Source: a virus. Taken from it: a DNA stretch of 64,000 nt. A program made the translations under genes and the position numbers. Each line of letters opens with the position of its first letter. Within the stretch, counting starts at the first letter, position 1. The stretch is taken from positions 33,039 to 97,038 of the IMG/VR virus record IMGVR_UViG_3300021963_006848. The stretch is one strand, 5' to 3'. The notes beneath the pieces were generated by a model. That model ran no database searches. It was not told where the DNA came from and saw only the letters and a list, made by a program, of their open reading frames with translations. Of the stretch, positions 1 through 64,000 are shown one piece after another.

Positions 1-375
1 AGTTCTGAAATCGAAGACTTGTTGTTGAACTTCTCCGTTACCTATCTTTAAGTCTAGTTGCAACTTTCCATCCCACTCTGCATCGTGTACTAAGTCGAAC
101 AAATAGAGGTTTATTAAAGTTAGTTGCTGCTTATTAAATATCATTTTGAAGAGATTTTCTATTACTTGTATGAACTTCTCTTCATACACTGTTGGATCTA
201 ATCCAATCTCCTCCTCCATAAAGTCTCTCCTATCTTCTATTTCTCTTAAAATAGTCAAGGTTTCCATAAACAGCTTCTTATTCATAAGGTCTCTATCTTG
301 TTCTTTAAGCTTGAGCTTAAAATTAACTTTTAAATAATTCTTTACAATTGATCTTATTGCAGTTTTCTCATTCAT
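1..375 (-). CDS. hypothetical protein, 3' end truncated by the window edge
   Basis: Manual translation from ATG at 375 (MNEKTAIRSIVKNYLKV...) stays open for 125 codons to position 1; missing from the ORF track. Confidence 0.8.
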   Translation of the reverse strand, partial: MNEKTAIRSIVKNYLKVNFKLKLKEQDRDLMNKKLFMETLTILREIEDRRDFMEEEIGLDPTVYEEKFIQVIENLFKMIFNKQQLTLINLYLFDLVHDAEWDGKLQLDLKIGNGEVQQQVFDFRT

Positions 376-415
376 GTTTAATCAATTTAAAGTAACTTAT
401 TCTAATTACCTACTC

Positions 416-799
416 TTAAGCTGTTAGCTTATCCTCTGGTGCTTCTTCTGGAGCAGCGGTTCCTGGGTTCTGTCCAGATAATGCTTGACGTACAATCTTA
501 TCAATATACTCTATGTAGATAAAGAAACCTACAATAGTCTTATCCTTTAAGTTACGGTCTCTCTCTACTCTCATACCAAACTCTGCTAGACCTTTTTCAA
601 GTCTTTCTTCTAGTTCAATAGCAATATCATTTTGCTCTGTCGGAGTGATAGCTCCAAACTGAGTAGGTAGGAACTGCACCTTAATACCTTTCTTTTGAGG
701 ATCTTCGTTTACGTCTACCTTTAGAATAAAAGAATGTCCAGCAAAGTTTACTTTTGCTGCTTCACTTATTACTTGTTTAATTTCTTTAATATACTTCAT
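416..799 (-). CDS. hypothetical phage protein
   Basis: 127-aa ORF, co-directional with neighbours, TATTTAT motif upstream. Confidence 0.75.
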   Translation of the reverse strand: MKYIKEIKQVISEAAKVNFAGHSFILKVDVNEDPQKKGIKVQFLPTQFGAITPTEQNDIAIELEERLEKGLAEFGMRVERDRNLKDKTIVGFFIYIEYIDKIVRQALSGQNPGTAAPEEAPEDKLTA

Positions 800-836
800 A
801 GTGTCTGAAATGTTTTCAATTATGTAAATAAATAGC

Positions 837-2024
837 TTAGGATACTTGTATTAGAGAATTTTGAGACTCAACTAATCGTAAGATTGTTACTGTTAAGTTA
901 CCTAACTTAAACTTGCCGTTATGCCCTTGTTCTTTCATTATTTCTGGAAGTATTTGAAGAGCTTGATAGTCTTGGTTAGTAAAGGCTTTGCCGTCTATCT
1001 CTACTACAATATCATCATAGTCAAATGGATTTTGATAACCTAATGTAAAGACTCTCTTATGTAAATCATAGCTAGTTCTCTTATGTTCATATTCATAATA
1101 AGATGCAAATAATACTCCCATCTCATCATCTATGTAAATTCTATCGCACCAAGGTTCTAAAGTATCTAATAACTTTAAATTACAGCTCTTAACTGCATAG
1201 GCAATGTTGTACTTAGGGCTAACGATTGGCTTCATTAGCGACGTGTGATTAACGTTAGACCCCCATTTGCGAATGAACTCTCTAGTAGAATTATTCATAA
1301 GCTGTTGCCATTCTTCGTCTTTCTTTTCTCCTACACTTCCATGTTGGAATTGTCCTCCTCTTCCTGTAAAGTGGTATACTAAGCTAGACCAAGGCTGTAT
1401 AAAGCTGAATCCGGCTAAAAGCATTCTATTGAAGATATCTGAATCTTCTCTGGCTGATTTTAGAATAGGATCATGTCCTCCTAATGTTGAGAAATCTTCT
1501 TTATACATCATCCATGGAGCAAAAATACCTTCTGTTACTTCGCTTGAATTATTCTCTCTAGCTACGAATGTATTAAAAGCTTCTTCTTTAAACTCTTCTG
1601 GCCATACTCCAAAGTCCATCAGAATCTTTTCTCCTGCGTTTGGGTGTAGAGGTGGTTCAATTCGAGTAGAACAAACTACTGTCTTCTTTTGTAACTGATT
1701 CCATGCTTGTAGGTCTGCGTTTTTTCCTAATATCATATCAGCATGGAATATCATAAAAGCAGCTGTTGTGCTCTTATCTATACAGTAGTCATATGCTTTC
1801 CCTATACCGTAGAGTTCTTTACCTAGTTTAGGATTTACAAAATAGGTTATTTCGTATTTATCTTTATTTTCACGCAACCATTCAACTGTACCGTCGTTGT
1901 CTGAATCTACAAATACAATTATATCGTGATCTGGTCTAAATGCATTCTTCCTAATAGAAGGTATACAGGTCTTTAAGTACCTTAAGTTATTCTTACTAGG
2001 GATGCAAAATGTTATTTTTTCCAT
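837..2024 (-). CDS. glycosyltransferase family 2
   Basis: N-terminal ITFCIPS...VFVD, HADM DxD-like motif, GG.D...EDSD, VYH. Confidence 0.85.
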   Translation of the reverse strand: MEKITFCIPSKNNLRYLKTCIPSIRKNAFRPDHDIIVFVDSDNDGTVEWLRENKDKYEITYFVNPKLGKELYGIGKAYDYCIDKSTTAAFMIFHADMILGKNADLQAWNQLQKKTVVCSTRIEPPLHPNAGEKILMDFGVWPEEFKEEAFNTFVARENNSSEVTEGIFAPWMMYKEDFSTLGGHDPILKSAREDSDIFNRMLLAGFSFIQPWSSLVYHFTGRGGQFQHGSVGEKKDEEWQQLMNNSTREFIRKWGSNVNHTSLMKPIVSPKYNIAYAVKSCNLKLLDTLEPWCDRIYIDDEMGVLFASYYEYEHKRTSYDLHKRVFTLGYQNPFDYDDIVVEIDGKAFTNQDYQALQILPEIMKEQGHNGKFKLGNLTVTILRLVESQNSLIQVS

Positions 2025-2854
2025 TATTTTATTCCATTTACCATTCCGTAAGCATCAAAGGTTGGAAGACCGTTCCACTTACTATAAAATTTTCTTACGT
2101 TTTCTGCTTCAGCTCTTTTTTGTCTCTCTGAAGATTGACCTCCATTCTCTTCTAATCGATGGCTTCCTCTTGCTCCAAAATGCCATACTACAGATTTAGA
2201 AGGCATTACAAACTCTACCCCTACTTGCTTCATTCTTAAAAATAAATCCATATCATCCCAGCTAGTAGGAGCAAATAGAGGATCATTTCCTCCAACCTCG
2301 TCCCATACAGCCTTCTTAACTAACCCCGATACTCCTTCTCCTTTTGGTATCTGGAAGTCATTAAGTAAAGCAAATTCTTTAGCATATTCTTCTAATCTTT
2401 CTTTGTCGAAATCGTTTGCGAAAGCGCCAAAATCAGATGGATCAACTAACAATGTTCCCCAACGAGTTGGAGAGTTAAACATATTAGGTTCTATTCTAAA
2501 AGAATTAACCCATAATTTTTTATCAGGATTAGCTTCATGTACTTTCATTAATTCTAAATCCCAATTCTCTGTAACATAGAAGTCTGAGTGAAGGAAGTTA
2601 ATATACTCTGTTTCACATTTCTCAGCGATAAAATTCATTCCCTGTCCTAACCCAGAAGGCTCTAAGTCTTTTATATAGACTGTTAGGTTGTACTTTACTC
2701 CATTATCTGCTAACCATTGGTAAGTTCCATCTGTACAATTCTCTGCATGAATAATAAATGGAGCGTCTTTGTAGTAGCTATTCTTCCTAACAGATTCAAC
2801 TGCTAGTTTTAAGTACGGTAGATTGTTGTAAGTACTAATACAATGTGTTAACAT
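2024..2854 (-). CDS. glycosyltransferase family 2
   Basis: ISTYN, NCTDGT, FLHSD, VGGND...WDDMD, VVWH. Confidence 0.85.
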   Translation of the reverse strand: MLTHCISTYNNLPYLKLAVESVRKNSYYKDAPFIIHAENCTDGTYQWLADNGVKYNLTVYIKDLEPSGLGQGMNFIAEKCETEYINFLHSDFYVTENWDLELMKVHEANPDKKLWVNSFRIEPNMFNSPTRWGTLLVDPSDFGAFANDFDKERLEEYAKEFALLNDFQIPKGEGVSGLVKKAVWDEVGGNDPLFAPTSWDDMDLFLRMKQVGVEFVMPSKSVVWHFGARGSHRLEENGGQSSERQKRAEAENVRKFYSKWNGLPTFDAYGMVNGIK

Positions 2855-3627
2855 AGTGATTCTTTTTTCCAGTCAATAAAATATGCCATCCATTTTTCTT
2901 CTGCATGAGTTGAATATGCAGTAATCGGGCTTAATAACTTCTTTCCTTTTTTGGCTAGCATTTTAAAATTAGCACCACCCATTGGTAGAGGCTGCCCTGC
3001 ATGTAGTTTAAAAAAATCGTCATAATCTTCAACTACGTTCTTAGCTGTAGTAGCCCACGTCATTGTAGTACTATCTACTGTTCGCCAATGTGTTGACTTA
3101 CTTATGTAGATGGTATCTTGTTTACCAACATTATAGATTACTCCTGGTTTTCTAATACCGTTTTCTTCTACGTCTACCATTTCATGTCCCCATTCGTATC
3201 TAGGATCTTTTAAATTCTGATACTTATCTGGATGGTCATAAAGTGTTACATAATCTGCTTTTAGATCTTCAAAAGCTTCCATTAAGATCTCGTAAGCACC
3301 TCTTCTATGTAAGTAATCATCTTCTAGAAAATAGAAGATAGTATCCTCAGGTGCTAATCCTTCTTTTATTATGTTGTAAGCTAAATCTATACTAGCTAAA
3401 AATGAACCGGTGTTGCCGTTATTAGTAAGGTAGATATTCTCTTCTTGAACATACTTCCTGACCATATCGTGAGTTTCTTCCGTAACATTATCACACAGTA
3501 TTATCAGATTCTTATTTGTAAACTCTCGTACATAGACCCTTAAACAGTCTTCCTTACTTGCGTAATCAGGTTTTACTTTTTCTGGATTACTGTAATCGCT
3601 AATTCTATATATTGTTACTAGATTCAT
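2848..3627 (-). CDS. putative GT-A fold glycosyltransferase
   Basis: ILCDN, GN.GSF, FYFLEDDYLH motif; lies in the GT cluster. Confidence 0.65.
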   Translation of the reverse strand: MNLVTIYRISDYSNPEKVKPDYASKEDCLRVYVREFTNKNLIILCDNVTEETHDMVRKYVQEENIYLTNNGNTGSFLASIDLAYNIIKEGLAPEDTIFYFLEDDYLHRRGAYEILMEAFEDLKADYVTLYDHPDKYQNLKDPRYEWGHEMVDVEENGIRKPGVIYNVGKQDTIYISKSTHWRTVDSTTMTWATTAKNVVEDYDDFFKLHAGQPLPMGGANFKMLAKKGKKLLSPITAYSTHAEEKWMAYFIDWKKESLC

Positions 3628-4498
3628 ATACCTGTCTTAAAAATGTTATCATTGCTTCTTCACTCTTCTTTGCATATTCTTTAAACAGCTCGTCATTTCG
3701 AGTAGCTGAAGTATTTGCTCTCTTCTTTGGATGCCAGTAGTTATGTCCTTTTAGTCTTGTAGTTACGCAAATCTGAGGTATTAATTTGGCTTTGAAAAAA
3801 TTCTCTGCACAAGTATCTTCTCTTACAAAATGCATATCCGCAGGTATCCAAGGATAAGGAACTCCTTTAGAAATACAAAGAAGAGCTCCGTCTATTTTTA
3901 GCGGTACTTGCTGTAACACTATGTCGCTCTCTTGATTAAACCTATCTAATTGATCTTGTGTTATTACGTCTTTATATTTCAATGGCGACTTTAATAATTC
4001 AATACAATCTGCTCTATGTTCTGTTCCGCATTTACACGGTTTACTATATCCTTGTAAATTATTATGCGTTACAATATCCCAGCTATCATCCCACATTGGT
4101 CTAGAAGCAAAGGTTAGTAAGTGAGGAGTATCTATCTCAGTTTGCTGTAGTATATAAAAGAAATCTACAGGAAGAAGCGTATCTGTTTCTCCCCAAACTG
4201 TATACTTAGCTGCAGGGTTGTATATCTCTCGTCTCCAATCGGCTATATTATAGAAAGCTGATCTGTTATCTTTCTCCCAGATCTCAACTCTACTCATTAG
4301 AGGATGGTCTATAAACTTTGCTACCATCTCATCTACAGTTACCTCTTGTGGTTGTTCTAAATAAGTCTGTTTATTGATACAAAACTTTAAACGTACATCT
4401 AAACCTGGTGCTTGTTCTAAAGCAGCTTGTATAGAGTCTAGAGTTTCGTTAACCATCTCTGCTTCGTACCACATTATATGCATTTGGAATAGTATCAT
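3605..4498 (-). CDS. putative glycosyltransferase / hypothetical protein
   Basis: VWGETD (ExD), later REDT and GHN; context only. Confidence 0.45.
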   Translation of the reverse strand: MILFQMHIMWYEAEMVNETLDSIQAALEQAPGLDVRLKFCINKQTYLEQPQEVTVDEMVAKFIDHPLMSRVEIWEKDNRSAFYNIADWRREIYNPAAKYTVWGETDTLLPVDFFYILQQTEIDTPHLLTFASRPMWDDSWDIVTHNNLQGYSKPCKCGTEHRADCIELLKSPLKYKDVITQDQLDRFNQESDIVLQQVPLKIDGALLCISKGVPYPWIPADMHFVREDTCAENFFKAKLIPQICVTTRLKGHNYWHPKKRANTSATRNDELFKEYAKKSEEAMITFLRQVYESSNNI

Positions 4499-5295
4499 AG
4501 TTGCTCTAGAGTTATACGTTCGAATCGTTTATCTGCAGGATTATTATTTGACAATATACGAACTTTTATTTCATTTTCCAAGAACCAATCATACATTTTA
4601 TCCGTACACTCAATTGTGTGAAGTAACTCTTCATACTCAGGACCTCCTCCTACATCTACTTTATAAAGATCTTTAGCATGTTGGTCGATCCAATTAGTAT
4701 CAACTGACATTAAATTGTTAGAAGGATACTTGCTTAAATCTCCAATATCCCAACCTATTGTAACTATATCTTTACATCCTAAATGTAATGCTAAAGGAAA
4801 ACCTGATTCATACATTATACCTGGGCCCCATACTAATTTACCTTCTCCGTATAATTTCCAATTATCAAAGTTTCTAGTATACGCAGTAGTCTGATCTTTA
4901 GTAACCCAGGGTGTTGAGTAGACAGGAATAGCTAAGTCTATACGTTGGTCCCATTGTTGGATACGGTCTAACTCTCCTTGTATATTCATAGCAGTCAACT
5001 GCCAATGTCTAATTGTATTCTCAGAAAAGTATTCGTAAGGCTGGTAATTATATACAGACAGTAAATGAAAATCTACTACCTCTTTTATATACTCATAAGA
5101 TTGCTTACAAGCAATTACTAGCTTACCTTCTAACTTTTCTATTAAGGAATCTCTATCATGAGATAAAAGAGAAGGACCGCATGTAACTAAGTATGCAGTC
5201 TCTCCTTTATAAGTGTCTTTTAATAGCTGTATTCTTTCGAAGGAATCTTCTTGAGATCTTAGCTTAGCTAATACGCTTGGTGTTGCTGAATTCAT
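4495..5295 (-). CDS. Maf/DUF115 (MptE-like) protein, candidate nonulosonate transferase
   Basis: TAYLVTCGPSL, VIACKQ, LALHLGCKDIVTIGWD motifs; adjacent to neuA. Confidence 0.65.
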   Translation of the reverse strand: MNSATPSVLAKLRSQEDSFERIQLLKDTYKGETAYLVTCGPSLLSHDRDSLIEKLEGKLVIACKQSYEYIKEVVDFHLLSVYNYQPYEYFSENTIRHWQLTAMNIQGELDRIQQWDQRIDLAIPVYSTPWVTKDQTTAYTRNFDNWKLYGEGKLVWGPGIMYESGFPLALHLGCKDIVTIGWDIGDLSKYPSNNLMSVDTNWIDQHAKDLYKVDVGGGPEYEELLHTIECTDKMYDWFLENEIKVRILSNNNPADKRFERITLEQL

Positions 5296-5971
5296 TATAT
5301 AAAACCTCTCCTACTTTAAATTGCCAGTCGTAGTCGATATCGAATGCTTCTAATTCTGGCATTGTGAATAATTTAATTCCTCCTGGTGCTTGAAAGTCTC
5401 CCATAAATCTATCTTGAGCGATAAGATCTAATCTAGAAGCATATAATACGTGAGCTGCTTCATAGGTAGGTTCTACTGCTTTAGTATTCATTATAGTCTG
5501 ATCTTCAGGCCATGGTGTAACTAAAGCACCTTCTTTATTCCAATAGTATTGCTTTTTTTCTATAACTGCAAAAAGGTTTTCTTCTTCTTGAACTATAAAC
5601 TGTCTTACAAAGGAATCAATAGTATCTGTTGTTAGTAGAGGATTACATCCGGAAATTAGAACTACATACTTATACCAAGGTGGTAATTTATCATGCCATT
5701 CATAAATCTTCTGTAAACTATTATCGTTGTTTGCTGATTCGTGGCTTCTCCCAAATACGTAAACTCCTTTTTGTGCTGCTATATTAGATAGCTCTTCTTC
5801 GTGTACTGAAGCAACAATGTTATTACGTGGAATTACATCGGAATCCAATAACTTATCTAATACTAATTCAAATAGATTTGTATCTGCGAAAGGCTTGATC
5901 ATCTTTCGAGGTACTCTTTGACTATTAAGTCTTGCCTGTACTACGAATGCAATTTCTGCTATATCTTTCAT
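5264..5971 (-). CDS. neuA: acylneuraminate (nonulosonate) cytidylyltransferase
   Basis: QARLNSQRVPRKMIKPF N-terminal motif, CNPL, DIDYDWQF. Confidence 0.85.
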   Translation of the reverse strand: MKDIAEIAFVVQARLNSQRVPRKMIKPFADTNLFELVLDKLLDSDVIPRNNIVASVHEEELSNIAAQKGVYVFGRSHESANNDNSLQKIYEWHDKLPPWYKYVVLISGCNPLLTTDTIDSFVRQFIVQEEENLFAVIEKKQYYWNKEGALVTPWPEDQTIMNTKAVEPTYEAAHVLYASRLDLIAQDRFMGDFQAPGGIKLFTMPELEAFDIDYDWQFKVGEVLYNEFSNTKRIS

Positions 5972-6657
5972 ATTAGTTTTTTTGTTTCTTCTGTTAATGG
6001 AAAAAATTCTCTACTGATAGGTGTTCCTATATTGTAATCAAATCCTTCTCCTAGATTTTGTAAAGTTTCATGTCCTCTAACTCCTTTCAATACTGTATAA
6101 GCATCTGTAAAAATACTTAAATAAGACATTGGATGTCCTTCGTAATCTCTCCTAGTATCTGTAGGCTTTAATCCTTTATGTTTAGTGAAGGCATGTATGT
6201 TACTAAAATCTTTATTAAATCCATCAAACCCAGCAAAGTAAATTATATGAGCTTCTGTAGATAAAGCAAGCTGTATTAACCTAAAAGCGGCTCCAGATTT
6301 GTAAGCTGGGCGGTTATTATCTTTGAAAAACTGTAACTCTGTTTCGTGAATAGGTATATTGATAGTTTCTTTAAACTTACGAAACTCTGAAGTGTTTTGC
6401 TTGCCGCGGTAATGAGAAGTTTCGAAAACTACTGTTGTATTACTATTAGTAAGTTTCTTAATTAACCTTTCTTCTTTAAGGGGAGTTGTGTACGCAAGTA
6501 CGTAGAAATCAATCTCTTGATTCAAAACTCTAGGCTCTAAATAGAAATCGTTACATGTCCATAAATAATCGTAAGGAAGATTCTCCCACTTAGTATCTAA
6601 AGTAGATTGCCCTCCTCCTAGTATTAATATTTTTTTATCTTTATACTTTGCTAGCAT
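5968..6657 (-). CDS. putative sialyltransferase-like protein (Cst/GT42- or Maf-like Rossmann fold)
   Basis: ILILGGGQS, WTCNDFYLE, SG, IYFAGFDG resemble Cst-type motifs. Confidence 0.55.
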   Translation of the reverse strand: MLAKYKDKKILILGGGQSTLDTKWENLPYDYLWTCNDFYLEPRVLNQEIDFYVLAYTTPLKEERLIKKLTNSNTTVVFETSHYRGKQNTSEFRKFKETINIPIHETELQFFKDNNRPAYKSGAAFRLIQLALSTEAHIIYFAGFDGFNKDFSNIHAFTKHKGLKPTDTRRDYEGHPMSYLSIFTDAYTVLKGVRGHETLQNLGEGFDYNIGTPISREFFPLTEETKKLI

Positions 6658-7372
6658 TATTTTTCTTTTTAAGAGTGCTCCAGAAAGTATGAGTACTGCC
6701 TTCTGCTTCTCTTACTTTTCCTCTGTATCTGTAGTTAAAAATATAATGGTATCCGCTATCATACTGTTCGGACAGCGGTCCAATAAACTCAAAATTATTA
6801 AAAATTTCTTCCCATTGAGATTTTTTCTTTATCTCATGAGAAAGATGTAGATTAGTCTTTTTGTCTACTTTAGAAGGTTCAAACCACGGTGATAAACTAA
6901 ATGCAAAAATACCTTCATCTGATAAATGGTTATATACGTTCTTTGCAAATGTAGCTAAATTTTCTGGAGCTATATGTTCAATAACTTCCCATGCATTTAT
7001 CAGATCAAACTTAACTTCTTTTTCAGATTCTAATATTTGAAAAGGTTTACTGATATCACAAGTAAATAAATTCTTATTATGTAACTTAGTCCAATTGTCT
7101 ACCTGATTAATTACAGGCCAGTTACTTCCTTCTAATCCGACTGTTAAACATCCTCTTTTTAAAAAATCAGATACAAGGTAACCACTTGCGGCTCCTAAGT
7201 CTAAAACTCTTAAGTCTGGTTTTTTAAAGTAATCTACAACTTCATCTGCAAACGGATTAAATCCATCCGACCAGGTATAATAAGGACCCCCTAAGATATT
7301 CTTAGTACCTTGGGGGTAAATATGGTCCGGTGAATCTACCGCTATCGGAAAGTCTGTGAGTACTTTAAACAT
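6641..7372 (-). CDS. class I SAM-dependent methyltransferase
   Basis: VLDLGAASG, FDLINAWEVIEHI, L...G. Confidence 0.85.
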   Translation of the reverse strand: MFKVLTDFPIAVDSPDHIYPQGTKNILGGPYYTWSDGFNPFADEVVDYFKKPDLRVLDLGAASGYLVSDFLKRGCLTVGLEGSNWPVINQVDNWTKLHNKNLFTCDISKPFQILESEKEVKFDLINAWEVIEHIAPENLATFAKNVYNHLSDEGIFAFSLSPWFEPSKVDKKTNLHLSHEIKKKSQWEEIFNNFEFIGPLSEQYDSGYHYIFNYRYRGKVREAEGSTHTFWSTLKKKNNASKV

Positions 7373-8223
7373 TATCCTCTTAGTTTAGCTCGTACTGGTT
7401 TTTCTGATTCTGTAACTTGTATAACACCGTCGCCAAAAGCTTCTTCTAATTCTCTAATACCACTTACAAGTTTAAATAATCCTTGCGGCTCTACCGATGC
7501 TAAATGATCAGAACCCCACATTTGTCTATCTAATGTAATATGTCGTTCTATAATAGAAGCTCCTAAGTAAACTGCAGCTACTGTTGTACCTAATCTAAAC
7601 TCATGACCTGAGTAACCAATTTCAAAGTCTGGATATTCTGCACTTAGAGTCTGAATACCAGAAAGGTTTAGTTCATTGATTGGAGCTGGATAGGTAGAGT
7701 TACAATGTAGTAATCCAATCGTATGAGGATTATTGTGGATTAACTTAGCTTTACGTAACACTGCTACTGCGTTATCAATTTCTTCTCTTGTAGACATACC
7801 TGTCGAAAAGATAACTCTTTTACCTGAAGCTACGCACCCTTCTAATAACTCGTTATTTGTTAACATTGCTGATGGTACTTTCAAAAACGGGACATCGTAC
7901 TGTTTTAAGAATTCTAGAGAATCCATATCCCAAGGAGATGCAGACCATTCAATACCGTGAGATTTACAATGAGCATCAATAGCGTCATACTCAGCTTTTT
8001 CAAACTCTACCTTATACTTATAGTCTAAGTAAGTCATTTGACCCCATGGAGTATCCCTCATTACATTTTTTTGATGCTCAGGTACACATACGTCTGGGTT
8101 TCTCTTTTGAAACTTAACTGCATCACATCCAGCGGCGGCTGCAATATCAATTAGTCTTAATGCGTTTTTCAAGTCGCCGTTATGGTTAATTCCAATCTCG
8201 GCAATGATGTAAGTCTTTTTCAT
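7372..8223 (-). CDS. neuB: N-acetylneuraminate/nonulosonate synthase, short form without C-terminal SAF domain
   Basis: IIAEIGINHNGD, DAVKFQKR, LHCNSTYP, GYSGHE, IERHITLDR, GSDH. Confidence 0.93.
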   Translation of the reverse strand: MKKTYIIAEIGINHNGDLKNALRLIDIAAAAGCDAVKFQKRNPDVCVPEHQKNVMRDTPWGQMTYLDYKYKVEFEKAEYDAIDAHCKSHGIEWSASPWDMDSLEFLKQYDVPFLKVPSAMLTNNELLEGCVASGKRVIFSTGMSTREEIDNAVAVLRKAKLIHNNPHTIGLLHCNSTYPAPINELNLSGIQTLSAEYPDFEIGYSGHEFRLGTTVAAVYLGASIIERHITLDRQMWGSDHLASVEPQGLFKLVSGIRELEEAFGDGVIQVTESEKPVRAKLRG

Positions 8224-8226
8224 ATT

Positions 8227-8538
8227 TTAATCTAAGTAAATTTCTTCAATTCTACAACTCTTATCACAGATAAGTAAATCATATGGAGGTTTTTCTCCTA
8301 CTATGAGGTTATGAAATTTACAACCCCAAGTATTTAATTGGAATAGAGTTAAGTCTTCGTATTCTGGAATTCTATCTCGATGTACAGACCCTCTTGCAGT
8401 CCAGTAGGTAATTGTATTACCTTCATCGTACAGCTTATTAATTTTTTCTATATTACTAAGGTTAGGAAGTGCGTACTGGTATTCTCTTTCTCCTTCGTAA
8501 TAGCAAATCGTTTCATCGATGTCTACGTATATGTTCAT
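8227..8538 (-). CDS. small HAD-superfamily phosphatase
   Basis: YVDIDETI (DxD), WTARG, KP..D..I.DK. Confidence 0.8.
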   Translation of the reverse strand: MNIYVDIDETICYYEGEREYQYALPNLSNIEKINKLYDEGNTITYWTARGSVHRDRIPEYEDLTLFQLNTWGCKFHNLIVGEKPPYDLLICDKSCRIEEIYLD

Positions 8539-8540
8539 AA

Positions 8541-9167
8541 CTATAAAGTTTCGTAATAACTATTTTGTCTCTCTTGACGAGCTATATCTTTTGGATGATA
8601 TAGAGCTAAACTCTGTTCAGCTGGTAATGGTGCATATGTCTTAAAGCCTTCTAACCTTTCGTGTACTTTGTTAACCCATTTGATCTCAGGTTTATTTTTC
8701 CAAATTCTCCATTGATAGTCAGGCCAATTAACTCTGCCGTTAATATCAACATACCAGCCCCATTTATTAATATGCTCCATTGTAAGTCCTTCTACGGTAT
8801 TTACTCTAGGAACTAAAAGAACTTCTAGATCAGTATTTTCTTCTAGAATTCCTGGAAGAGCATCTATTAAGTACTTATGTGGTATTTCATCAGCATCAAT
8901 CTGAAAAATGTAATCACCGGTGCAGTAAGATGTTAGTTTATTTTTCCAATCTGCAAAATGACCTTCAAACCATAAACCTCTCCAAAACTGAATATTAGGG
9001 TAGATATTCATCTTAGTTAACCATTCAGCTACTCGCTCATCACCGTTCTTTTGATCATATAAAATAATTACTTCATCTTGTACTCTTTTATTTTCTTTTA
9101 AAAAAGTAACAAGCTTCTGAATTTCTTCATACTCATTGCAGACAGTTATTGCATAACTAATTTTCAT
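8541..9167 (-). CDS. glycosyltransferase family 2
   Basis: ISYAITVCNE, FQIDADE, PDYQ.R, VHE. Confidence 0.85.
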   Translation of the reverse strand: MKISYAITVCNEYEEIQKLVTFLKENKRVQDEVIILYDQKNGDERVAEWLTKMNIYPNIQFWRGLWFEGHFADWKNKLTSYCTGDYIFQIDADEIPHKYLIDALPGILEENTDLEVLLVPRVNTVEGLTMEHINKWGWYVDINGRVNWPDYQWRIWKNKPEIKWVNKVHERLEGFKTYAPLPAEQSLALYHPKDIARQERQNSYYETL

Positions 9168-9168
9168 A

Positions 9169-9618
9169 CTATAACTCTACTTGAAAGAATCCAATATATT
9201 CTAATGCATCCATGAAATCTCTTTGTCCAAACTTTTTCAAGTTCTGCATATCCATCTTAAAGTTATGACCTTCAGGATACTTCTTACTATCTAACTCTTC
9301 TTGAGTTAGTTTAATAGCACGTACTCCAGCCCAAGACCATTCTTTAGATGTAGTACCATCTAAAAATACCATTCCTTTTTCTGGTATAGTGATCGTAGCA
9401 GGTAACCATGCTAGGTTTGTATCATCTACAAACTTAAGATCTTTGTATAACTCTGGAGAAGATTCTACAGCTGTTTTTACAACTGCTCCATTTTCTTGCA
9501 TTACTGTTGATGTAGTAAAACCACATGCCATACAAAGCCATGTCTTAGTCTTATCGTCTATATGCTGTTCATAACAAGCATTACCTCCACATCTTTTACA
9601 GGTTGTTAACGTATCCAT
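9169..9618 (-). CDS. hypothetical protein with zinc ribbon
   Basis: CKRC...CMAC. Confidence 0.7.
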   Translation of the reverse strand: MDTLTTCKRCGGNACYEQHIDDKTKTWLCMACGFTTSTVMQENGAVVKTAVESSPELYKDLKFVDDTNLAWLPATITIPEKGMVFLDGTTSKEWSWAGVRAIKLTQEELDSKKYPEGHNFKMDMQNLKKFGQRDFMDALEYIGFFQVEL

Positions 9619-9619
9619 A

Positions 9620-10897
9620 TTAATCTATTTTTTCTAATTTTGGTAAATTTAATTTAGGGAGCATTAGCTCTATCTGTTTAGGGAACACCGGTACGTAATT
9701 TGTTAGGATCTCGTCCAAAGCTTCTTTCATCTTATCAAAGCTGAAATTAGTTCTATTTTTATACCCTAACTTCTTAGCATTAACTCGATACTTATCATAA
9801 TTTTTATACAACTCTTTCATTGCCACAATTGCATGATTATCATAAGGAAAAAACCAACTACTACCTTCAACTAAAACTTCTTCTGCTATTGAGCTTTTAT
9901 GTAGAGGTTTTAATTCTCCACCAACTAAAATCGATAACTCCTTATCAAGAAAATCTATATGTCCAGACCAAGCTGATGCGATAATAGGTTTATTTACTAA
10001 GCTAAATTCTAATAGAGGTCTGCCGAAGCCTTCTCCTTTAGTTAAGCTAACCATAGCTTTTACTTTAGCGTTATTATACAACTCATTCATTTCTTCATCT
10101 GTCAAGTCTCCATGAAGTAAGTATATATTAGGTAAAGTACCTTTAACTTCGTTTCTGATCTTTTCTATATTGTTTAAGATCTTATTTCTATCCATAATAG
10201 AAGATGTAACCATACTTACCTTTAATATAAGAGCTGGTGGATTAGGCTTATTTTTAAATGCTTCTAAGAACAATCTAACAAGCAATCCGATATTCTTTCT
10301 ATCATGACCTAATGCTCCGGGTAGCCAATGCCCTACTGCTAAAAAACAAAAGGCTTCAGGTATGTCATTTTTTAAATTAAACCTAGTAGGTAATTCTAAT
10401 GGACGGTACTTATTTGTATCTGCGCCCTCAAATAGAATCTCAATAGGTTTAGTTACTTCAATTTTCTCTCTAGTACCTCTTGCTGTATCTGTCATATCGT
10501 ACTTACTTTCTTCAAATACTAACTTAGAATGTGCTGAAGATGTTAGTACTAAGTCCATTACATTACACCCCATTACCCATTGAGGAGAAGCTAATGTAGT
10601 CTCTATACCGGCAGTTACTCCAATATTAAACTTACCTACTCTTTGAAACTCATTAGGTACAGTAATCTGAATCCAAATATCCGGTTCATAAGTTAACTGC
10701 GGTATAATAAGGCTTGCTAGGTCGTCTCGTTTATGATCATCTAAATAACCCTGTCTTGTATTCCCCCATCGTTGAGATAAGATACGTACATCGTATTTCT
10801 CTAATGCTAATAAAGCTTGTACAAAATCTCTTGCTCTAGCTCCATATCCGGAGTAGGTATCTACTGGGCAGCTTACTACAACCTTTATCTTACTCAT
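9620..10897 (-). CDS. glycosyltransferase family 4 (GT-B)
   Basis: SGYG, DRKN, GEGFGRPLLE, PIIAS.WSGH. Confidence 0.88.
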   Translation of the reverse strand: MSKIKVVVSCPVDTYSGYGARARDFVQALLALEKYDVRILSQRWGNTRQGYLDDHKRDDLASLIIPQLTYEPDIWIQITVPNEFQRVGKFNIGVTAGIETTLASPQWVMGCNVMDLVLTSSAHSKLVFEESKYDMTDTARGTREKIEVTKPIEILFEGADTNKYRPLELPTRFNLKNDIPEAFCFLAVGHWLPGALGHDRKNIGLLVRLFLEAFKNKPNPPALILKVSMVTSSIMDRNKILNNIEKIRNEVKGTLPNIYLLHGDLTDEEMNELYNNAKVKAMVSLTKGEGFGRPLLEFSLVNKPIIASAWSGHIDFLDKELSILVGGELKPLHKSSIAEEVLVEGSSWFFPYDNHAIVAMKELYKNYDKYRVNAKKLGYKNRTNFSFDKMKEALDEILTNYVPVFPKQIELMLPKLNLPKLEKID

Positions 10898-12344
10898 AAC
10901 TATATTTACTTAATTTATGTTGAATGTAATTTTTATCTAATTTGTCTACTCGGATAATATCGTACTTACCTCTAGGTGTAAACGTATTAAAAGTTTCATC
11001 TATTGCTGCAATTACGTTCTTACCCATGTTGGTAGCTGTCATCATCGCTTCATCAGATAGTACCCACTCTCGTCCAGCTGCTCCTCTCTTTACTCTTTCC
11101 TCAGGACTCATGTTATAAACTTTCTCTATTGCGAGTGCTATATCTTCTGGTGAACTTCTATCGTCAAAGATATAAGGTGTTTGTGGGGATCCTACTAACG
11201 ATAAGTTAGATGGGAAAACCGGTACAGCCCATTCTCCGCATTCTTTGATAGTACCTCTATGATTAGATGGAAAGTCTTTAGTTAATTCGACCCATTTACC
11301 ATCTTTAGAGAATCTCATCTGGTCTTGCATTCCACCGGTTACGTTAGCAATAATCATAGTACCTGTCATCATAGACTCTGTTAAGGATAATCCCCAACCT
11401 TCGTTAGCTGAAGTAAGTACTGTTACGTCTGCTAAGTTATAAAGCAGGTTCATTTGTGCTGTGTTTAATCTCTCTGCTGAGAAGAATACATTCACATAAG
11501 AAGGATCACATAAAGCTTCTTTTACTGCTGCAAGATCTGTACCGTTTTGGTCTACTACTTGAGTATGCATAACTAAAGCACATTTCTTAGCTGCTTCTTC
11601 TCCGATGTTATCACAGAAGAACCTATAAGCTAAAATTAGATCTTCTACTTTCTTTCTATGTATGTTTCGTGAATTAAAGAATACTACATATTGTATATCT
11701 TTTCCTTTAAATACCTCTTTTTTAAACTCTACAAACTTATCCCAATCTTCATAACTTTCAGTAATAGGGAAGAAGTACTTTTCATTTACTCCGTGAGGTA
11801 CGTACTTAATAACCTTATCTTCAGCTTTATCTCCTAATACAAGCTCGTTAATTAATTTTGTCTGTTTAGAGATAGCCATTAATAAATCTACCGATTCATA
11901 GTAAGGCTTGTTATACATTGGAGTAGGATAATTATCCCAGATATTCAAATAGAAAATAGGTATTTTAGACCTGATTTCTCTCTCCATATCAAACAACCAT
12001 ATCCAATATCGAGGATCTGTAAAAATAAAGATAGCATCGGGTTTTTCATCCTTTAATAATTTTCTAAGCTTAAACGGATCTCCATATCCTGTGCTTGGAT
12101 AAATTTTAACAGAAGCATCTTCTACCCCTGTTTCTTTTGAAGTATCTTCAGATAGGTCTATGATTGTACCTTCTTCTTTGTGTTGAACAGCAGCTCCAAG
12201 ATTTACCCAATTATAACGATGAGCAGTAGCTAGTACAATTTCTTTAGCCATTGTACCTACACCTGAATGTACTCTAATATCATCGCATAAAAGTAAAATC
12301 TTTTTACGCTCTTCTTTCTTCAAATAACCAATTCTTTCTTGCAT
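10890..12344 (-). CDS. glycosyltransferase family 4 (GT-B)
   Basis: SGVG, VPHG, SRNIHRK, NEGWGLSLTE. Confidence 0.88.
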   Translation of the reverse strand: MQERIGYLKKEERKKILLLCDDIRVHSGVGTMAKEIVLATAHRYNWVNLGAAVQHKEEGTIIDLSEDTSKETGVEDASVKIYPSTGYGDPFKLRKLLKDEKPDAIFIFTDPRYWIWLFDMEREIRSKIPIFYLNIWDNYPTPMYNKPYYESVDLLMAISKQTKLINELVLGDKAEDKVIKYVPHGVNEKYFFPITESYEDWDKFVEFKKEVFKGKDIQYVVFFNSRNIHRKKVEDLILAYRFFCDNIGEEAAKKCALVMHTQVVDQNGTDLAAVKEALCDPSYVNVFFSAERLNTAQMNLLYNLADVTVLTSANEGWGLSLTESMMTGTMIIANVTGGMQDQMRFSKDGKWVELTKDFPSNHRGTIKECGEWAVPVFPSNLSLVGSPQTPYIFDDRSSPEDIALAIEKVYNMSPEERVKRGAAGREWVLSDEAMMTATNMGKNVIAAIDETFNTFTPRGKYDIIRVDKLDKNYIQHKLSKYSYE

Positions 12345-12349
12345 GTAAC

Positions 12350-12538
12350 TTATTTAACTTTTGTGTCTGTTTGATCGTGAATTTTTTCTCTAAACTCCTT
12401 ATCTGTAATATAAAGAAAAATCGCTCGTGAAGCAAGCTTTTGAAAAGAAAATTTGTACTTTACACAGGTAAATTTAAACTGCTGCAATAAATCTTCTTCC
12501 AACTGAACTGTTGTTAGTTTTTTAGGACCATTACTCAT
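12350..12538 (-). CDS. small protein, possibly ribbon-helix-helix DNA binding
   Basis: 62 aa, TTVQL beta strand followed by two helices. Confidence 0.5.
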   Translation of the reverse strand: MSNGPKKLTTVQLEEDLLQQFKFTCVKYKFSFQKLASRAIFLYITDKEFREKIHDQTDTKVK

Positions 12539-12580
12539 AACTTATAGTATTATATACATATATAAATATATAGAAAATAC

Positions 12581-13513
12581 CTAAACACCTTGTGGGCATA
12601 TAGGATTATTTCTGAAAACGCAAAATCTACAACTACTCTCAGATGGAGTAGCTTGAAAATCTTTATCAAAAAAGTTTCCAGCTTCGTCTAATGTCTCTTT
12701 GACAAACTTAGTCATCATAGCAACAGCTTCACCTCTTTTTATTTTACCAGATGGTGGTTTGAATTCTTGGATACGTCTTTGCATCGAAGCAAACTCAGCT
12801 TCCATTGGAACTTTTCTTTTTAAAATATAATAGACAACTTCAATCTTATCAATATCGATATCAAATTGCTTAGCAAAGAACTCTTTATACAAGAGTACTT
12901 GAGCAATCTTAGTATTATCTTTCTTTACATAATCTGACCAACCTGAAGTAGATGTCTTTAAATCTATAATATACCACTTGTCTACTGTTTCGTTATATAA
13001 AACAATATCGATTAATCCTTTGAAAAATACACCAGGTCTTAACTCTTGATATAGTAAAGTTTCTATACCTGCTAGATAAGTATTCTTATTAGAAAAATAT
13101 AAGACTCTCTTCTTCTTTAAAAAATCAAGAATATGAATTCCATCTAAGTAAAATAGATTCATCTCATTCTGATCTGAAAAATGCTCATGACTATACATTA
13201 CTTTCTGAGCTTTGTAGGCTTTCACCATATTCTCTTGAAGTAGACTATGTAGGTCCATTTCATTAGCTTTCTTTATAGTATCATTATAAAGTACATCTAA
13301 CCAGGACTGTATAGTTTCATGCATAGCTGTACCAAATACAGCATGTATAGAAGGTTTGTAAGGTGCTAAATTTTTAACATAAGTTAAATACCATTGCTTT
13401 GGACATGTTTCAAAACTTGATAATTGACTATAGGAGATATGTTTATTAGCCCTAGTTTGTTTTATTTTACTTTCCTGTACTAGCTTGACTAGTTGTGGTA
13501 TTTTCTTGGGCAT
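12581..13513 (-). CDS. PD-(D/E)XK nuclease, RecB/Cas4-like with Fe-S cysteines
   Basis: SYSQL..F.TCP, FGTAMH, GLID...IIDLKT, C-terminal CRFC...C. Confidence 0.85.
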   Translation of the reverse strand: MPKKIPQLVKLVQESKIKQTRANKHISYSQLSSFETCPKQWYLTYVKNLAPYKPSIHAVFGTAMHETIQSWLDVLYNDTIKKANEMDLHSLLQENMVKAYKAQKVMYSHEHFSDQNEMNLFYLDGIHILDFLKKKRVLYFSNKNTYLAGIETLLYQELRPGVFFKGLIDIVLYNETVDKWYIIDLKTSTSGWSDYVKKDNTKIAQVLLYKEFFAKQFDIDIDKIEVVYYILKRKVPMEAEFASMQRRIQEFKPPSGKIKRGEAVAMMTKFVKETLDEAGNFFDKDFQATPSESSCRFCVFRNNPICPQGV

Positions 13514-13685
13514 AACCTTTTAATTTTTCTACGTAAACCGCAGCGTCTAATAATTCTTCCTGTAAATGTGTTAACCAGTCTAAAAAGTTGAGATCATCTC
13601 TCTCCATCGTTACACCGTACTTCCGGAAGCCTACATCAGCCCTCTCTAATAATCTCTTGGCAATAGCCTCTTCTATTTTGCTCAT
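13467..13685 (-). CDS. small phage protein, possibly MazG-like helical
   Basis: KYG...WL.HLQEELLDAAVY motif. Confidence 0.6.
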   Translation of the reverse strand: MSKIEEAIAKRLLERADVGFRKYGVTMERDDLNFLDWLTHLQEELLDAAVYVEKLKGYAQENTTTSQASTGK

Positions 13686-13709
13686 TATATAACTTTTATT
13701 TATTCTTTA

Positions 13710-13740
13710 AAGATATGAAAAATTACGCAGGGTAACAACT
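13710..13740 (-). promoter_or_regulatory. Bacteroidota-type promoter (AGTTG-N16-TTCGTAnnTT class)
   Basis: One of ~12 intergenic copies with the same 31-nt span. Confidence 0.75.
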
Positions 13741-13745
13741 TTACT

Positions 13746-14933
13746 TTATAGGTACCTAATCGTATTGTCTTCGTCTGGTTTTATATTCTTAGACACCCAA
13801 CCTTCTTTCCCGTTAGAATACTGTACTCTCATTCTGGAAGGAGTCTTCTGTAAAATCTTAACTATTTTTATTTGCTCAGGATGATCTTTGATTTCCTTTC
13901 CGGATTCATCTACGATCTTCCAGTCATCTTCTAATAGCTTCTCTTCTTCTAATCTGATAGGTTCTTCTTGGATCTCTCCTTGTATCTTACTCTCTTTATA
14001 CCTTTGTGCTGCTTCTTGCAATGCTTCGTTAGGTTTAAAGATCTCATCATCATCTAAACCATCAGCTATTGTAGCATCCCATTCTTTCATCTCTTCATGA
14101 TAAGCTTTCTCTTCATACAAGGTCTCTTTTGGTTTTAACTGAGCAAATGCAAAATTAGCTGCAATTACTAGTGAGATTGCTAGAGGGTCGAATACGAATA
14201 TGATAATAAGGAGTAGATAGTTAACGATTTGGTCCATAGGAGCTCCGGTAAGTCCGGAAATATACTTCAAAGGTCCTAATTCAGCAGCTATATCACTACC
14301 TGTTTTTACTTCTATAATTTGATTATCTAACTCAAAAATTTTAGTATTGATATCATCAAGCTTTATATTAAGAGCTTCTTGTCTAGTATTAGAAGCATCT
14401 AATTGTCTTTCTAAAGACTTTCTATCAGCAGAACTACTTGACTGTATTAAGTTACCTTTCTTATCTACATAACTAGTTTTGTTATTAGCTAGCCCTGATT
14501 GAAGATTAGTCATACTAGTTACTAACCCTTCTTTCTCTTTTACAAGCAAGTCTCTTTGACCTATGTAATTAGTTCTTTTAGTTTCTAATAGAGTAACTTG
14601 TGCGTCTACAGTACCAGCTCTATTAGCTGTTTCTTGGTATGCACCAGATAAAAACCCATAAATACCCATTGATGTAATCAACATAAGTACTATGGTTGCA
14701 ATTGAGAGATAAGCTCTAAGTACCTTATTTAAAGTATCCCAATACTGGTACAATAGAGATGCTATTACTAATTTAGCAACTTCTAAAGAAGAAGCCATAA
14801 TAATAACTTGCAAAGAAGCTCCAGCAAAAAGCTTACCGAGACCTGATACTGAATAAAAGGCCGCCGATAAGCTTACTGATAATGCTGAAAATGCAATAAT
14901 GAAGGGGAATATACCTTTACGTAACTTTTCCAT
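13746..14933 (-). CDS. membrane protein with long coiled coil
   Basis: Three N-terminal TM helices, coiled coil, TM helix IIFVFDPLAI, acidic tail. Confidence 0.75.
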   Translation of the reverse strand: MEKLRKGIFPFIIAFSALSVSLSAAFYSVSGLGKLFAGASLQVIIMASSLEVAKLVIASLLYQYWDTLNKVLRAYLSIATIVLMLITSMGIYGFLSGAYQETANRAGTVDAQVTLLETKRTNYIGQRDLLVKEKEGLVTSMTNLQSGLANNKTSYVDKKGNLIQSSSSADRKSLERQLDASNTRQEALNIKLDDINTKIFELDNQIIEVKTGSDIAAELGPLKYISGLTGAPMDQIVNYLLLIIIFVFDPLAISLVIAANFAFAQLKPKETLYEEKAYHEEMKEWDATIADGLDDDEIFKPNEALQEAAQRYKESKIQGEIQEEPIRLEEEKLLEDDWKIVDESGKEIKDHPEQIKIVKILQKTPSRMRVQYSNGKEGWVSKNIKPDEDNTIRYL

Positions 14934-14939
14934 TTATTT

Positions 14940-15350
14940 TTATTTAACCAACAACAGCAAAGTAGACACGATAGCTACTCCAGATCCAATCTTGTAGAAA
15001 AATACTCGTGTATTAGCTGCTTTTAAAGCTCTTTCTAAATCCTTAGAAAGCTGTTGTTGTAGTTTAAACTGCTCATCTTTTCTAAGAATAATCTCATTAA
15101 GATTCACAATTTTACTTGATTGCGTTACTATAATACTATCTTTAAGAGCTACCTTTTGTTCAGTAGCTGCTAAAGTTTGATGTAGGTTAGTGATCTCTAC
15201 TTGAGAACCATCACCCTTAATCAGATCCTTAATTACGAGACGTGCTATCGGCTTGCGCAGTTGTATCGCTGATGAGTCCTTTGTAACGTTCTGTGAAAAA
15301 ACGCTCAAGCTCGTCATCAGTATAAGAATCGACAGAGTTAACTTTTTCAT
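14940..15350 (-). CDS. exported coiled-coil protein with C-terminal hydrophobic segment, spanin-like partner
   Basis: Signal peptide ending VFS/Q, coiled coil, hydrophobic C-terminus; overlaps the next gene by 122 nt. Confidence 0.55.
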   Translation of the reverse strand: MKKLTLSILILMTSLSVFSQNVTKDSSAIQLRKPIARLVIKDLIKGDGSQVEITNLHQTLAATEQKVALKDSIIVTQSSKIVNLNEIILRKDEQFKLQQQLSKDLERALKAANTRVFFYKIGSGVAIVSTLLLLVK

Positions 15351-15612
15351 TTGTTTCTTGTTTAATTAATACTAATTTGTCTTTTAAGCTCTGAATTTTA
15401 TCGTCCTGAATTGATACTTCAGTTTCGTATTCAGCAATTTGATCATCTAGTTTGCCGTTCTCAACATATATAGAATCTACTGTATGTTGAAGAGAGTCGA
15501 TCTTAACCTCATATCCTTTAACATCTACCTTTATAGGTGCTTGTACAAAGAACAGGATATAAGCAGCCAAGACCGCTATGATCCCTATTAAGATAATATT
15601 TGTTTTCTTCAT
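15229..15612 (-). CDS. putative i-spanin-like protein
   Basis: N-terminal TM helix plus coiled coil; directly downstream of the endolysin. Confidence 0.55.
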   Translation of the reverse strand: MKKTNIILIGIIAVLAAYILFFVQAPIKVDVKGYEVKIDSLQHTVDSIYVENGKLDDQIAEYETEVSIQDDKIQSLKDKLVLIKQETNEKVNSVDSYTDDELERFFTERYKGLISDTTAQADSTSRN

Positions 15613-15627
15613 TTTTTACCTTTTAAT

Positions 15628-15658
15628 AATTTACGAAAAAATGCTCAGACGAGCAACT
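15628..15658 (-). promoter_or_regulatory. Bacteroidota-type promoter
   Basis: AGTTG-N16-TTCGTAAATT. Confidence 0.75.
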
Positions 15659-15663
15659 TTTTC

Positions 15664-16278
15664 TTATGCTTTAACGTATCCGTAGTACTTTAACGTTTTA
15701 GCTTTTCTATCCTCTAATCCATGAGTACCACCGTTAACTCTTTTTGTAAGAGCTAAAATAGCAGCTTCGTTTACACCTTGATCACAAATAGACCATAATT
15801 TATTCTTATCGAAAAAGAATAAAGCTGATTCAAATGAATAGTCAGTAGCAACTAAATCTGGATTAGTTAAGATCTCAGGTTTGTTGATATGCTTAGAAAA
15901 TTGAGTGTAGTTGTCTTTACCAGTCAATTGGATTGCTCCACGACCACGGAACTTCCAACCATCACCTGATGCTTCATCACCATTACCCATACGAGAAGCA
16001 TAAACGCGGTTAGCGATTTTCTCTGGTTGGCGAGCATAAGATTCTTCTAAGTTACCTGGGAAATACTTTCCAAAGATACCCTGTAAGCCTTGAGCTGAAT
16101 AGTTCAAGTTTTCATTGTATACTTTAAAGTCACCTGTCTCATGTCCTGTTTGAGCAAAGAAGTGTGCTGCTCTTTCCGGAGTAAGATTGTAAAATTTCAT
16201 TGCTGCTTTCATAGTACCTGGACCGAAAGCTCCATCAGCTGTTAAGCCTAATTTGGTTTGTAGTGCTTTTAAACTCAT
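15664..16278 (-). CDS. endolysin, glycoside hydrolase family 19 with short peptidoglycan-binding N-terminus
   Basis: LQ..LG..ADG.FGPGT; FAQTGHETG, FRGRGAIQLTG..NY, VNGG..GL.DR. Confidence 0.9.
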   Translation of the reverse strand: MSLKALQTKLGLTADGAFGPGTMKAAMKFYNLTPERAAHFFAQTGHETGDFKVYNENLNYSAQGLQGIFGKYFPGNLEESYARQPEKIANRVYASRMGNGDEASGDGWKFRGRGAIQLTGKDNYTQFSKHINKPEILTNPDLVATDYSFESALFFFDKNKLWSICDQGVNEAAILALTKRVNGGTHGLEDRKAKTLKYYGYVKA

Positions 16279-16296
16279 TTTAGTTCTATTTTATAA

Positions 16297-16539
16297 TTAT
16301 TCTTCGTTATTTTCTGCTTTTTTACCAAAGATTTTACCAACTTCTGCAATACCGAATGCACCTAATGTGATGTATACGAATGAATTGAAGATGATAGGTT
16401 CAATTACTAATGGGTTACCTAAAAAACCTGTTACGATGTCTGCTGCTGCGAATACTACCATTACTGCGAATGATGCAAATCCAACGATTGATTTTTCGTT
16501 GTAATCATTACTGTCTTTGAAAATGTCTTTAAATGCCAT
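16297..16539 (-). CDS. putative holin
   Basis: 80 aa, two TM helices, charged C-terminus, immediately upstream of the endolysin. Confidence 0.6.
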   Translation of the reverse strand: MAFKDIFKDSNDYNEKSIVGFASFAVMVVFAAADIVTGFLGNPLVIEPIIFNSFVYITLGAFGIAEVGKIFGKKAENNEE

Positions 16540-16620
16540 AGCTTTTAATTTTAAGTTTTAAGTTAAGCTACAACCATGCACTCTAATGCTTTTACGCAAC
16601 TCTTTGTTATAAATAGGCCA

Positions 16621-16654
16621 AAAAGAAAAGGAGCACGAAATTAATCGTACTCCT
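16621..16654 (-). terminator. intrinsic terminator
   Basis: AGGAGTACGA-TTAATT-TCGTGCTCCT followed by TTTCTTTT on the minus strand. Confidence 0.75.
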
Positions 16655-16709
16655 CTCTATATGACCGGGCCTTGCTCCTACCCTCCTCCCGGTCAAGCTT
16701 TTAAAAAAT

Positions 16710-16934
16710 CTACTTGCTGAGTTCTTGTACTTCTTGTGGTAGGAATTCAACATTAACATGGCCGCAGGCCGTGCAAGCAAAAACCGGAATCGGTACATAA
16801 GATGGTACCCCAGTTCCTGTTAATAACCCAGATGCTTTTCTAAGATGAAGGACTTGATTGAAAAAATGTCCCCCGCATTCGTCGCATAAAACCGGGCTTG
16901 TTTGGTCGATACCAATATTTAATTTTTGTTCCAT
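16710..16934 (-). CDS. small zinc-finger protein
   Basis: CDECG...CTACGH. Confidence 0.75.
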   Translation of the reverse strand: MEQKLNIGIDQTSPVLCDECGGHFFNQVLHLRKASGLLTGTGVPSYVPIPVFACTACGHVNVEFLPQEVQELSK

Positions 16935-16936
16935 TA

Positions 16937-17188
16937 TTAACGTGGTTGTTTGTAGTATTCACCTTTGATAGGTCCTTCTGTTGCAGAAGCAGTTTCCTTC
17001 TTCTTACGTGGCGCGGATTTTTTCTTAGGTTTAGCAGCTTTTTCAACTTCGGCTTGTGCCTCTGCTTGAACTTCTTTAGCTCCTTCTACGATGTTAGCAA
17101 TTGTTTCGGCGGTATTTTTTGCCGAAGTCTTCAAGTAAATAAACCCACCGATTAATACGATGGCAGCGAAAATTACAATAATTGTCAT
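16937..17188 (-). CDS. small membrane-anchored Lys/Ala-rich protein
   Basis: N-terminal TM helix, KPKKKSAPRKKK. Confidence 0.65.
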   Translation of the reverse strand: MTIIVIFAAIVLIGGFIYLKTSAKNTAETIANIVEGAKEVQAEAQAEVEKAAKPKKKSAPRKKKETASATEGPIKGEYYKQPR

Positions 17189-17227
17189 GGTTTTTGAATT
17201 GATTGTTTATATAAATAGTTTAATTGT

Positions 17228-17725
17228 TTAAAATTTAGGTACCGGAGTAGGCTTGATCCTATACTTGTCATCCATGTGTAAGAAGAACTTATGCAAGTCC
17301 CCATCCCAATTCAACATCTCATCCTCTACCTGCTCCTTTGTTACTCTATAGTTTCTTGTAAACTCTCTAATCAACTCTTCCAACTTCTTATTCTCCTCCT
17401 TCTCGTGATCTTCAAGTAATCTCTTCCGTCTTGCTCTCATCAAAGATGACTCCTCCACCCACTTGGCGTAATCTGGTGACATCTTCTCCCACATCTCATT
17501 TAGGTTATGCTCGCACAATTCGGCTTGATACTTCCAATGAGGGTAATCGTAGTCTCCGTTCTTAATCCTATCTCCTAAGAATGCTCTCGAGGATAAGGGC
17601 TTATTAACTGATTCATACATTCTCCACCACGTAAAAGGATTATAATTCAATTTTCGTAATCCTTTAAGCTTTGTATTGAGGAGCTGCTCACGGGTGTGAA
17701 CGGGGTTATACATCTGCTGTTTCAT
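17228..17725 (-). CDS. hypothetical protein
   Basis: 165-aa ORF with promoter motif at 17732-17762. Confidence 0.75.
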   Translation of the reverse strand: MKQQMYNPVHTREQLLNTKLKGLRKLNYNPFTWWRMYESVNKPLSSRAFLGDRIKNGDYDYPHWKYQAELCEHNLNEMWEKMSPDYAKWVEESSLMRARRKRLLEDHEKEENKKLEELIREFTRNYRVTKEQVEDEMLNWDGDLHKFFLHMDDKYRIKPTPVPKF

Positions 17726-17731
17726 ATAATA

Positions 17732-17762
17732 AAGATACGAAATAAAATGATAAGATACAACT
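17732..17762 (-). promoter_or_regulatory. Bacteroidota-type promoter, near-leaderless transcript
   Basis: AGTTG-N16-TTCGTATCTT ending 6 nt before the ATG. Confidence 0.75.
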
Positions 17763-17771
17763 ACTAAATTT

Positions 17772-17847
17772 CCGGAGACATCTCCATATTCGCGCGGGAC
17801 ACCTTCGGTGAAGAGAGGGACAGACGCCCCCCTGCTTCCCCCTCCGG
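17772..17847 (-). other. GC-rich multibranch structured element downstream of groEL
   Basis: CCGGAG/CTCCGG outer stem with two inner hairpins. Confidence 0.45.
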
Positions 17848-17849
17848 TT

Positions 17850-19475
17850 TTACATCATACCGCCAAAGTCGTTTTTCTCTTCTTTATCTTTTTTGATATT
17901 AGAGATAACTGCTTCGGTTAGTAAGATTGTACCTGCTACCGATGCGGCGTTTTCTAGTGCTAAACGTGTAACCTTAGCCGGATCGATAATACCTTCGTCA
18001 AACATATTTACTACCTCTTCTGTGCGTGGATTATATCCTACCCATTTATCATTCTTATCGTTAATCTTTGTAATTACTTCTGAGATTTGCTCTAAGCTAT
18101 ACCCTGCATTTTGTAATATCTTTACAAATGGCTGACGGCAAGCTAACTTAACAAACTGGGCACCTAAGTCCTGAGAAGAATGGTTTGTAACTACCGGGTT
18201 TTCATCTAGGTACTTAGAAGCATTTAATAATGCAATTCCTCCTCCAGGTAAGATACCTTCTTCTAGAGCTGCTCGTGTAGCGTGCAAAGCATCGTCTACT
18301 CGGTCTTTCTTCTCTTTCATCTCTACTTCAGTATGACCACCTACATATACAATCGCTACTCCGCCAATAAACTTAGCTAAACGATCTTGTAGATTTTCTT
18401 TTTCGAATGGAGATTTAGCTTCGTCGATTTGAGTCTTTAATTCTTCTACTCGACCTGTAATGGCTGCATCTTCTCCTGAAGCATCAATAATTGTAGTAGT
18501 GTCTTTTCCTACCGTTACTTTCTTAGCTTTACCTAACCACTCAGGGTTAAACTTCTCTAACTTCATTGCTTTCTCTGAAGAGATTACCTGGCCACCTGTC
18601 AATATCGCAATATCTTCTAGAACTGCTTTTCTACGATCTCCAAATTCAGGAGCTTTAACAGCTACACATGATAAGATACCTCTCATCTTGTTAACTACTA
18701 ATGTAGATAATGCTTCTCCGTCAATATCATCAGCGATGATTAATAGAGATTTATTCTGCGAAGAACATGCTTCTAATACAGGGAGTAACTCTTTAACAGA
18801 GTTTAATCGCTTGTCTGTAATTAAGATCAACGGACTTTGAAGAACGGCTTGCATAGTGCTATTATCTGTTACAAAGTACGGGGACTTATAACCTCTGCCG
18901 AATTGCATACCTTCTACTGTTTCCAGATAGGTTTCTCCGGTACGTGATTCCTCGATTGTAACAACTCCATCTCTGCCAACTTTGTCCATGGCAGTGGAAA
19001 TCAACTCACCTACTTCGGTGTCGTTATTAGCTGAGATGGTAGCAACCTGTTTAAGCTGTCCTTCGTCCGTGATTTCTTTAGAGTAATTTTCTGTCAAGTA
19101 TTCAACTACTGCTGATACTGCTTTATCTACTCCTCTTTTAATTTCTACTACGTTATCTGAGTCGTCAATTGGTGAATTAGCAATAGCATAAGCTAACAAG
19201 GTAGATGTTGTTGTACCATCTCCTGCTTCGTCAGCAGTCTTAATCGATGCTTGCTTTACTAACTGCGCTCCAATGTTAGGAACTCTTTCCTCTAATTCAA
19301 TAGCTTTTGCTACTGTAACACCATCTTTTGTCGAAACAGGACTGCCCATTTCTTGTTCGATGATAACGTTACGTCCTGATGGACCTAATGTTGCTACAAC
19401 TGCATCTGCTAATTGTTTAACTCCTTGCAATAACTCTTCACGAGCTACTTTTGAATATGTTACTTTCTTTTCCAT
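17850..19475 (-). CDS. groEL: chaperonin GroEL
   Basis: TLGPSGRNV, TKDGVTVA, AGDGTTT, GIIDPAKV, GGMM tail. Confidence 0.97.
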   Translation of the reverse strand: MEKKVTYSKVAREELLQGVKQLADAVVATLGPSGRNVIIEQEMGSPVSTKDGVTVAKAIELEERVPNIGAQLVKQASIKTADEAGDGTTTSTLLAYAIANSPIDDSDNVVEIKRGVDKAVSAVVEYLTENYSKEITDEGQLKQVATISANNDTEVGELISTAMDKVGRDGVVTIEESRTGETYLETVEGMQFGRGYKSPYFVTDNSTMQAVLQSPLILITDKRLNSVKELLPVLEACSSQNKSLLIIADDIDGEALSTLVVNKMRGILSCVAVKAPEFGDRRKAVLEDIAILTGGQVISSEKAMKLEKFNPEWLGKAKKVTVGKDTTTIIDASGEDAAITGRVEELKTQIDEAKSPFEKENLQDRLAKFIGGVAIVYVGGHTEVEMKEKKDRVDDALHATRAALEEGILPGGGIALLNASKYLDENPVVTNHSSQDLGAQFVKLACRQPFVKILQNAGYSLEQISEVITKINDKNDKWVGYNPRTEEVVNMFDEGIIDPAKVTRLALENAASVAGTILLTEAVISNIKKDKEEKNDFGGMM

Positions 19476-19786
19476 TAGTTTACTAATTCTGTTTTTTCTT
19501 TTACTGTTGCTAAAATTTCTCTATCTTGTGTGATGTAGTATTCATCTCCTTCAAATTCGATACGGATTGTACCGATCTTAGGAACTAATACAATATCTCC
19601 TACTTTAGCATTAACTCGAATATAATGTCCAAATTCAGATTGACGTCCTGGTCCTATAGCTATTACTTGACCCATTTCTGGACGTTCTTTACCCATATCT
19701 GGAATTACGATATTACCATACATTTGCTCATCTTCCTCGATAGGTTTAATAAGCACACGGTCATTTTGAGGTTCTAATACTTTCAT
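19475..19786 (-). CDS. groES: co-chaperonin GroES
   Basis: P..DRVLI, IVIPD..KE.P..G.V.A.GPG. Confidence 0.95.
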   Translation of the reverse strand: MKVLEPQNDRVLIKPIEEDEQMYGNIVIPDMGKERPEMGQVIAIGPGRQSEFGHYIRVNAKVGDIVLVPKIGTIRIEFEGDEYYITQDREILATVKEKTELVN

Positions 19787-19813
19787 GATGTTTATAACTT
19801 GTTTATTAAATTT

Positions 19814-19844
19814 AATATACGAACTATTACTTTAAAATCAAACT
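19814..19844 (-). promoter_or_regulatory. Bacteroidota-type promoter for groES-groEL
   Basis: AGTTTG...TTCGTATATT, same 31-nt span. Confidence 0.7.
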
Positions 19845-19859
19845 CTAGGGCAGAGTTTT

Positions 19860-20267
19860 TTACTTAATTTTTAAAGTTTTTGGTTTAGCTTTTTCCGAAA
19901 TAGGGATAGCAATTTCTAACAAACCATTTTCAAGCTTAGCTTCTGCTTTACTTAGATCATACTTTGCTGAGATTTTGTATCCTAGATCGAAAGAACGTCT
20001 TGCTAGACCTCTATGTATTGTTCCGGGATGTAACGTATCATCTTCTTCCGGTTTTTTATAACTAATTTTGAGAATATCTTCTTCGATATTCACTTTTACA
20101 TCTTCCTTTGTAAGACCGGTACATGCGACTTCGAAGTGAAGTTTGTCGTCGGTGTAGAAAATGTTTAAGGGGTGTGGTTGTTTTGCCGTTGCGGCCGAGA
20201 GAAATCCACTTGTTGGGTGGAAAAAATTGTGAAATAAGATGTCGAATTCATTGAAATTTGTACTCAT
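19860..20267 (-). CDS. small heat shock protein (Hsp20/alpha-crystallin)
   Basis: P.NI, L.ISY, HRGLARRSF, A.LENGLL.I. Confidence 0.92.
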   Translation of the reverse strand: MSTNFNEFDILFHNFFHPTSGFLSAATAKQPHPLNIFYTDDKLHFEVACTGLTKEDVKVNIEEDILKISYKKPEEDDTLHPGTIHRGLARRSFDLGYKISAKYDLSKAEAKLENGLLEIAIPISEKAKPKTLKIK

Positions 20268-20357
20268 TTGATTTACAGTTTGTGAGGTCCTAAGATCCTC
20301 GGTTTAACATTTGGTTAATATAACTACTCGCCCTAGAGTCGATTTAATATAAATATC

Positions 20358-20720
20358 TTATGTCCAAAAAACCTGCACACCAATAATAGCGCATGCAAGT
20401 AAAAGACATACGAATGTTTTGGTTGTAACCGGTTCATTAAATAATGCATAACTCATTATATAAAAAACTATAATACCTATTCCAAACCCTATCAAACGGC
20501 TTGGCCAGATCTCTCCATTAAAAGCAGCTACAAATTTTTCTACTGATTTAATGAATAGAATAGAAATAGGAATTGATATTAATAAGACCCAAAATGGATA
20601 TTTAGCATACCACCCCCACTTTATATTTCCTTGGAGTTGTAGGAACGTTATGATTTGAGCCAACGTTCCATACAATGCTCCTTCTAGTAATAATTTATAC
20701 ATAATAATTTTAGTGCCCAT
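20358..20720 (-). CDS. small four-TM membrane protein (DMT-like)
   Basis: Four hydrophobic segments; start may be the downstream Met (MYKLLL). Confidence 0.6.
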   Translation of the reverse strand: MGTKIIMYKLLLEGALYGTLAQIITFLQLQGNIKWGWYAKYPFWVLLISIPISILFIKSVEKFVAAFNGEIWPSRLIGFGIGIIVFYIMSYALFNEPVTTKTFVCLLLACAIIGVQVFWT

Positions 20721-23025
20721 CTCTCCAGTTATCAGAAATCTCTGGTGGTGCTTTTAGGGTTACACCCGGAAGAACTGTTGTAGTCTCCATGATGTTTCGT
20801 ACTATAGGCGCAAACATCTCTGCGTCTTTTTCCGATACGTTTATAATTAACTGGTCATGTACTTGAGCTTGCACTCTAGCATCAATGCCTAGTTCTTTTG
20901 CTTTACGGTTAATTTGAACTGCTGCTCGGTTTACTACCGCAGCTGCTAATGACTGTAATTGAAAGTTAAGACAGTTATTAAGGCCGTTTCGATAGTCTCT
21001 ATAAAGAGCCATCACATCATCTTTACCGTACTGAGTTGCTAGTTCATTTCTAAACTTCCAATCCATAATCTTTTCTCCGTATCTATCGTAAATTCGTTTT
21101 ACTTTAGGTAAGTGACGAATACGCCCTACGTAGTTAGTAATAAATCCATGCTCTTTAACTTGCTTTCTAGAGTTCTCTCTCCAAGACTTTAACTCAGGGA
21201 AACCATCTAGATAACCTTGTACGAGTTTCTCAGCTTCTTTTTGAGGGATACCTAAAGTCATACCTAATGCATAAGCCTCCATACCGTAAGCAATTCCTAA
21301 CGAGTAAGCCTTAGCTTGATTACGTTTAACAGGGTCAAGTTTCTTAAGATAGTTAGGAGCTTTCTTATCTGGAGATACGCCTTCTAGTTTTTCAGTCTGA
21401 ATAGCAACAGTAGAATAGAAGTCCCAACCATTATTAAAGATCTCTTGTAGTTTAATATCACCAGCTACAGAAGCAAAACAGTGAGGTTCTAGAGACTCGT
21501 AATCGGCGTCAATTACCTTACGTCCTTCACCAGCAATCAAAAATGCACGAACTATATTAGTATACTTTACAATAATAGGAGCATCTTCCCCCTCTTCTTT
21601 CGGTTTAGGTAATTGTTGAGCATCTGAACCGTAACGTCCGGATACTGTACCGTTCTGCTTGAAGTAGAAATAATAACGTCCGTCTTCTGAGCCGTCAATA
21701 AAGCGGTCAATGTAGGTAGATTTAATCTTTAGAAGCTTATTATAGATTCGTAAGTTTTCTGCCCAAGTATATTCTTTAGATAAGTCCTCTAACATCTCCA
21801 TATCAAATTGATCAGTTCCTTTAGTAGTCTTAGACTTAGCTTTGATACCCATATACTTGAATACAATCTCACCTAGGTGTTTTTTAGATTGAATGTTAAT
21901 ATACTCACCGTCGTTAGTTTCTTTCCACATCGCCATTGAAATACGAGCAACCTCTAATGGATCTAGCAATTTAACATCCCCGGTAAGTAAGAATTCTTTA
22001 TAGATAGAATCTTCTAGTTCAGAAACAGTCTTATTAGTAATAGAGTATTTACCAGTCTTCTCAGATCGAGGTAAAGGTAGAGAGTACCTTTTACATAACT
22101 CTTGAGCCCAGTTACCTTTATTAGTAGGAGGGTAGTTACTAAATGCAGTATCCATTACCCAATTCTTACCATCATCGGTAGCTAATAGACTCTTCATTAC
22201 GATCTTCTTATTTTCAATAAGATCTGCCTGTATCTCACTGTGAACTTGACGTAATAAATCCATATCAAGATCAACGCCATACTCTTCCATCGGAACAGTA
22301 ACTTCACGGTAGATAGGCATAACCTCTTCTTCAAAGAAGAACTTTTCTAGATTCTCTTGTTTTAGTTTATCTAAGTATAGGTTGCAAATACGTAACGTTA
22401 AATCGGTATCGGCAGCAGCATACTTAGATAGTATCTCCATATCGGCTTTGTAGATCTCGTAGTTTTCTTTCGTAACAGATCCTCCGTTAGCTTTTATAGA
22501 TTCTTTAAGTTCTATCTGCTCTTTGTTGGCTGCTTCTTCTACATCTAAACCTAATGCTTTCTGATTCATAATAGCAATTGATTTCAATCCAAATGGATTA
22601 CCAAAACCAAAAGCTCCATCTTCTTGAACCGTATGAACAAGTAACCCAGTATCTACCCAAAGATCTTCTAACAGGTCAATACCGTAATAGTTTTTTACAA
22701 ATCGAGTATCGAAAGAGGCGTTATGCATTACAAGCTTTTTACCTTTTAACATTGGTAGTAGCTTCTTAGTAATAGCATGAGCTCCTCTACCACCGATTAG
22801 ACATTCCTCTAACTGCTGTGTAGTAGCGTTCCACATTTGAGTAGGTAGGTAAAAACCTATACCTTCATCTCCGGATACTGACCAACCTACTATGCTACCT
22901 TTTCGCATATTAAGAGAGTCAGTCTCGGTATCGAATGCTATAACTTCAGAAGCATTAATATGTTCGATCAGTAGGTCTACTAATTCAATAGAGTCTACGG
23001 TGTAGTATTTTTTTTCTATATTCAT
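20710..23025 (-). CDS. polA: DNA polymerase family A (3'-5' exonuclease plus polymerase, no 5' nuclease)
   Basis: Exo motifs DTET, HNASFD, YAAAD; TVSGR; motif A DYESLE, motif B KAYSLGIAYG, motif C VHDQL. Confidence 0.93.
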   Translation of the reverse strand: MNIEKKYYTVDSIELVDLLIEHINASEVIAFDTETDSLNMRKGSIVGWSVSGDEGIGFYLPTQMWNATTQQLEECLIGGRGAHAITKKLLPMLKGKKLVMHNASFDTRFVKNYYGIDLLEDLWVDTGLLVHTVQEDGAFGFGNPFGLKSIAIMNQKALGLDVEEAANKEQIELKESIKANGGSVTKENYEIYKADMEILSKYAAADTDLTLRICNLYLDKLKQENLEKFFFEEEVMPIYREVTVPMEEYGVDLDMDLLRQVHSEIQADLIENKKIVMKSLLATDDGKNWVMDTAFSNYPPTNKGNWAQELCKRYSLPLPRSEKTGKYSITNKTVSELEDSIYKEFLLTGDVKLLDPLEVARISMAMWKETNDGEYINIQSKKHLGEIVFKYMGIKAKSKTTKGTDQFDMEMLEDLSKEYTWAENLRIYNKLLKIKSTYIDRFIDGSEDGRYYFYFKQNGTVSGRYGSDAQQLPKPKEEGEDAPIIVKYTNIVRAFLIAGEGRKVIDADYESLEPHCFASVAGDIKLQEIFNNGWDFYSTVAIQTEKLEGVSPDKKAPNYLKKLDPVKRNQAKAYSLGIAYGMEAYALGMTLGIPQKEAEKLVQGYLDGFPELKSWRENSRKQVKEHGFITNYVGRIRHLPKVKRIYDRYGEKIMDWKFRNELATQYGKDDVMALYRDYRNGLNNCLNFQLQSLAAAVVNRAAVQINRKAKELGIDARVQAQVHDQLIINVSEKDAEMFAPIVRNIMETTTVLPGVTLKAPPEISDNWRDGH

Positions 23026-23489
23026 TATGCAAATTTTTCGATTAAAGGATTCTTATCTACTGGTAACCATACTCCAATGCTGCCATCTTTTAAATGAGAC
23101 GTCTTAATACTACGATCTTTTAATCGTTTATCAATGTAACCTCTCATCTCGTTGACGCTATAAAAGTATATATTCTTAGTATATACACTGTAGCAAAATA
23201 TCCAATCAGACTTAGTTGTATTAAACCAACCTAACTTACCGGTGCCTTTATAAAGCTCCATAAACGTAAGTCCTGATTCACCGATATTAGCCTTTGCATC
23301 ACCTCTATCCCAGGTGTTAGTCTTTCGATTAAAAAATTCGAAATCTAAACCTTTTTGTTGATAGCCTTTGAATGCAGAGTAATCGGTTAGGTCTTTTACT
23401 TCTGTAATCTGACTTAGAGCTTGAATAACTGCGTATTCCCCTACTCTACCCTTCTCTAACTTTAATTGAAAATCTTCTTTTGTAGCCAT
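23025..23489 (-). CDS. PD-(D/E)XK-like protein; start revised to MATKEDF
   Basis: G..GE, G.D, DAK, E, GW...KSD motifs; promoter at 23515-23545 lies inside the longer ORF call. Confidence 0.55.
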   Translation of the reverse strand: MATKEDFQLKLEKGRVGEYAVIQALSQITEVKDLTDYSAFKGYQQKGLDFEFFNRKTNTWDRGDAKANIGESGLTFMELYKGTGKLGWFNTTKSDWIFCYSVYTKNIYFYSVNEMRGYIDKRLKDRSIKTSHLKDGSIGVWLPVDKNPLIEKFA

Positions 23490-23514
23490 ATTATAACCTT
23501 TATTATTATACCTT

Positions 23515-23545
23515 AATGTACGAAAAAAAAGGGGAAGTTCCAACT
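23515..23545 (-). promoter_or_regulatory. Bacteroidota-type promoter
   Basis: AGTTG-N16-TTCGTACATT. Confidence 0.75.
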
Positions 23546-23559
23546 GCTTCCCCTATTAT

Positions 23560-23823
23560 TTAATACTCTCCGTAAAGATCAAATTTCTCTGGTTCCGGAG
23601 GGGTAACTGTGATTTCCTGCTCACGGATTGCATAAAGCTTTCCGGCAAGTGGATCTAATCTATATGCTCCTTTAAACTTAGTCTTACGTAGGTAGGTTGT
23701 CAATGTTGGAACCAACCCTTCTATAACAACTCCTAAATCTATGTTCAGCTCCCAGTTATCACCAGGAGGAACACGGGTAGCAATATGCTCTGTGAATTCT
23801 TGTTTAATTACTTCTGTTGCCAT
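23560..23823 (-). CDS. hypothetical protein
   Basis: 87-aa ORF coupled to the queF stop. Confidence 0.7.
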   Translation of the reverse strand: MATEVIKQEFTEHIATRVPPGDNWELNIDLGVVIEGLVPTLTTYLRKTKFKGAYRLDPLAGKLYAIREQEITVTPPEPEKFDLYGEY

Positions 23824-24737
23824 TATTGACGTAACGTTTTAGCGATAGTGTATTCTGGTTCTGTAAAGAAATCTGGGATGTAGCTCTGATGAGTAGCTCG
23901 GATAGGGTTAATATCTAAACCTCCTCTACGGGTGTATAAACATGCTACCATTAACTGCTCTGGTTTATATGCATCAGTTAAATGCTTGAATACCATTTCA
24001 CAAATCTCTTCATGGAAGTGGGATACAGTTCTATGAGATACAATATACTTTGCTAAAGACTCAGGAGAAGGCATATTCGTACCTTCCATACGGATGTAAA
24101 CATCGCCCCAGTCTGGTTGATTTGTTACTCTACAGTTTGAACGTAATAAGTTAGACTTATACCGTACTTCTGCTGTTCCTACTTCTGCAACGAATTTAGT
24201 TTCTAACTGACTAGCATCAGATTTAAAGGAAGTAAAATCTACTTGATCTAAATCAGCTGCATCAGCTAAATCTACATAACCTTCGAATGTAATTGGATTA
24301 GCTTCTTCTATCGTTGAATAGAAACTAACTGTAGTAGTGGTATTTAGTAACTCATCTAAATCTCTCTTTACCCTAGCTTCAATACCTGCAATACAATCTG
24401 CTGCTGTTTCTCCGATACGAGTCATATTAAATGAGTTTAGGTATAGTTTAATAGATTTAGACTCTACGTGAAACTCTGAAGAAGCAGGGCATACAATCTT
24501 CAACATACCTGCTACAGGCTGTCCTTTAGTTGTAATGGCTGAAACCTCATATGCATTCCATGTATCTACTCCTACGAATTCTTTACCAGATAACTCATAA
24601 GCTTCTCGATTTAAGTATCGAGGAATCTTTACTAACAATTCCGGATCATAGGTATCTTTATAACCTTCACCACCGACTTTACCTAAATGCTTACCGGCAA
24701 TGGCTACTACTGCTTCTTGATTTTTTTCGTTTGACAT
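23823..24737 (-). CDS. queF: NADPH-dependent preQ0 reductase, bimodular type
   Basis: WNAYEVS, VESKSIKLYLNSF, SNCRVTNQPDWG, FHEEICE, YTRRGGLDINP. Confidence 0.95.
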   Translation of the reverse strand: MSNEKNQEAVVAIAGKHLGKVGGEGYKDTYDPELLVKIPRYLNREAYELSGKEFVGVDTWNAYEVSAITTKGQPVAGMLKIVCPASSEFHVESKSIKLYLNSFNMTRIGETAADCIAGIEARVKRDLDELLNTTTTVSFYSTIEEANPITFEGYVDLADAADLDQVDFTSFKSDASQLETKFVAEVGTAEVRYKSNLLRSNCRVTNQPDWGDVYIRMEGTNMPSPESLAKYIVSHRTVSHFHEEICEMVFKHLTDAYKPEQLMVACLYTRRGGLDINPIRATHQSYIPDFFTEPEYTIAKTLRQ

Positions 24738-24738
24738 A

Positions 24739-25257
24739 TTATTTTATAAAATTTAAAATTTGATCTACTCTTTGCATAGGTGAACCAGTTATAGTTAAGT
24801 AAGGTTGTCTAACTGTTTCTAATTCTGATTTAAAACGTTCATCTATCTTCTTTCTCCACTCTTCATTAACACTTCTCACTCCATCATCTACTGATTCGAA
24901 TTCAATAGGAAAATAAACATAATGTGTGTATTCTCCTTTGATTCTATTCCAAGTATCTTGAATAAAGTCATGAGTACCTCTATCTATACCATCCATGAAA
25001 CAAGTATAAACTAAAACGTCCATATAGCATCTATCTAAGACTAAGTTATAAGGCTTAAGTAAAGCTTCTAAGTGAAAAGAACTAATAGCTAACTGAGTAG
25101 CATCACTGCCATACTCGTTAATAGGAAAACCATAACTTGCTACAGTTCGAGTAGATTCATTTATAAACTCATACTTAGGTAATTTATTCTTAAGAAGCTC
25201 ATATACCGTAGTCTTACCTGTGCTACTTGCTCCTACTAATGCTATTCTTTTTATCAT
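24739..25257 (-). CDS. P-loop nucleotide kinase (AAA_28/dNMP-kinase-like)
   Basis: GASSTGKTT, LDR, DDGVR. Confidence 0.75.
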   Translation of the reverse strand: MIKRIALVGASSTGKTTVYELLKNKLPKYEFINESTRTVASYGFPINEYGSDATQLAISSFHLEALLKPYNLVLDRCYMDVLVYTCFMDGIDRGTHDFIQDTWNRIKGEYTHYVYFPIEFESVDDGVRSVNEEWRKKIDERFKSELETVRQPYLTITGSPMQRVDQILNFIK

Positions 25258-25820
25258 GACAAAACTACTTTTAAAAACTTATACCACATATACAATGCCT
25301 TATCTCTTAATGTAAGATAAAAAGCTCGTTCATCCAACCCTTCTTGTAAAAATTCTTCATAATCTATAACCTCTCCTTCGTCAACTCCAGCAGTTACTTT
25401 ATGTAAAACTGCTCCTGCAGTTACATACTGCTTATACGATCTTTCTTGAGGATCTTTACCTTTTAATTCTGGATACTTTGTAATTAGTCCTGGGTGTCCG
25501 TTAAAGATTCTATATCTATCACAAATCTCAGGAGGCATTACTCTCAACCACCCGTGCAAGGTAACTACTAGTTTCTCAGGAGGAGCTAAATGACTAAATA
25601 GGTACTCGTAATCCTGTAATGTAGGTTTATTCGGAGTTACATAGAAAAAAGGTAATTTTAGTATCCTCTCATCTACCTTACGTAAATGTTCTGGTCTTTC
25701 ATTAGTTACAATCAAATTAGGCCATCTACCTAATTTCTCAGACAATGCTACTATCTCAGAACCTGTTTGAGAGAAGAAAGCTACCCACTGATTGCTAGTA
25801 TTTGGTTGATCCGTTTGCAA
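25254..25820 (-). CDS. PurN-like formyltransferase, candidate preQ1 formyltransferase (DpdN-like)
   Basis: FSQTGS, LHGWLRV, NGHPGL, LKG.DP, HKV..GVDEG. Confidence 0.8.
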   Translation of the reverse strand: MQTDQPNTSNQWVAFFSQTGSEIVALSEKLGRWPNLIVTNERPEHLRKVDERILKLPFFYVTPNKPTLQDYEYLFSHLAPPEKLVVTLHGWLRVMPPEICDRYRIFNGHPGLITKYPELKGKDPQERSYKQYVTAGAVLHKVTAGVDEGEVIDYEEFLQEGLDERAFYLTLRDKALYMWYKFLKVVLS

Positions 25821-26598
25821 ATTGTCTAAATCTTTGAATGTTAAATAATACCTTACTTACGTCTTCTACATTAGCATTAATCATCTCAAATAATTTTTGA
25901 GACTCTTTATCCCATAAACCTTCTTCTTTATACTCAATCCCTTTAATACCATGAACTACCGGGTTAGACGTATCTAGTGAATAAATCCAGTCGTAATTTG
26001 CATGCTTATAGAATGCAAACTCTTGAGGTAATCCACATCCAAGTAAATGGTGAGGTTTATCTACATTAATAACACCGTCTTTGAGTAGATCTCCAAGTAA
26101 CTTCACACGTCCTAACATCCAGCTAACATACTTATTAGGATGTGGTACTGATTGTGTATAATACGAGTAGTCAAAAGATATAGCTATCATATCTACGTTA
26201 GCTACCTTATCCATATGTTGATAACATTCAACTATCTGCTTATATGTTCTTCCTTGAACTACCCCTATCTTTTTATTTTTAATTTCCGAGTACTTACTAT
26301 TCCACATATCCATAGAAGCCATAGTTTTAACACTATCTTCTAATACGTCTGGCACTATATACCAAGTAGGGTTTAGTTTCTTAATCCACCATGCAAATTC
26401 TTCTGAATCAAATGCATTTCCTAATTCAAAAATAGAATTATCTAGAATTACCTCTCTACCTTTCTCAATAGCATCATAAAATAAGTCATAGTACTCATAA
26501 TCTTCTGCAAATAAATGCACTAAAGCATAATCGTAGTCTGTATACTGTTGAACAGTTTCAAAAATACTTTTTGGAGATTCGTGAGCTATCTTAATCAT
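25795..26598 (-). CDS. TGT/DpdA-like TIM-barrel protein
   Basis: ILDNS.FE, VPD, VVQG, HLLG, SLDTS parallel DpdA/TGT motifs; sits in the que cluster. Confidence 0.7.
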   Translation of the reverse strand: MIKIAHESPKSIFETVQQYTDYDYALVHLFAEDYEYYDLFYDAIEKGREVILDNSIFELGNAFDSEEFAWWIKKLNPTWYIVPDVLEDSVKTMASMDMWNSKYSEIKNKKIGVVQGRTYKQIVECYQHMDKVANVDMIAISFDYSYYTQSVPHPNKYVSWMLGRVKLLGDLLKDGVINVDKPHHLLGCGLPQEFAFYKHANYDWIYSLDTSNPVVHGIKGIEYKEEGLWDKESQKLFEMINANVEDVSKVLFNIQRFRQFANGSTKY

Positions 26599-26785
26599 TT
26601 GTTATATCGTTTAGAGTTTTTTGAACATCTTGCAATTGCTCTGCTAACTTGTCAAGTAAATCATCTGCTTGCTTTGTTAGGTCAACATTATTTAACAGAG
26701 AAATAACTGCCGATAAGGGCACCATTTCAGTCTGGTATGCTTGTACATAGACAGCATGCTTTTTTATATCTTCTATTAACGACAT
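26591..26785 (-). CDS. hypothetical protein
   Basis: 64-aa ORF coupled to both neighbours. Confidence 0.65.
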   Translation of the reverse strand: MSLIEDIKKHAVYVQAYQTEMVPLSAVISLLNNVDLTKQADDLLDKLAEQLQDVQKTLNDITND

Positions 26786-27255
26786 TAGAAAAACTTTTTT
26801 AGATTTGGTTTAAAATAATTTACCGACTTCATTACCTTTCTATCTCTAGTTCGGTATACAATATAGAAGTCTCCTACCTTCTCGTAATGACAAGGCTCTC
26901 CTTGCTGCTCAGAGCGTATATTAACAGTCTCGATAGCCTCTTCTTCTGACTTACAAGCTTTAGACATATTAGATGCTTGAACTTCCGCATAAGCGTCATT
27001 AAACTTATCTTTAAGTCCGTGTAACATTACACCATTACCTAACGATACGTAAGTAATATCACATAAAGCATCTAATACTTCTACAATATCACCTTTCTCA
27101 CATGCTTCTTTATACTCTTCTAGTTCTTCTAGAATAAAGTTATATACAAATTCCCACTCTTTACGTTCAGGTATAACTGGGGTATAGTTATTTGGTTTAC
27201 CGAAGGTAGCGTTAAACAGCTCTACTTCGTTCACAAAAGGTACGTTATTTTTCAT
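26785..27255 (-). CDS. MazG-like nucleoside triphosphate pyrophosphohydrolase
   Basis: EELEE...EVLDALCDITYV...V.ASNMSK. Confidence 0.85.
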   Translation of the reverse strand: MKNNVPFVNEVELFNATFGKPNNYTPVIPERKEWEFVYNFILEELEEYKEACEKGDIVEVLDALCDITYVSLGNGVMLHGLKDKFNDAYAEVQASNMSKACKSEEEAIETVNIRSEQQGEPCHYEKVGDFYIVYRTRDRKVMKSVNYFKPNLKKFF

Positions 27256-27261
27256 ATACTT

Positions 27262-27292
27262 AATTTACGAAATTAATCAATAGGAAGCAACT
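27262..27292 (-). promoter_or_regulatory. Bacteroidota-type promoter
   Basis: AGTTG-N16-TTCGTAAATT. Confidence 0.75.
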
Positions 27293-27294
27293 TA

Positions 27295-28005
27295 TTAGTT
27301 GCGACATTTTCCTGCTAATTCTATATTCTTATAGAACTCAGCTCTACAAGAATCTTCTTTTAAAAATGCTCCTGAAAGTTTAGCTGTCTGCATTGAAGCA
27401 CCATTATGTTTAGTACCTCGGCAAGATACACAATTGTGTGTTGCATCTACCATTACAGCTACTCCTTCGTTACCTTCGCAGATCTTATCAATAGCATGAT
27501 GAATAGCTACTGTTAATTGCTCTTGGATAGCTCCTCGACGACCGAAGTATTCTACAATACGGTTTAGTTTAGATAATCCAATAACCTTACCGTCTTTACC
27601 TGGAATATAAGCTACACTAACTCGACCTTGAATAGTCTGGTGATGATGTGAACACATCGAAGTTAAAGGAATGTTACTTTCCTGTACTAATCCGTCATAA
27701 CCGTCTGATGGGAATGCTGTAATTTCTGGTGGTGCTGAGAATCGACCTGCCCATAGGTCATTTACGTATGCTTTTGCTACTCGACGTGGAGTATCAGATG
27801 AGTTTGGATCATTTCTCCAATCACACCCTAAAGCATCTAAGAACTTACCGAATGCTTCTGCAGCGTTTGAGATAATTTCATATTTCTCAGAGTCGGTAAG
27901 ATGAACATCTACCATTTTACTAATTTTTTGCTTTTCAGCTAACTGTGTGGATAAACCATTTGCGTAACCTGCTTCGGTTACCTCTAACGAATACTTCTTC
28001 TTCAT
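27295..28005 (-). CDS. folE: GTP cyclohydrolase I
   Basis: DTPRRVAK, SMCSHH, GLSKLNR, QEQLT, HNCVSCRG. Confidence 0.96.
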   Translation of the reverse strand: MKKKYSLEVTEAGYANGLSTQLAEKQKISKMVDVHLTDSEKYEIISNAAEAFGKFLDALGCDWRNDPNSSDTPRRVAKAYVNDLWAGRFSAPPEITAFPSDGYDGLVQESNIPLTSMCSHHHQTIQGRVSVAYIPGKDGKVIGLSKLNRIVEYFGRRGAIQEQLTVAIHHAIDKICEGNEGVAVMVDATHNCVSCRGTKHNGASMQTAKLSGAFLKEDSCRAEFYKNIELAGKCRN

Positions 28006-28015
28006 TTTATATGTT

Positions 28016-28042
28016 TGTTTTTAAAGTGGTGCTACGACACTA
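28016..28042 (-). promoter_or_regulatory. preQ1-I-like riboswitch candidate, copy 1 (folE leader)
   Basis: AGUG-UCGUAGCAC-CACU-UUAAAAACA; 27 nt identical to 31310-31336; lies between the promoter at 28052-28082 and the folE ATG. Confidence 0.7.
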
Positions 28043-28051
28043 CTATAACTT

Positions 28052-28082
28052 AATTTACGAAAACTTTGCTTAAGATCCAAAT
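28052..28082 (-). promoter_or_regulatory. Bacteroidota-type promoter
   Basis: ATTTG-N16-TTCGTAAATT. Confidence 0.7.
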
Positions 28083-28504
28083 TATTTCAAGTAATCTTGA
28101 ACGTAATCACTGTCTTTATTTTCCCAGGGGAATACTAACCATCTAGCATCATCGATTAACTCGCAATACTTATCCGGAACGTACTTACTATTATGCCTAA
28201 ATGCTAATGATAAAGTTAAAAATTCATAAGCATCAATTTCTGCAAAAGTAATACCTGTATCGCATATATCATCTACTACTAGAGTTTTATGTCTCAGTCG
28301 AGTAGGTAGTAATTTAGCGTCTGCTAAACTTATATAATTAATTTTGTACCTATGTGAAATTAGAACTGCAGGAATTAAACCTCCTCTAGGTAAACCTGTA
28401 ACGTATGCTATAGGTTCTTGACAATCTAGCCACATTCCAATTTTATCAATTTGACTCTCCACCCACTCCCAGGTAAGGTCTCTTGTAATAATTACTTCTC
28501 TCAT
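28082..28504 (-). CDS. type I phosphoribosyltransferase (Gpt/Hpt-like)
   Basis: GLPRGGLIPA, LVVDDICDTGIT PRPP loop, WLVFPWE. Confidence 0.9.
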   Translation of the reverse strand: MREVIITRDLTWEWVESQIDKIGMWLDCQEPIAYVTGLPRGGLIPAVLISHRYKINYISLADAKLLPTRLRHKTLVVDDICDTGITFAEIDAYEFLTLSLAFRHNSKYVPDKYCELIDDARWLVFPWENKDSDYVQDYLK

Positions 28505-28899
28505 TTATTAGAAGTAGTGTAGCTAATTGAACTTCCGGACGGATATCCTAAAGTAGTTGATGTTTTTGTAAATGGCGGTGTAGCATATGTAATTGAACCA
28601 CCACCCGGTGTTGTTGTAACTACTGCCTGCGTAGTACATGTTCCTGATAATCCTATCGGGTTAGTAAGTGGTACATCTCCTACATAAAATGGATTTACCT
28701 TATGAGGTTCTTGCCATCTTGGATATGATTCATGTACTCTAAAAGTGTTGTGATCTGAAATGATACCTCCAAGTGGTATTGAATCGTCTACTTCTTTTAA
28801 CTTATCTTTTAATGCATCCCATTGTTTTGGAGTTGGTGCGTACTCGTGGCAAGCTTCTACAAAACCTTGCATCCATGTAACAAATTCTTTTGATGTCAT
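28501..28899 (-). CDS. hypothetical protein
   Basis: 132 aa, F..W..GF N-terminus, Thr-rich tail. Confidence 0.65.
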   Translation of the reverse strand: MTSKEFVTWMQGFVEACHEYAPTPKQWDALKDKLKEVDDSIPLGGIISDHNTFRVHESYPRWQEPHKVNPFYVGDVPLTNPIGLSGTCTTQAVVTTTPGGGSITYATPPFTKTSTTLGYPSGSSISYTTSNK

Positions 28900-28904
28900 A
28901 ACTT

Positions 28905-29504
28905 TTAATTACAATTTATTTTATATTCTTGCCATTTTTTAGTAGGCGGTTGATTCGGAAAATAATAACATTCAGTTTTACCGCTCTTAGTAAATTTAAT
29001 TACTTTATAAAATGCATCAGGTACTGTGGCATTTGTAGGTAGTTTGATAGACTTATCGCTGAAAATTGCTCTAACTGTTACTTCTAACACTTCTGTATCT
29101 GCCCATACTCTCTCTTGTGCTTCCAATAGTCGCCACTCTCCTCTATTTAATCTTTCATTCTGTAAAGCAGAATTTAGATAGGTAAAAGTCTGTTTTAAGT
29201 TCTCTTTGGAGTCGGTAAAATGTGCAGCAGGAGCCATATGTCCTTTATCGTATATGTTTGCTGCGTAGTCATTATTATCAGATGTATGGTAATCTTTCTC
29301 TGTGTAGAAATCTAACCCTTTTCTATCTGCTACTTTTACTATAGGTCTTGCAGTGTATTTAACCCAGAGAGGCTGTTCTTTAGTCTCTGAATACATTACT
29401 TCAAATATTGGAGTTTTAACTAGTACTGAATCTCGTAATTGCCCGTAAGCAGTTGTTAATGTTAATAAAAATGCTAAAAGAAGCAAATTCGATTTTCTTC
29501 CCAT
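28905..29504 (-). CDS. exported DNA/RNA non-specific endonuclease (NucA-like)
   Basis: Signal peptide AYG/Q; DKGHMAPA, TF.Y.N..Q...LNRGEW..LE, VPDAFYKV. Confidence 0.9.
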   Translation of the reverse strand: MGRKSNLLLLAFLLTLTTAYGQLRDSVLVKTPIFEVMYSETKEQPLWVKYTARPIVKVADRKGLDFYTEKDYHTSDNNDYAANIYDKGHMAPAAHFTDSKENLKQTFTYLNSALQNERLNRGEWRLLEAQERVWADTEVLEVTVRAIFSDKSIKLPTNATVPDAFYKVIKFTKSGKTECYYFPNQPPTKKWQEYKINCN

Positions 29505-29764
29505 CTGTAATTGTTTAACTGTTTATAATCGGTTTCTGATAAAATTGTAACATTTTGAGTATCTACAGGATGTTCATCTATGTAGTTAATTAACTCTAGG
29601 AAAGTTACAGGACCAAATTCTATTTCGTCGTAATCTTCTGTTATTAAGTGAAGGTTACCGTTCTGTACTTTATAATCCCATACAATCAAACCATCTACTA
29701 GTATTTCAACATCTCCCATGTTGTCTATACCCACTTCAAATTTTAATATATCTTCTAAGTTCAT
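29474..29764 (-). CDS. acidic hypothetical protein; start revised to MNLEDIL
   Basis: TATTTATA motif at 29771-29778 precedes the ATG at 29764. Confidence 0.6.
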   Translation of the reverse strand: MNLEDILKFEVGIDNMGDVEILVDGLIVWDYKVQNGNLHLITEDYDEIEFGPVTFLELINYIDEHPVDTQNVTILSETDYKQLNNYRWEENRICFF

Positions 29765-29783
29765 AGTAAATATAAATAGAGGT

Positions 29784-30566
29784 TTACACAGCTCTCTTGG
29801 TATCAAAAGCAATAATATGCTCTCTACCTGTAAATCGGTATGCATTTTGAGTACACCATTCTATAACTAAAGGATATACTCTAATTAGCTCTTGACGATT
29901 ATCTCCTGGAGGCATTATAATTACCTTATTTTTAGGTATCTCTAACTCATCCAACCAAGCTCTTGTCTCTAACCATTCTTCAGGTCTCTCTACTGGATTA
30001 GCTACGATTTTAACGTGGTAATCTTTATGGTATGCCAATGTCTCTTTAATTGCTTCTTTATTGAGACGATGCCTGTTGTGCGTGTCAATAAGCTTCTGGT
30101 CCGTAACTGCACCTTGAGGAGTAAGTACCCCCAATACAGGCACACTATTGGTAAACTTAGGACTAAGACTAATAAGGTCAATAGGATAGTCGGTAGCGAG
30201 GAAATGGCTCCCTTCAGTCTCGATGGTAATAATGATACCTCTTTCATGAGCAAAATGTGTTAATTCGTTAACTAAAGCTGGATGCATTGTTGGTGAACCC
30301 CCTGTTAACATCATCTCCTTCACTTCTGGGTTCTCATCGTATATCTTAACGATATCGTTGAAATTATAAATACCTTTTTCTGGATGTATACTGGTATACC
30401 AAGAGTCACACCATCCGCCTTCTCCAAAGTAACAACGGTGAGTACAACCTGTAGTTCTAATTGCTACAGTTGGGTAGCCAGCTCTTGAACCTTCTGATTG
30501 TACGCAAGTGTACAATTCTACGATAGGTAACTTTTTACTATAATCTGTAATTCTTCCTAAACTCAT
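29784..30566 (-). CDS. queE: 7-carboxy-7-deazaguanine synthase (radical SAM)
   Basis: QSEG...G.PT..IRTTGC...C...WCDS, TGGSP, IETEG, SLSPK. Confidence 0.92.
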   Translation of the reverse strand: MSLGRITDYSKKLPIVELYTCVQSEGSRAGYPTVAIRTTGCTHRCYFGEGGWCDSWYTSIHPEKGIYNFNDIVKIYDENPEVKEMMLTGGSPTMHPALVNELTHFAHERGIIITIETEGSHFLATDYPIDLISLSPKFTNSVPVLGVLTPQGAVTDQKLIDTHNRHRLNKEAIKETLAYHKDYHVKIVANPVERPEEWLETRAWLDELEIPKNKVIIMPPGDNRQELIRVYPLVIEWCTQNAYRFTGREHIIAFDTKRAV

Positions 30567-30577
30567 TATTTTTTATT

Positions 30578-31039
30578 TTATGCTTGATAAGATGCAGAAT
30601 TTCTTTCGTGTTCGTAAACTTCTACTTTTACAGCTTTTACTCGTCCTTCGGTTTCTGCTTCTAAGAACTCATTAATTTCGTTATACAGATACTCTGCAAA
30701 TCTTTCACATCCTGTTGCAGGAAGTATACGTAACTGTATTATACCGTCTTCATCCATCTGCTTAAAGTTCTCTAAATATGGATCATCCTCTGCTACTATT
30801 GTAGTATGGTCTAATAAGTAGTTAAAGAAGTCTTTAGGTGAACTACCGTACATAGTAGTCTTTGCTCTCTTCATTCCACCAAAGTCCCATACCCAGTTAC
30901 GTTCGTCTAATTCTCCTTCGAACCATACTCTAAAAGATACTGCGTATCCATGTAAATACTTACAGTGAGTTCCTTCTGCTTTCCATTGACGAAAACAAGT
31001 AGAGTATCCGTCAAATAATTTTGTTGATTGAAATTTCAT
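30578..31039 (-). CDS. queD: 6-carboxy-5,6,7,8-tetrahydropterin synthase
   Basis: HCKYLHGY, DFG, LDH, E..A, EVYE...NSA. Confidence 0.9.
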   Translation of the reverse strand: MKFQSTKLFDGYSTCFRQWKAEGTHCKYLHGYAVSFRVWFEGELDERNWVWDFGGMKRAKTTMYGSSPKDFFNYLLDHTTIVAEDDPYLENFKQMDEDGIIQLRILPATGCERFAEYLYNEINEFLEAETEGRVKAVKVEVYEHERNSASYQA

Positions 31040-31049
31040 ATTGTATAAT

Positions 31050-31304
31050 TTAAACTAATTCTTCGTAAATTCCAACTAGTTCGGAAACAATTAACAATAC
31101 GGCTGCAATCTCTATTGAAAAAAATAGAGCTACATATCCTGCAATCCTAATACCGGATTTAAGGAAACTTACTAGTTGGTGTTTTTTTGGATCGGGAAGT
31201 TTTTGACCTTTTATTACTAAATCGTCATAAAAAGTTACTGCAGGTTTTACTTTTTTACCTTTCAGATTTCGAGATGCGTGTACTACATCATGCGGGTTTG
31301 TCAT
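31050..31304 (-). CDS. small membrane protein leading the queD-queE operon
   Basis: 84 aa with hydrophobic C-terminal half; downstream of riboswitch copy 2. Confidence 0.65.
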   Translation of the reverse strand: MTNPHDVVHASRNLKGKKVKPAVTFYDDLVIKGQKLPDPKKHQLVSFLKSGIRIAGYVALFFSIEIAAVLLIVSELVGIYEELV

Positions 31305-31309
31305 GGGTG

Positions 31310-31336
31310 TGTTTTTAAAGTGGTGCTACGACACTA
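31310..31336 (-). promoter_or_regulatory. preQ1-I-like riboswitch candidate, copy 2
   Basis: Identical 27-mer; lies between the promoter at 31349-31379 and the ATG at 31304. Confidence 0.7.
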
Positions 31337-31348
31337 TTGTCTAAAACT

Positions 31349-31379
31349 AATGTACGAATAATTATCTTACGAAACAACT
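31349..31379 (-). promoter_or_regulatory. Bacteroidota-type promoter
   Basis: AGTTG-N16-TTCGTACATT. Confidence 0.75.
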
Positions 31380-31383
31380 TTTA

Positions 31384-31500
31384 CTAAAAATTCTTATAAA
31401 TAAAAGGGTCTCTTTTTTTTAATTCTTCTATTTTCTTCTTAAACTCTCTTTTCTTTTTCCAGTTTTTGAAAAGTTTCTTTATAGTATCTAAAAATTTCAT
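31384..31500 (-). CDS. 38-aa basic peptide coupled to the carbamoyltransferase (DPFIY motif)
   Basis: MKFLDTIKKLFKNWKKKREFKKKIEELKKRDPFIYKNF; ATGA overlap with the upstream stop. Confidence 0.65.
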   Translation of the reverse strand: MKFLDTIKKLFKNWKKKREFKKKIEELKKRDPFIYKNF

Positions 31501-33176
31501 TTGTGTTTCATTTTAATAATGAGGTAGTTATCTATTACAAGAAAATCCATCTTACTATCTAAAAATCTCTCTACTGCTTGCTTTGGTGTTATAGTAATTG
31601 TCTGATCCTTAAAATTAAAAGATGTATTTAAACATATAGGATAACCTGATATACGTTTCAATGCTAAAAGCAATTGGTAATACCTTGGGTTTTGTTCTTT
31701 AGTAACTGTTTGAACTCTTGCTGTATTATCAATATGAGTAATAGAAGGTAGTCTGTGGTTCTTTTTAACTTCTACAACTTGATTCATATAAGGTACCGGT
31801 TCTTTTATATCGAAAAATATTTTAGCGTCTTCTTCTATACATGAAGGAGCGAAAGGTCTAAAGCTTTCTCTCTTTTTGATAACTTTGTTGATTTTATCTT
31901 TAATACCTGGATGAAGAGGTGAAGCAAGTATAGACCTATTACCTAGAGCTCTTGCTCCAAATTCCATATTACCTTGGAACCATCCTACTATATTCCCGCT
32001 ATGGATTATAGATGCTACCTTATTCAGAAGTCTCTCTTCTGTAGGGTATCTAAAGTAGTATATCTTGTTACCAAAGTACTCTAATTGAGTACGTATACTT
32101 ACTTCATTGAAAGAAGGACCTGTGTAAGGAACGCTATTATCCTTTCTAGGACCTTTATAAGATGCTAAGCATGCACCAATAGCAGAACCTGCATCTGAAG
32201 GTGCAAATGGTATGTGGATTGATGAATAATGTTTATATGCTTTTGTGTTAGCTAATCCATTATACGCACATCCGCCTCCTAAACAGAGATTATCAGAATT
32301 AACTAATTCTTTAGCTTTCTCTAGAATTCTATTAAACTGCTTTTCGTAAATAAACTGTACAGCTGCTGCTAGATCATAATCATCTTGTGTAATTTCATCT
32401 TCCGGAAGGCGAGGACCTCTACCTAATACATTACATAGGTCAGAAGTAAACATTATCTTATCTGAATACTCCCAAGTAAAGTATTCTGGGTAAAATGAAA
32501 AAATTGATTCTTTTTCGAATTTAAAAAGCTTATGAAGGAATGGAACATACTTACTAGCATCTCCATATCCAGCCATACCCATAACTTTGTACTCACCTTC
32601 GTTAGGTTTGAAGCCAAGAAATGCGGTAAAGGTAGAGTAGAATAATCCTAAAGATTCTGGGAAGTTAATAGCAAATACTTTTTCTATAGAACTATCTTTT
32701 GCTTTTGAAATTGTAACTGTTTCAAACTCTCCAACTCCGTCTATAGTTACAACTGCCGCTTCTTTGTAAGGGCTAGTAAAATAGGAAAATGCTGCGTGAG
32801 ATAAATGGTGTTCAACATACCTAACAGGGCCTTGGTATAGGAAATGTTTTGCTAATAAAAAGTTAGGATTGTGAAGTTCTTTTCTCTCTTTGAGAAATTT
32901 TAATCTTCTAAAGAATGTACGAAAAGGATATTTGTTAAAAGATTTGAGTACTCTTGCTCTCTTTAATTCTGGAATCTCATACCAGCAAACTTCGTCAATG
33001 TCGTTTATTGTAAGTTTACTTGCTCTTAAAACCCATTTGATCGCATCTACTGGAAAACTATCGTCATGTTTGATACCTGATAGCTTTTCTTGTTCAATGG
33101 CATAAAGAACCTTACCGTCTTTAACGATGCATGCTGCAGAGTCGTGGTAAAATGCTGAAATGCCTAGTTGTATCAT
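31497..33176 (-). CDS. O-carbamoyltransferase, NodU/CmcH family
   Basis: HDSAA, EHHLSHAA, DGVGE, YKVMGMAGYG, EFGARALGNRS, RESFRPFAP, LNTSFN. Confidence 0.95.
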   Translation of the reverse strand: MIQLGISAFYHDSAACIVKDGKVLYAIEQEKLSGIKHDDSFPVDAIKWVLRASKLTINDIDEVCWYEIPELKRARVLKSFNKYPFRTFFRRLKFLKERKELHNPNFLLAKHFLYQGPVRYVEHHLSHAAFSYFTSPYKEAAVVTIDGVGEFETVTISKAKDSSIEKVFAINFPESLGLFYSTFTAFLGFKPNEGEYKVMGMAGYGDASKYVPFLHKLFKFEKESIFSFYPEYFTWEYSDKIMFTSDLCNVLGRGPRLPEDEITQDDYDLAAAVQFIYEKQFNRILEKAKELVNSDNLCLGGGCAYNGLANTKAYKHYSSIHIPFAPSDAGSAIGACLASYKGPRKDNSVPYTGPSFNEVSIRTQLEYFGNKIYYFRYPTEERLLNKVASIIHSGNIVGWFQGNMEFGARALGNRSILASPLHPGIKDKINKVIKKRESFRPFAPSCIEEDAKIFFDIKEPVPYMNQVVEVKKNHRLPSITHIDNTARVQTVTKEQNPRYYQLLLALKRISGYPICLNTSFNFKDQTITITPKQAVERFLDSKMDFLVIDNYLIIKMKHK

Positions 33177-33214
33177 ACTCTTATAAATAGAACTTTATTA
33201 TTTTTTACTAGACG

Positions 33215-33288
33215 TGGACCAACCTGGGCTCGAACCAGGGACCTACTGATTATGAGTCAGTTGCTCTAACCAACTGAGCTATAAGTCC
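33215..33288 (-). tRNA. tRNA with CAT anticodon, probably Ile2 (lysidine type), otherwise elongator Met
   Basis: GGACTTATAGCTCAGTTGGTTAGAGCAACTGACT-CAT-AATCAGTAGGTCCCTGGTTCGAGCCCAGGTTGGTCCA. Confidence 0.9.
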
Positions 33289-33291
33289 AAG

Positions 33292-33388
33292 TACCTACCA
33301 GATGAATATTTTATCCCCATATGGGCCACGGCCATTAAGTGCGTTACTTTCATTCATCGGCCATCACACAGTTTCACTGCTTAAGGTA
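33292..33388 (-). ncRNA. small structured element between tRNA genes
   Basis: TACCT/AGGTA ends, GATGAAT/ATTCATC, ATGGCC/GGCCGT crossing pair, CCCATATGGG hairpin. Confidence 0.4.
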
Positions 33389-33392
33389 AGTG

Positions 33393-33561
33393 CTGTAGAG
33401 GAAGGAGTCGAACCTTCACGCGGCGATTCAATAAATGACATTCTTGCTAGCTAGCGTGTGGTCAACCCATTATCATTTATCTATCTCTTATCCGCACCCT
33501 CGAGACGGGAGGGCATGTCTGCCACGACCGGGGACACCCCAATCCATTCCACCACTCTACA
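33393..33561 (-). ncRNA. 169-nt tRNA-like RNA with D-loop hairpin insert and very long variable arm
   Basis: Acceptor TGTAGAG/CTCTACA, T arm GAAGG-TTCGACT-CCTTC, stem CCCTC/GAGGG with loop CCGTCTC. Confidence 0.75.
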
Positions 33562-33577
33562 ATAAAAAAAAGAAACG

Positions 33578-33663
33578 TACCTCGAGCCAGAGTCGAACTG
33601 GCACGGGCGTTTCTGCCCACAAGATTTTAAGTCTTGCATGTCTACCTATTTCATCATCGAGGC
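33578..33663 (-). tRNA. tRNA-Leu(TAA)
   Basis: Class II cloverleaf, CAAGA-CTTAAAA-TCTTG, variable arm GGGC/GCCC. Confidence 0.95.
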
Positions 33664-33680
33664 AGGTACGTTAATTTTAA

Positions 33681-34536
33681 GTAAGCCTGAGACTACAGCT
33701 CTAACGCTAGATCTTTTGAGGTATTATCTTAATTCCCCTCTTGTCCAGAGACTTTTGATCTCTATTCTAGCAATGCTGGTTATTTAGGTGAACCACTCCT
33801 TGAGCTACTTATTATTTGGACTACTCTCTCCCTACTCGTCTCTATTCAAATCTGCCGACCTGATTAACCCTTGCGAGGCTATAGAACTTTCTAGAGAATC
33901 ACTCTTGACTTGCGATCTTAAGTGGCACTGAACAGCTCAGTACTATGTAAGCATCTTTCGTCCGTAGCTGGCAAGCGCTTTTGCTTTTATGATTATGTAT
34001 TTTTGAAAATGCAATAATTCAAAAGTTAGCGACTTGTGGATTGTAAAGGTAGCGGCCTGCCCTAAGCTCTCTTAACTTTTGATCAAGAGAATACTTAACT
34101 ACCTTTTGAAGTGTCCCCACCTCCATACTTTAAGATATCTTCATAACTAACATCTTGGTAGATGCTTGCTAAGGTAGATAACAGCACCACCTGTACACCT
34201 ACTTGCCTTTCAGCTTTAAGATACCTCTTATATTGAGCAACGCAATAATATACTTGGATAAGTATACTTCTTGCAAATACCCTACAGGTTAATCTTATTA
34301 CTCTTCCGAGCTCAACTAAACGACCCACATCGCCTAGTCACTAAACCACTTTCCCTAAAGTGTTACCCTCAGTACTTAAGGTTTAATGATACCCTGCTTG
34401 CATACTTAAGCTCTTGCGAGCCGCAAACTACCTCAGTCAAAGCAGTTCACTTTACACCGGTTTCCCGGTTTATTTACCGACTATATGCCGCCGAATGTTA
34501 TTTATGATTTAGCCGAAGCTTCATCAATGGATAACA
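33681..34536 (-). ncRNA. large (~850 nt) structured non-coding RNA, GOLLD-like
   Basis: No credible ORF, many GNRA/UUCG-capped hairpins, own promoter and boxA, followed by tRNAs; ends approximate. Confidence 0.7.
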
Positions 34537-34538
34537 AT

Positions 34539-34551
34539 GTTTTCAAAGAAC
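34539..34551 (-). promoter_or_regulatory. boxA-like antitermination element
   Basis: GTTCTTTGAAAAC just downstream of the promoter at 34566-34596. Confidence 0.55.
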
Positions 34552-34565
34552 GTTTTATTTAATTT

Positions 34566-34596
34566 AAGATAAGAACTTTATTTCGTATCTCCAACT
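34566..34596 (-). promoter_or_regulatory. Bacteroidota-type promoter for the ncRNA/tRNA operon
   Basis: AGTTG-N16-TTCTTATCTT. Confidence 0.7.
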
Positions 34597-34599
34597 AAT

Positions 34600-34827
34600 T
34601 TAGTAAATTTTATTTTCCTGATTTCTTCTAGCTTCTTCTGCTTCTTTGTACATATTAATCCATGTCAAAGATACATCTACAGGAGCTAAAACCCAAGCCA
34701 TAACTAAAACCATAATTGAGTCTAGTTCTGGAGAATTACCCATACTATCTACACCAACTCTTTTATACTTTTTATGTAATTGTATAAAACAGTAAATGAT
34801 ACAAATGATATAGTAGGGGACAAACAT
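34600..34827 (-). CDS. small membrane protein
   Basis: Two hydrophobic segments; promoter at 34847-34877. Confidence 0.6.
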   Translation of the reverse strand: MFVPYYIICIIYCFIQLHKKYKRVGVDSMGNSPELDSIMVLVMAWVLAPVDVSLTWINMYKEAEEARRNQENKIY

Positions 34828-34846
34828 ATAACTTCTTATTTAATTT

Positions 34847-34877
34847 AATATACGAACGTTAGTTCTAAATTGCAACT
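34847..34877 (-). promoter_or_regulatory. Bacteroidota-type promoter
   Basis: AGTTG-N16-TTCGTATATT. Confidence 0.75.
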
Positions 34878-34885
34878 TTTTTTTA

Positions 34886-35092
34886 TTAAAATTTTCCCGG
34901 CCTGAAATAGGGTATATAAGCTTTTCCTCTAATAGCACGTTGCTGATTGAAAGGGTGTGTTCTGAAGTAATACCCTCTGATTTTGTTTCGATGGTTCCAT
35001 AGTCGCTTTTCATGAATCGACATTTTCATTGGCATCCATACACAGCTACTTAGTAGTAATATAACACTCATTAATAATAATAACTTTTTCAT
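34886..35092 (-). CDS. small basic putative lipoprotein
   Basis: MKK, hydrophobic stretch, LSSC lipobox. Confidence 0.6.
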   Translation of the reverse strand: MKKLLLLMSVILLLSSCVWMPMKMSIHEKRLWNHRNKIRGYYFRTHPFNQQRAIRGKAYIPYFRPGKF

Positions 35093-35094
35093 AA

Positions 35095-35940
35095 TTATAA
35101 CTGTTTAATGTATTCTAGTAATCTGTCTTCTGGTTGCCATCCAAGTCTTTCTATGGCGTCTTTATTTTCTCTTAAAGTCTCTCTGTAGTTACCTTTTTGT
35201 TCTCTCATGTAGACTTTAACGCAGTTAAATTTTTCTACAAACATATTAGCAACTTGATTTATAGAGTAATTTTTACCTGTTCCTAATTCCCAAGCATCTT
35301 CGTGTTTTTCATCACTCTCTGCAACTTTAATTAATCCATCTACAATATCTCTTATATGAGTGAAATCTCGTCTCTGTTCTCCATCACCTACTATGGTGAT
35401 AGGGTAGTTTTTAGCAACTTGACCTCTCCATCTACCTATAACTGCTGCCCAATCTCCTTCTAAAATTTCATTAGGTCCGTATACATTGTAGAATCTTACA
35501 ATTTCAGCATCTAAGTTAAACACCTGCTTATACATCTTTATAATTTCTTCCCCCATGTGTTTAGAACATGCATATGGAGACTGCAAAGGGTTATGCCATC
35601 TAGAAGAAGATCCTGCATATATAACTTTAGCTTCTATTTGATGAGCAAACTTACATACATCCAAAGTTCCTTGAGTATTAACTCTAAAGGTTTCTTGTGG
35701 GTTAGCAAAGGAAGGCTGTATTCTACTTAAAGCAGCTAAGTGATAGATAAGATCGAAATCTTTATCCATTAAGTCTATTCGCTCTATATCACCATACCAG
35801 TAATGGCAACCTGGGATTTCGTATTCTTTAAACCCTACAGAAAGGTCATCTAATGAAGTGACAGAATGTCCTTCTATTACCAACCTTTTTATAAGGTTAC
35901 TTCCTACAAATCCATTTCCTCCAGTAACTAATATCTTCAT
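35095..35940 (-). CDS. NAD-dependent nucleotide-sugar epimerase/dehydratase; start revised to MKILVTGG
   Basis: GGNGFVG, HLAA, YACSK (YxxxK), RFYNVYGP, GDGEQRRDF; the longer ORF call overlaps a tRNA. Confidence 0.9.
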   Translation of the reverse strand: MKILVTGGNGFVGSNLIKRLVIEGHSVTSLDDLSVGFKEYEIPGCHYWYGDIERIDLMDKDFDLIYHLAALSRIQPSFANPQETFRVNTQGTLDVCKFAHQIEAKVIYAGSSSRWHNPLQSPYACSKHMGEEIIKMYKQVFNLDAEIVRFYNVYGPNEILEGDWAAVIGRWRGQVAKNYPITIVGDGEQRRDFTHIRDIVDGLIKVAESDEKHEDAWELGTGKNYSINQVANMFVEKFNCVKVYMREQKGNYRETLRENKDAIERLGWQPEDRLLEYIKQL

Positions 35941-35955
35941 ATAAACCTTATCTAG

Positions 35956-36027
35956 TTGCGGGAGAAGGATTCGAACCTCCGACCCCAAGGTTATGAGCCT
36001 TGTGAGCTACCTCTGCTCTATCCCGCG
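35956..36027 (-). tRNA. tRNA-Met(CAT), initiator-like
   Basis: CGCGGGA...TCCCGCA-A with C1:A72 mismatch; CAAGG-CTCATAA-CCTTG. Confidence 0.9.
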
Positions 36028-36035
36028 ATATAATG

Positions 36036-36108
36036 TACTCCGTAGGGGTTTCGAACCCCTAATCTCCTCCGTGAAAGGGAGGCGACTTAACCGTTTGTCC
36101 AACGGAGC
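36036..36108 (-). tRNA. tRNA-Glu(TTC)
   Basis: GCTCCGT/ACGGAGT, CCTCC-CTTTCAC-GGAGG, AGGGG-TTCGAAA-CCCCT. Confidence 0.92.
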
Positions 36109-36115
36109 GGAATTG

Positions 36116-36498
36116 TGGAGATGGAGGGAGTCGAACCCTCGTCCAAATACGGATTTAATAAACCTCATTCACAAGCTTAGTTAATTTTTCTAAATTAACA
36201 AAATATAAAGTTTGATAAATGTGGGAACCAAACTTTCAAACAACCTGGTCTCGAAATTATTTAATAGAGCTCCGACCTGTTACTCCAACTCTCACTTCTT
36301 TTTAAATTCCCATGAGTGATACGGGAAAGATTAGGCAGCTACTGCGTAATCAGCACCTACGAAAGCCATAGCGTCTTCGAAAGTGAAAGAAGATAATTCT
36401 TCTGCGTTTATTGTTTGATAGGTGTTTAAGGATTTCCATCTAATCCTGCTTGCATCAATTGTACCAACTCATCGTACCTGTCAAAACCGGGCATCCCC
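36116..36498 (-). ncRNA. ssrA: tmRNA with tag AEELSSFTFEDAMAFVGADYAVAA*
   Basis: GGGGATG/CATCTCC acceptor with G3:U, TTTGAC, GGACGAGGGTTCGACTCCCTC T arm, ATAAAC-GCA resume site, tag ORF at 36331-36405. Confidence 0.93.
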
Positions 36499-36503
36499 AA
36501 TTG

Positions 36504-36575
36504 AGCTTCCTCGAGGAATCGAACCCCGTTATCCTGAGTACAAATCAGGCGCATCACCATTTATGCTTAGGAAGC
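36504..36575 (-). tRNA. tRNA-Thr(TGT)
   Basis: GCTTCCT/AGGAAGC, CCTGA-TTTGTAC-TCAGG. Confidence 0.92.
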
Positions 36576-36577
36576 AA

Positions 36578-36716
36578 TTTAGGAAAGGAGAAGATGGTTG
36601 CGTGGACATCTCCTTTTATGATTGGCATTACTTAGGTGTATTTTTCCCAACTCCGATGATACCCGCCAAAATACACTCTCGAGCCATTGATACCATCATT
36701 CCCCAATCAACCTAAA
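36578..36716 (-). ncRNA. ~139-nt structured RNA candidate upstream of tRNA-Thr
   Basis: TTTAGG/CCTAAA, TGATTGG/CCAATCA, GTGTATTTT/AAAATACAC, AAAGGAGA/TCTCCTTT stems. Confidence 0.55.
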
Positions 36717-36724
36717 AGGTTTTT

Positions 36725-36913
36725 TTACTTTACTTCAGTTTCAGCTTTTGGAGCTTCTTCAGCAGGAATTTCTGCTACTGTAGAATCTGTTGCTGTTACT
36801 GCAGCTGTATCTACTGCTACTGCTGTTGAGTCTGTTGCTACTGCTTCTGATTTACCGTTACCGCATGATGCTAATGTAACTACTAAAGCTGTTGCTAAGA
36901 TTACTTTTTTCAT
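36725..36913 (-). CDS. small Ala/Thr-rich lipoprotein
   Basis: LASC lipobox, DST/DTA motifs. Confidence 0.8.
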   Translation of the reverse strand: MKKVILATALVVTLASCGNGKSEAVATDSTAVAVDTAAVTATDSTVAEIPAEEAPKAETEVK

Positions 36914-36956
36914 AATTGTTTTTGTTTTTGTTTAAATTTACTGATATATAAATAGT

Positions 36957-37796
36957 TTACTTGATATGTTCTGCTAAAACTTTTTCTACATGGGATTTAG
37001 CTACTTCCCATTCAACTGGTCCTGTCTCGTCTTCGTATTGAACAGGATCTTTACGGCCCAACTTAATAAAAGCTTCAATACGCTCCACAGAGCTAGCAGA
37101 CTTATAGTCGCTATTACCAGAAGGGTAAGGCTTATATGAAGTGTTAGTTCTCTTGTACACCTCATCAAAGTCCAAACCGAGTGTTTCACATGCTTTAAGT
37201 CCATCTTCTAGAATACCAAATTTATCTGTATCTAAATAGGGAGTATAAAACTTAACACGTTCTGCATCCCAGTTACCAATTCTAAATGCTTCCATATCTG
37301 CATCTCTAAACTCTTGACGACAGTCAGGGTAGATTGCATGATCTCCAGCATGAATACCTAGAGAAATAAAGGTATCTTCTTTTGTTTCGTTCGCTACTGA
37401 TAAAGCTACTGCTTGTACTAATGAACTAAAGATCTTATTACGATTAGGTACAACAGTATCTTTCATGTTATCTTGTTCGTAATGACCTTCCGGTACATCT
37501 TTACCTCCTTCAACTAATGCTGAGTTTAGTAGTTCTTTCAACCCATCTAATTTAATAATCTGATGTGTTGGTGGGAGAAAAGAATAATTCTTATCGTTAT
37601 CAAACGGTGGATGCATAGCATTCCATATCTCATTAATATACTCTACTAATGATGTTGCACGTTCTAACTCTACTCTATGTTTCTGACCGTAATCAAAAGA
37701 CAAAGTAGTAACTCTGTAGCCATTTGCTAACAAATGTAGTAATAAAGTAGAGGAGTCCATCCCTCCAGATAAGGACAATACAGCATTCTTCGCCAT
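36957..37796 (-). CDS. queC: 7-cyano-7-deazaguanine synthase
   Basis: SLSGGMDS, FDYGQKH, VVPNRN, HAGD...YPDCR. Confidence 0.95.
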   Translation of the reverse strand: MAKNAVLSLSGGMDSSTLLLHLLANGYRVTTLSFDYGQKHRVELERATSLVEYINEIWNAMHPPFDNDKNYSFLPPTHQIIKLDGLKELLNSALVEGGKDVPEGHYEQDNMKDTVVPNRNKIFSSLVQAVALSVANETKEDTFISLGIHAGDHAIYPDCRQEFRDADMEAFRIGNWDAERVKFYTPYLDTDKFGILEDGLKACETLGLDFDEVYKRTNTSYKPYPSGNSDYKSASSVERIEAFIKLGRKDPVQYEDETGPVEWEVAKSHVEKVLAEHIK

Positions 37797-37848
37797 AATA
37801 CGTAAAATTTAAAATATGCCAGGTATTAATAGGATATAGGCAAATCCT

Positions 37849-38163
37849 TTATTCGAAGGAGACAATATGCTCCATTCTGGTAGTAATTGCATCCCACTTC
37901 TGCATATATTCTTTTACAGATGTGTATCTTGTCTTCTCACCAGAATTTAATAACTCTTTAGCTACTGTACGTAAAGCACCGTTAAATGTAGAAGGATAGC
38001 TTACAGTTCTAATATAAGCAGTATTCTTCTCACCTTTAATTACTCTTTCGAAGACAGTAAAGCCACCTGCTCCTGATTTCGCTTTCGAAATAAAGAAAGG
38101 TTCCATTGCTGGGTCTTCAATAATAATGTCCTCTTTTGGGATCGTGTTTGGATTTCTTAACAT
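37849..38163 (-). CDS. hypothetical protein
   Basis: 104-aa ORF within the operon. Confidence 0.7.
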   Translation of the reverse strand: MLRNPNTIPKEDIIIEDPAMEPFFISKAKSGAGGFTVFERVIKGEKNTAYIRTVSYPSTFNGALRTVAKELLNSGEKTRYTSVKEYMQKWDAITTRMEHIVSFE

Positions 38164-38179
38164 AACTGATTACTTTTAT

Positions 38180-38443
38180 TTAATTAAAGATAAGAACTTT
38201 TAGCTCATTTTCCGACAATCCACCTACTTTTTTAGCAACAATTTTTCCCTCTTTAACAACAACTGTTGTCGGTAGGGACATAATCTTATATTCTGCAGCT
38301 TTTCCGGAAACATCCTTATCTACATCTACTTCTAGAAACTCTACTCCGGTTTCTACATTCTCTGTCACTACTTTGCTCCAGATAGGAGCGTATGCTCTAC
38401 ATGGACCACACCATGTTGCGTGGAATCTAATTACTTCTGTCAT
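38180..38443 (-). CDS. trxA: thioredoxin
   Basis: FHATWCGPC, VDVD, SLPT. Confidence 0.92.
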   Translation of the reverse strand: MTEVIRFHATWCGPCRAYAPIWSKVVTENVETGVEFLEVDVDKDVSGKAAEYKIMSLPTTVVVKEGKIVAKKVGGLSENELKVLIFN

Positions 38444-38471
38444 ATATGTTATAATGTACGATTTATATCTT

Positions 38472-38502
38472 AAGATACGAATAAATACTCAGAAAAGCAA
38501 CT
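38472..38502 (-). promoter_or_regulatory. Bacteroidota-type promoter
   Basis: AGTTG-N16-TTCGTATCTT. Confidence 0.75.
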
Positions 38503-39855
38503 TTATAATGCAAATCTACTACCTATGGTAAAGTTATAGGAAGGATTTTGATTGAATCCGGTATCTCCAATAACTAATGCACCAAAGTTTACTTTGAATC
38601 TTCTGGAAAGGTTAAAATCAAAGTTACTTCCTAGAATATAGTTATAAGTTTCTACTCCTATTACTGTTTTTGAATCAACCATATAAAGGGATCCTAAATT
38701 CGACCAGGCAAACATAGGAGATATGGTAACTCTCTTAGTTACAAACGGTTTAGTAACAAATGCTGTGGCAATTTGTGCAATGCTGGTATTATCTTTTACA
38801 AAAGTACCTGCAAAAGTTAATGCATAACCGCCTACTATTCCTTTTGGCCCCATTAAAATTAAACTATTCGTTACGTTAGGGCTAAAAACTCCAAACATAC
38901 TTGCTGCTGATACACTACTTGAGAGTATCATTACCGGTTTGTAATCTTGATCTAAGAATATCTTAGAGTAGTTAAGAGATAAGTTAAATTGCTGAAGATT
39001 ATCCCATAACATAAAAGTAGCTCCGTAAGATTCTAAACCAGTTAGACTACTTTTTGACACTCCCATTGTCATCATATTAGTGAATTTACCGTCTGGTGTT
39101 AATCCAGAAGCTATATTTGCACTAACAATAGGAGGATTTATTGGTCTCTTTTTTTCTTCTTTCTTTTCTTCTTTTTTCTCCTCTTTCTTTTCTTCTTTTG
39201 ATTCTTCCTTCTTTTCTTCTTTTTTCTCTTCTGATTTTGACTCTTCTTTTTTCTCTTCGCTCTTAGATTCAGTTTTCTTTTCTTCAGTTTTACTTTCTGT
39301 TTTAGATTCAGTTTTAGTTTCAGTTTTAGTTTCAGTTTTAGTCTCCGATGAAGAATTGTTGTTATTACCAGATGATGAACTACTAGATGAAGAAGATCCT
39401 CCGCTTGCTGGTGGAGGTGTAGAAGACCCACTACTTGATGCTGGAGGTGTTACTGGTGGAGGTGGTGGAGGTGGAGGTATAGTAGCAGCGGCTGTAGCAG
39501 CAGCATTTGATGCAGAAGCGGCTGCTTGAGAAGCAGTACTAGCTGCTTGCGTTACTGTATTCTGTATAACTTGTGTTACTACAGTACTGGTTGGGCAAGG
39601 TCTATTTTGTACCTCTAGTATTGTTTTGTTTATCCAAGATTGTGCAACTCCTTGCTGTACTTCTTGTGCTGTAAAAGTCCTTACTTGATCATAAAAAGCT
39701 ACAATAGCACTACCACTAACATAAGTAGTAGTCACTGTTTTAACCTGACCTGAACATTTATCTATATACGTTTGTACTACAACCTGACCATTAGCGGCTT
39801 TGGTTGCTAGTAAAACTATAACTAATATCGTAAACTTGGTTATCCATTTTCTCAT
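38503..39855 (-). CDS. exported protein with Pro/Ser/EK low-complexity linker and beta-barrel-like C-terminus
   Basis: Signal ANG/Q; PPPP, SSSS, ETK and EEKK runs; alternating hydrophobic strands ending YNFTIGSRFAL. Confidence 0.65.
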   Translation of the reverse strand: MRKWITKFTILVIVLLATKAANGQVVVQTYIDKCSGQVKTVTTTYVSGSAIVAFYDQVRTFTAQEVQQGVAQSWINKTILEVQNRPCPTSTVVTQVIQNTVTQAASTASQAAASASNAAATAAATIPPPPPPPPVTPPASSSGSSTPPPASGGSSSSSSSSSGNNNNSSSETKTETKTETKTESKTESKTEEKKTESKSEEKKEESKSEEKKEEKKEESKEEKKEEKKEEKKEEKKRPINPPIVSANIASGLTPDGKFTNMMTMGVSKSSLTGLESYGATFMLWDNLQQFNLSLNYSKIFLDQDYKPVMILSSSVSAASMFGVFSPNVTNSLILMGPKGIVGGYALTFAGTFVKDNTSIAQIATAFVTKPFVTKRVTISPMFAWSNLGSLYMVDSKTVIGVETYNYILGSNFDFNLSRRFKVNFGALVIGDTGFNQNPSYNFTIGSRFAL

Positions 39856-39990
39856 TATGTCATACTACCATAACCGTGAGGTTATGTTGCTGTTATCTGT
39901 TAATAAATTAATAACACATAAACCTAGCTTTTTACTAGTACAACATTTTAAATTTTTACAACTTAGCTATATTAAACGTAAACTTCTTAA

Positions 39991-40713
39991 TTAATTTTTA
40001 AAAATTCCTTTTTTTACCATTCTATCTAGAATTCTGGCACAAGCTATATCTAGAGCTTTCTTAGTTGCTATTGAAATAGTAGATTGGTTAAATTTAACTT
40101 CATCTACTGTTGCATCTGAAAGTAAAGTCAATTCTCTTGTAGTTTTTGCTTCTCCTAAACCTGATGCACTAAATACTACTCCAGTTTCAGCATTTGTAAA
40201 GCGAACTTGTAAACCTAAACGAGTAACTACCATGTTTTTTACTCCATCCTTTAAGTTAATAGTTTCATCTTCTGAAATTGAGTAATCATACACCTCTATT
40301 GTAACAAAATACTCAGCTAAATTGATTTTACCTCTACCGTCAAGTTTATTTTCAGATATTCCTGCTTGAGAAGCCTGAAATTGCTTAACCATACGGTTTT
40401 TAATCTCAGTTTTATCTTCTGTAAACTTAAATCGATTAAGGTTCTCAAGATACTCCATTGTAATGTTAGCTACACCTAATCCTACGCGTTTCTCTTTAAG
40501 TTCTGGGTACATTTCATATACTTCATCACTAATACCAGCTTTTAGTATCTGGATAGGGATTTGAGGTCCTTCGTAGTCTAAGAACTTACTAATATCAATC
40601 GCGGTTTCGAATGATGCTTTGTATTGCTCAGTTTGAGTTTTACCTACTGTTTGAGCAATAACACTTACACTGCTTAATAAAAAGCAGCTTAATAATAGAC
40701 TTAATCTTTTCAT
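39991..40713 (-). CDS. CsgG/HfaB-like exported protein
   Basis: Signal VIA/Q; GLGV...L...NRF.F.E, AEYFVT.EV.DY, LQVRF.NAETG.V..ASG.GE. Confidence 0.65.
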   Translation of the reverse strand: MKRLSLLLSCFLLSSVSVIAQTVGKTQTEQYKASFETAIDISKFLDYEGPQIPIQILKAGISDEVYEMYPELKEKRVGLGVANITMEYLENLNRFKFTEDKTEIKNRMVKQFQASQAGISENKLDGRGKINLAEYFVTIEVYDYSISEDETINLKDGVKNMVVTRLGLQVRFTNAETGVVFSASGLGEAKTTRELTLLSDATVDEVKFNQSTISIATKKALDIACARILDRMVKKGIFKN

Positions 40714-40721
40714 ACATTGTT

Positions 40722-40949
40722 TTATTTTTCTGGTCCTTCATATCCCCAGTTTCTAGGATCATGGGTGTACCTTCCATCAATTCTAACTGTAAGTTCGTCT
40801 GTTACAACAGATAGCTTTTCTTCTTGACCAAGAGCCATTCCGGCAACAAAGTAAAGTTGAAAACTAAGTGCGAAACACACCCAACATAACACTAGACCTA
40901 CTGATGCGTAGGCTGCAAAATCTCCGATTTTGGATAACATCTTTTTCAT
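40722..40949 (-). CDS. small membrane protein
   Basis: One long TM segment. Confidence 0.6.
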   Translation of the reverse strand: MKKMLSKIGDFAAYASVGLVLCWVCFALSFQLYFVAGMALGQEEKLSVVTDELTVRIDGRYTHDPRNWGYEGPEK

Positions 40950-40969
40950 ATACGTTTTTTTTTAATTGT

Positions 40970-41305
40970 TTACTCTTCTGTTGATGCTGCTGCTCCTCCT
41001 GTGTTAGATAAAGAAACTCCGTCTTCTTCGTCCATTTTTTGAACTAACATCTTATCTTTATCTGTATCAGAGAACCAGTAGTCTATAATTTTACCATACG
41101 ACCCAATGAAAGCTCCTAATAAAAGTAAAAGAAGTTCTTTCCATTCCTGTCCAACAACTGTTTCCATGTGTATTGATAATACAATACCAAATGTTGTGAA
41201 CATAAAAGTAACTAAGACGATTAAAGTCATTAACCATCTTCTTTTCATCATTAAGTTTAGCAGGTCTTTGAATCCGCTTGGTTGATTTTCCATATTATTT
41301 ACCAT
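40970..41305 (-). CDS. two-TM membrane protein
   Basis: Two hydrophobic helices, IIDYWFS, acidic tail. Confidence 0.7.
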   Translation of the reverse strand: MVNNMENQPSGFKDLLNLMMKRRWLMTLIVLVTFMFTTFGIVLSIHMETVVGQEWKELLLLLLGAFIGSYGKIIDYWFSDTDKDKMLVQKMDEEDGVSLSNTGGAAASTEE

Positions 41306-41628
41306 TTAGGGGCTTCTTCTTTAAATTCATCTCCTTCCTTTTTCTTAGGTTTAGGTTCTGCTTTAGCAGCTGGATTAGCAGCTGGTTTTTCAATTACTCT
41401 TTCTTTGATGATAGTATTAGTACCACCTGCAGCTTGTTGCTGTTGGTTAGAGTTTGTAATGTTAATTACTGGAGCTGCTTGTTGTACTGGAGCTGGTTCA
41501 TCACCACCTGTTAATTGGGTTACTCCCCAAGTACCAACACCCATAATAGCGGTAGTTGCTACACCGATAATGGTCTTTTTTAATCCAGACCAAGTACCGT
41601 CATTGTTTTGTTCTAATTCTTCTGACAT
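41299..41628 (-). CDS. single-TM protein with disordered tail
   Basis: TM helix then Q/P/K-rich region. Confidence 0.65.
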   Translation of the reverse strand: MSEELEQNNDGTWSGLKKTIIGVATTAIMGVGTWGVTQLTGGDEPAPVQQAAPVINITNSNQQQQAAGGTNTIIKERVIEKPAANPAAKAEPKPKKKEGDEFKEEAPKW

Positions 41629-41640
41629 TTTTATTAATTT

Positions 41641-42006
41641 TTAAAGTTTGTTAAAATCTGTTATTCCTAATTGATTATTATTTGAATCAAATAGTCCAAT
41701 TCTGTAAGCTGATGAAGGTAATGCTGAAGTGTATACTTTAAGTATATTATCACCTGCTTTTACCATCATAGTTTCTTTAGATACTACCTTATTGGATATA
41801 TCAAAGATTTTTATTGTTACTAATTGTGAAACCTCCATCTTAACATTCATCGCAACTTCTGTTGTTACGAATGCAGATTCTAATTTGATACCAACTGCAT
41901 CTTTAATTTGCAATTGTTCCTTAACTTGTTGTTCAGGTAATATATCATCTTTGTAACAACCTGTTAAACTAAGCATTACTAATGCTACTAAAGTTAATTT
42001 TCTCAT
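41641..42006 (-). CDS. lipoprotein with Ig-like / T9SS-CTD-like domain
   Basis: LTGC lipobox; VTIKIFDI..KVV...G.N...L....Y.I. Confidence 0.65.
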   Translation of the reverse strand: MRKLTLVALVMLSLTGCYKDDILPEQQVKEQLQIKDAVGIKLESAFVTTEVAMNVKMEVSQLVTIKIFDISNKVVSKETMMVKAGDNILKVYTSALPSSAYRIGLFDSNNNQLGITDFNKL

Positions 42007-42007
42007 C

Positions 42008-42349
42008 TTATTTAATTATTATTGTTGTTTTACTTATCTCTTTTTTAGTAACATCTTCTAGTAACAAATATAAATACGTAGACTGTATTGAGTTCGTGTA
42101 AATCTTCTTAACATTTTCCCCAAGCTGTCCTATAAATTTCTCTCTACTGATTACTTGACCGCTTTCTTTATCGACTAGTGTTAATGTATACGTTCCAGCA
42201 GATGGTAAATCAAAGTAAATTGATTGTCCGTTTACTACTCTACTTTCACCAACACTAAATATCTTTTCAACAGGTGGAGTTGGAGTTGGTAATTCTGGTT
42301 TAGTACATCCTACTAATAAAATCAACGATATGTAAAGTATGTATTTCAT
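42008..42349 (-). CDS. lipoprotein with Ig-like domain, probable paralog of its neighbour
   Basis: LVGC lipobox; YTLTL.D...GQVISRE...G.N..KIYT. Confidence 0.65.
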   Translation of the reverse strand: MKYILYISLILLVGCTKPELPTPTPPVEKIFSVGESRVVNGQSIYFDLPSAGTYTLTLVDKESGQVISREKFIGQLGENVKKIYTNSIQSTYLYLLLEDVTKKEISKTTIIIK

Positions 42350-44649
42350 TAGTTTAACTTAATTTTTAACTGCTTACCGTCTTTATTTACTGCATCAGTA
42401 TTTGAAACTGAGGTTAGTCCTAATATCCCATTTAATCCAATTAATGGTAAAAATGTAATTTTATATTCAGTCGTCTTATCTAATACAGTAGATCCATCTG
42501 TTATTAATGAACCTAATGTCACATAAGTACCTCTATCGGTACCGAAGTTTGTTGGGTTGCCTTTTGTATTAAACTCTACTTTTTCAAATTTTAAAGCAGT
42601 GTTGTCGTAGTTTATATTAAACTGCGTTCCAACTAACTCTTGCTGCAATGGGTCTACTGATAATGTTACAACTAACTTACCGCCTATATTTTCACCTATT
42701 AGGTACGCGTTGATTTGATTAGAAACAGTATTTACTGCTAAGCTCATACTCTTTACTGAGTTGTTCGCTATAGTACCTACGCTTTGCTGTGCTGAATGTG
42801 ATAAGTTTACATCACCTAACCAAGTTACGCTTATGTTATAGGTGTTGTTAAGGTTCCCTAACGTAAAAGGTATTAAATTACGGGTAGAGTTAAATTGAGT
42901 TCCCCAATTTGATACTGTTATCGCATCATATTCTGACTTATTGTATAACTTCATCAGATAAGTTAGTGCAGTAGATTGAGACAACGGCTGTACGCCTGTA
43001 AGATGTTGTAATAACTTATAGGTATCTGCTTCATTGAATACCCCGTTTCCGTCAACATCTGCGTTTAAGTATTGAATACCGTTTGTTAAACCTAATCCAC
43101 TTTGATTTCCAAACAATCCACCATCAGCTAATTCTTTGAATGCTAAATAAACATCTGATACACCAACTATGTTACTATATAATGTATTTAGTTCTGTTTG
43201 ATTAGAATGGGTTAATTCCATTCCATGTGGTTTATATGTTAATATAGATGAAAAAGCAAATTCAGCCTGTAATCCATAAAATCCATTTCCTGCTCTTATG
43301 TTTGATGCAAAAGATGAACCACTAAAATTGAATTGAGTTGCAGTATAAACATACACCTCTGTCCAACCATTAGGGTCATATGAATTAAACGTTACTGGTC
43401 CATTCCATAAATCAAATAATTGTAAACTACTAATTTTAGTGGGGTCTGATACTATACCATTTACTTCTCTGCTATCAATTCCAATTCTATATCGCTGGTT
43501 AGTTACATCATATTGATAAATTACACACCACTCAACTTGTCCAGAGGTTGTAGTTGCTCTAACACCACCATTTGATACTCTTACGGTATCCAATAAACTC
43601 GTCAAATCAACTTTACCCAAACCACTTAATTGTCTAGCAGTTCCGTTTACTATATTCCAAGTATTATTTGTATATGTATATCCTCTAGCTGTGAATTTTG
43701 TTTCATCCACATTACCACCAAAATCAACATTGAATGATGCTCTCAATACTTCTCCGTTTGAATGGGTTACACTATTGGTATAGAATTCAGTAAATGTTGC
43801 ATCATCAGGATTAGTCCAAGTTCCAAATTCAACAACATAAGCACAACTGAAATTATTAGGTAAATCATTCCATTGAGAACCACCACCCCATTTAGTTACT
43901 GCGTAATCTTCGTTACCACTATTGTTTGGTTCACCACCTGCCCAGTTATTATATTGTCCTTGTATGTTTCCGTTAAGTTGTCCGTTTGCTGTTTTGATTA
44001 AAGTTCCGGCTTCGGGTCCAGCATCGATTCTCCATTGTCCCTCAGCTACTTCATCGGTTAATGCAAACCATATATTAGCTTGTGGAACATTATTAAAAAT
44101 AAATTGGTCTTCTGATGAAGATGTTATTGTTACTAAATATCCTTGTTGACCTTTGAATGTTTGTTGAGCAGATAATGTTCTTGCATTTGTATAAGTTGCT
44201 CCGGTTGATATTGGTCTATAAAAATGGCCGTTCACACCATTATAAAAATAACCAACAGGATTTACAGTTGCTGCTACTGATAATTGAACATTACCAACTA
44301 CTGAACCTGTGTTTACTTTTAGATTTGCTAATGCTATATTGATATTAGCCATTGTACCTGTTACCACTAAACGAGTTTTATTACCAGGTAAGGTAAACCC
44401 ACTTGCCGGTGTTAATCCATCTAATCTATCTAAGTAGAATGTAGTTCCAGCTGATGGATTAATTAAACTGATTGAAGCAAGTAGTGTTGAAGTTGAATTA
44501 AATCCACTCAATACAAATCCACTTCCATCTTGTGCATTTGTAGATGGAGTAAAGGATTTAGAGTCTGGAGCAGATACACTCTGTCCAACCCCCAAAAATG
44601 GTGTCAATAATAACAGTAATATAACTAATAAGTTTTTCATACTATTCAA
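42349..44649 (-). CDS. exported protein with C-type lectin, dockerin-like and cohesin-like domains
   Basis: Signal GVG/Q; NGHFY, GYLVTITS..E, EG.W, W..GEPNN, WNDL; DVDGNG.FN.AD; QFNINYD...L. Confidence 0.75.
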   Translation of the reverse strand: MNSMKNLLVILLLLLTPFLGVGQSVSAPDSKSFTPSTNAQDGSGFVLSGFNSTSTLLASISLINPSAGTTFYLDRLDGLTPASGFTLPGNKTRLVVTGTMANINIALANLKVNTGSVVGNVQLSVAATVNPVGYFYNGVNGHFYRPISTGATYTNARTLSAQQTFKGQQGYLVTITSSSEDQFIFNNVPQANIWFALTDEVAEGQWRIDAGPEAGTLIKTANGQLNGNIQGQYNNWAGGEPNNSGNEDYAVTKWGGGSQWNDLPNNFSCAYVVEFGTWTNPDDATFTEFYTNSVTHSNGEVLRASFNVDFGGNVDETKFTARGYTYTNNTWNIVNGTARQLSGLGKVDLTSLLDTVRVSNGGVRATTTSGQVEWCVIYQYDVTNQRYRIGIDSREVNGIVSDPTKISSLQLFDLWNGPVTFNSYDPNGWTEVYVYTATQFNFSGSSFASNIRAGNGFYGLQAEFAFSSILTYKPHGMELTHSNQTELNTLYSNIVGVSDVYLAFKELADGGLFGNQSGLGLTNGIQYLNADVDGNGVFNEADTYKLLQHLTGVQPLSQSTALTYLMKLYNKSEYDAITVSNWGTQFNSTRNLIPFTLGNLNNTYNISVTWLGDVNLSHSAQQSVGTIANNSVKSMSLAVNTVSNQINAYLIGENIGGKLVVTLSVDPLQQELVGTQFNINYDNTALKFEKVEFNTKGNPTNFGTDRGTYVTLGSLITDGSTVLDKTTEYKITFLPLIGLNGILGLTSVSNTDAVNKDGKQLKIKLN

Positions 44650-46303
44650 TTACTAAGTCTATTTTGTTTCCTTTAGCATCTACTGCGTCAGATAATACAA
44701 AGTAGAATAATCCTGCAGTATTACTTAACTGTACTTTAGGAGTAAATACTAACTTATATGGAGTGCCTGTCTTAATTCTAGATGTTTTAACTTGGTCAAT
44801 AGAACCAAATGTTAACCTACCGTTTTTATCTGTTGAAAAGTTTGTGATAGTAGAACCTGCATCAAATATGATATTTTCTAAAGTTAATTTAGATTCATCA
44901 TAATTCATAATAACTTCTAATCCTGCTAGTTCCTCTTTTGTCAAAGTAGTTGTTAATACAACTTTTCCATTCTCTAATGTAGATGTTACGCTCAATTTTG
45001 CAGTTTCAACTGCTTTATTTTGATAAGCCATTACTATATTAGAAGATGTTGACATACTCTTAACAACTAATGCGTCTGTTTTATTTGCTGCATTTGTGTA
45101 TATACCGCTACTTATTCTACTTGCTATTACTGCCGGATCTGATGAATGTGACCAGTTCAAATCTCCACCCCATGCAAATACTGCATGAACTTCTTTTGTA
45201 GGTGAATCAATTAATACTTTATTTTTAACAACACCGTCTAACCAACTTTGATTAAGTAAACCACTATACCATCTTACCGAAGTTGATGTACTTGAAGGAA
45301 TCATAGCTGGTGTATCTACATTAACACCCATTACGTGTGCAAATAAGTAGTATGAATCATTTTCGCTGAATTCAGTTTTATTTTTTGTGATAAGACCGAC
45401 TTTCTTTTCTAAGTTCGGATAAGTAAAGAAGTTAGCAGTTCCGTTGATATCAGTCTGTGAGTGTCCTAAAAATGCCTTATAAGCATCAGATACAGTTACT
45501 ATGTTATTCATCCAGCTCTTTTGAAATGCTGGACCTACAAACACACCTACTGAATCACCTACTTTAACCTGTGTAGTAAATAAAGCCTCACCACTAGCAT
45601 CTAATGGTAATTGAGCAATAGGGGGTAATGACCAGTTTATATCTCCACTACCGTCGGTTTTTAATCTCATCAATTGAACACTATGATCAGTAATCGTATA
45701 TCCTTGTGGGAATAATACTTTTACTTTAAACTGAGAGGTATTACCTATTATACCGGTTAGAGATATATTTGTATTACTTCTAGTTACAGGGGAAATGTAC
45801 GTCCCATCAGTATTAATAGAGTATGCTAAGTCTAACTTATGAATATCGTTATATGTGTTCTGATCTTTTAATACAAACTTCTGAGTTGCTATATCACCAT
45901 CTATAGATGCATCGGTTCTCTGAATAGTCAACTGTCCAACGTTCCAGTCATTATTTACTGTATATGCCCAAGGGGTAGCTTGGTATTGTTGGTATAAGCT
46001 AGTAACAGCAACATTTGGTGCTGGAGTAAATGTGTAGTTATTCCATCCTGTATAGAATGTTTGAACGGATGTTCCTTGTGAGAATACTGTACTATTTGGC
46101 ACCATAGCCAAAGCTTTGTTATTAAACGAGTATCTCAACCAGAAATAACGAGGGGCTGTAGTACCTTTTGTTACAGTATACTTAACTGTTAAGGTATCAC
46201 CTACTTTCAGATTAGTTGTTGGACTAATAGTTTGGTTAACTGAAAGTTGTGCAAATGAGTTTAATGATGTAAATAAAGCTAGAATTACTAAAAGGTTCTT
46301 CAT
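44642..46303 (-). CDS. exported protein with cohesin-like domains, partial paralog of the 766-aa protein
   Basis: Signal SFA/Q; KVGDT.TV, VSDAY.AF, W.GD.N.SHS, GLE..MNYD.SKL. Confidence 0.65.
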   Translation of the reverse strand: MKNLLVILALFTSLNSFAQLSVNQTISPTTNLKVGDTLTVKYTVTKGTTAPRYFWLRYSFNNKALAMVPNSTVFSQGTSVQTFYTGWNNYTFTPAPNVAVTSLYQQYQATPWAYTVNNDWNVGQLTIQRTDASIDGDIATQKFVLKDQNTYNDIHKLDLAYSINTDGTYISPVTRSNTNISLTGIIGNTSQFKVKVLFPQGYTITDHSVQLMRLKTDGSGDINWSLPPIAQLPLDASGEALFTTQVKVGDSVGVFVGPAFQKSWMNNIVTVSDAYKAFLGHSQTDINGTANFFTYPNLEKKVGLITKNKTEFSENDSYYLFAHVMGVNVDTPAMIPSSTSTSVRWYSGLLNQSWLDGVVKNKVLIDSPTKEVHAVFAWGGDLNWSHSSDPAVIASRISSGIYTNAANKTDALVVKSMSTSSNIVMAYQNKAVETAKLSVTSTLENGKVVLTTTLTKEELAGLEVIMNYDESKLTLENIIFDAGSTITNFSTDKNGRLTFGSIDQVKTSRIKTGTPYKLVFTPKVQLSNTAGLFYFVLSDAVDAKGNKIDLVIE

Positions 46304-46773
46304 TATAAAAGTTGGTTTATTATTCCTTCACAAGTTTTTTTCAAAGCAGCTGAGATGTCTGAATCAGATATCTTACCTCCTTTGTCGAGAATAACAACAG
46401 ACGTAACTAATGTCTTAGCCTGTTCTTTTATAATAACGCTTTTCTTTTTCTTACCGTTTTCGTATAACGTACCCTTTGCAATGATTTCAGTGATATCGGA
46501 AGTTTTTCCGTATACTGCAATCTGTGTAGTCACTTTTTTAACATCAAAATATAGCAACTCAACTTGTAGAGTTATAGTTGCATTTGGTGCTAAATCAAAA
46601 CCTTTATCTTGAATAACTTCTTCTAGAATATTTTTTACTCCAAAAGAAAGGTCTCTGCTTCCGGCATGAGGACCCATTAAAATTTTATTTTCTACGTCTC
46701 CTACTTTAACTGCATTTTGAGCATATAAAGTACTATTGAATATCAATAGAAAACTTATTAACAAAAATTTCAT
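46303..46773 (-). CDS. exported protein, possibly CsgG/TolB-N-like fold
   Basis: Signal LYA/Q; GVKNILEE, C-terminal SAALKK helix resembling the 240-aa protein. Confidence 0.55.
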   Translation of the reverse strand: MKFLLISFLLIFNSTLYAQNAVKVGDVENKILMGPHAGSRDLSFGVKNILEEVIQDKGFDLAPNATITLQVELLYFDVKKVTTQIAVYGKTSDITEIIAKGTLYENGKKKKSVIIKEQAKTLVTSVVILDKGGKISDSDISAALKKTCEGIINQLL

Positions 46774-46873
46774 AAGTATATGTTATGTTAGCTGTTAGCA
46801 CAACGATTCTTACGAAACTTTTATTCTAGTATAAATATCGGGGATTTGTATTTACTGTATTACTTTTTACTAC

Positions 46874-47617
46874 TTATGAGTAGCAAACTACACCGTATTG
46901 TGTATAGTAGGAACAACCACCATACGTGGTTACACTGCCTATACGAGCACATACTGTTGTATTATTGAATGGGCCTAAGAAAATTTGAGTAGTAGATCCA
47001 AAACAAGGTGTATACTGTACCCATCCTCCGCAAGATCCTCCGTTTAGTTGATATAGAGAACAACCTAAAGTGGGGGCAGGATAGCTTGCTGGCGGTGCAA
47101 CAGGTGATGGTGTTGGGCTAGGAGTAACTGGGCTAGGAGTTACAGGAGCAGCTGTTGGTGCAGCTGTTGGTGACGGAGTAACTGGTGCGGCAGTAGGAGC
47201 TGCTGTTGGTGAAGCTGTAGGACTAGCTGTTGGTGAAGCTGTCGGGCTAGGAGTAACTGGGCTAGGAGTAGGAGATTCTGATGGTGGTGCAGTAGGAGCA
47301 GGAGTAACTGGTGCAGGAGTTACTGGAGCTGGTGTTACCGGTGCAGCAGTTGGTGCTGCAGTTGGTGCTGCTGTAGGAGCAGGTGTAGGTACTATAGAAT
47401 ACACAAATAAATCTTCTGTACTACATTTACCTGTACTTTTAACATATAACACGTGGTACAGAGTATCTACATCTATATAATACCCGTCTACTAACTGCTG
47501 TCTTGTTACTCCAGTTGCAATTCTATTAGGGGCTGATATAGCTGTATGATATACATCAAAAGGTCCTACTGTAGATCCTGCTGTTGTAATCTGTATTTTA
47601 AGTGTTCTTGTTGCCAT
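46874..47617 (-). CDS. Pro/Thr/Ala-repeat protein with Cys-rich C-terminus, putative virion protein
   Basis: N-terminal GPF.VYHT domain, [15 protein letters not shown] repeats, no signal peptide. Confidence 0.75.
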
Positions 47618-47624
47618 TTAACTA

Positions 47625-48398
47625 CTATTGAATAGCTTCTATTTGACCTGATCCTGGAGCTGGTGTTTCACCTCCATAACCTATAGTTGGTGCGAATCCG
47701 CCTCCTCCTCCGCCTCCACCTCCGGTAGGTGCTGGTGCAGTTGGTGCAGGGGTTGTTGGTTCAGGTGTAACTGGACTAGGTGTTACAGGAGATGTATATG
47801 TTGTAGGTGCTGGAGTAACAGGGCTAGGTGTTACTGGTGAAGCAGTTGGTGCTGTATAAGTAGGAGATATAGTTGGTGGTGCTGCTGGCGCTGTTGTTGG
47901 TTCCGGAGTTACCGGAGCAGGAGTTACTGGTGAAGGAGTTACAGGAGCAGGAGTTACAGGAGCAGGAGTTACTGGTGAAGGAGTAACAGGAGCTGGAGTA
48001 ACTGGTGCTGCTGTTGGTTCCGGAGTTACTGGTGCTGGAGTAACTGGTGCTGGAGTAACTGGACTAGGTGTAGTTGGAGCTGCTGTTGGAGCCGCTGTAG
48101 GACTAGGTGTAGGAGCGGCAGTTGGACTTGGAGTCGGAGCTGCTGTAGGTGCAGCTGTTGGTGCTCCTGTTGGTACAGTTAAATTAGCTACTCCTGTATT
48201 ACCACATACACCATTACTAACTACATAGAAGTCGTTTGTACCATCTGGTACAGTTATATTAAATGGAGTAGTCATCTGGGTTCTTGTAAGTCCAGAGATT
48301 ACTAGATTAGACGGATTATTTGGATCAGTATGATAGAGTGAAAACGGACCTGCGTCTGTTCCTATCGATGTTCCTGTTATAGTTACTGTTATTGGCAT
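47625..48398 (-). CDS. Pro/Thr/Ala-repeat protein with paralogous N-terminal domain
   Basis: GPFSLYHT...G.TR.Q...YV.S.G.C, ~150 aa of repeats, poly-Gly. Confidence 0.75.
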   Translation of the reverse strand: MPITVTITGTSIGTDAGPFSLYHTDPNNPSNLVISGLTRTQMTTPFNITVPDGTNDFYVVSNGVCGNTGVANLTVPTGAPTAAPTAAPTPSPTAAPTPSPTAAPTAAPTTPSPVTPAPVTPAPVTPEPTAAPVTPAPVTPSPVTPAPVTPAPVTPSPVTPAPVTPEPTTAPAAPPTISPTYTAPTASPVTPSPVTPAPTTYTSPVTPSPVTPEPTTPAPTAPAPTGGGGGGGGGFAPTIGYGGETPAPGSGQIEAIQ

Positions 48399-48441
48399 CT
48401 TTCTTTATTTAATATAACGATTTCTAATAAATAGTCAAACT

Positions 48442-48657
48442 TTAAATTGCTGAAAGTATCTCAGCTTTTTTAGCTATGTATTCCTCTTCTGTTGCAGTTA
48501 TGAAAGGTCCTTGTGCTAATACATTATCGTATAATGTAGAATTACCTCCATCATGTCTGATTAACATCTGACCTTCTTTGACTAAACATACTGTCAAGCT
48601 TTTTGTTTCGTCGTCTAATTTTATTACTCTATCTGAGTCTTTCAAGTATTGTATCAT
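48442..48657 (-). CDS. hypothetical protein
   Basis: 71-aa ORF between the repeat genes. Confidence 0.65.
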   Translation of the reverse strand: MIQYLKDSDRVIKLDDETKSLTVCLVKEGQMLIRHDGGNSTLYDNVLAQGPFITATEEEYIAKKAEILSAI

Positions 48658-48670
48658 AGTTTAATTTATT

Positions 48671-51298
48671 TTAAGGTTGTGGCACATCCCCACAATTTAT
48701 ACAGAAGTAATCACATGGTTCAAATTGTGCTTGACATCCGAATCCACAATCACAACTGTAAGTGCCTCCTGTTGGAGGTGGTATGTAGATTGGAGCTGCT
48801 TGTGGTGCTGGGGTATTTCCACAGAAGGCCATACATTCTGCATAAGAAGTAAATTCTCCTGCTCCTGGATTAGAATAACAATCTCCTGCTCCGTTACATG
48901 TCCAGTCGTAAGTTACTACTGGAGCAGCTGTTGGACTTGCTGTTGGACTTGCTGTTGGTTGAGCTGTAGGAGCTGGATAAGGAGCTGGTGTTACCGGGGC
49001 TGCTGTTGGACTTGCTGTAGGTGCAGGAGTTACCGGTGCTGCTGTTGGACTTGCTGTAGGTGCAGGAGTTACCGGTGCTGCTGTTGGTGCGCTAGTTGGA
49101 CTAGGGGTAACAGGAGCAGCAGTTGGTTCTGCAGTCGGACTAGGGGTAACAGGAGCTGCTGTTGGTGCACTAGTTGGGCTAGCAGTGACAGGAGCTGGAT
49201 ATACCGGACTAGGTGTAGTTGGTGCTGCTGTTGGAGCTGCTGTAGGACTAGCCGTAGGTGACGGAGTCACAGGAGCGGCAGTTGGAGCTGCTGTAGGTTC
49301 TGCAGTTGGTGACGGAGTCACAGGAGCGGCAGTTGGAGCTGCTGTAGGACTAGCAGTGACAGGAGCTGGATACACCGGACTAGGTGTAGTTGGTGCTGGT
49401 GTAACTGGTGCACTGGTTGGTGCGGCTGTTGGACTAGGTGTAATTGCTATACAGTATTGACTACATTCTTCTAAGGTACTATATACTCCAATTCCTGGTC
49501 CCATATACGTACATTGACCATCTACGCAATCCCAATCAAGTGATGCTGCAAAAGGAGCGGCTGTTGGACTAGCAGTTGGTGCTGCGGTTGGTTCAGCTGT
49601 AGGTGCCGGTGTTACTTCAGTAGGTGCTGGTGTTGTAGGAGATGGTGTTACTGGTGCAGGGGTACTAACTGGTGCTGGGTATCCAGGAGCTGGTGTTACT
49701 GGAGCTGGTGTTACTGGAGCTGCTGTTGGTCCTGGTGTTGGTGCAGGAGTTGGACTAGCAGTTACAGGAGCTGCTGTTGGTTCAGCAGTAGGACTTGGTG
49801 TCGATACTGGTGCTGGATAACCTGGAGCTGGTGTTACTGGTGATGGTGTAGTAGGAGATGGTGTTACTTCAGTAGGTGCTGGTGTTACTGGTGAAGCGTA
49901 CGAAGGACTAGTTACTGGAGCCGATACTGGGCTAGGAGTAACTGGTGACGGTGTTACTGGTGCAGGAGTAGTTTCTGATGGTGCTGAAGTTGGTGCTGCT
50001 GTCGGTGCTGCATAAGCAGGACTGGATACAGGAGCTGATACCGGGCTTGGTGTTACAGGGGCTGCTGTAGGAGCTGGTGTTGGACTTGGAGTTGTTAAAC
50101 ATCCGCCATTAGTAGTACAAGTACCACCTTGTTCAAATATGTAAGCTCCGCCTGTTACTTCTACTCCTCCTTGAATAAAGACTGGTATATTATATGGAGA
50201 AGTTAAGCTTACGCAAATTCCAGCAGTATACGTACCGTCTCCATTATTTATAGTTTCTAAACTATTGATTAACTGATCTGTTACTATATCATCATAAGAT
50301 GTTCTATATCTTACGTATAAGTCATTAGGTACAGAGCTATAAGTTATTGTAAAGCAATTACCTGTAGGTAATACTGGAGCTGGTGTTGGACTAGCAGTTG
50401 GTGCTGCGGTTGGTTCAGCTGTAGGTGACGGAGTCACAGGAGCTGGTGTTACTGGAGCTGGTGTTACTGGAGCTGGAGTAACTGGAGCATTAGTTGGTGC
50501 TGCTGTAGGTTCTGCAGTTGGTGACGGAGTCACAGGAGCTGGAGTTACCGGTGCGGCAGTAGGTTCAGCAGTTGGTGACGGAGTCACAGGAGCTGCTGTT
50601 GGAGCATTAGTCGGTGCTGGTGTTGGACTAGGAGTAGGAGCCGGTGTTGGACTAGGTGTTGGTGCAGCGGTAGGAGCGCTAGTTGGTGCTGGTGTTGGGG
50701 CAGGGGTGTTTAAGAGAGCAATAAACTTAATATCACATTCTGCACCTGTTATATCTAAAGTACAATCTCTTTCAAATACAGCATATAGAGTATTAATACT
50801 ACTACTATAAGGTACGTTAATTAAATGGTTGGTTGAATAAGTAGGAAAGTTAATATCAAATGCAGCGGCTCCTTGAGGGCGTGCTGAGTTCCATTTTCTA
50901 CCTGTTACCCATTTCTTAAGTACAAAGCCTGCTGATCCGGTAGCTAAATAACTAGCAGATGGATAAGGTTCATACATAAAAACTTTATTAGATCCAGAAA
51001 TACCACCTTCGTACTGTTGTGCATACGAAGAAGTAAGTGCCGGACCTACTAATCTAACAGCTCCTGTTGGGAACATTACTGCAGATCCATCTGTGTCTGA
51101 ACCTGTTACAAATGCATTGAAGTAGAAGCCCCATTTACCGCGAAAATAATCCATATCATCTTCGACTGTATAAAAGCCTTGTCTAGCTGGCCAGACATGT
51201 GAATGCAGACCCTGTAAATCATTCTCAACAAGAAAATCATTTAAGTGATCGTCAACATTTATTCCACTACCGGTATTGGGGAACTGATAACTTGGCAT
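48671..51298 (-). CDS. large Pro/Thr/Ala-repeat (mucin/extensin-like) protein with Cys-rich modules
   Basis: 875 aa; three repeat tracts separated by Cys domains; no signal peptide. Confidence 0.8.
48915..50710. repeat. coding tandem repeats of 12-15 nt units with higher-order duplications
   Basis: e.g. near-identical ~49-nt blocks at 49179 and 49350 (171 nt, 57 codons apart); GGTGACGGAGTCACAGGAGC recurs. Confidence 0.85.
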
Positions 51299-51335
51299 CT
51301 ACCTATACTAATTAATTATATTTTATAAATAGCAA

Positions 51336-52307
51336 TTAAGACTCTATTTTACTTGCTATCCATTTATAAGTTTCAGTTAAACCTATATGTAGAGGTTGAG
51401 ATGGTGCCCAACCTAACTTCTCTTTAATCAAAGTGTTGTCTGATGTTCTACCCCTCACTCCTTGTGGACCTGGTATGTTCTTAATTTCAATATTCTTATT
51501 TGCTAGACTAGCTACTAACTTAGCTAACCCGTTCATTGAGATAATCTCTTCTGATCCTATATTGATAGGTTCTTTATAGTCCGAATTCATCAATCGTCGA
51601 ACACCTTCTACAGCTTCATCTATATAAAGGAACGAGCGGGTTTGTAAACCATCACCCCACACTTCGATTTGACCATTTGTAGGAGTTTTAGCAACTTTAC
51701 GACATATTGCTGCTGGTGCTTTCTCTTTTCCTCCGTCAAATGTACCTTCTGGTCCAAATATATTATGGAAGCGAGCGATTCGTATATCTATACCGTAATT
51801 TCGGTTATAAGTTGCGTATAAACGTTCAGAAAATAGCTTTTCCCATCCATACTCTGAATCAGGTTGTGCTGGATAAACTGAATCTTCTTTACAGTTCGGA
51901 TTTTCAGGGTCTAACTGGTTATGCTCGTTATAAACACAAGCAGATGATGCATAGAATATCTTTCTAACGTTTTTCTTTTGTGCTTCGTTTAAAACGTTCA
52001 GATTTATTAACATAGAGTTGTGAACTACATCTGCATCATGATCTCCGGTGTTAATATAGCCTGCTCCTCCCATATCTGCTGCTAATTGGTAAACCTCATC
52101 AAAGGGTTCTTGGAAAGGTGCGTACATTATAACCGATGTCTTCAAAGGATCTCGCAAATCAGCAATAACAAAGTCATCTGCTGTTGAATCTGAGAAGTCT
52201 GGGTATTTAATATCTACTCCTCTCACCCAGTATCCTTCTGATTTTAATCTTGTAACTAAATGTGAACCGATAAAACCACCGGCACCTAATACTAATGCTG
52301 TTTTCAT
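51336..52307 (-). CDS. GDP-mannose 3,5-epimerase-like SDR
   Basis: GAGGFIG, LAADMGG.G, SSACVY, YGWEK, RFHNIFGP.G...GGKEKAPAA.CRK, WGDG.QTRSF. Confidence 0.88.
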   Translation of the reverse strand: MKTALVLGAGGFIGSHLVTRLKSEGYWVRGVDIKYPDFSDSTADDFVIADLRDPLKTSVIMYAPFQEPFDEVYQLAADMGGAGYINTGDHDADVVHNSMLINLNVLNEAQKKNVRKIFYASSACVYNEHNQLDPENPNCKEDSVYPAQPDSEYGWEKLFSERLYATYNRNYGIDIRIARFHNIFGPEGTFDGGKEKAPAAICRKVAKTPTNGQIEVWGDGLQTRSFLYIDEAVEGVRRLMNSDYKEPINIGSEEIISMNGLAKLVASLANKNIEIKNIPGPQGVRGRTSDNTLIKEKLGWAPSQPLHIGLTETYKWIASKIES

Positions 52308-52311
52308 TTTA

Positions 52312-53874
52312 TTATTTTTTAATATAGTAATCTTCTAATACTAATCCGTCCATTTGTGTGTTGTTCAACATCCAAACTGCATCTTTGTAGCTGTTTAGTA
52401 TTGGCTTACCTCCTATGTTAAAGGAAGTATTCAACAACACACCTACACCTGTTCTTTCATGTACTAAAGTTAATAAGTTGTAAAGGAATGGATTCTGTTC
52501 TTTAGTAACTGTCTGTACTCTAGCTGTTCCATCTACGTGGGTAACAGCTTTCAAGACATCTCTGTATTCTTCTCTAACTTTAGGACAAAAGGACATCCAT
52601 CTAGACTCCTGATTGAATTCAAAAAACTTGTTTACATCCTCTAATCTAACCACTGGTGCGAAAGGTCTGTAGTATTCTCTATTTTTTACCTTAGCATTCA
52701 AAGTATCTTTCATACCCGGTAGGCAAGGATTACATAAGATACTTCTGTTACCTAACGCTCGTGGTCCTACTTCTGATCTACCTCTAACTACTCCTATTAT
52801 TCTACCTTTTATAATCTCATCTGCTAAAGCTTCAGTAACTTTTTCTGCTTTATAGCTTTGTACGTAGTCTTGAAGTTGAAACTTATCCCAAGCTTCCGGA
52901 CCTGCGTATGTTGCATCAAAGGCTTCTTTAGGTTTAAGAAAATCTAACATGAATCCTAATGAAAGCCCACAGTCACTTGGATTTGGTGGTATAAAAGTCT
53001 TTGTTATGTTGTTTAATTTTGTATTATTCAGAATATTTAAACCACATCCTCCAGCGATTGCTAAATTATTATTAGCTTTTGCTATATCATCTTTACTTAC
53101 TTCGAAAAAAATATCTTCAAAAACTTTTTGAGAAGTGGCTGCTATATCTAGCTCTAGTTGACCACTAAGTTCATCTGGGAATCCTAGAGCTTCTTTCATT
53201 TTATTATAATTAAACTCTCTTAATTCCCTAGTACCGTGGTGTCCTGTATAAAACTCTCTCATAACAGTAATAAATTCTTCTCGAATATTTCCATATCCAC
53301 ATAATCCCATCAACTTACCTGCATAAACTAGGTAAGCTTTAACCCAATCTTCACGTTTAATAGAAGAACAATAATGTCCTATTTCAGCATACTTTTCTCC
53401 GATATTATAATCGTAATTCATCCAAGAAAATTTAACTCCTTCTTCTCTAGTAGCTGTATAAAAATTAAAACATCCATCGTTTCCTCCGCCGTCGTAGGTA
53501 ATTATTACAGCCTCCTGTAGGTCTGATTGGTAAAAAGCTCCGGAAGCATGACCAAACTGGTGAAATACTTCTACTAATTTCTTAGCATTAAAAAAAGATA
53601 AAAACTTACTTTCACTTCCTAAGTAGTTTATATAGGTACGGGTATCTTCTTGATTGCAGATTAAATGTTCGTATTCTTCTGCTCCGTACTTATCTTTAAA
53701 ATACTTTAGAATATCTTTTATTACATTGAAAGGTTCGTGAGCAGGTAAATACCAGATTAAACCTCCGTTTTTGATATTAGTGTAACGTTCTACTTCTAAT
53801 ACTTCTAATATCTTCCCATCTTTAGCTAAAGTAAGAGAAGCGTTATGTCCTGAATATAGTGCTAAATTATACAT
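52312..53874 (-). CDS. O-carbamoyltransferase, NodU/CmcH family
   Basis: HNAS, HQFGH, DGGG, GKLMGL.GYG, E.GPRALGNRS, RPFAP, LNTSFN. Confidence 0.92.
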   Translation of the reverse strand: MYNLALYSGHNASLTLAKDGKILEVLEVERYTNIKNGGLIWYLPAHEPFNVIKDILKYFKDKYGAEEYEHLICNQEDTRTYINYLGSESKFLSFFNAKKLVEVFHQFGHASGAFYQSDLQEAVIITYDGGGNDGCFNFYTATREEGVKFSWMNYDYNIGEKYAEIGHYCSSIKREDWVKAYLVYAGKLMGLCGYGNIREEFITVMREFYTGHHGTRELREFNYNKMKEALGFPDELSGQLELDIAATSQKVFEDIFFEVSKDDIAKANNNLAIAGGCGLNILNNTKLNNITKTFIPPNPSDCGLSLGFMLDFLKPKEAFDATYAGPEAWDKFQLQDYVQSYKAEKVTEALADEIIKGRIIGVVRGRSEVGPRALGNRSILCNPCLPGMKDTLNAKVKNREYYRPFAPVVRLEDVNKFFEFNQESRWMSFCPKVREEYRDVLKAVTHVDGTARVQTVTKEQNPFLYNLLTLVHERTGVGVLLNTSFNIGGKPILNSYKDAVWMLNNTQMDGLVLEDYYIKK

Positions 53875-54793
53875 TAACTAGTTTTTTATTTATAAAATCA
53901 ATACCTGCATAATCTGCGTATTGTTGTAATGTTCTCTGTGTTCCTAATCCATACTTACCTAAATCTCCTCCTTCTATTAACATCCTAAGCCTTTCTATTG
54001 CAGCTCTATGTCTTGTATGTGCCTCGATGCTAGGTGCTGTATTGTAGTGTTTTTTAGGTACTGCATTATGTGTTCTATGCCATGCAACTATTTGCGAAGG
54101 TGTATATAAGTCGTAACCGTGAGTATAAGATCTAATAGCTAAAGCAAACTCTTCCCCAGTATAGTAGTGTTCTGGATCTTGCTCAACCTTGACTACCCAT
54201 TCACCGTCTGTAAATATAAAACCTCCATATAATAAGATAATACTTTTTGGCTGAAATCCAATGTTTATTTCATTTTCATATCCCCCATAGTTAGGCCAGT
54301 ATTCTGCTGTTAAGCTTGCAATCTTAGGAATGTTCATTCTATCTAAATTATTAAAATGTCGATATGAATGATCTACTCCAGTTTCATCATCTCTATGATA
54401 AGGAGGTGGTAAGAAGGATAGTAATGGTTTTATTCCTGTAGAAGCTAGAGCTTCATAATCTTTTATAAGAATCTCATCCCAATCTTGTATAAACCGAGTA
54501 TGTGAATCTACCTGTAAACTATATTTCTCTCCATTATAGTTAGTCTGTGCAATCTGTCTCGCCCAACATCCACCTTTTGATTCTTCATAAGGAAATTTTA
54601 TAACTTTTAAATTATAAAAATCTACAAGATCGTCTATACAACTCTTTCCTGTTTTAACTTTATCGTCGTATTGGAGGCACACTGAGAAGTATAAGTTTTC
54701 AGGATACTTAGCAGTCCTTATACAGTCTAAGATTGTAAAACGTATTTCATAATCTAAGTAACTAGCAATAGATATAAAAATTGTATTTTTCAT
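53867..54793 (-). CDS. GT60-like (Skp1 hydroxyproline / polypeptide GlcNAc-transferase-like) glycosyltransferase
   Basis: TIFISIASY.D, G.CWAR, LQVDSHTRF..DWD, GGFIF, GEE...R.YTHGYD, YGLG.QRTL..Y. Confidence 0.85.
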   Translation of the reverse strand: MKNTIFISIASYLDYEIRFTILDCIRTAKYPENLYFSVCLQYDDKVKTGKSCIDDLVDFYNLKVIKFPYEESKGGCWARQIAQTNYNGEKYSLQVDSHTRFIQDWDEILIKDYEALASTGIKPLLSFLPPPYHRDDETGVDHSYRHFNNLDRMNIPKIASLTAEYWPNYGGYENEINIGFQPKSIILLYGGFIFTDGEWVVKVEQDPEHYYTGEEFALAIRSYTHGYDLYTPSQIVAWHRTHNAVPKKHYNTAPSIEAHTRHRAAIERLRMLIEGGDLGKYGLGTQRTLQQYADYAGIDFINKKLVNV

Positions 54794-54795
54794 GT

Positions 54796-55620
54796 TTAAT
54801 TTTTATATAGTTCTGTAAAAAATATTCCCCATTCCCCTACCCTGTTATATTGGTGTACTATGCAAAAAATATCTCTAGTCTTCTTATTTATAATTTTATC
54901 AGATTCTTTGATCGGTACCCCGTACTTATATGCGTTTGCAAATCCCCATTCGTAAAATACATTACTTGGACCTGCTACTCCGCAGTGGACAGCTAACCCG
55001 CTATCACTATTAACTATTTGAATACGATCTGTTAAAAAAGTAGAAAGTAGTGCTACATTTAATGCAGGCTGATCGGCACTTTGAAAATTTTGCTTTCTCG
55101 TAGCAACATACATATGTAGTAGGATATTAGTGATGGGGTGGGGTCTACCGAAGATAATTCCTGAGTTAATTATTTCTCTATTGTATAACTCTTGGGAAAA
55201 CTCAGTATGGTCTGTTTCTATAGCTCTCTTATTCCAAGGTTCATCTTTATGTTCAATACCTTCTGAGGTAAGTATTATATCTTTTGTTGCATTTTTTAAA
55301 AACCATTCGAAAGGATCTCTTTGAAAAACTACATCTACCGTATCTGTTAAAAGAACTATATCTTCCTGTGTTAAGTTCTTCAAGAATTCTCTAGCTTTGA
55401 AATGTCTTTCCCACTTACATATATTAGTGTCTGCTTCGTCTTTAGTAGGGCAATGTACTAACTTTACCCCTAGTTTTTCTAGTTCTGATATACTCCCAGG
55501 AATTTCTTGATCTAATACTAAAAGTACTATTTGACAATTGCAATACTTTAAAGCACTTTGTATCCAACCATTAATCCTTAGTTTATTACAATGTTTAATA
55601 GATCCTATCAAGTAGTTCAT
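54796..55620 (-). CDS. GT-A glycosyltransferase (DV.FQ.DPF / HQY.R type, PLOD-GT-like)
   Basis: LLTDTVDVVFQRDPF, NSGIIFG, DQ..LN, IVHQYNR. Confidence 0.7.
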   Translation of the reverse strand: MNYLIGSIKHCNKLRINGWIQSALKYCNCQIVLLVLDQEIPGSISELEKLGVKLVHCPTKDEADTNICKWERHFKAREFLKNLTQEDIVLLTDTVDVVFQRDPFEWFLKNATKDIILTSEGIEHKDEPWNKRAIETDHTEFSQELYNREIINSGIIFGRPHPITNILLHMYVATRKQNFQSADQPALNVALLSTFLTDRIQIVNSDSGLAVHCGVAGPSNVFYEWGFANAYKYGVPIKESDKIINKKTRDIFCIVHQYNRVGEWGIFFTELYKN

Positions 55621-55621
55621 G

Positions 55622-57166
55622 CTATAGTTTTTTAATATAATAGTCTTCTAATAAAAGAGCATCCATTTGTTTATTATCTAAAACCCAAAGTGCATCTTCA
55701 TACGTATTCAGAATTGGTTTTCCTGCTATATTAAAAGATGTATTTAAAATTACTCCTATACCTTTTTGGTTGTGCATTTCAGTCAGTAAGTCGTATAGAA
55801 ATTCATTTTGTTTTCTTGTGACCGTCTGTACTCTAGCAGTTCCGTCAACATGAGTAATAGCTTTTAAAATATCTTTATATTCGTCTTTAACTTCAGGACA
55901 AAAAGACATCCATCTTGATTCTTTATCCCAGTTAAAGTACTTATTTACATCTTCTAATCTAACTACTGGTGCGAAAGGTCTATAGTATTCCCGTCCTTTC
56001 ACTTTAGCATTTAGTGTATCTTTCATCTCTCCAATAGTTGGATCACATATGATACTCCTATTTCCTAAAGCTCTTGGACCGTGCTCTGATCTATCTCTAA
56101 CTACACCAACTATTTCTCCTTTTATTAATTTCTGAACTAGTTCTGCTATTTCAATTTTAGTACCTTTTCTCTCATAAAGTAATTTAGGAAGTAACTTTCT
56201 ATCCCAAACTTCCGGACCTAGGTAAGTTGTATCTACCGGTATGTGTGGTCTCATTTTGCTACAAACTAACCCTACTGCTAATCCTGTATCGTTTGGATTA
56301 GGAGTTACAAAAGTCTCTCTCTTCAGAGCTAGTTTAGTGTTTAGTAGTATATTTAACCCACATCCTCCGGTAATAATAAGCGGTAAGTCGTTATGGAGTT
56401 CTAAGATATTTCTTGTTTCTTCTTCAAATAACTGCTCAAAGACATACTGATTAGTTGCAGCTAAGTTCTTTGCATAGTTACCTTCATATCGTATCTGTTC
56501 CGACTCTATGTTGAATATCTTCATAAAGCGAGTTAATGCTTCACTTATATTATCTGTTGTATTAGAAGCATAGAATTCTCGAAAAGGTTGTACTAAGGAA
56601 TCATCTACTTTTCCAAAACCAGCTAATCCCATTAATTTTCCAGCATATACTAGATTACCTGTGTAAATCCATTCTTGTTTTATATCTGAGATGAAGTGAG
56701 CAGGCATCATATAAGAAACAGCGTAGTCTTTTTTACCCACGTATATCTTCTCTATAGGAGTTTCACTTCTTTTATCTCCTAAGTAAATGTTAAAGAAACC
56801 TTCATCACTTCCTCCATCAAAAGAAATAATTAAAGCTTTCTCAAAGTTTGATTGGTATAATCCGGAATATGCATGAGCTTCGTGATGAGGTAACCACTGG
56901 TAATTACCGGCTGGGAATATCTTCCACATCTCTTTATCTACCGAGTTATATACTACATTATCGTATTTTTCTACTCCGTATTTTGTCTTAAAATAGTCTT
57001 TAATTTCTGTAAGTAGTTCAACTATATTCTCATGATGTCCCCAATAAAAGAAAGCAGCATTTTTTACATTTATTAATCGCTCTAACTCTACTACTTCTAA
57101 AACTTCTCCTTTGTAGGAAATAGCTAAGCTAGCATTATGCGACCCAAAAAAACCTAAATTAAACAT
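55622..57166 (-). CDS. O-carbamoyltransferase, NodU/CmcH family, paralog of 52312-53874
   Basis: HNAS, HHEAH, DGG, GKLMGLAG.G, GPRALGNRS, RPFAP, LNTSFN. Confidence 0.92.
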   Translation of the reverse strand: MFNLGFFGSHNASLAISYKGEVLEVVELERLINVKNAAFFYWGHHENIVELLTEIKDYFKTKYGVEKYDNVVYNSVDKEMWKIFPAGNYQWLPHHEAHAYSGLYQSNFEKALIISFDGGSDEGFFNIYLGDKRSETPIEKIYVGKKDYAVSYMMPAHFISDIKQEWIYTGNLVYAGKLMGLAGFGKVDDSLVQPFREFYASNTTDNISEALTRFMKIFNIESEQIRYEGNYAKNLAATNQYVFEQLFEEETRNILELHNDLPLIITGGCGLNILLNTKLALKRETFVTPNPNDTGLAVGLVCSKMRPHIPVDTTYLGPEVWDRKLLPKLLYERKGTKIEIAELVQKLIKGEIVGVVRDRSEHGPRALGNRSIICDPTIGEMKDTLNAKVKGREYYRPFAPVVRLEDVNKYFNWDKESRWMSFCPEVKDEYKDILKAITHVDGTARVQTVTRKQNEFLYDLLTEMHNQKGIGVILNTSFNIAGKPILNTYEDALWVLDNKQMDALLLEDYYIKKL

Positions 57167-57167
57167 A

Positions 57168-59921
57168 TTACCTTTTTAACTTTATATTAAAATAACTTTC
57201 TAAATCTTCTACCGTTCTAACATGTGTTTGTTTCAACAGAAAATCATTTACTAATTCTCGTGCATAGTCTTCTATATAGTACTTACCGTTGTGTTCTCTA
57301 TAAGGTTTATCAGTTGCTGCTACCTTAAAGTTATAATTATGCCATACTGTAGCTAAAGATGTTACTTTTAAATTCCACCCTTTCAAATAACTTAAAAAAG
57401 TTTGAAAGTCTTCTTCTCCATTAAACCTAATGTTATCAGGTAATCTTACTTCTTCTATCCACTGTCTTCTAGTAAATATGAATCCTGCTGCTGCCCATCG
57501 AGTATCAACTACTTCGTAATCATTCAAGGTAGGTAGGTTTTCAGCTATACATCTATTATCATCCGGACTTGTTTCTAGTAAAAATTTCCTAATACGTAAA
57601 GGTGTATTATTAGGTTTATTTAAGTACTCCTTTTCGTAATCTGGAACGTCGAAATGATTAGGATAGGTTGTTAGTATTACTTTGTCTTGCTCAATACTGT
57701 TATACTGGTTTATTAGTATTGCATCCCAGGCTTGTCTAAATCTACTATGTGAATCTACTTGAAGAAAGTAATCTTCGTTTCTCACAAGCTCATTCTTTAT
57801 TCTATTTCTTGCATATACAACCCCTTTAGCTTGCTCTTTAGGTGTGAAAATAATTCTCAAATTTGGAAAGTTATACTCTTTTAATTTAGCATAAGCTTCT
57901 TCTGTGTCTTGTATATTTACTCCTACAAAAACTCTACTAGGGTCAATAGCTTCTTCATATAAACTTTTTAAAGTATCTATAAGTTGAGAATCGCAGTAAC
58001 TTGCTATTGATACGAATATGTTACCATTTCCAAAACTCCAACTATCGTTATACTCTCTAAACCAGTTACCTTTAAAATGACATTCTGCAATAAATGGTAT
58101 TTGATGTCCTAGGTTAAATTTTTCAGTATTAATATAGTAATTTTTATCCTCAATGTCAGACATATACCCTCTCATTCTATAGATGTAAGAAGATAGTGTT
58201 GAATGACTATTACCTATAAACTTAATACTACGAGTACATATGAACTGCTCAATAATAGGAATCCAGTTATTATCAAATTCATTATAGATACTAACTTGAT
58301 TCTTTAAATCTTCATAGAAAGAAACTCGATAAAGACCCATGAGAGGTCTAAAAAATTCTTTATCCCTGTGGTCTGTTGCAATGTAAAGCTTACTTCCCTG
58401 AGGGATTATGTCTTTTATATTCTCTAAAATTTGCTCACAGCTAATAAATAATTCCTTATATTGGAAGTCATTTCTACGAATATGAATAGAGTAGTAATCT
58501 CTATCTCCTAACTTATTAATAAACTGCCAAGCTAAATCAAAAATATCTGTACGATATCTTACATGCTTAGCGATAAGTTTTTTGATCTCTACATCTAAAC
58601 TTGTAAATAAAGTCTGGTGAGTAACACCTAGAAGATTAGATTCAAGAAAAATAAATTCTTCATCTGTAAAGTATTCTTCACTTCTTAATACTGGGCGGTG
58701 TTTATGAAACTTAACAGGTGGGTTAATTTTTTCAAAATTCATGACGTGTAAAACTGCATCATAATCTAATACTTTGCATATACTTTTTACACTGTCGTAA
58801 TTATGTTCTAGTTCTTTTTCTTCACAGAACTTACTGAACGGTATAGAAATTACTCCTAAATCTGAAGTATCAAAAAAGGATTCCATACTAGAGTTCCCTT
58901 CTAGTAAGTACATTTTATATTCTGGTGTCAGAACAAGTTTTCGATTAGTTAAATATGCTATACATACTGCTAACTCTAACGACATTCTTATATTGTTGAA
59001 ACCACCAGGCCAAGGTCTAAATAAAATATAACCTTTGCTGCCATCGTAAAATTTAAAGATGCTAGAAAAATCCCACTTATTATAGTATATGTAATCTGTT
59101 CTATACTGATCTACGCTCGTAACCATCTTATTACTTACTTCGCTTATTATATTTGATAAATCGTATTTTTGTGTTTGATCAAAGGTATGATCTTGCTTAA
59201 AGAACAATTTGTTTCCTTGCTTATCTAAAATTACATTAGGGTAGTGTATTATACTTCCTATTGTGGACCTACCGGTATCGTTCCATGCAGTACAGGTTCC
59301 AATATCCTCAACTAAATCAACTTTTATATTAGAATCTTTAATTGCATAGTCCAATCCCCACATTTCTGCTTCCCATCTTCCTTCTTTCTTTCTGATCTGC
59401 TCACAATACTCTGTATATTTTTTGTAAAATTTCTTTAGAGTATTAAACTTCAAAGCAAATGGGTACATTATCCCTTGTGCATTATGAATATCTTTTTCTC
59501 GATCTTCCCATCCGTTTAGTGGAACAAAGTGAATAAACTTTTGACCGATAATATGATTGTCTTCTAATTCAAAATCAACTGCTTTAGTAAACAGCATATC
59601 TGGGTCCAGGAATAATAACTTATCATTATCTTGGAAGTAGTTATTTTCGCATAACCATTCTACAGATTTATATTTGTTAGGGATACCACCCCACCAGTCA
59701 TCGTTAGCTGTTTGCCAATTGTGAGCATAGTCTGGTTGATCTATTACTATAGCGTCAGATAAAAAACTAAAATCTGGATTTTCATGTCTGTGTCCGTAAT
59801 CTCCAGAGAGTAGTATAACTAACTTACCTTTTTGACCTACCTTCTTTAAAGACCAGTGTAATAGTTTTAACTGCCATGCTTGATACTCACATCTACTAGT
59901 TCCGACAACAATATAGTCCAT
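57168..59921 (-). CDS. three-domain glycosyltransferase: HPAT/SGT1-like, O-fucosyltransferase-like and GT60-like
   Basis: N: Y..WQ...L..S..K.GQ.G....LLS, NK...V.WL, LDPDM, W.AEM.G; middle: GGFNNIRMSLE, H.RR.DF, YIATD, EQ.IC, FIG...ST.S; C: IFVSIASY.D, QVDSHSRF, AAGF.F, GEE. Confidence 0.82.
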   Translation of the reverse strand: MDYIVVGTSRCEYQAWQLKLLHWSLKKVGQKGKLVILLSGDYGHRHENPDFSFLSDAIVIDQPDYAHNWQTANDDWWGGIPNKYKSVEWLCENNYFQDNDKLLFLDPDMLFTKAVDFELEDNHIIGQKFIHFVPLNGWEDREKDIHNAQGIMYPFALKFNTLKKFYKKYTEYCEQIRKKEGRWEAEMWGLDYAIKDSNIKVDLVEDIGTCTAWNDTGRSTIGSIIHYPNVILDKQGNKLFFKQDHTFDQTQKYDLSNIISEVSNKMVTSVDQYRTDYIYYNKWDFSSIFKFYDGSKGYILFRPWPGGFNNIRMSLELAVCIAYLTNRKLVLTPEYKMYLLEGNSSMESFFDTSDLGVISIPFSKFCEEKELEHNYDSVKSICKVLDYDAVLHVMNFEKINPPVKFHKHRPVLRSEEYFTDEEFIFLESNLLGVTHQTLFTSLDVEIKKLIAKHVRYRTDIFDLAWQFINKLGDRDYYSIHIRRNDFQYKELFISCEQILENIKDIIPQGSKLYIATDHRDKEFFRPLMGLYRVSFYEDLKNQVSIYNEFDNNWIPIIEQFICTRSIKFIGNSHSTLSSYIYRMRGYMSDIEDKNYYINTEKFNLGHQIPFIAECHFKGNWFREYNDSWSFGNGNIFVSIASYCDSQLIDTLKSLYEEAIDPSRVFVGVNIQDTEEAYAKLKEYNFPNLRIIFTPKEQAKGVVYARNRIKNELVRNEDYFLQVDSHSRFRQAWDAILINQYNSIEQDKVILTTYPNHFDVPDYEKEYLNKPNNTPLRIRKFLLETSPDDNRCIAENLPTLNDYEVVDTRWAAAGFIFTRRQWIEEVRLPDNIRFNGEEDFQTFLSYLKGWNLKVTSLATVWHNYNFKVAATDKPYREHNGKYYIEDYARELVNDFLLKQTHVRTVEDLESYFNIKLKR

Positions 59922-61175
59922 TTATTGAGGTACAAATTTATAATCTGCTAATGTATAATGTAAAAAGAAATTTCTAAAGAATTCTCCTTCAAAAGGTTCA
60001 ATACGTCCATGTTTATTAGTAGCAGATTCATATAGAATCATTTCCCCTGGTTCTGCATAAACTTTATGCCATCTACCTAAATGGTCTTGAATATCTAATG
60101 GCCAATCTCTATCTACCTGCTTATCTACTATTACTATAGATGATATGTGGTGAGTTACTAAAGTATCTGTATGTGGTTCTAGTATAGCCCCTCTTTTATA
60201 AGATCTGATACCGTAAATCCATTTCGGTACTAAACGTTCTTTATTACCTATAAACTCTTCGTGGATAGGTTGTAACTCTTCTGCAATAATCTCTCTAATA
60301 CGGGTAAAAGCATCCATACTAAAGATTTCTACCGGTGCATTTCCTTGATTATCGTGTATAAAATCAGTAATACCGTTCCAATGTTCTGCTCGTACTGTAG
60401 GTTTCAGTAAGTTGTATGCTTCTGTAATCAACTGGAAGGTCTTTTCAGGTACTTTTACAACTTTAAATCCTAGTTCAGAAAGCTTTGGTAAATCTTCTTT
60501 CTTTGAAAATACTTTTTGTACTGGTTGCTGTGGTTGTGTCATTTCTTGATATTCTTTTGCAAGTCTAGCATCTTCAGCACTATTGAATACATTTTCTCTA
60601 AACCATTTTGTAATAATTACTTTTCTACCTTTTCTTACAGGTAAACCTGCATGTAAAGCGGCTGAGTTTTCAGTTCCTGTACCGTTAGAGTTTTTCCAAA
60701 CTACTGCAGTACCTTTTACTGGTGTGAATGTCTTTTGTAAGGTAGGAAAATCTGTTTCACCTCCTTCTTCAACATCATTAAGGTATATCATAAACGTCCA
60801 TGTTCTTTGGCCGCTAGATAAACAATGGTTATGGTATGCTTCTTTACCAAAAGCATCTTGGTGGTGTCTAAATTCTTGACCTACCTCATATATTTGACCT
60901 TGTGTTGGTTCTGAATAAGGAGCTTCTATTCCTAGTTCTATATACATTTTTTGATTAACATTACTGATAATCGGATCTGTATCATGTAAAACTGCTGTAG
61001 AACTAGTACGGCCTTCATCGTATTTTATAGATTGGGTTCCACTGCCTGCTACGCTTGATCGAACACTTCCGTGTTCTGTTAGTCTTACAATATGATCACA
61101 TTCTTCGTTCGTTAAGAACTGAGGGATTGTGAATATTTCCAATCCATGGCTGTTTTCTATATATACTCTTTCCAT
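59922..61175 (-). CDS. prolyl 4-hydroxylase fused to a second 2OG-Fe(II) dioxygenase domain
   Basis: FLT.EEC, RTS, Y..GQ.F..HQD, QR..T.MIYLNDVEEGGET.FP, HAGLPV..G.K...TKW; second domain HTD...HGR...R. Confidence 0.88.
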   Translation of the reverse strand: MERVYIENSHGLEIFTIPQFLTNEECDHIVRLTEHGSVRSSVAGSGTQSIKYDEGRTSSTAVLHDTDPIISNVNQKMYIELGIEAPYSEPTQGQIYEVGQEFRHHQDAFGKEAYHNHCLSSGQRTWTFMIYLNDVEEGGETDFPTLQKTFTPVKGTAVVWKNSNGTGTENSAALHAGLPVRKGRKVIITKWFRENVFNSAEDARLAKEYQEMTQPQQPVQKVFSKKEDLPKLSELGFKVVKVPEKTFQLITEAYNLLKPTVRAEHWNGITDFIHDNQGNAPVEIFSMDAFTRIREIIAEELQPIHEEFIGNKERLVPKWIYGIRSYKRGAILEPHTDTLVTHHISSIVIVDKQVDRDWPLDIQDHLGRWHKVYAEPGEMILYESATNKHGRIEPFEGEFFRNFFLHYTLADYKFVPQ

Positions 61176-61192
61176 ATAAGGGTGTTTTATTA

Positions 61193-62908
61193 TTAACCAT
61201 CACAAGCTACACAATCTTCTGCAGTTCTACTACCAATGTCTCCGTTAATTACAGAATCTGTTCTTAGATAATATAAGGTTTTTATACCTAACTTCCAAGC
61301 CGTCTGGTGAACTAAGTTGATAAATCTTGGACTATCAGTTGGATCGAATGCTAAGTTTAAAGACTGAGTCTGATCGATATACTGCTGACGTATTGCAGCT
61401 TGTTCTACCAACTGTAGCTGGTTAATTTCAGCAAATGTTAAGAAGATTGGTTTATCCTCTGCAGGCATAACATCTTCTGGTAAATTTGCAATAGAACCTC
61501 TATCTTTCATAATCTGGTCCCATACTTCTTCTGTATTATGACCTCTTTCTAATAAATAGTTTTCTAGTTCAGGATTTTTACGAATAAAAGTTCCCTTTCC
61601 TGAATTAAATGTGTAGATATTCGCCGGTAATGGTTCAATACCTGCTGATACACCTCCTGATATAGTTGAATTTGAAACTGTTGGTGCAATTGCAAGTAAG
61701 TGGGTATTTCTCATACCTGTACCCTTACACCATACTGGTTCTCCATATTCATCAGCTAACTTTCTAGAAGCAGCTTCTGCTTGTGTTTTAATTTGAGAAA
61801 ATATCTGATGTGTAAAGCTATTTGCAGCAATACTAATAAAAGGTATCTTCTTTTGTTGTAATAATGTATGCCAGCCTAAAACTCCTAGTCCAATAGCTCT
61901 TCCTTTCTTAGCTGAACGATGTGCTCTGATTAAAGACTCTTTTCCGTTAGTCTTCACTAAAAACTCTTCCATTACTCCATCTAAGAAGTAGATTGCAGTT
62001 TCAATTAAATCAGTAGATTTCCATTCATCCCATTTAGCTAAGTTAACCGAGCTCAAGCAGCAAATAAAACTATGCTCTTCGTCAGTATGTAGAGTAATCT
62101 CTGAACATATATTAGTCATTGTAACTTCTAAATTATTCTTAATATATGCCGGAGGGTTAGCATTATTTACATTATCTTTAAACATAATATAAGGTTCCCC
62201 TGTCTCAACTCTAGCCTTTAGTATTTCTACCCAGACTTCCATTGCCTCAGGGTCTCTACGCTCGATCTTTTGCATAAAGTTATCATCCACTACAACGCAT
62301 TGATGTAGGTTTAGACACTGTCTATTCGGATCTCCTTTAGGTCGTCTAATCTGTAAAAATTCTTTAATATCTGGATGGTTAATATCTAGGTTTACGGAAG
62401 CCGCTCCTCTTCGAACTGCTCCTTGATTTGTTGCAATAATAGTAGAATCATAAATCTTAGCCCAAGGAATAACTCCTTCTGACTGTCCTAGATCTCCGTT
62501 ACCAATTTTGGAACCTCTTCCTCTGATTTTGGAAAGACCAATACCTACACCACCTCCTAAAGAAGTCAATCTCATCAATTCAGCATTTGTTAATCCAATA
62601 CCTCTAATAGAATCTGGAGTATCAATACCAAAGCAGGAAATAGGTAGTCCTTTGTCTGTACCCGTGTTAGATAAAACTGGAGAAGCTAAATTCAACCAAC
62701 CTTTCCACATATACTTAAAAAACTTGGCAGCTAAATCAGGTCGATCTAATCTTGCTGCAACTGTATCTGATACTCTCTTATATGCTTTTCGAGGAGTCTC
62801 TCCTGGAAGGAGGTATCCTTTAGATATTGTTGATAAAGAAATTTCGTTCATCCATTCAGGATAATCTTTTCCTGCTTCCCAGGCGGAAGTATCTACTTGT
62901 AGTGCCAT
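61193..62908 (-). CDS. nrdA: ribonucleotide reductase class I alpha subunit, no ATP cone
   Basis: ISCF, GGGVG, TNICSEI, APT, KTLYY, C-terminal CVAC. Confidence 0.95.
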   Translation of the reverse strand: MALQVDTSAWEAGKDYPEWMNEISLSTISKGYLLPGETPRKAYKRVSDTVAARLDRPDLAAKFFKYMWKGWLNLASPVLSNTGTDKGLPISCFGIDTPDSIRGIGLTNAELMRLTSLGGGVGIGLSKIRGRGSKIGNGDLGQSEGVIPWAKIYDSTIIATNQGAVRRGAASVNLDINHPDIKEFLQIRRPKGDPNRQCLNLHQCVVVDDNFMQKIERRDPEAMEVWVEILKARVETGEPYIMFKDNVNNANPPAYIKNNLEVTMTNICSEITLHTDEEHSFICCLSSVNLAKWDEWKSTDLIETAIYFLDGVMEEFLVKTNGKESLIRAHRSAKKGRAIGLGVLGWHTLLQQKKIPFISIAANSFTHQIFSQIKTQAEAASRKLADEYGEPVWCKGTGMRNTHLLAIAPTVSNSTISGGVSAGIEPLPANIYTFNSGKGTFIRKNPELENYLLERGHNTEEVWDQIMKDRGSIANLPEDVMPAEDKPIFLTFAEINQLQLVEQAAIRQQYIDQTQSLNLAFDPTDSPRFINLVHQTAWKLGIKTLYYLRTDSVINGDIGSRTAEDCVACDG

Positions 62909-62930
62909 TATGTAATTTAATTAAATGTTT

Positions 62931-63908
62931 TTAAAATGCTTTTGACCAATCCATATGACCTTTAGAGTAGTTTGTTACTCTACTTGCAAAAAAGTCTGTA
63001 TGCTGTTTGCCTGCAATTACTGCATCAAACCACTTCATTGTCTTTAATGCTCCTGCATCAATCTGGTCAGAAGGGATCAAAGGTTTTAAGCCTAGATCTC
63101 CCATTTTAGTATTAACCCTATGTTTAATAAAGTTTTTAAGATCATCTTTAGATAAATTCTCTAGATCTCCTAATTCAAAAACTTTATCGATAAAATCAAA
63201 CTCTAATTTTAAAGCTAAGTGAGCTGCTGTTTCGATTTCACCTTGTAACTTTTCTGTATTAATCTCTGGGTACTCTGAAAGTAGTTGACGGAATAACCAA
63301 CAACCTGCTTCTGAGTGAAGAGATTCATCTCGTACGGACCATTCTACAATCTGTCCAATACCTTTCAATTTATTTCTCATCTTAAACGATAATAATACCG
63401 CGAAAGAAGAAAATAAATTAACTCCTTCAGTAAATGCTGAGAAGATAGCTAAAGATTTAGCTCGTTCATGCCAATCTGGAGTACCGTCATGACTATCTCT
63501 AACATTCATTAGAGATTCAATCTTTGCTTTAGTAGCTTCGTCTTCTAAGAATTCTGCAAAGTTATCTAAACCTAACTGCTCGTTAAGTAGAGAATAAGCT
63601 TCTGCATGTATAGTTTCAAAAGATCCAAAAGTAACACCCATCATAATAACCTCAGGCTTTCTAAACCAGCTAGTTACTAGTCCTGTCCAGTAATCGTTAA
63701 CTACCGTCTCAGTCTGAGCAAAGCCTTTTAATATACCGCCGACTACATTCTTCTCGTGATCTTTTAGATTAGATTTCCAATCTGTAACATCTTGTGCCAT
63801 TGGTACTTCTGTGTGTAGCCAATGAGCCTGTTGTTGCTTTAACCAATAATCATACGCCTTTGGGTATTCAAATGGTTTATAAACAACTCTTTCATCTCTT
63901 AGTCCCAT
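62931..63908 (-). CDS. nrdB: ribonucleotide reductase class I beta subunit
   Basis: KPFEYP, W...EV, E..H...Y, EG..LFSSF, DESLH, HTDFF. Confidence 0.95.
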   Translation of the reverse strand: MGLRDERVVYKPFEYPKAYDYWLKQQQAHWLHTEVPMAQDVTDWKSNLKDHEKNVVGGILKGFAQTETVVNDYWTGLVTSWFRKPEVIMMGVTFGSFETIHAEAYSLLNEQLGLDNFAEFLEDEATKAKIESLMNVRDSHDGTPDWHERAKSLAIFSAFTEGVNLFSSFAVLLSFKMRNKLKGIGQIVEWSVRDESLHSEAGCWLFRQLLSEYPEINTEKLQGEIETAAHLALKLEFDFIDKVFELGDLENLSKDDLKNFIKHRVNTKMGDLGLKPLIPSDQIDAGALKTMKWFDAVIAGKQHTDFFASRVTNYSKGHMDWSKAF

Positions 63909-63929
63909 AGTATATTTTTAGTGTGTTAA

Positions 63930-63975
63930 ATAATAAAATCCCCGGTTGAGTTTAGCAGAAAATGCTTCCGGGGAT
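63930..63975 (-). terminator. hairpin with U-rich tail in the nrdB leader
   Basis: ATCCCCGG...CCGGGGAT followed by TTTATT. Confidence 0.45.
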
Positions 63976-64000
63976 GTAGAAATAAATAGCATCTTCCTCT

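Follow-up and report, generated by a model that had tools for sequence, protein, structure and literature searches.

The window, a stretch of 64,000 nucleotides, is part of the genome of an uncultured phage of the Flavobacterium type and carries a known gene set for replacing all G by a formylated 7-deazaguanine, in which the predicted base-swapping enzyme, DpdA3, has a conserved partner: a dedicated nucleoside or nucleotide kinase by predicted activity. Where the enzyme is encoded, this kinase is nearly always encoded with it, which suggests, short of proof, a free nucleotide as the form in which the new base gets into DNA. Judging from the sequences, we see an even chance that this module, of the immuto type, replaces genomic G with 7-(formylamino)methyl-7-deazaguanine (fdPreQ1) by such a nucleotide-level route. 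The window is one more example of a known fdPreQ1 cluster and holds no new chemistry.

QueF, the kinase, a PurN-like protein (DpdN), the TGT-fold protein (DpdA3), a MazG-like protein, FolE, a phosphoribosyltransferase (PRTase), QueE, QueD, QueC and PolA all lie on the minus strand, as do the other protein genes given below. The que genes and the DpdA/TGT-like, PurN-like, PRTase, kinase and MazG-like proteins had been named in a preliminary description of this DNA, and every one was found by profile and structure matches. All five genes of the GTP-to-preQ1 pathway are matched by both Pfam and NCBIfam profiles. By homology to characterized families, FolE (GTP cyclohydrolase I, 27295..28005; Pfam GTP_cyclohydroI, 9e-44), QueD (6-carboxytetrahydropterin synthase, 30578..31039; Pfam PTPS, 1.2e-15), QueE (radical SAM 7-carboxy-7-deazaguanine synthase, 29784..30566; Pfam Radical_SAM, 4.6e-9, and synteny with the annotated immuto QueE) and QueC (preQ0 synthase, 36957..37796; Pfam QueC, 4.8e-37; TIGR00364, 3.5e-35) would convert GTP to preQ0, which QueF, a bimodular NADPH-dependent preQ0 reductase (23823..24737; Pfam QueF_N, 1.3e-28, and QueF, 9.3e-18; TIGR03138, 8e-70), would reduce to preQ1.

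The same description had these genes interleaved next to polA. All are present, but a nuclease, a carbamoyltransferase, an epimerase, tRNAs, a tmRNA and a GOLLD RNA had gone unlisted, and two small ORFs separate QueF from PolA (20710..23025), a family A DNA polymerase with a 3'-5' exonuclease domain (Pfam DNA_pol_A, 9.6e-60; DNA_pol_A_exo1). PolA adjoins the cluster, and its membership is putative. QueC lies ~6 kb from the other pathway genes because seemingly unrelated features intervene: a NodU/CmcH-type carbamoyltransferase (31497..33176; Pfam Carbam_trans_N, Carbam_trans_C), an NAD-dependent sugar-nucleotide (SDR) epimerase/dehydratase (35095..35988; Pfam Epimerase, 6e-45), five tRNAs, one tmRNA and one GOLLD RNA. 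The carbamoyltransferase, present in just 16–17 loci, all from one clade, is probably outside the deazaguanine pathway, and the epimerase, present in 6 of 81 immuto-like loci, is probably not related to it either; a second carbamoyltransferase and epimerase pair occurs at 51336-53874. The DNA/RNA non-specific endonuclease (28905..29504; Pfam Endonuclease_NS, 8e-27) recurs in 44 of the 81 loci. Genes for a class I ribonucleotide reductase (RNR; NrdA and NrdB, PF02867 and PF00268) lie ~24 kb from the cluster at about 61265..63890, limits that are approximate and correspond to domain matches at 94303-96928 in record numbering (window coordinate plus 33038).

Phage immuto_2-6A has the same gene set in the same order (QueD, QueE, PRTase, FolE, a hydrolase (MazG), DpdA3, DpdN, a ‘thymidylate kinase’, QueF and PolA, followed by GroES/GroEL); no nucleotide-level match was found between the window and immuto_2-6A, from which the cluster also differs by the added Endonuclease_NS nuclease, carbamoyltransferase, epimerase, GOLLD RNA and tmRNA. 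At the protein level, identity is 73% over 99% of the protein for DpdA3, 65% for the kinase and 50% for DpdN (YP_010114479). The cluster had been described as one for formyl-preQ1, an assignment that holds up well: DpdA3 and DpdN are orthologues of proteins from a phage whose DNA is fully substituted, with 345,000 fdPreQ1 per 10^6 nucleotides and no dG peak (Cui et al. 2023, NAR; PMC10516641). There the base was measured in the DNA; in the phage considered here it is predicted. DpdN (25254..25820; Formyl_trans_N, 1.5e-6; PurN, 2.6e-8) is a PurN-family formyltransferase in which the Asn-His-Asp catalytic positions of PurN structures align, and it is predicted from homology to add the formyl group at the aminomethyl of preQ1. 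The homologous PurN acts on an aminomethyl group borne by ribose 5-phosphate, a parallel that is an analogy only.

DpdA3 (25795..26598) has no Pfam match, but an AF2 model (pLDDT 97.4) supports its assignment as a minimal TGT-fold, predicted 7-deazaguanine transglycosylase. The model is a TIM barrel of the TGT type (Foldseek E 3e-8; VIA Z 17.5, r.m.s.d. 3.2 Å over 232 residues with the Z. mobilis and P. horikoshii TGTs), a fold shared with bacterial DpdA (PDB 7UI4) and tRNA-guanine transglycosylases. Its HLLG...DTSNP stretch aligns with the Leu236 and Asp256 region of 7UI4, placing D209 of the DTSNP motif on the Asp256 nucleophile motif of this Salmonella enzyme in a weak profile match (E 0.44); across 131 sequences, D53 and D84 vary little or not at all. 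In the family tree the protein falls with immuto, with 42–44% identity to proteins of the Campylobacter CP220 group and 22% to the phiST DpdA3. By contrast, identity to bacterial DpdA and TGT is only 12–15%, and DpdA3 is shorter (~265 versus 350–430 residues) and acidic (median pI 5.5). It also differs from them in having no DpdB-like partner and no structural Zn2+ site: no Cys follows residue 188, and the last 58 residues hold no Cys/His cluster that is conserved, whereas the site is reported to be conserved in TGT and DpdA (PMC10164549). The substrate of DpdA3 here is putative. Natural DpdA3-DpdN fusion proteins exist; sequence searches for a DpdA3-kinase fusion found none.

The kinase (24739..25257; Pfam AAA_28, 6e-17) was modeled with a pLDDT of 93.7. 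Its best structural matches are deoxyadenosine, deoxyguanosine and deoxycytidine kinases, the ribosylnicotinamide kinase domain of NadR and thymidylate kinases; the structure comparison gave no match to DNA-motor ATPases. A census took in 184 non-redundant DpdA3 loci, 108 of them well flanked; DpdA3 groups (35) were formed at 70% identity, and neighbors were scored within 3 kb. An AAA_28 kinase is found in 95 of the 108 well-flanked loci and in 27 of the 35 groups, as often as QueF (95 loci) and more often than FolE (65) or QueE (35), and the usual gene order is DpdA3-(DpdN)-kinase-QueF. This position beside DpdA3/DpdN is kept in the 27 groups on unrelated backbones, including Campylobacter T4-like phages, phiST and immuto-like phages. 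In a control set of 18 DpdA1 (9g-type) loci, by contrast, FolE and QueE are present in all 18, and just one has a kinase match, a marginal one. Like the window, CP220 (Campylobacter, dADG) and phiST (Cellulophaga, dDG) have DpdA3 beside a small P-loop kinase and an NTP hydrolase. The kinase of CP220 is of the AAA_28 type and adjoins DpdA3 even though no QueF is nearby, and that of phiST (AAA_18) occupies the same place; the hydrolase is an HD-domain protein in CP220 and MazG-like in phiST. Both phages differ from the window in having neither QueF nor DpdN, and their final bases therefore differ.

The nucleotide-level step put forward in the preliminary description is thus partly upheld: a kinase with a dNK/NadR-like fold does sit inside a DpdA3-DpdN-kinase-QueF block at most DpdA3 loci of the diverse set compared, but the part given to the PRTase and the MazG-like protein is not supported. 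These two occur near DpdA3 in just 6 and 2 of the 35 groups (2–3 for the MazG type), and genes confined to so few clades cannot form the route's core. The PRTase (28082..28504; phrog_8995, 1e-13; NCBIfam xanthine PRTase, 2.6e-9) is a short Gpt-like 6-oxopurine enzyme whose closest solved structures are of the short Gpt/XGPRT type (1vdm, 1.8e-7; E. coli XGPRT, 5e-3); it had been cast, as one option beside the DpdA-like enzyme, as the nucleotide-maker, yet it resembles guanine/xanthine enzymes, and guanine salvage fits equally well. The MazG-like protein (26785..27255; Pfam PRA-PH, 4.8e-10), an all-alpha putative NTP pyrophosphohydrolase that is conserved in immuto-like loci, has no informative solved relative in a structure-database comparison. 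PolA had been named as the enzyme that uses the modified dNTP; compared with Klenow fragment, it reads DYESLEPH in motif A, Asn at R755 and Leu at F762 in motif B, and HDQL in motif C. These readings are common to the immuto-like clade, and no feature points specifically to modified-dNTP use.

A nucleotide-level route centered on DpdA3 and the kinase, and not on the PRTase, is plausible, with the odds for and against it in balance, because the kinase-DpdA3 link is tight, the PRTase and MazG are restricted to few clades and DpdA3 has no Zn site. In this route DpdA3 would work on dG or dGMP, as free deoxynucleoside or deoxynucleotide, and put the deazaguanine in place of guanine; phosphorylation of the product would fall to the dNK-like kinase, the remaining steps to the dNTP to host enzymes and its incorporation to the phage PolA. 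Three further activities may be accessory in this clade: the MazG-like protein could convert dGTP to dGMP, removing the competitor and feeding DpdA3, as MazZ does in Z-genome phages, the Gpt-like PRTase could return released guanine to GMP and so to GTP, and the Endonuclease_NS nuclease could recover nucleotides from host nucleic acid. Base replacement before replication is known from T4, with its hmC (gp42, gp1 kinase and gp56 dCTPase), and from the Z-genome of S-2L (PurZ, MazZ and DatZ), and pathways that act on the nucleotide pool typically replace a base completely. The shared logic is that of a modified-dNMP enzyme, a dedicated kinase and an NTP pyrophosphatase beside the replicase, and a relative of the present phage is likewise fully replaced; the key enzymes of T4 and S-2L, however, have no homology to those here, whose activities are predicted only. 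We know of no precedent for dNMP formation by base exchange on a TGT fold and, to our knowledge, all characterized members of the TGT/DpdA superfamily act on polynucleotides. It is a toss-up, in our judgment, whether DpdA3 is not a DNA transglycosylase but the first TGT-fold enzyme to swap bases on deoxynucleosides or deoxynucleotides in free form and so, with the kinase, opens a pre-replicative route to 7-deazaguanine dNTPs.

The published view, put forward by Cui et al. (PMC10516641), is that PolA makes G-containing DNA and that DpdA3 then works on the polymer, putting preQ1 or formyl-preQ1 in the place of each G; the kinase, PRTase and MazG would then serve supply only, from guanine through GMP, GDP and GTP to FolE. 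This we hold to be possible, though on the improbable side of even. Base exchange on DNA is fully possible for DpdA3, in which the TGT fold and the nucleophile motif of the DNA-acting DpdA are retained, and a PRTase nearest to guanine/xanthine enzymes fits salvage of the released guanine. Kinases of this family are present, too, in 89 Streptomyces phages without nearby deazaguanine genes, and the one here could therefore be a general nucleotide-supply enzyme. Yet, host guanylate kinase being universal, post-replicative exchange leaves unexplained why most DpdA3 loci have a dNK-like kinase between DpdN and QueF and why DpdA1 loci lack it. Nor does it explain why DpdA3 phages alone reach 100%: replacement is complete in all three DpdA3 lineages tested (CP220, phiST and immuto) and at most 30% with DpdA1, DpdA2, DpdA4 and bacterial DpdA (PMC10516641). 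DpdA3 activity on DNA was also not obtained in E. coli, and the ADG nucleoside was found in CP220-infected cells, as cited by the same authors (PMC10516641). The loss of the Zn subdomain likewise speaks against exchange on the polymer.

That the PRTase instead joins PRPP with preQ1 or formyl-preQ1, in the manner of ToyH and TubE, which act on deazapurine bases in the biosynthesis of the 7-deazapurine antibiotics toyocamycin and tubercidin, with the kinase giving the diphosphate, the phage RNR reducing it, PolA incorporating the product and DpdA3 left with a minor or repair role, is unlikely. The Gpt-like PRTase does lie between FolE and QueE, and RNR genes are on the same contig, but the RNR, a common phage gene, is far from the cluster, no PRTase was detected in CP220, which is nevertheless fully replaced, and the universal component is DpdA3. 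It is more improbable still that the kinase, MazG, PRTase and nuclease are ordinary nucleotide-metabolism genes sharing an early-gene block with the que genes by coincidence; such phage genes often cluster, and unrelated ones are clearly interleaved here, but the kinase's place beside DpdA3/DpdN across unrelated backbones argues otherwise.

A bulky 7-deazaguanine in place of all G blocks many restriction and CRISPR nucleases. Exchange by DpdA3 on finished DNA is the sole published proposal for 100% replacement. If DpdA3 and the kinase do act on free nucleotides, the TGT fold would gain a new activity, and a further natural pre-replicative base-replacement pathway would stand beside those for hmC, hmU and Z; complete G replacement in DpdA3 phages alone would be accounted for, the published post-replicative assignment would be overturned, and enzymes would become available for making 7-substituted 7-deaza-dGTPs, which are of use in sequencing and DNA labeling. 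Aquatic viromes are very rich in the DpdA3 family, which numbers >5,000 protein clusters at 90% identity.

All the genes named for this cluster in the preliminary description are present, as confirmed by Pfam, PHROG and NCBIfam scans. On the minus strand lie QueF (23823-24737), an AAA_28 P-loop kinase (24739-25257), the PurN-like formyltransferase DpdN (25254-25820), the minimal TGT-fold transglycosylase DpdA3 (25795-26598; 267 aa, with no Pfam match), a MazG-like (PRA-PH) pyrophosphohydrolase (26785-27255), FolE (27295-28005), a phosphoribosyltransferase (PRTase) of 140 aa (28082-28504), QueE (29784-30566), QueD (30578-31039) and QueC (36957-37796); PolA (20710-23025, minus strand) is separated from QueF by two small ORFs. 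The cluster is more heterogeneous than the preliminary description suggests: interleaved with it are genes for an Endonuclease_NS nuclease, an SDR epimerase and a NodU-type carbamoyltransferase, as well as a tmRNA, a GOLLD RNA and tRNAs (two tRNA-Met, tRNA-Leu, tRNA-Glu and tRNA-Thr). The class I RNR is ~24 kb distant, and no preQ1 riboswitch was matched by Rfam at E up to 1 within 23000-38500. The window forms the final 64 kb of a 97-kb IMG/VR virus record with an estimated completeness of ~54%; its GC content is ~34%, and the minus strand carries nearly all genes.

By megablast against phage records, the cluster has no nucleotide-level match to any isolate. At the protein level, the formyltransferase is 50% identical to DpdN of phage immuto_2-6A, and DpdA3 has 42–44% identity with hypothetical proteins from the Campylobacter CP220 group. 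The gene order is also that of immuto: QueD, QueE, PRTase, FolE, hydrolase, DpdA, DpdN, a ‘thymidylate kinase’, QueF and PolA, followed by GroES/GroEL. Immuto DNA contains 345,000 7-(formylamino)methyl-7-deazaguanine (fdPreQ1) residues per 10^6 nucleotides, its dG peak being gone (Cui et al. 2023, PMC10516641), and the DpdA3 subfamily and DpdN were named in the same study. Because of this protein-level kinship and shared gene order, the cluster belongs to the already known immuto-type system, and fdPreQ1 is the DNA modification expected in the window phage. The predicted pathway chemistry as far as formyl-preQ1 follows from well-characterized families, and when DpdN is aligned to PurN, the catalytic Asn-His and Asp positions correspond.

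The AlphaFold2 model of DpdA3 (pLDDT 97.4, from an alignment of 131 sequences) groups firmly with tRNA-guanine transglycosylases (Foldseek E 3e-8; VIA Z 17.5 over 232 residues, at 12–15% identity). D53, D84 and D209 show complete or near-complete conservation in the same alignment, and the family profile weakly finds Salmonella DpdA (7UI4), with HLLG...DTSNP aligned to the segment containing Leu236 and the nucleophile Asp256. DpdA3 is only ~265 aa in size and lacks any Cys/His cluster C-terminal to the nucleophile; the structural zinc site that is conserved in TGT and DpdA (PMC10164549) is therefore missing. The family is mostly acidic (median pI 5.5); this was considered as an argument against DNA binding and dropped as too weak.

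DpdA3 is widespread, with 1,607 representatives at 50% identity, over 5,000 clusters at the 90% level and occurrences in more than 595 IMG/VR stretches. Natural fusions with DpdN and with QueF exist, as does an intein-containing form. No fusion of DpdA3 to the kinase emerged from searches for longer homologues of either protein, a profile search or local HMM scans: the longer proteins retrieved with DpdA3 were QueF fusions and the intein-containing form, the kinase query yielded a single doubtful Asn-synthase chimera, and the profile matches listed were stand-alone proteins only. Among metagenomic relatives (P0111, P0003 and P0152/P0153/P0155), fusion to QueF occurs besides fusion to DpdN; P0003 has an unassigned N-terminal part of 317 aa, and the C-terminal extension of P0111 is GNAT-like by eye, hinting at other acyl-preQ1 variants.

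Besides its P-loop, the kinase has a DR motif and the segment DDGVRS, whose Arg is invariant. The best matches of its structural model (pLDDT 93.7) are deoxyadenosine, deoxyguanosine and deoxycytidine kinases, the ribosylnicotinamide kinase domain of NadR, YorR and thymidylate kinases. These matches point to a small-molecule nucleoside or nucleotide kinase, as opposed to a DNA-motor ATPase such as DpdB, within a class in which the modelled fold alone would not separate nucleoside from monophosphate substrates. The wider family is not exclusive to deazaguanine phages: homologues with 28–30% identity are encoded by 89 Streptomyces phages, within their replication modules, and the one such locus examined (Samisti12) has no deazaguanine genes nearby.

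The neighbourhood of DpdA3 was surveyed in ~300 IMG/VR loci collected with four different queries. ORFs were called in each, a redundancy cut at 98% DpdA3 identity left 184 loci in 48 groups (70% identity), and neighbouring proteins were clustered annotation-free. Neighbours within 3 kb were counted in the 108 loci (35 groups) in which DpdA3 is flanked by 3 kb or more on either side. The AAA_28 kinase is present in 95 of these loci (27 groups), QueF likewise in 95 (26 groups), DpdN in 78 (23 groups) and FolE in 65 (16 groups), and the order DpdA3-(DpdN)-kinase-QueF recurs. The kinase is missing from the entire fetched locus in just eight well-flanked cases. One of them belongs to Cellulophaga phage phiST, which instead has an AAA_18 kinase at the usual position of the AAA_28 kinase. 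Campylobacter phage CP220 has no QueF near DpdA3, whose neighbours are an HD-plus-AAA_33 protein on one side and an AAA_28 kinase on the other; in the CP220 locus surveyed (L082, 10862-13355) the former is a fusion of an HD domain and an AAA_33 kinase, and another copy of the AAA_28 kinase lies near genome position 5.4 kb in CP220-type phages. In 18 control loci with DpdA1 (9g type), which cover little diversity, FolE and QueE are present in 18/18 and a marginal kinase match in 1/18.

The PRTase and the MazG-like protein, on which the preliminary description had placed its emphasis, are less widely associated with DpdA3. The PRTase is found in 47/108 loci but only 6/35 groups, and MazG of the window type in 45/108 loci but only 2/35 groups; this narrow distribution weakens the case for either as the centre of the pathway. 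The PRTase, whose nearest relatives are short Gpt/XGPRT-type 6-oxopurine enzymes, is present in phiST and immuto and was not detected in CP220; no informative solved relative of the MazG-like protein was found. In PolA, the residues corresponding to R755, F762 and E883 of Klenow are Asn, Leu and Gln (HDQL), respectively. These changes recur throughout its clade, and the DY(E/T)SLEPH and HDQL motifs are common to ~50 immuto-like PolA sequences. A reading of these changes as adaptation to a modified dNTP was rejected: other DpdA3 phages use other polymerases, the motifs are not diagnostic, and ordinary polymerases are known to accept 7-deaza-dGTP analogues.

The cluster bears on the mechanistic question of how deazaguanines enter phage DNA. 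Cui et al. 2023 (PMC10516641) proposed post-replicative insertion, because some DpdA is encoded by every deazaguanine phage. With DpdA3 acting on the polymer, this model is viable: DpdA3 appears to retain the catalytic machinery of enzymes that act on polynucleotides, and the kinase and PRTase could serve simply to raise GTP supply. Several observations favour entry at the nucleotide level, and the preliminary interpretation is partly supported. Complete (100%) replacement of G is found only in DpdA3 phages (PMC10516641), the DpdA3 operon includes a dNK-like kinase across unrelated phage backbones, kinases are essentially absent from the DpdA1 loci, and DpdA3 itself is pared down, with no zinc site. 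Moreover, DpdA3 could not be made active in E. coli (Cui et al. 2023, PMC10516641), and an ADG nucleoside has been reported in CP220-infected cells, as cited in PMC10516641.

Before the recognition of DpdA3, a modified-dGTP route had been suggested for Campylobacter phages, and Hutinet et al. 2019 considered that deoxyribosyltransferases might have escaped detection; our literature search found no published demonstration of a pre-replicative deazaguanine route. For entry at the nucleotide level, a six-step scheme would give each gene a role: MazG would convert dGTP to dGMP, DpdA3 would exchange guanine for preQ1 on dG or dGMP, DpdN would formylate the product, and the kinase would phosphorylate it; host enzymes would complete the triphosphate for incorporation by PolA, and the Gpt-like PRTase would recycle the guanine freed in the exchange into the GTP pool used by FolE.

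The NodU-type carbamoyltransferase and SDR epimerase/dehydratase within the cluster (31497-33176 and 35095-35988) were considered as extra preQ1 modifiers, a reading rejected as unlikely. They accompany DpdA3 in only one clade, and elsewhere in the window there are a second carbamoyltransferase–epimerase pair (51336-52307 and 52312-53874), adjoining glycosyltransferase-rich regions, and two group-1 glycosyltransferases (9620-12344). This limited association and the genes elsewhere suggest a carbamoylated-sugar pathway, which may be interleaved with the cluster by chance.

At 46000-52000, GC content rises to 0.40–0.47 (background 0.34), with a sign change in the GC skew; an 875-aa ORF in this stretch (48671-51298, minus strand) has no Pfam match. 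The GOLLD RNA (33684-34106, minus strand, probably reaching ~34540; Rfam RF02032, 271.5 bits, E 2.5e-76) matches the whole 416-position model and falls within the deazaguanine cluster, with tRNA-Leu and tRNA-Met immediately downstream. The phage-encoded tmRNA (36113-36498, minus strand; Rfam 116.6 bits) neighbours tRNA-Thr, tRNA-Glu and tRNA-Met, and its tag, as predicted by ARAGORN, comprises 24 residues ending in YAVAA.

Follow-up and report, generated by a model that had tools for sequence, protein, structure and literature searches.

A putative compact preQ1-I-type riboswitch in the leaders of 7-deazaguanine genes of Flavobacteriia phages

The 64,000-nt stretch of viral DNA analyzed in this study (the window; positions 33,039 to 97,038 of IMG/VR record IMGVR_UViG_3300021963_006848) carries genes of the preQ1/queuosine pathway on its minus strand, where the same short sequence occurs in two leaders, hereafter copies A and B. 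An initial sequence-only reading had identified folE, queD and queE among these genes, and the three identities held, with the Pfam families GTP_cyclohydroI, PTPS and Radical_SAM, respectively. The first gene behind copy A is folE, encoding GTP cyclohydrolase I (27295..28005), downstream of which lie a MazG-like gene (26785-27255), genes for a DpdA3-like transglycosylase (25795-26598; sharing 73% identity with the protein annotated as DpdA in phage immuto) and a DpdN-like formyltransferase (25254-25820), a kinase-like gene (24739-25257) and the gene for QueF (23823-24737). The first gene behind copy B is a small ORF of 84 aa (31050..31304), followed by queD (PTPS; 30578-31039) and a queE-like radical SAM gene (29784-30566). 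The pathway set of the record comprises FolE, QueD, QueE, QueC, QueF, and the DpdA3-like and DpdN-like proteins. The family of the small ORF is restricted to viruses and is conserved in its C-terminal half (PDPKxHQ..SF.KS.IR...E.VGI.EELV); neither Pfam nor PHROG yielded a family for it, and the protein atlas returned virus-only hypothetical clusters alone.

The repeat had been described as an exact 27-nt sequence, TAGTGTCGTAGCACCACTTTAAAAACA, on the minus strand at 28016-28042 and 31310-31336, and these proved to be its only two occurrences. No further match was detected in the window even when up to 3 mismatches were allowed, and the whole 97-kb virus record contains the same two copies only, its QueC and QueF genes being without the motif. 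No repeat of a 27-mer is expected by chance (0 in 100 shuffles), and the likeness between the copies extends 3 bases beyond the 27-mer with one mismatch (ACA[A/C]AC). Aptamer-like copy A, in the folE leader (28013..28041; R1 48.7 bits and family alignment), is made up of a stem, P1 (5' AGUG 28041-28038, 3' CACU 28028-28025), the loop UCGUAGCAC (28037-28029, with U5 at 28037, G10 at 28032 and the specificity C13 at 28029) and a tail (28024-28013), in which the A-rich L3 UUAAAAA (28024-28018) is followed by C25-A26 (28017-28016) and by a presumed P2 3' strand reaching 28013. Copy B, in the small-ORF/queD/queE leader (31307..31335; R1 47.2 bits and family alignment), has the same parts: P1 (5' strand 31335-31332, 3' strand 31322-31319), loop (31331-31323) and tail (31318-31307; L3 31318-31312, C25-A26 31311-31310, presumed P2 3' strand to 31307). 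The fifth P1 position is a U-U mismatch in both copies, so that P1 has 4 pairs and L2 is C-A-C.

Both copies were found to lie, as proposed, between a promoter-like element and an ATG. Using a purpose-made pattern for the Bacteroidota-type TTG-N20-TAnnTT promoter, elements on the minus strand were located at 28052..28080 for copy A (TTG 28080-78, 20-nt spacer, TAAATT 28057-52; Bacteroidota -33/-7 type) and at 31349..31377 for copy B (TTG 31377-75, 20-nt spacer, TACATT 31354-49). Copies A and B start 10 and 13 nt past these elements, and their conserved C (28017 and 31311) lies 11 nt ahead of the folE ATG (28005) and 6 nt ahead of the ATG of the small ORF (31304), respectively. The A-rich tail and presumed P2 3' strand are placed about 4-20 nt upstream of the AUG, in leaders of the window copies from which a Shine-Dalgarno sequence is absent. 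A sigma-70 promoter scan performed no better than on shuffles, and a terminator scan found none behind the motif. Metatranscriptome contigs from four studies span folE and queD/E and extend into the two leaders; as they derive from related strains, and from RNA libraries possibly containing DNA, they reveal neither where transcription starts nor whether it is regulated.

The repeat is not private to this genome, and belongs to a widespread, phage-only family. Relatives were gathered from pattern-anchored and protein-anchored loci only. The pattern TCGTAGCAC-N4-TTAAAAAC recovered 73 loci on viral contigs, and the flanking 4 nt were perfectly paired in 68 of the 72 matches having enough flank to score. 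Altogether, 79 distinct variants were collected from 152 loci, 58 of which have two copies. The carriers are a group of Flavobacteriia phages, the window phage being Flavobacterium-type. The motif was present in none of 151 sampled Bacteroidota genomes, and a scan of 185,579 bacterial and archaeal species (one genome each) returned a single true contig, apparently from a phage binned in error; the other five of the six stretches were dismissed as chance matches in coding DNA.

Throughout the family, the element is located in the 5' leaders of preQ1/queuosine-pathway genes. The first gene downstream is the small ORF (with queD and queE) in 44 variants, folE in 27, queD in 3 and queE in 2, and a homologue of one of these stands directly behind the motif in 76 of the 79 variants, while in one further locus the first gene is the non-homologous folE2 (PF02649). 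The small ORF itself was rejected as a riboswitch marker, as the motif is missing ahead of many of its homologues in other phages. At folE loci, the motif accompanies QueF/DpdN in the flank (35+6 loci versus 10+31), with the caveat that phylogeny confounds this link with a QueC/QueF-type pathway. The leader anatomy of the window also recurs: in 74 of 78 distinct variants, TTG-N19/20-TAnnTT precedes P1 by 3-20 nt, and the ATG follows the conserved C by 2-13 nt (mode 6).

Among cultured phages, no DNA-level match was obtained by megablast, and a protein-level search found immuto and Cellulophaga phage phiST. In phage immuto, whose DNA has G fully replaced by formyl-dPreQ1 (PMC10516641), the motif is present before folE. 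Phage phiST stops at CDG/DG, without QueC and without QueF, and has no motif. The word "riboswitch" does not occur in the paper on these modifications (PMC10516641), and full-text literature searches for phage preQ1 riboswitches returned nothing relevant and no description of the family.

The AGUG/CACU stem, initially drawn from the window copies, was borne out by compensatory changes across 71-79 relatives. P1 cells are paired in 98.9% of cases in the family versus 83.6% in shuffles, none of 500 of which reached the family value, and slid-register controls gave 27-69%. Compensatory changes were observed at 2 of the 4 pairs, with variants AU 48, GC 10 and UA 10 at pair 1, and UA 59 and AU 12 at pair 3. 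P1 therefore shows the covariation of an RNA helix, with a conserved G-C as its closing pair; the invariance of the latter is partly imposed by the search patterns, though the pair is present in the folE-anchored set too. Outside the helix, A9, G10 and A26 are each found in 79/79 variants without being fixed by any search pattern, and C6 and A12 in 77/79 and 78/79. The specificity C13 (79/79) was fixed by the patterns, yet it occurs in all folE-upstream motifs found by protein anchoring. U5, A24 and C25 are likewise invariant across the family; for U5, C13, G2, G4 and the A-run with its C, invariance is partly imposed by the family-collecting patterns.

Family variation lends modest support to the putative P2 pairing. 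The G10-C25 pair yields no covariation because neither position ever varies. Position 8 could pair with the third base after C25 (N28) in 62 of the 79 variants, including compensatory cases (C8 with G in 7/8, G8 with C in 1/1), and the association between both positions has a permutation p of about 0.008, calculated on related sequences. Both window copies have U8-A28, the counterpart of C9-G33 in the Thermoanaerobacter tengcongensis (Tte) aptamer. An alternative register, pairing G10 with the second C of ACAC, was rejected, as folE-type tails read CAAA and the register is not conserved. Helix and tail lengths vary jointly, a fifth P1 pair being present in 4 of 5 variants with an 8-9-nt tail and absent in 30 of 31 with a 6-7-nt tail. 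By nearest-neighbour folding, stability was not significant (z -0.7 and +0.1), and the window copies favoured a competing hairpin, GUGU[CGUA]GCAC; considered as an apo-state alternative, this hairpin was not retained as a conserved feature, since it is impossible in the GAAC-loop subtype.

Infernal searches with the Rfam PreQ1 model (RF00522; curated gathering score, 39 bits) sustained the assignment to preQ1-I only in part: they were negative for both window copies, and the matches to family variants fell below the cut-off. The window copies gave no match at gathering level, in 4.3-kb, 101-nt or 81-101-nt searches (E<=10), or in the whole 97-kb record, and the immuto copy was likewise without an RF00522 match in 81-101-nt searches (E<=10); gathering-level membership is therefore not met. 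For variant L219, PreQ1 was the top Rfam family (21.8 bits, E 0.0067), and for L218 the only one reported (14.6 bits), both below the cut-off and both upstream of folE genes about 75% identical to that of the window. A fifth P1 pair distinguishes these Rfam-positive variants, as do their longer loop and tail. Neither preQ1-II (RF01054), preQ1-III (RF02680), the THF-II/folE motif nor any other Rfam family was detected in 101-nt searches around the two window copies (E<=10).

The closest known relative is, on our best reading, the type II preQ1-I aptamer, and here the sequence-only reading was right in that loop and tail match the pocket of the Tte representative residue for residue (sequence from PMC7641330; feature roles from PMC11625349). 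The conserved residues of the family align with U6 C7 G8 (C9) A10 G11 ... A14 C15, G5-C16, A29, C30 and A31 of Tte. As in the type II aptamers (T. tengcongensis 33-mer, B. subtilis queC leader, RF00522), there are a hairpin, an A-rich tail and H-type pseudoknot potential; an L1/P2 strand U-C-G-(C/U)-A-G; an 'AC' whose specificity C abuts the P1 3' strand, with a G-C floor pair; and a tail opening with (U/A)U and closing with A-C-A. Like Tte, the element stands ahead of genes for 7-deazaguanine synthesis and overlaps the region where translation starts. On the other hand, L2 is one residue shorter than in Tte (PMC7641330). Compared with type II in general, the phage family has 4 bp instead of 5 in P1, 3 nt instead of 4-6 in L2 and mostly 7 nt instead of 8-9 in L3, which gives a core of about 29 nt versus 33-34, and the RF00522 consensus geometry (5-bp P1, 4-6-nt L2) is unmet by the window copies. 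We know of no described preQ1-I aptamer with a 4-pair P1 and a 3-nt L2. Also unlike type II, the family is restricted to phage contigs, would control the hypermodification of DNA and not queuosine in tRNA, and sits in leaders that offer no Shine-Dalgarno sequence for sequestration.

In the absence of binding or expression data, we consider it probable that the repeats are a compact, phage-specific preQ1-I-type translational riboswitch sensing preQ1 or a close 7-deazaguanine. The mRNA would start a few bases upstream of the aptamer, at the Bacteroidota-type promoter, and fold into the 4-bp P1 (AGUG/CACU) closed by the invariant G-C pair. Ligand binding and ligand identity are both inferred: a 7-deazaguanine base, most likely preQ1 and possibly preQ0 or formyl-preQ1, would pair with the invariant C preceding the P1 3' strand, and its other edge would be recognized by the invariant U that follows P1 together with the final A of the A-rich tail. 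That tail may then dock into the P1 groove while the following C-A-N-N pairs with loop G-A-N (P2), closing a pseudoknot of the H type, which is likewise an inference. The presumed effect, inferred in its translational action and its OFF direction alike, is that the pseudoknot sequesters the unstructured A-rich stretch at about -4 to -20, which Bacteroidota mRNAs lacking a Shine-Dalgarno sequence would need for initiation; this occlusion of the start region remains conjectural. Translation of folE and of small-ORF/queD/queE would fall, throttling entry into the pathway from which the G replacement of the phage is supplied, a feedback that we also infer. The stronger proposal, in which this is the smallest natural riboswitch aptamer (~29-nt core), phage-only, with a non-preQ1 ligand (preQ0/N-formyl-preQ1), switching without a Shine-Dalgarno sequence through an A-rich Kozak-like leader and controlling complete G replacement, is advanced only tentatively, and we doubt that it will hold in full.

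The same fold and mechanism could serve a natural ligand other than preQ1, such as preQ0, CDG, N-formyl-preQ1 or 7-deazaguanine, the short L2 and P1 being an adaptation to it. This possibility, unlikely though not far-fetched, overlaps our preferred explanation and differs from it solely in the ligand. The regulated genes are steps 1-3 only, with QueC and QueF lacking the motif; the end product of the cultured relative is formyl-dPreQ1, with the DpdN substrate (free base or DNA) unknown (PMC10516641); and the L2 shortened with respect to Tte (PMC7641330) would fit as well, as would the only ~17-fold weaker binding of preQ0 than of preQ1 by type II aptamers (PMC11625349). Nevertheless, no variation occurs here at the pocket-floor G, the residue that in every class I type makes contact with the preQ1 aminomethyl group (PMC11625349), the remaining contact residues are all unchanged, and no sequence feature specifically indicates a bulkier or carboxylated ligand.

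The main rival to a riboswitch is an RNA operator bound by a phage or host translational repressor or activator, in which loop and tail would form the protein site, without direct sensing of a small molecule. A tiny element with a covarying stem and near-invariant loop is reminiscent of coat-protein or RegA-type operators, and both the marginal predicted stability of the stem alone and the failure of Rfam PreQ1 to recognize the window copies are compatible with it. We regard it as quite unlikely, however, as the conserved positions correspond one by one to those that contact the ligand or form the pseudoknot in preQ1-I aptamers of known structure (PMC7641330, PMC11625349), the PreQ1 model detects closer variants as top match, helix and tail lengths change together, the element tracks the pathway step even onto the non-homologous folE2, and a non-systematic look revealed no co-occurring candidate RNA-binding protein. 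An operator for a transcription factor at the DNA level, or a conserved leader or translational enhancer without sensing, might be suggested by the imperfect inverted repeat directly downstream of a promoter-like element, but is highly improbable given that the element invariably lies on the sense strand, with a narrowly constrained spacing to the ATG, that its arms vary freely while paired and the asymmetric 9-nt spacer and tail stay invariant, unlike the evolution of dimeric operators, and that each genome has no more than two copies, both attached to a single pathway, where a general enhancer would be expected to be more widespread.

A preQ1-I-type riboswitch in these leaders would be of interest in several respects. 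Riboswitches have been reported as rare in phages, and those described earlier are ordinary members of bacterial classes (PMC5473149). Like the c-di-GMP-I aptamers of C. difficile prophages and the glutamine aptamers of cyanophages, the present family is a putative metabolite-sensing RNA on a phage genome; it differs from them in being a distinct subtype, apparently confined to phages, abundant in its phage group and placed on the chemistry of the phage's own DNA bases. Two aptamer-like leader copies stand on the guanine-replacement pathway of a whole group of Flavobacteriia phages, among them a cultured phage whose DNA has been chemically characterized. If a 7-deazaguanine is bound, the known size limit of natural aptamers would be lowered, and riboswitch action would be demonstrated in Bacteroidota-type initiation without Shine-Dalgarno sequences. 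The element could then serve Bacteroidota genetics as a compact, ligand-responsive part, and offer a way into the question of how phages weigh the drain on GTP against hypermodification of their DNA. The family also exposes a blind spot of homology models, given that the Rfam model misses the copies in the window and in the cultured phage.

Affinities to the other preQ1-I types are more limited. The class I pocket is defined by a specificity C before the P1 3' strand, preceded by A in types II and III or by U in type I (PMC11625349). The specificity C, the L1 U, the L3 A and the G-C floor are shared with type I (Carnobacterium antarcticum) and type III (E. coli) (PMC11625349). In type III, P1 is followed by UU and an AAGG Shine-Dalgarno sequence is paired, whereas the window copies have a single U and then C. 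Type I has 'UC' before the P1 3' strand, a UU motif and a second ligand site with the tail C, whereas the window copies have 'AC'; within the family, UC occurs in one relative (L290) and UU in two distinct variants.

The exact 27-nt repeat reported by the sequence-only reading was confirmed, with one minus-strand copy at 28016-28042 and another at 31310-31336. Allowing up to three mismatches reveals no other copy in the window (and none in shuffles), and these two are the only ones in the entire 97-kb virus record. The genes assigned to its downstream side were also recovered: the first copy precedes folE, encoding a GTP cyclohydrolase I of 236 aa (27295-28005, minus strand), and the second an 84-aa ORF (31050-31304, minus strand), behind which lie queD (PTPS) and a radical-SAM gene resembling queE. 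The element is probably a compact, phage-specific preQ1-I-type translational riboswitch exerting feedback control over the first three steps of 7-deazaguanine synthesis, whose translation would be the level at which it acts; its ligand may be preQ1, preQ0 or formyl-preQ1.

Genes 3' of folE encode a MazG-like protein, a DpdA-like protein sharing 73% identity with the DpdA annotated in Flavobacterium phage immuto, a DpdN-like formyltransferase, a kinase-like protein and QueF, and QueC is encoded at about 37062-37784. From this gene set we infer that the phage carries genes for every step between GTP and preQ1, as well as for a transglycosylase and a formyltransferase. The same holds for phage vB_FspM_immuto_2-6A, in whose DNA formyl-dPreQ1 takes the place of every G (PMC10516641). 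A 140-aa phosphoribosyltransferase-like protein (phrog_8995; 28082-28504, minus strand), which might handle a free 7-deazaguanine base or a purine, ends just 5' of the folE promoter, as does its counterpart in immuto. Directly 5' of the promoter of the second copy lies a 559-aa NodU/CmcH-type carbamoyltransferase (31497-33176, minus strand; Carbam_trans_N and Carbam_trans_C), of unknown substrate and possibly involved in further nucleic-acid or sugar modification, and the gene string from queD/queE to folE includes a DNA/RNA non-specific endonuclease (Endonuclease_NS, 199 aa; 28905-29504, minus strand).

The degenerate pattern TCGTAGCAC-N4-TTAAAAAC retrieved 73 stretches from IMG/VR. The four bases 5' of the pattern pair perfectly with N4 in 68 of the 72 scorable matches, the four exceptions being GC-rich coding DNA. 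Further pattern scans, and folE and small-ORF loci retrieved by protein anchoring, added loop and stem variants, giving a final family of 79 distinct variants at 152 loci, 58 of which hold two copies. A covariance model built from 71 of the variants (R1) gave scores of 48.7 and 47.2 bits for the two window copies and also matched the cultured phage immuto directly 5' of folE (43 bits). The motif is missing from Cellulophaga phage phiST, whose DNA carries 7-deazaguanine and whose genome encodes neither QueC nor QueF (PMC10516641). Scanning 185,579 prokaryote species, one genome each, yielded a single true contig, a 5.9-kb "MAG" contig that has the phage gene order and carries both types of copy. 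Across 151 sampled Bacteroidota genomes R1 gave no match, and the Rfam PreQ1 model one candidate only (25 bits). The family appears confined to phages. Riboswitches are reported to be rare in phages (McCown et al., 2017; PMC5473149), full-text literature searches turned up no phage preQ1 riboswitch, and riboswitches go unmentioned in the paper on the DNA of immuto and phiST (PMC10516641).

In the 71-sequence alignment, the proposed 4-bp stem (P1, AGUG/CACU in the window) held up, with 98.9% of cells paired; shuffles reached 83.6%, and controls with a slid partner 27-69%. Pair 1 is A-U in 48 sequences, G-C in 10 and U-A in 10, pair 3 is U-A in 59 and A-U in 12, and two G-C pairs are invariant. 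The main rival, an RNA operator bound by a protein, is considered unlikely. A dimeric DNA operator is disfavoured relative to an RNA helix, because sequence varies freely in the P1 arms but is constant in the asymmetric 9-nt loop and in the tail. Energy-based folding gave insignificant z-scores. The predicted minimum free energy structure of the window copies is a competing 4-bp hairpin, GUGU[CGUA]GCAC (28029-28040 and 31323-31334, minus strand), in which, in this GCAC-loop subtype, the 5' strand of P1 pairs inside the loop instead; it would hide the specificity C. The GAAC-loop subtype is unable to form it.

In the preQ1-I class, the specificity C lies just 5' of the P1 3' strand and follows an A in types II and III, the G of a G-C floor pair contacts the ligand aminomethyl group, and L1 contains a U and L3 is A-rich (PMC11625349). 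In the type II aptamer of Thermoanaerobacter tengcongensis (Tte), P1 is 5 bp long, the ligand pairs with C15 and has its edge read by U6 and A29, and P2 comprises G11-C30 and C9-G33, flanking A10-A32 and G8-A31 (PMC7641330). The phage motif reads P1(4)-UCGUAG-CAC-P1'(4)-UUAAAAA-CANN, and the loop and tail likeness to type II aptamers previously noticed extends to every one of these positions, namely U5, C6, G7, A9, G10, A12, C13, G4-C14, A24, C25 and A26. A9, G10 and A26, none imposed by the search patterns, are present in all 79 variants, C6 in 77 and A12 in 78. The Tte C9-G33 pair becomes U8-A28 in both window copies; across the family, 62/79 variants could pair position 8 with N28, with C8 facing G in 7/8 and G8 facing C in 1/1 (p about 0.008, computed on related sequences). 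Compared with Tte, P1 is shorter by one pair, L2 by one residue and L3, the A-rich tail, by two. A fifth P1 pair is present in 4/5 variants with an 8-9 nt tail and missing in 30/31 with a 6-7 nt tail, as would be expected if, in an H-type pseudoknot, the tail had to stretch across the P1 groove. A divergent variant 5' of folE (L290:3950-3982, plus strand), scoring only 13 bits with R1, has UC in place of AC before the P1 3' strand, as in type I, and is itself followed by GGAG.

The Rfam PreQ1 search suggested as a check failed to report the window copies, even in 81-101-nt searches at E<=10, and the immuto copy was likewise missed in such searches. PreQ1 was the top family for the L219 variant (21.8 bits, E 0.0067), in which P1 has 5 bp, the loop starts with UUCG and the tail is longer, and which lies 5' of a folE about 75% identical to that of the window, and it was the sole family reported for the L218 variant (14.6 bits). 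Both scores are below the RF00522 gathering score of 39. These intermediates connect the family to RF00522, and the window copies, failing the curated test, are classed as a new compact variant of the preQ1-I class.

The motif is followed first by the small ORF (with queD and queE behind it) in 44 variants, by folE in 27, by queD in three, by queE in two and by a truncated folE in one. In one relative (L043:8331-8942, plus strand), the gene behind the motif (AGAG / UCGUAGAAC / CUCG, with a mismatch at the first pair) is folE2 (PF02649), a non-homologous GTP cyclohydrolase, which indicates that the motif tracks the pathway step and not the gene lineage. Among 82 folE loci, those with the motif have QueF/DpdN in the flank in 35 cases and lack it in six; those without lack it in 31 and have it in 10. 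This co-occurrence is consistent with a preQ0/preQ1-type ligand, although phylogeny confounds it.

Placement between a promoter-like element and an ATG recurs across the family: TTG-N19/20-TAnnTT, which we take to resemble the Bacteroidota -33/-7 promoter, occurs 3-20 nt 5' of P1 in 74/78 variants (spacer exactly 20 nt in 68), and the conserved C lies 2-13 nt before the ATG (mode 6). Since neither a Shine-Dalgarno sequence nor a terminator was found in the leaders, the start region is the only possible expression platform; the stretch from roughly -4 to -20 is taken up by the A-rich tail and the presumed P2 3' strand. Translation initiation in Bacteroidota depends on A-rich, unstructured upstream sequence. 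Four relatives (L246, L247, L251 and L282) have no aptamer 5' of folE, and only about 5 nt separate the TAnnTT box from the ATG, suggesting leaderless or near-leaderless folE mRNAs.

The 84-aa ORF (alignment A2) matched no Pfam or PHROG family and belongs to a virus-only family with a variable N-terminus and a hydrophobic, strongly conserved C-terminal half containing PDPKxHQ..SF.KS.IR and ending in EELV. Its homologues head queD-queE in most relatives and also occur in motif-less phages in other contexts, e.g., after tRNAs or within operons. Between the deazaguanine block and a tRNA/tmRNA cluster of this Flavobacterium-type phage lies a full-length GOLLD RNA (RF02032, 271.5 bits, E 2.5e-76; 33684-34106, minus strand), and the phage tmRNA (36113-36498, minus strand; 116.6 bits) is accompanied by four flanking tRNA genes (33215-33288, 35956-36027, 36036-36108 and 36504-36575, all minus strand).

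Follow-up and report, generated by a model that had tools for sequence, protein, structure and literature searches.

What is the element with the outline of a tRNA that lies between the genes for a tRNA-Leu and a tRNA-Met in the IMG/VR virus record IMGVR_UViG_3300021963_006848? The stretch analysed, referred to here as the window, comprises 64,000 nucleotides of that record (positions 33,039 to 97,038). An earlier note on this DNA had described the element as a 169-nt tRNA mimic, unlikely to decode, with an 8-bp hairpin in the D loop, a variable arm of about 80 nt and an anticodon-position loop, CCGTCTC, lacking both U33 and a purine at position 37. Every structural item of that description is present and the coordinates are exact, as judged both from the sequence and from a covariance model. 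The D-loop hairpin is evident in the sequence and its fold, the variable arm measures 76 nt, and the loop, CCGUCUC in the RNA, places C at position 33 and U at position 37.

A tRNA cloverleaf with two expansions

Read from the sequence, the minus strand of the window from 33561 to 33393 specifies a complete tRNA cloverleaf carrying two expansions (Table 1; the RNA position is 33562 minus the window coordinate). The acceptor stem, UGUAGAG/CUCUACA, is perfect in all seven of its pairs and is followed by G73. The first expansion, the D-loop hairpin GAUUGGGG-UGU-CCCCGGUC, has 8 bp with a fold energy of −11.8 kcal/mol and would be positioned at the outer corner, or elbow, of the L. The second is the variable arm, which from base to tip comprises a 4-bp base, a 4-nt bulge, a 3-bp stem, a conserved internal loop and a stem of 8–10 bp, beyond which the tip forks into two hairpins. 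In the window copy the base is GCGG/CCGC and the long stem is the 10-bp AUAAAUGAUA/UGUCAUUUAU. ARAGORN makes no call on the candidate and no family of Rfam 15, including RF00005, matches it at E up to 10. When both expansions were cut out in silico, however, ARAGORN called the remaining 74-nt core as tRNA-Asp(GTC).

Table 1. Window coordinates of the element, its parts and its neighbours, with locus coordinates of related matches elsewhere
Feature	Position	Strand	Basis or remark
Whole tRNA-shaped RNA gene, 169 nt	33393..33561	−	covariance model R1, 160 bits
Acceptor stem 5′ strand UGUAGAG; U1, G2, U3 family-conserved	33555..33561	−	pairs with 33394–33400
U8-G9 ahead of D stem		−	window copy; sequence
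D arm: 3-bp stem GUG/CAU, 32-nt D loop	33515..33552	−	UG before stem, G after
A14, A15	33548–33547	−	D arm
8-bp hairpin in D-loop alpha region, before G18G19	33526..33544	−	fold −11.8 kcal/mol
G18G19 equivalents	33523–33522	−	D arm
Anticodon-position arm: stem CCCUC/GAGGG, loop CCGUCUC (33508–33502), GUC (33506–33504)	33497..33513	−	
Variable arm, 76 nt (RNA positions 67–142)	33420..33495	−	helices 4–9 of model
Conserved hairpin motif GGGUUGACCAC inside variable arm	33458..33468	−	
T arm GAAGG-UUCGACU-CCUUC, GU junction before	33401..33417	−	canonical T loop
Acceptor 3′ strand CUCUACA, G73 (33393), encoded C74 (33392)	33392..33400	−	
tRNA-Leu(UAA), 15 nt upstream	33577..33663	−	ARAGORN and Rfam; bridged by RNA contigs
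GOLLD conserved 3′ domain, upstream; 5′ domain to about 34500	33684..34106	−	Rfam RF02032, 271.5 bits
tRNA-Met(CAU), 104 nt downstream	33214..33288	−	ARAGORN and Rfam
Short-armed loop variants	L299:1501–1610, L299:1723–1831, L212:4017–4134		bacterial genomes
Over-long model matches	L102:10174–10280, L102:10395–10517, L040:1224–1347, L060:12777–12943		
Over-long model matches, continued	L006:10989–11110, L077:13156–13276, L105:3806–3922		

The fold of the single sequence is no better than those of its shuffles (z = −1.47), so the case against chance rests on the family. A neighbouring protein led to one ortholog (L005), and a pattern for the T arm and acceptor to five more relatives. A covariance model (alignment A2, model R1) was built from five sequences, and matches 33393–33561 on the minus strand over its full length with 160 bits and an E value of 7e-43, the window copy being itself one of the five seeds. 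The phage set was collected from IMG/VR with a pattern combining the conserved hairpin of the arm with the T loop, the anticodon loop being left unused. A covariance-model search of phage sequences had been proposed as a check in the earlier note; with the model at least 94 phage loci in IMG/VR contigs score 90–176 bits. Long-armed members as a whole score 72–176 bits, in contrast to ordinary tRNAs, which stay below 55 bits.

In the 81 distinct phage sequences 97.7% of the cells form standard pairs, 32 of the 42 pairs show changes on both sides and 700 cells are compensatory. None of 500 shuffles reaches any of the measures, and sliding the partners drops the pairing to 40–51%; the alignment was fitted to the model, a bias in the model's favour, although the margin over these controls is very large. 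Support extends to all ten helices, also within the giant arm, where helices 4–9 are 88–100% paired with many compensatory changes. All seven acceptor pairs covary, as do pairs 10-25 and 11-24 of the D stem and four of the five pairs of the anticodon-position stem. The family of tRNA-shaped RNAs is under strong structural selection. The window copy holds all the helices in paired form, with the base stem, bulge, internal loop, long stem and GGGUUGACCAC hairpin. The family is uncatalogued, being absent from Rfam 15, and no description of it was found in a search of the literature.

The candidate resembles the bacterial class II tRNAs, above all tRNA-Leu (RF00005), in its D stem of 3 bp, in the placing of an extra arm between positions 44 and 48, in a D-arm sequence close to that of tRNA-Leu and in having all the nucleotides of the tertiary fold. 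The variable arms of class II tRNAs are of roughly 10–25 nt, whereas that of the candidate extends to 76 nt with internal loops and a fork. Further differences from tRNA-Leu are that position 73 is G and not A, that the loop is of the Asp type with C33 and U37, and that the D loop contains the hairpin. It departs from a canonical tRNA in C33 and U37, and is detected as one only after removal of both expansions. The tRNA-like domain of tmRNA and the bacterial Y RNA YrlA also combine a tRNA-like acceptor/T-arm module with a large extra domain, but these replace the anticodon arm or close the molecule by a different stem, while the candidate keeps a full anticodon arm and has its insert in the variable region. 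It does not match their Rfam models at E up to 10. Allo-tRNAs are non-canonical long-armed tRNAs of bacteria and phages, with GUC among the commonest anticodons; they are defined by an 8/4 or 9/3 arrangement of acceptor and T stems, and a role in missense suppression or regulation has been proposed for them (Mukai et al, 2017, PMC5389517). The candidate, in contrast, has a 7-bp acceptor and a 5-bp T stem, both backed by covariation, a far longer arm and a home in other taxa.

The nucleotides that hold a tRNA together are conserved along with the helices. U8, A14, A15 with U48, G18G19 and the T loop UUCRANU are all invariant in the 81 phage sequences; every nucleotide required for the tRNA L-shape is thereby kept, and the cloverleaf is L-shape-competent. 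The anticodon loop has G34-U35-C36 in 81/81 sequences, U37 in 79/81 and C38 in 75/81, while position 33 varies, with U in 40 sequences, C in 39 and A in 2. This conservation was not forced, because the phage set was gathered without the anticodon loop. At the acceptor end G73 is found in 81/81, U1-A72 in 80/81 and G2-C71 in 79/81. The window copy shows the family signature in full: a loop that fits YYGUCUC, together with G73, U1-A72, G2-C71 and C74. The invariance of GGGUUGACCAC in the large sets follows from its use in the search pattern. In the six relatives that were found without it the motif is present in four, with a one-base variant in a fifth, and the hairpin is missing from the short-armed bacterial members.

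C follows G73, at a place outside both the covariance model and the search pattern, in 82/82 copies from phages and 109/109 from bacteria (191/191), and CCA is seldom encoded. Among ordinary tRNA genes, C74 is present in 455 of the 472 from the phage loci, 51 of which encode CCA, and in all 14 of those parsed in the bacterial loci. An invariant encoded C74, as in ordinary tRNA genes, suggests a shared route of 3′ maturation. In the T stem, pair 51-63 is A-U or U-A in 78 of the 81 family sequences, in contrast to G-C in 16 of 18 ordinary tRNA-Asp genes, and pair 50-64 is mostly G-U or A-U, where the ordinary tRNA-Asp of the same loci has C-G followed by G-C at 51-63. According to work from the Uhlenbeck laboratory, these two pairs reportedly tune the affinity for EF-Tu, and tRNA-Asp is said to need a tight-binding body.

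Rare short-armed variants carry a loop of CUUUCUC (UUC, Glu-type) or CGAUCUC in place of that with GUC (Table 1). The body is the same and U37-C38 is kept, which makes the U37-C38 signature a more constant trait than GUC. Pairing of a GAC in the arm hairpin with the GUC of the loop was considered and rejected: short-armed members do without the hairpin, and the sequences offer no variation with which covariation could be tested.

The tRNA island and its transcript

ARAGORN and Rfam find five neighbouring tRNAs, a tmRNA and a GOLLD RNA around the candidate. The RNA island spans 27295–37796 of the window and contains tRNA-Thr, tmRNA, tRNA-Glu, tRNA-Met, an epimerase gene, GOLLD, tRNA-Leu, the candidate and tRNA-Met. 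It is embedded among genes for FolE, a QueE-like protein, QueD, a carbamoyltransferase and QueC. The phage tmRNA (36115–36498, minus strand) encodes a tag of 24 residues with YAVAA at its end. Between the candidate and tRNA-Met the spacer shows poor conservation and no significant fold.

The presence of the sequence in RNA was examined with public RNA runs. Nineteen runs, drawn from more than a dozen studies of fresh water and rivers, contain 43–77% of the sampled words of 33180–34560, and four RNA runs were aligned to the window as contigs, which cannot give ends, strand or CCA or rank the RNAs by depth. Three of these runs (X1, X2 and X3), which belong to two studies, have metatranscriptome contigs that cover the element. 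In X1 two contigs, over 33261–33486 and 33491–33650, agree with the window in every letter, and record 2 of that run bridges the 3′ half of the candidate, the spacer and tRNA-Met(CAU). X2 has a single contig of 1618 nt over 33391–34700 with about 99% identity, and X3 a contig over 33402–33735. GOLLD is joined to tRNA-Leu and the candidate in X2 (record 12) and X3 (record 17). X5 gave no cover on the candidate, and no loose contig ends with an added CCA were listed in the RNA runs. The adjacent carbamoyltransferase coding sequence (33100–33207) has a depth of 0 in X1 and X3 and of 8 versus 315 in X2, and this near-absence of cover argues against DNA carry-over. The candidate RNA is expressed, its sequence being present in RNA libraries on contigs with GOLLD and tRNA-Leu.

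Contig depths over GOLLD (window 33684–34540, minus strand) reach the hundreds, and GOLLD heads the transcript of the candidate. The match of the X2 contig to the window ends at 33391, 2 nt past G73, and the next 32 letters match tRNA-Leu from 33650. This jump may reflect a related strain with another downstream gene or a joint made in assembly.

The earlier note had suggested that the element might be a partner of the adjacent large RNA. tRNAs linked to GOLLD have been noted as possible cargo (10.1101/2024.12.08.627333), and like them the candidate lies just 3′ of GOLLD, within a tRNA island of the phage, and shares RNA contigs with it. In contrast to those tRNAs, most members of the family have no GOLLD nearby: it is inside the fetched flanks of only 7 of the 94 listed phage loci, and a scan with Rfam did not find it at three bacterial loci, nor any Rfam family on the bacterial copies at E up to 1. 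Partnership with GOLLD as a general role was therefore rejected, and its adjacency here reflects shared residence in a tRNA island and a shared transcript. Clustering of the neighbouring genes in the 94 phage loci found no common protein partner, only lineage-specific genes, which include those for a portal, a lysin, a PD-(D/E)XK nuclease, an RNase H-like protein and unknowns. A link to deazaguanine was also rejected, que genes being near members only in the window and in the close relatives L005 and L041.

Two further tRNA-like elements follow GOLLD directly in LR745206.1, a 635-kb uncultured phage (L003:3356–3445 and L003:3537–3626), each with a D-loop hairpin of about 20 nt. They were rejected as members of the family, since the hairpin is in the beta region, after G18G19, and the loop is CUUUUCG. 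With a Lys-type UUU and C37 they form a separate kind of expanded tRNA in which position 37 is again a pyrimidine.

A Bacteroidota family with a phage subgroup

Relatives of the candidate are found on bacterial chromosomes. A scan of one genome per species gave at least 111 bacterial matches, nearly all on chromosomes of Bacteroidota; U37 and C38 are forced in this set because the scan pattern included GTCTC. Carriers among the matches listed include Chitinophaga, Pedobacter, Spirosoma, Saprospiraceae, Cyclobacteriaceae and Aquirufa. When the phylum was sampled evenly, 15 of 151 genomes gave a match with E no higher than 1e-12 under strict filters. The home of the family is the chromosome of Bacteroidota, in Chitinophagales, Cytophagales, Sphingobacteriales and Saprospiraceae. 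A divergent regulator of the Lrp/AsnC family lies about 150 nt upstream in 81 of the 120 bacterial loci listed, often followed by sufB.

This distribution bears on the claim of the earlier note that the element is made on the scaffold of a tRNA-Leu. The likeness to the neighbouring tRNA-Leu in D arm, GU junction and T loop is real, but the RNA is not built on that tRNA, since the Leu-like class II D arm is family-wide and chromosomal in Bacteroidota and the anticodon side is Asp-type.

All three of the complete carrier genomes that were checked also hold ordinary tRNA-Asp(GUC) genes, with the loop CUGUCAC, and in 10 of the 94 listed phage loci, which have large tRNA islands, an ordinary tRNA-Asp(GTC) adjoins the family member. 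As the ordinary tRNA-Asp co-occurs with it, the family represents an additional gene and not the tRNA-Asp of these organisms. An ordinary tRNA-Asp was not found in the 97-kb record of this phage, which is about 54% complete, so the candidate could be the only GUC tRNA that this phage has and decoding stays as a rival explanation. BLAST against GenBank phages with three members gave no match for the candidate or a second member and only one uncultured phage, of 636 kb, for the third; no cultured phage carrier was found with these queries.

Copies in phages differ from those in bacteria at two places. A D loop of at least 20 nt is present in 43 of 79 phage copies but in none of 104 bacterial copies, and C33 in 39 of 79 against 8 of 104. 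The two changes go together, C33 occurring in 35 of 41 copies with a D-loop insert and in 4 of 36 without, an association that may be the mark of one clade. Each insert is a short hairpin, in many cases a palindromic one, and that of the window is the longest perfect hairpin. From these sequence traits the window copy can be assigned to a phage-only subgroup with C33 and the D-loop hairpin, and its gene can be described as a phage-borne, phage-modified copy of a Bacteroidota family of tRNA-shaped RNAs.

Possible roles of the RNA

G73, G34, U35, C36 and C38 are the five strong determinants of aspartate identity (PMC9976931). The candidate shares all of them with bacterial tRNA-Asp(GUC), together with G2-C71 and G10. 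It differs from tRNA-Asp(GUC) in having U1-A72 instead of G1-C72, U37 instead of A37 and pairs other than C-G and G-C at 50-64 and 51-63, and the family differs in its class II body and in co-occurring with the ordinary tRNA-Asp. This combination points, tentatively and with a likelihood that falls a little below one half, to a joint reading in which the RNA would mature like a tRNA, be read by AspRS and serve off the ribosome, its arm acting as a handle. RNase P and trimming of the 3′ end would release it, and its CCA would be completed as in the neighbouring tRNAs, as the encoded C74 would suggest. AspRS would read it through the five determinants, and the RNA would probably be aspartylated. 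It would seem not to be an ordinary decoder, and the giant arm would offer a handle for a partner. The RNA might then be a carrier, sensor or regulator that acts off the ribosome, and the phage copy would supply or override the host function during infection.

Work off the ribosome is proposed because the anticodon loop and the acceptor end are strictly conserved beside features that are rare in canonical decoders. U37, C33, the D-loop hairpin at the elbow, the contrast in the T stem and the co-occurring tRNA-Asp(GUC) are probably signs of an RNA that does not decode. That U37 or C33 would lead to a loss of decoding is an argument from general knowledge of tRNA. The description of the element as a mimic with little prospect of decoding fits well with the near-invariance of U37, with C33 and the elbow hairpin and with the ordinary tRNA-Asp in other loci that carry a member. 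Against the joint reading, G1-C72 and G2-C71 are strictly conserved in bacterial tRNA-Asp, G1-C72 being crucial for aspartate identity (PMC9976931), and U1-A72 departs from this. The long arm with G73 and G2-C71 could attract SerRS instead. Features of the SerRS type are G73, C72, G2-C71, C11-G24 and a large variable region (PMC9976931), of which the window copy has G73, G2-C71 and the large arm, but it has A72 and its pair 11-24 is U-A (C-G in 17/81).

A wider proposal, which is possible but doubtful, is that the family is a dedicated off-ribosome tRNA of Bacteroidota, chargeable with aspartate, whose giant arm docks a partner and whose expression is under the control of the divergent, amino-acid-sensing Lrp/AsnC regulator, and that the phage copies take over or jam this pathway. 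The phage copies would have been re-engineered through C33 and an elbow hairpin that is often palindromic, keeping the charging signals while moving further from decoding, and would be made from the GOLLD/tRNA transcript.

The RNA could instead be a working tRNA-Asp isoacceptor that reads GAC/GAU, with expansions that are tolerated or protective, for example against host tRNA nucleases. This seems rather unlikely, though several observations would suit it: the tRNA core is complete with the five strong Asp determinants, the gene lies in a tRNA operon with a tRNA-style C74, no other tRNA-Asp is present in this roughly 54% complete record, and phage tRNAs have been reported with changes in the anticodon loop that evade nucleases (PMC10264068). 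A decoder would however be expected neither to have a near-invariant pyrimidine 37, with C33 in half of the phage copies, nor to combine a 76-nt arm and an elbow hairpin with T-stem pairs unlike those of ordinary tRNA-Asp, and an ordinary tRNA-Asp stands beside the family member in the 10 phage loci and is present in the bacterial genomes checked. It is unlikely, too, that the RNA is an uncharged decoy or sponge for a reader of the tRNA-Asp anticodon loop, such as a colicin E5-type nuclease, tRNA-guanine transglycosylase or AspRS. The strict U1-A72, G2-C71, G73 and C74 indicate a function of the 3′ end that would be superfluous in a loop decoy, the bacterial gene is of a housekeeping style with its own regulator, and no nuclease partner was found among the neighbours. 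Genes for 7-deazaguanine precursors, which lie next door in this phage and would favour a decoy, are near members only here and in two close relatives. The invariance of G34 to C38 while the stem covaries, and the alteration in the phage subgroup of position 33, which adjoins the site that such enzymes read, would nevertheless be in keeping with it.

That the tRNA body is a scaffold for processing or stability, the active part being the variable arm, or that the RNA works with the upstream GOLLD nanocage, is improbable. The arm does have conserved internal loops and a conserved hairpin, and the contigs are shared with GOLLD, whose linked tRNAs are possible cargo (10.1101/2024.12.08.627333), but the anticodon loop and acceptor end are stricter than a scaffold needs, the conserved hairpin is absent in short-armed members, and GOLLD is near only 7 of 94 phage loci and none of the three bacterial ones. 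There is a very slim chance that the RNA is an off-ribosome platform for amidation, on which AspRS would load aspartate and GatCAB would read U1-A72 and convert it to asparagine. This would draw on the U1-A72 pair found in 80 of 81 sequences, on which amidotransferases rely (PMC9976931), as well as on the Asn-like T stem, the divergent AsnC-family regulator in bacteria and the rare Glu-type UUC loop variant on the same body. A decayed pseudo-tRNA with junk insertions, a reading that could appeal to the element being missed by standard tRNA finders and to the non-significant fold of the single sequence, has a negligible probability. For such decay the earlier note had looked to homologs without compensatory changes and an unstable RNA; instead there are some 200 relatives with pervasive compensatory changes, the functional nucleotides are invariant and the sequence is present in RNA libraries. 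The family covariation and the invariant functional nucleotides refute this reading.

A conserved pyrimidine 37 together with a structured variable arm of about 75 nt falls outside the tRNA finders, Rfam and the literature searched, although members of the family are common across several Bacteroidota orders and among the phages of these bacteria. If the RNA of the joint reading is charged yet does not decode, it would represent a new off-ribosome use of the aminoacylation machinery and also a new kind of host RNA that is copied and modified by phages. For annotation, the consequence is that these genes are now missed or miscalled. Other over-long tRNA-like matches to the model, of 95–167 nt and 20–64 bits, lie in phage tRNA islands (Table 1) and may be further expanded tRNAs.

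Follow-up and report, generated by a model that had tools for sequence, protein, structure and literature searches.

What RNA is made from an ornate interval of roughly 850 nt in a viral genome, and how would a phage make it? The interval (33681-34536) lies within a 64,000-nucleotide stretch of a 97-kb IMG/VR virus contig that is 54% complete by CheckV; this whole stretch is referred to here as the window, positions are counted along it, and every feature that we locate in it lies on its minus strand. A preliminary description had proposed a GOLLD-like RNA with its own promoter at the head of a tRNA operon. GOLLD is a very large RNA known from phages, copies of which assemble by themselves into a hollow cage (PMC12286853). 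Here, we describe a computational analysis of the locus, its relatives and its leader. The best explanation for the interval is a full-length GOLLD RNA of env-38 architecture, encoded by a large phage that is a relative of the 'immuto' myophages of Flavobacterium, a reading to which we assign a probability of about 85%.

The covariance model for GOLLD in Rfam (RF02032) matches positions 33684-34106 with a score of 271.5 bits (E 2.5e-76) against a gathering score of 150 bits, and the match spans the full model, positions 1-416. It was recovered as well when the whole source record was searched. This confirms the family that the preliminary description had assigned, with which the size of the RNA, its phage origin and its tRNA neighbourhood are all consistent, and the possibility that it had left for a new class of large RNA gives way to membership in GOLLD. 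The match covers only half of the interval because RF02032 models the 3' domain alone; GOLLD RNAs consist of a variable 5' domain (residues 1-420 of env-38) and a universally conserved 3' domain (421-833), with a disordered linker between the two (Kretsch et al. 2025, PMC12286853). By the published boundaries the RNA of the window is 811 nt long, or about 870 nt with its leader, and a stretch of 875 nt has a single-sequence fold of -254 kcal/mol (z = -5.6 relative to shuffles). A blastn search of GenBank phages with the 3' domain of the window gave no match, since the family is too divergent for a search by sequence only. An initial pattern search for GOLLD had returned 53 loci, about 12 of which contained GOLLD detectable by nhmmer, the remainder being likely chance matches.

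The other half of the interval corresponds to a 5' domain of the env-38 type (34108-34494), which is detected by nhmmer at 341.6 bits and displays covariation. It aligns at 65-70% with the sequence that immediately precedes the GOLLD 3' domains of two huge phages, and an invariant block within it was found in at least 120 IMG/VR contigs. The relatives that we collected comprise 114 loci with contiguous 5' and 3' domains, 93 of them complete and 63 non-redundant (<92% identity). RNAalifold, applied to the 63 5' domains, predicts 100 base pairs, 84 of which show compensatory double changes. When a 118-pair structure was scored over the 63 copies, 95.6% of cells were paired, compared with 78% when shuffled and about 39% when slid; its covariation score was 0.57 versus 0.22 and about 0.09, respectively, and double changes were present in 90 of the 118 pairs. 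Neither the observed pairing nor the observed covariation was attained in any of 500 shuffles. The window copy itself forms 112 of the 118 consensus pairs. Six capped hairpins that the preliminary description had listed are all present on the minus strand. Five are covarying or model-supported helices: CCGG-GAAA-CCGG (34468-34457), GCUC-GCAA-GAGC (34421-34410), CUC-GGAA-GAG (34310-34301), GCU-GAAA-GGC (34214-34205) and, in the 3' half, CCUC-GCAA-GGG (33878-33868). The remaining one, AGC-UUCG-GCU (34520-34511), is a variable hairpin of the leader.

The env-38 RNA, a GOLLD from a marine metagenome, forms a D7 14-mer nanocage (PDB 9MEE; Kretsch et al. 2025, PMC12286853). Its printed sequence carries the same 5'-domain blocks as the RNA of the window, which for this reason falls into the structural class solved as that cage; the comparison holds at the level of blocks only, as residue numbers in the supplementary sequence drift by 2-4. 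The two RNAs have in common the two-domain plan, the GGCnGC start of the core, a GAAA-capped hairpin, a GAGGGUAAC loop that is invariant across copies (34370-34362 in the 5' domain of the window) and a GGUGGUG block, as well as the 3'-domain helices, the pseudoknots, the palindromic L21a and L21b loops, the AU-rich internal linker and a neighbouring tRNA. They differ in the side on which the tRNA is found, the GOLLD of the window being upstream of tRNA-Leu whereas env-38 is downstream of tRNA-Met, and 9 nt are inserted in a long-range helix of the window copy, near 33817-33809. Even the closest relative among the loci collected is only about 75% identical to the window copy overall. We conclude that the locus almost certainly encodes a full-length GOLLD of the env-38 class. 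By analogy with env-38, its RNA would in all likelihood form a closed multimeric cage; that this cage is specifically a 14-mer is an extrapolation from env-38 in which we have somewhat more belief than doubt.

Other large RNAs set the limits of this class. GOLLD RNAs of the Streptococcus type are shorter, lack P9, P11a-c and P21b, and assemble as a 12-mer (2026 review, PMC12990946). The GOLLD of Streptococcus agalactiae and Lactobacillales (~700 nt) shares with the RNA of the window the Rfam family, the 3' domain and a prophage and tRNA context, but its 5' domain is shorter; the RNA of the window is of the long form and has both P21 hairpins. ROOL is likewise a large, ornate phage RNA that is found near tRNAs and forms an RNA-only cage, but it is unrelated in sequence and fold. 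As far as the citing text in PMC7567579 goes, the GOLLD of an L. brevis prophage rises during lysis and is dispensable for phage production, the latter being the only genetic test given for the literature.

Upstream of the 5' domain lies a leader. A hairpin with a UUCG loop (34496-34536, from a single-sequence fold) is outside the published GOLLD boundary, and relatives possess one or two hairpins of differing sequence at the equivalent place. It is preceded by the element GUUCUUUGA (34543-34551), which sits ahead of the published GOLLD start (env-38 construct) by about 50 nt and was recognized by its conservation upstream of the 5' domain and its fit to the boxA consensus. At 57 of the 63 loci this 9-mer or its TTTAA form occurs in the 130 nt that precede the 5' domain, and at 60 of the 63 if one variant base is allowed; the exact form GTTCTTTAA is found in 14 of the 63 relatives. 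Because this conserved element is located at 34551-34543, the 5' boundary of the RNA probably lies upstream of 34536, by 15-25 nt.

We read the element as a host-type boxA on the basis of its consensus fit, its protein-contact bases and its position in the rRNA spacers of Bacteroidota. The sequence nGUUCUUUGA at 34552-34543 fits the boxA consensus GYTCTTTAANA (PMC5725501). It contains G2, C5, U6 and U8, the boxA bases that contact NusB-NusE, and the G at the next position (consensus position 8) is also present in the rrn BoxA of Aquifex (PMC3177189). An extended 17-mer, found before phage tRNAs, is shared by at least 120 contigs of bacteria, nearly all of them Bacteroidota, and is identical to the motif of their 16S-23S spacers: 57 of its 81 occurrences follow 16S, tRNA-Ile and tRNA-Ala and precede a 23S landmark by 67-240 nt. 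The order SSU, tRNA, tRNA, motif, LSU, 5S was confirmed with Rfam on two loci, and the 16S-23S spacer is the classical position of the spacer boxA (PMC10250234). In 9 of 30 cases the core of the motif also precedes 16S, at a distance of no more than 450 nt. Of 60 phage loci, 41 possess a -7-like box further upstream than the element, and a covarying hairpin often comes after this box; the resulting order of -7 box, covarying hairpin and boxA in many relatives resembles the boxB-boxA layout of rrn operons (PMC10250234). With the boxA of rrn operons and of lambda nut sites the element of the window shares the 9-nt consensus core and a position before a long untranslated RNA; rrn boxA precedes rRNA, whereas the window element is in a phage, before GOLLD and tRNAs, and its antitermination activity is putative.

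The motif is not confined to GOLLD leaders. Numerous tRNA and tmRNA genes of the phage loci have it 10-25 nt ahead of them as well, often directly after terminators, and it occurs 52 times on the GOLLD strand and 14 times on the opposite strand, where shuffled words average 22 over both strands. This distribution suggests that antitermination of the Nus type is used throughout phage tRNA arrays. In such arrays the motif, often in its 17-nt form, precedes single tRNAs, frequently after a hairpin and T-run terminator (L004, L005, L015, L021, L056, L060, L074, L102, L164, L173 and other loci). The phage record that contains the window shows no overall excess of the boxA-like core, whose counts are 4 for the coding strand, 2 for the opposite one and 2 for the control, and the tRNA/tmRNA cluster upstream in the window has no boxA-like element. 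In the GOLLD of Caulobacter phage phiCbK an upstream boxA-like element was not found beyond chance, and the link to boxA is therefore established only for the clade of Bacteroidota phages. A literature search did not find GOLLD together with boxA; the papers that name both GOLLD and antitermination do not connect them.

The element could instead act in the DNA, with GTTCTTTGA serving as a promoter element, either a variant of the -7 box TAnnTTTG or one specific to phages, rather than as a boxA in the RNA. Such a promoter would fire just upstream of stable-RNA genes, in keeping with the short distance to phage tRNA genes and the terminators directly before it, and the element ends in TTTG as the -7 box does; moreover, six GOLLD relatives have it 20-21 nt before the core, which would put the start site at the published 5' boundary. 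In the bacterial contigs, however, the 17-mer is inside the rRNA operon, between tRNA-Ala and 23S, which is not the position of a promoter, and the fit to the boxA consensus extends to 8-9 of 9 positions and includes the bases contacted by protein (PMC5725501, PMC3177189). Furthermore, the box upstream of the element at the 41 loci is a better match to TAnnTTTG, and this box and the covarying hairpin that often follows it imply that the element is transcribed. We thus regard a promoter function for the element as unlikely and favour its reading as boxA, which suggests that the GOLLD RNA and the phage tRNAs undergo Rho-resistant transcription with Nus factors.

A separate candidate for the promoter is a motif of 22 nt (34555-34576), GTTCnTATnTTwAATTwAATAA, that lies 4 nt before the boxA of GOLLD. 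The 97-kb record contains four exact copies, each of them on the coding strand (19803-19824, 34555-34576, 34836-34857 and 38176-38197); chance alone would give about 0.6 loose matches. The other three copies are each 8-16 nt before small ORFs. Inside the motif, TATCTTAA (34571-34564) resembles the -7 box of Bacteroidota, and relatives have clearer TAnnTTTG boxes at the equivalent place. The motif probably marks phage promoters of one class, in which the leader is very short. The claim of the preliminary description that the RNA has its own promoter is thus plausible, and transcription from this promoter with boxA included in the RNA is the outcome that we would favour, by a modest degree.

The genes in the window are all on one strand. 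Downstream of GOLLD, tRNA-Leu(UAA) (33577-33663; ARAGORN and Rfam) starts 19 nt past the 3' end of the RNA, and tRNA-Met(CAU) (33214-33288; ARAGORN and Rfam, 69 bits) closes the downstream group of RNA genes. The tRNAs said to lie directly downstream are therefore there, and with a tRNA-like element between them they bear out the gene order implied by the phrase 'heading a tRNA operon', but co-transcription of the group is something that we infer. A tRNA is found 5-19 nt downstream of GOLLD in 15 of the 63 relatives and within 300 nt in 7 more, and some relatives lie inside arrays of at least 20 tRNAs. Co-transcription of GOLLD with tRNAs has already been suggested by Weinberg et al. 2017 (PMC5737381). 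At this locus, GOLLD would rather probably be transcribed together with tRNA-Leu and released by RNase P. The gene for tRNA-Leu does not encode CCA and is followed by a T-run (33560-33576), which could be the terminator of the GOLLD and tRNA-Leu transcript. The tRNA-like element (33393-33561, 169 nt) has a perfect 7-bp acceptor stem and the T arm GAAGG-UUCGACU-CCUUC, which a large insertion separates, and was called by neither ARAGORN nor Rfam.

On the upstream side of GOLLD are two small ORFs and an epimerase-like gene, together with a cluster that comprises tRNA-Thr, tmRNA, tRNA-Glu and tRNA-Met. The phage-encoded tmRNA (36115-36498; Rfam, 116.6 bits), flanked by these tRNAs, specifies a long tag of 24 residues that ends in YAVAA. 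A non-coding segment of about 145 nt that leads up to tRNA-Thr (36576-36725) contains a strong hairpin, AGGAGAUG ... CAUCUUCUCCU, and no boxA. The relationship of the phage to the immuto group is indicated by its PolA, which is 74% identical to that of the Flavobacterium myophage immuto. No GOLLD match was found in the cultured phage immuto 2-6A, a result that falls short of proof of absence, and the gene thus appears not to be universal in this phage group. In phiCbK (L306, 103600-106200), the GOLLD 3' domain scores 165 bits and has a tRNA-Gly inside its linker, and some 500 nt upstream of GOLLD the other strand carries a permuted tmRNA.

Could the locus be a relic? The 3' domain (33684-34106) extends from P13/P14 to P27. 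When the full-length alignment of 63 copies was scanned blindly for covariation, all positions against all, 34 stacks emerged, and all covarying pairs are formed in the window copy, except for one at an alignment gap. Two pseudoknots covary and are intact, one between 34061-34056 and 33975-33970, equivalent to 467-471:555-559 of env-38, and one between 33954-33950 and 33777-33773, equivalent to 576-580:743-747; both are non-nested in the published covariation table (PMC12286853). The equivalent of the env-38 helix 562-569:709-716 was recovered by the blind scan as well and is fully paired in the window. The L21a and L21b hairpins (33847-33880) carry self-complementary GC loops and correspond to the kissing-loop bridges B8 and B9 of env-38. 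The L21a loop of the window is C-GC-AA, and in the clade GC is present in about 45 of 63 copies and CG in about 14 of 63, a palindrome swap that constitutes published evidence for an intermolecular kissing loop (PMC12286853); L21b, with the loop CGGCAG in the window, retains the central GC. A decayed or non-functional GOLLD, or a 5' half that is an unrelated spacer of structured appearance, might be suspected since the closest cultured relative, immuto, gave no GOLLD match. Against this stand the covarying pairs formed here, the 5'-domain pairs described above, a score far over the Rfam cut-off across the full model and the intact kissing-loop palindromes, and we consider such decay very improbable. 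That the interval holds a different large RNA (ROOL, a group I or II intron or a new class) or encodes a small protein is refuted as far as sequence analysis reaches and has a negligible probability, for although two ORFs of 77 and 78 aa overlap it, these are the longest, start with GTG or TTG and have no Pfam match, as befits the earlier finding of no credible ORF, while a scan of 33100-34900 gave no match to ROOL or other Rfam families at E <= 1 and the substitutions follow the covariation of RNA helices.

We also considered pairing between the leader element and the conserved single-stranded sequence UCAAGGAGU of the 3' domain (33805-33797). The two are complementary in most copies, with 9 of 9 pairs in 31 of 59. 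At the sole variable position, a leader A is opposite U in 7 copies and C in 7, a leader G is opposite C in 20 and U in 20, and 3 leader variants are uncompensated in UCAAGGAGU. This pairing was rejected, as it shows no covariation. In the same region of the 3' domain, the conserved single-stranded sequence AAGGAGUGG (33795-33803) resembles a Shine-Dalgarno sequence; a ribosome pull-down of GOLLD is mentioned by Kretsch et al. (PMC12286853).

The linker J13/15 (33988-34044), defined from the alignment of 63 copies, is AU-rich and variable; it is 57 nt long in the window and 39-66 nt across the copies, with a GC content of about 25%. Its counterpart in env-38 is disordered and located inside the cage (PMC12286853). 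None of the 63 full-length copies of the clade has a tRNA inside the linker. Many copies can form a small linker stem at a similar place, but its energies do not stand out, with a median z of -0.76 and 13 of 63 copies below -2. Blind covariation scans revealed a contact between CCAC at the 5' end of the linker (34039-34036, its first ordered bases) and the loop GUGG of a 5'-domain hairpin (34325-34328). A standard pair is formed in 63 of 63 copies at each of the positions 34328:34036, 34327:34037 and 34326:34038, with 5, 9 and 22 double changes, respectively. The published covariation table spans only residues 422-832 of env-38 and therefore could not have included this contact; the published interaction tables present motifs and intermolecular bridges without plain intramolecular helices (PMC12286853). 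The contact, which is absent from the published covariation table and is a new point of this analysis, may well be visible in the deposited env-38 structure. It could form within a chain or between chains, as the covariation is compatible with either.

These observations can be combined in a model for the synthesis of the RNA. Transcription would start near 34558, at the phage promoter-like motif, and the nascent boxA (34551-34543) would recruit host NusB-NusE(S10) together with other Nus factors. RNA polymerase would thereby turn processive and resistant to Rho, as on rRNA operons, across the RNA of about 870 nt and the tRNA or tRNAs behind it. Cleavage by RNase P at the 5' end of tRNA-Leu would then release the 3' end of GOLLD, and the RNA would assemble as env-38 does, into a 14-mer cage that is free of protein and encloses the AU-rich linker. 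The central step, recruitment of Nus factors by boxA followed by Rho-resistant synthesis, is one for which we judge the chances to be even.

Because this copy is a clear member of the GOLLD family and of the env-38 class, it adds little on its own; the analysis contributes the leader with its boxA, the contact of the linker with a 5'-domain loop and the promoter-like motif of the phage. GOLLD is among the largest and most intricate RNAs of bacteria and phages, and what is gained concerns how it is made. A host-type boxA precedes GOLLD in about 90% of the 63 loci, and precedes many phage tRNA genes there. We propose, as a view that may equally prove right or wrong, that Bacteroidota phages make GOLLD and tRNAs as 'honorary rRNA': the boxA of the leader would load the Nus antitermination complex, which would shield the transcript from Rho and might also chaperone the co-transcriptional folding of the cage subunits. 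That abundant GOLLD leaders bearing boxA also titrate NusB-S10 off host rRNA operons is much less likely. Given the island of tRNA and tmRNA genes, the role of the cage may be tied to phage takeover of translation, a view that we hold only weakly. The reading as boxA provides a testable model of how a phage would guard a long untranslated RNA from Rho, and it would tie GOLLD to the expression programme of stable RNAs, rRNA and tRNA.
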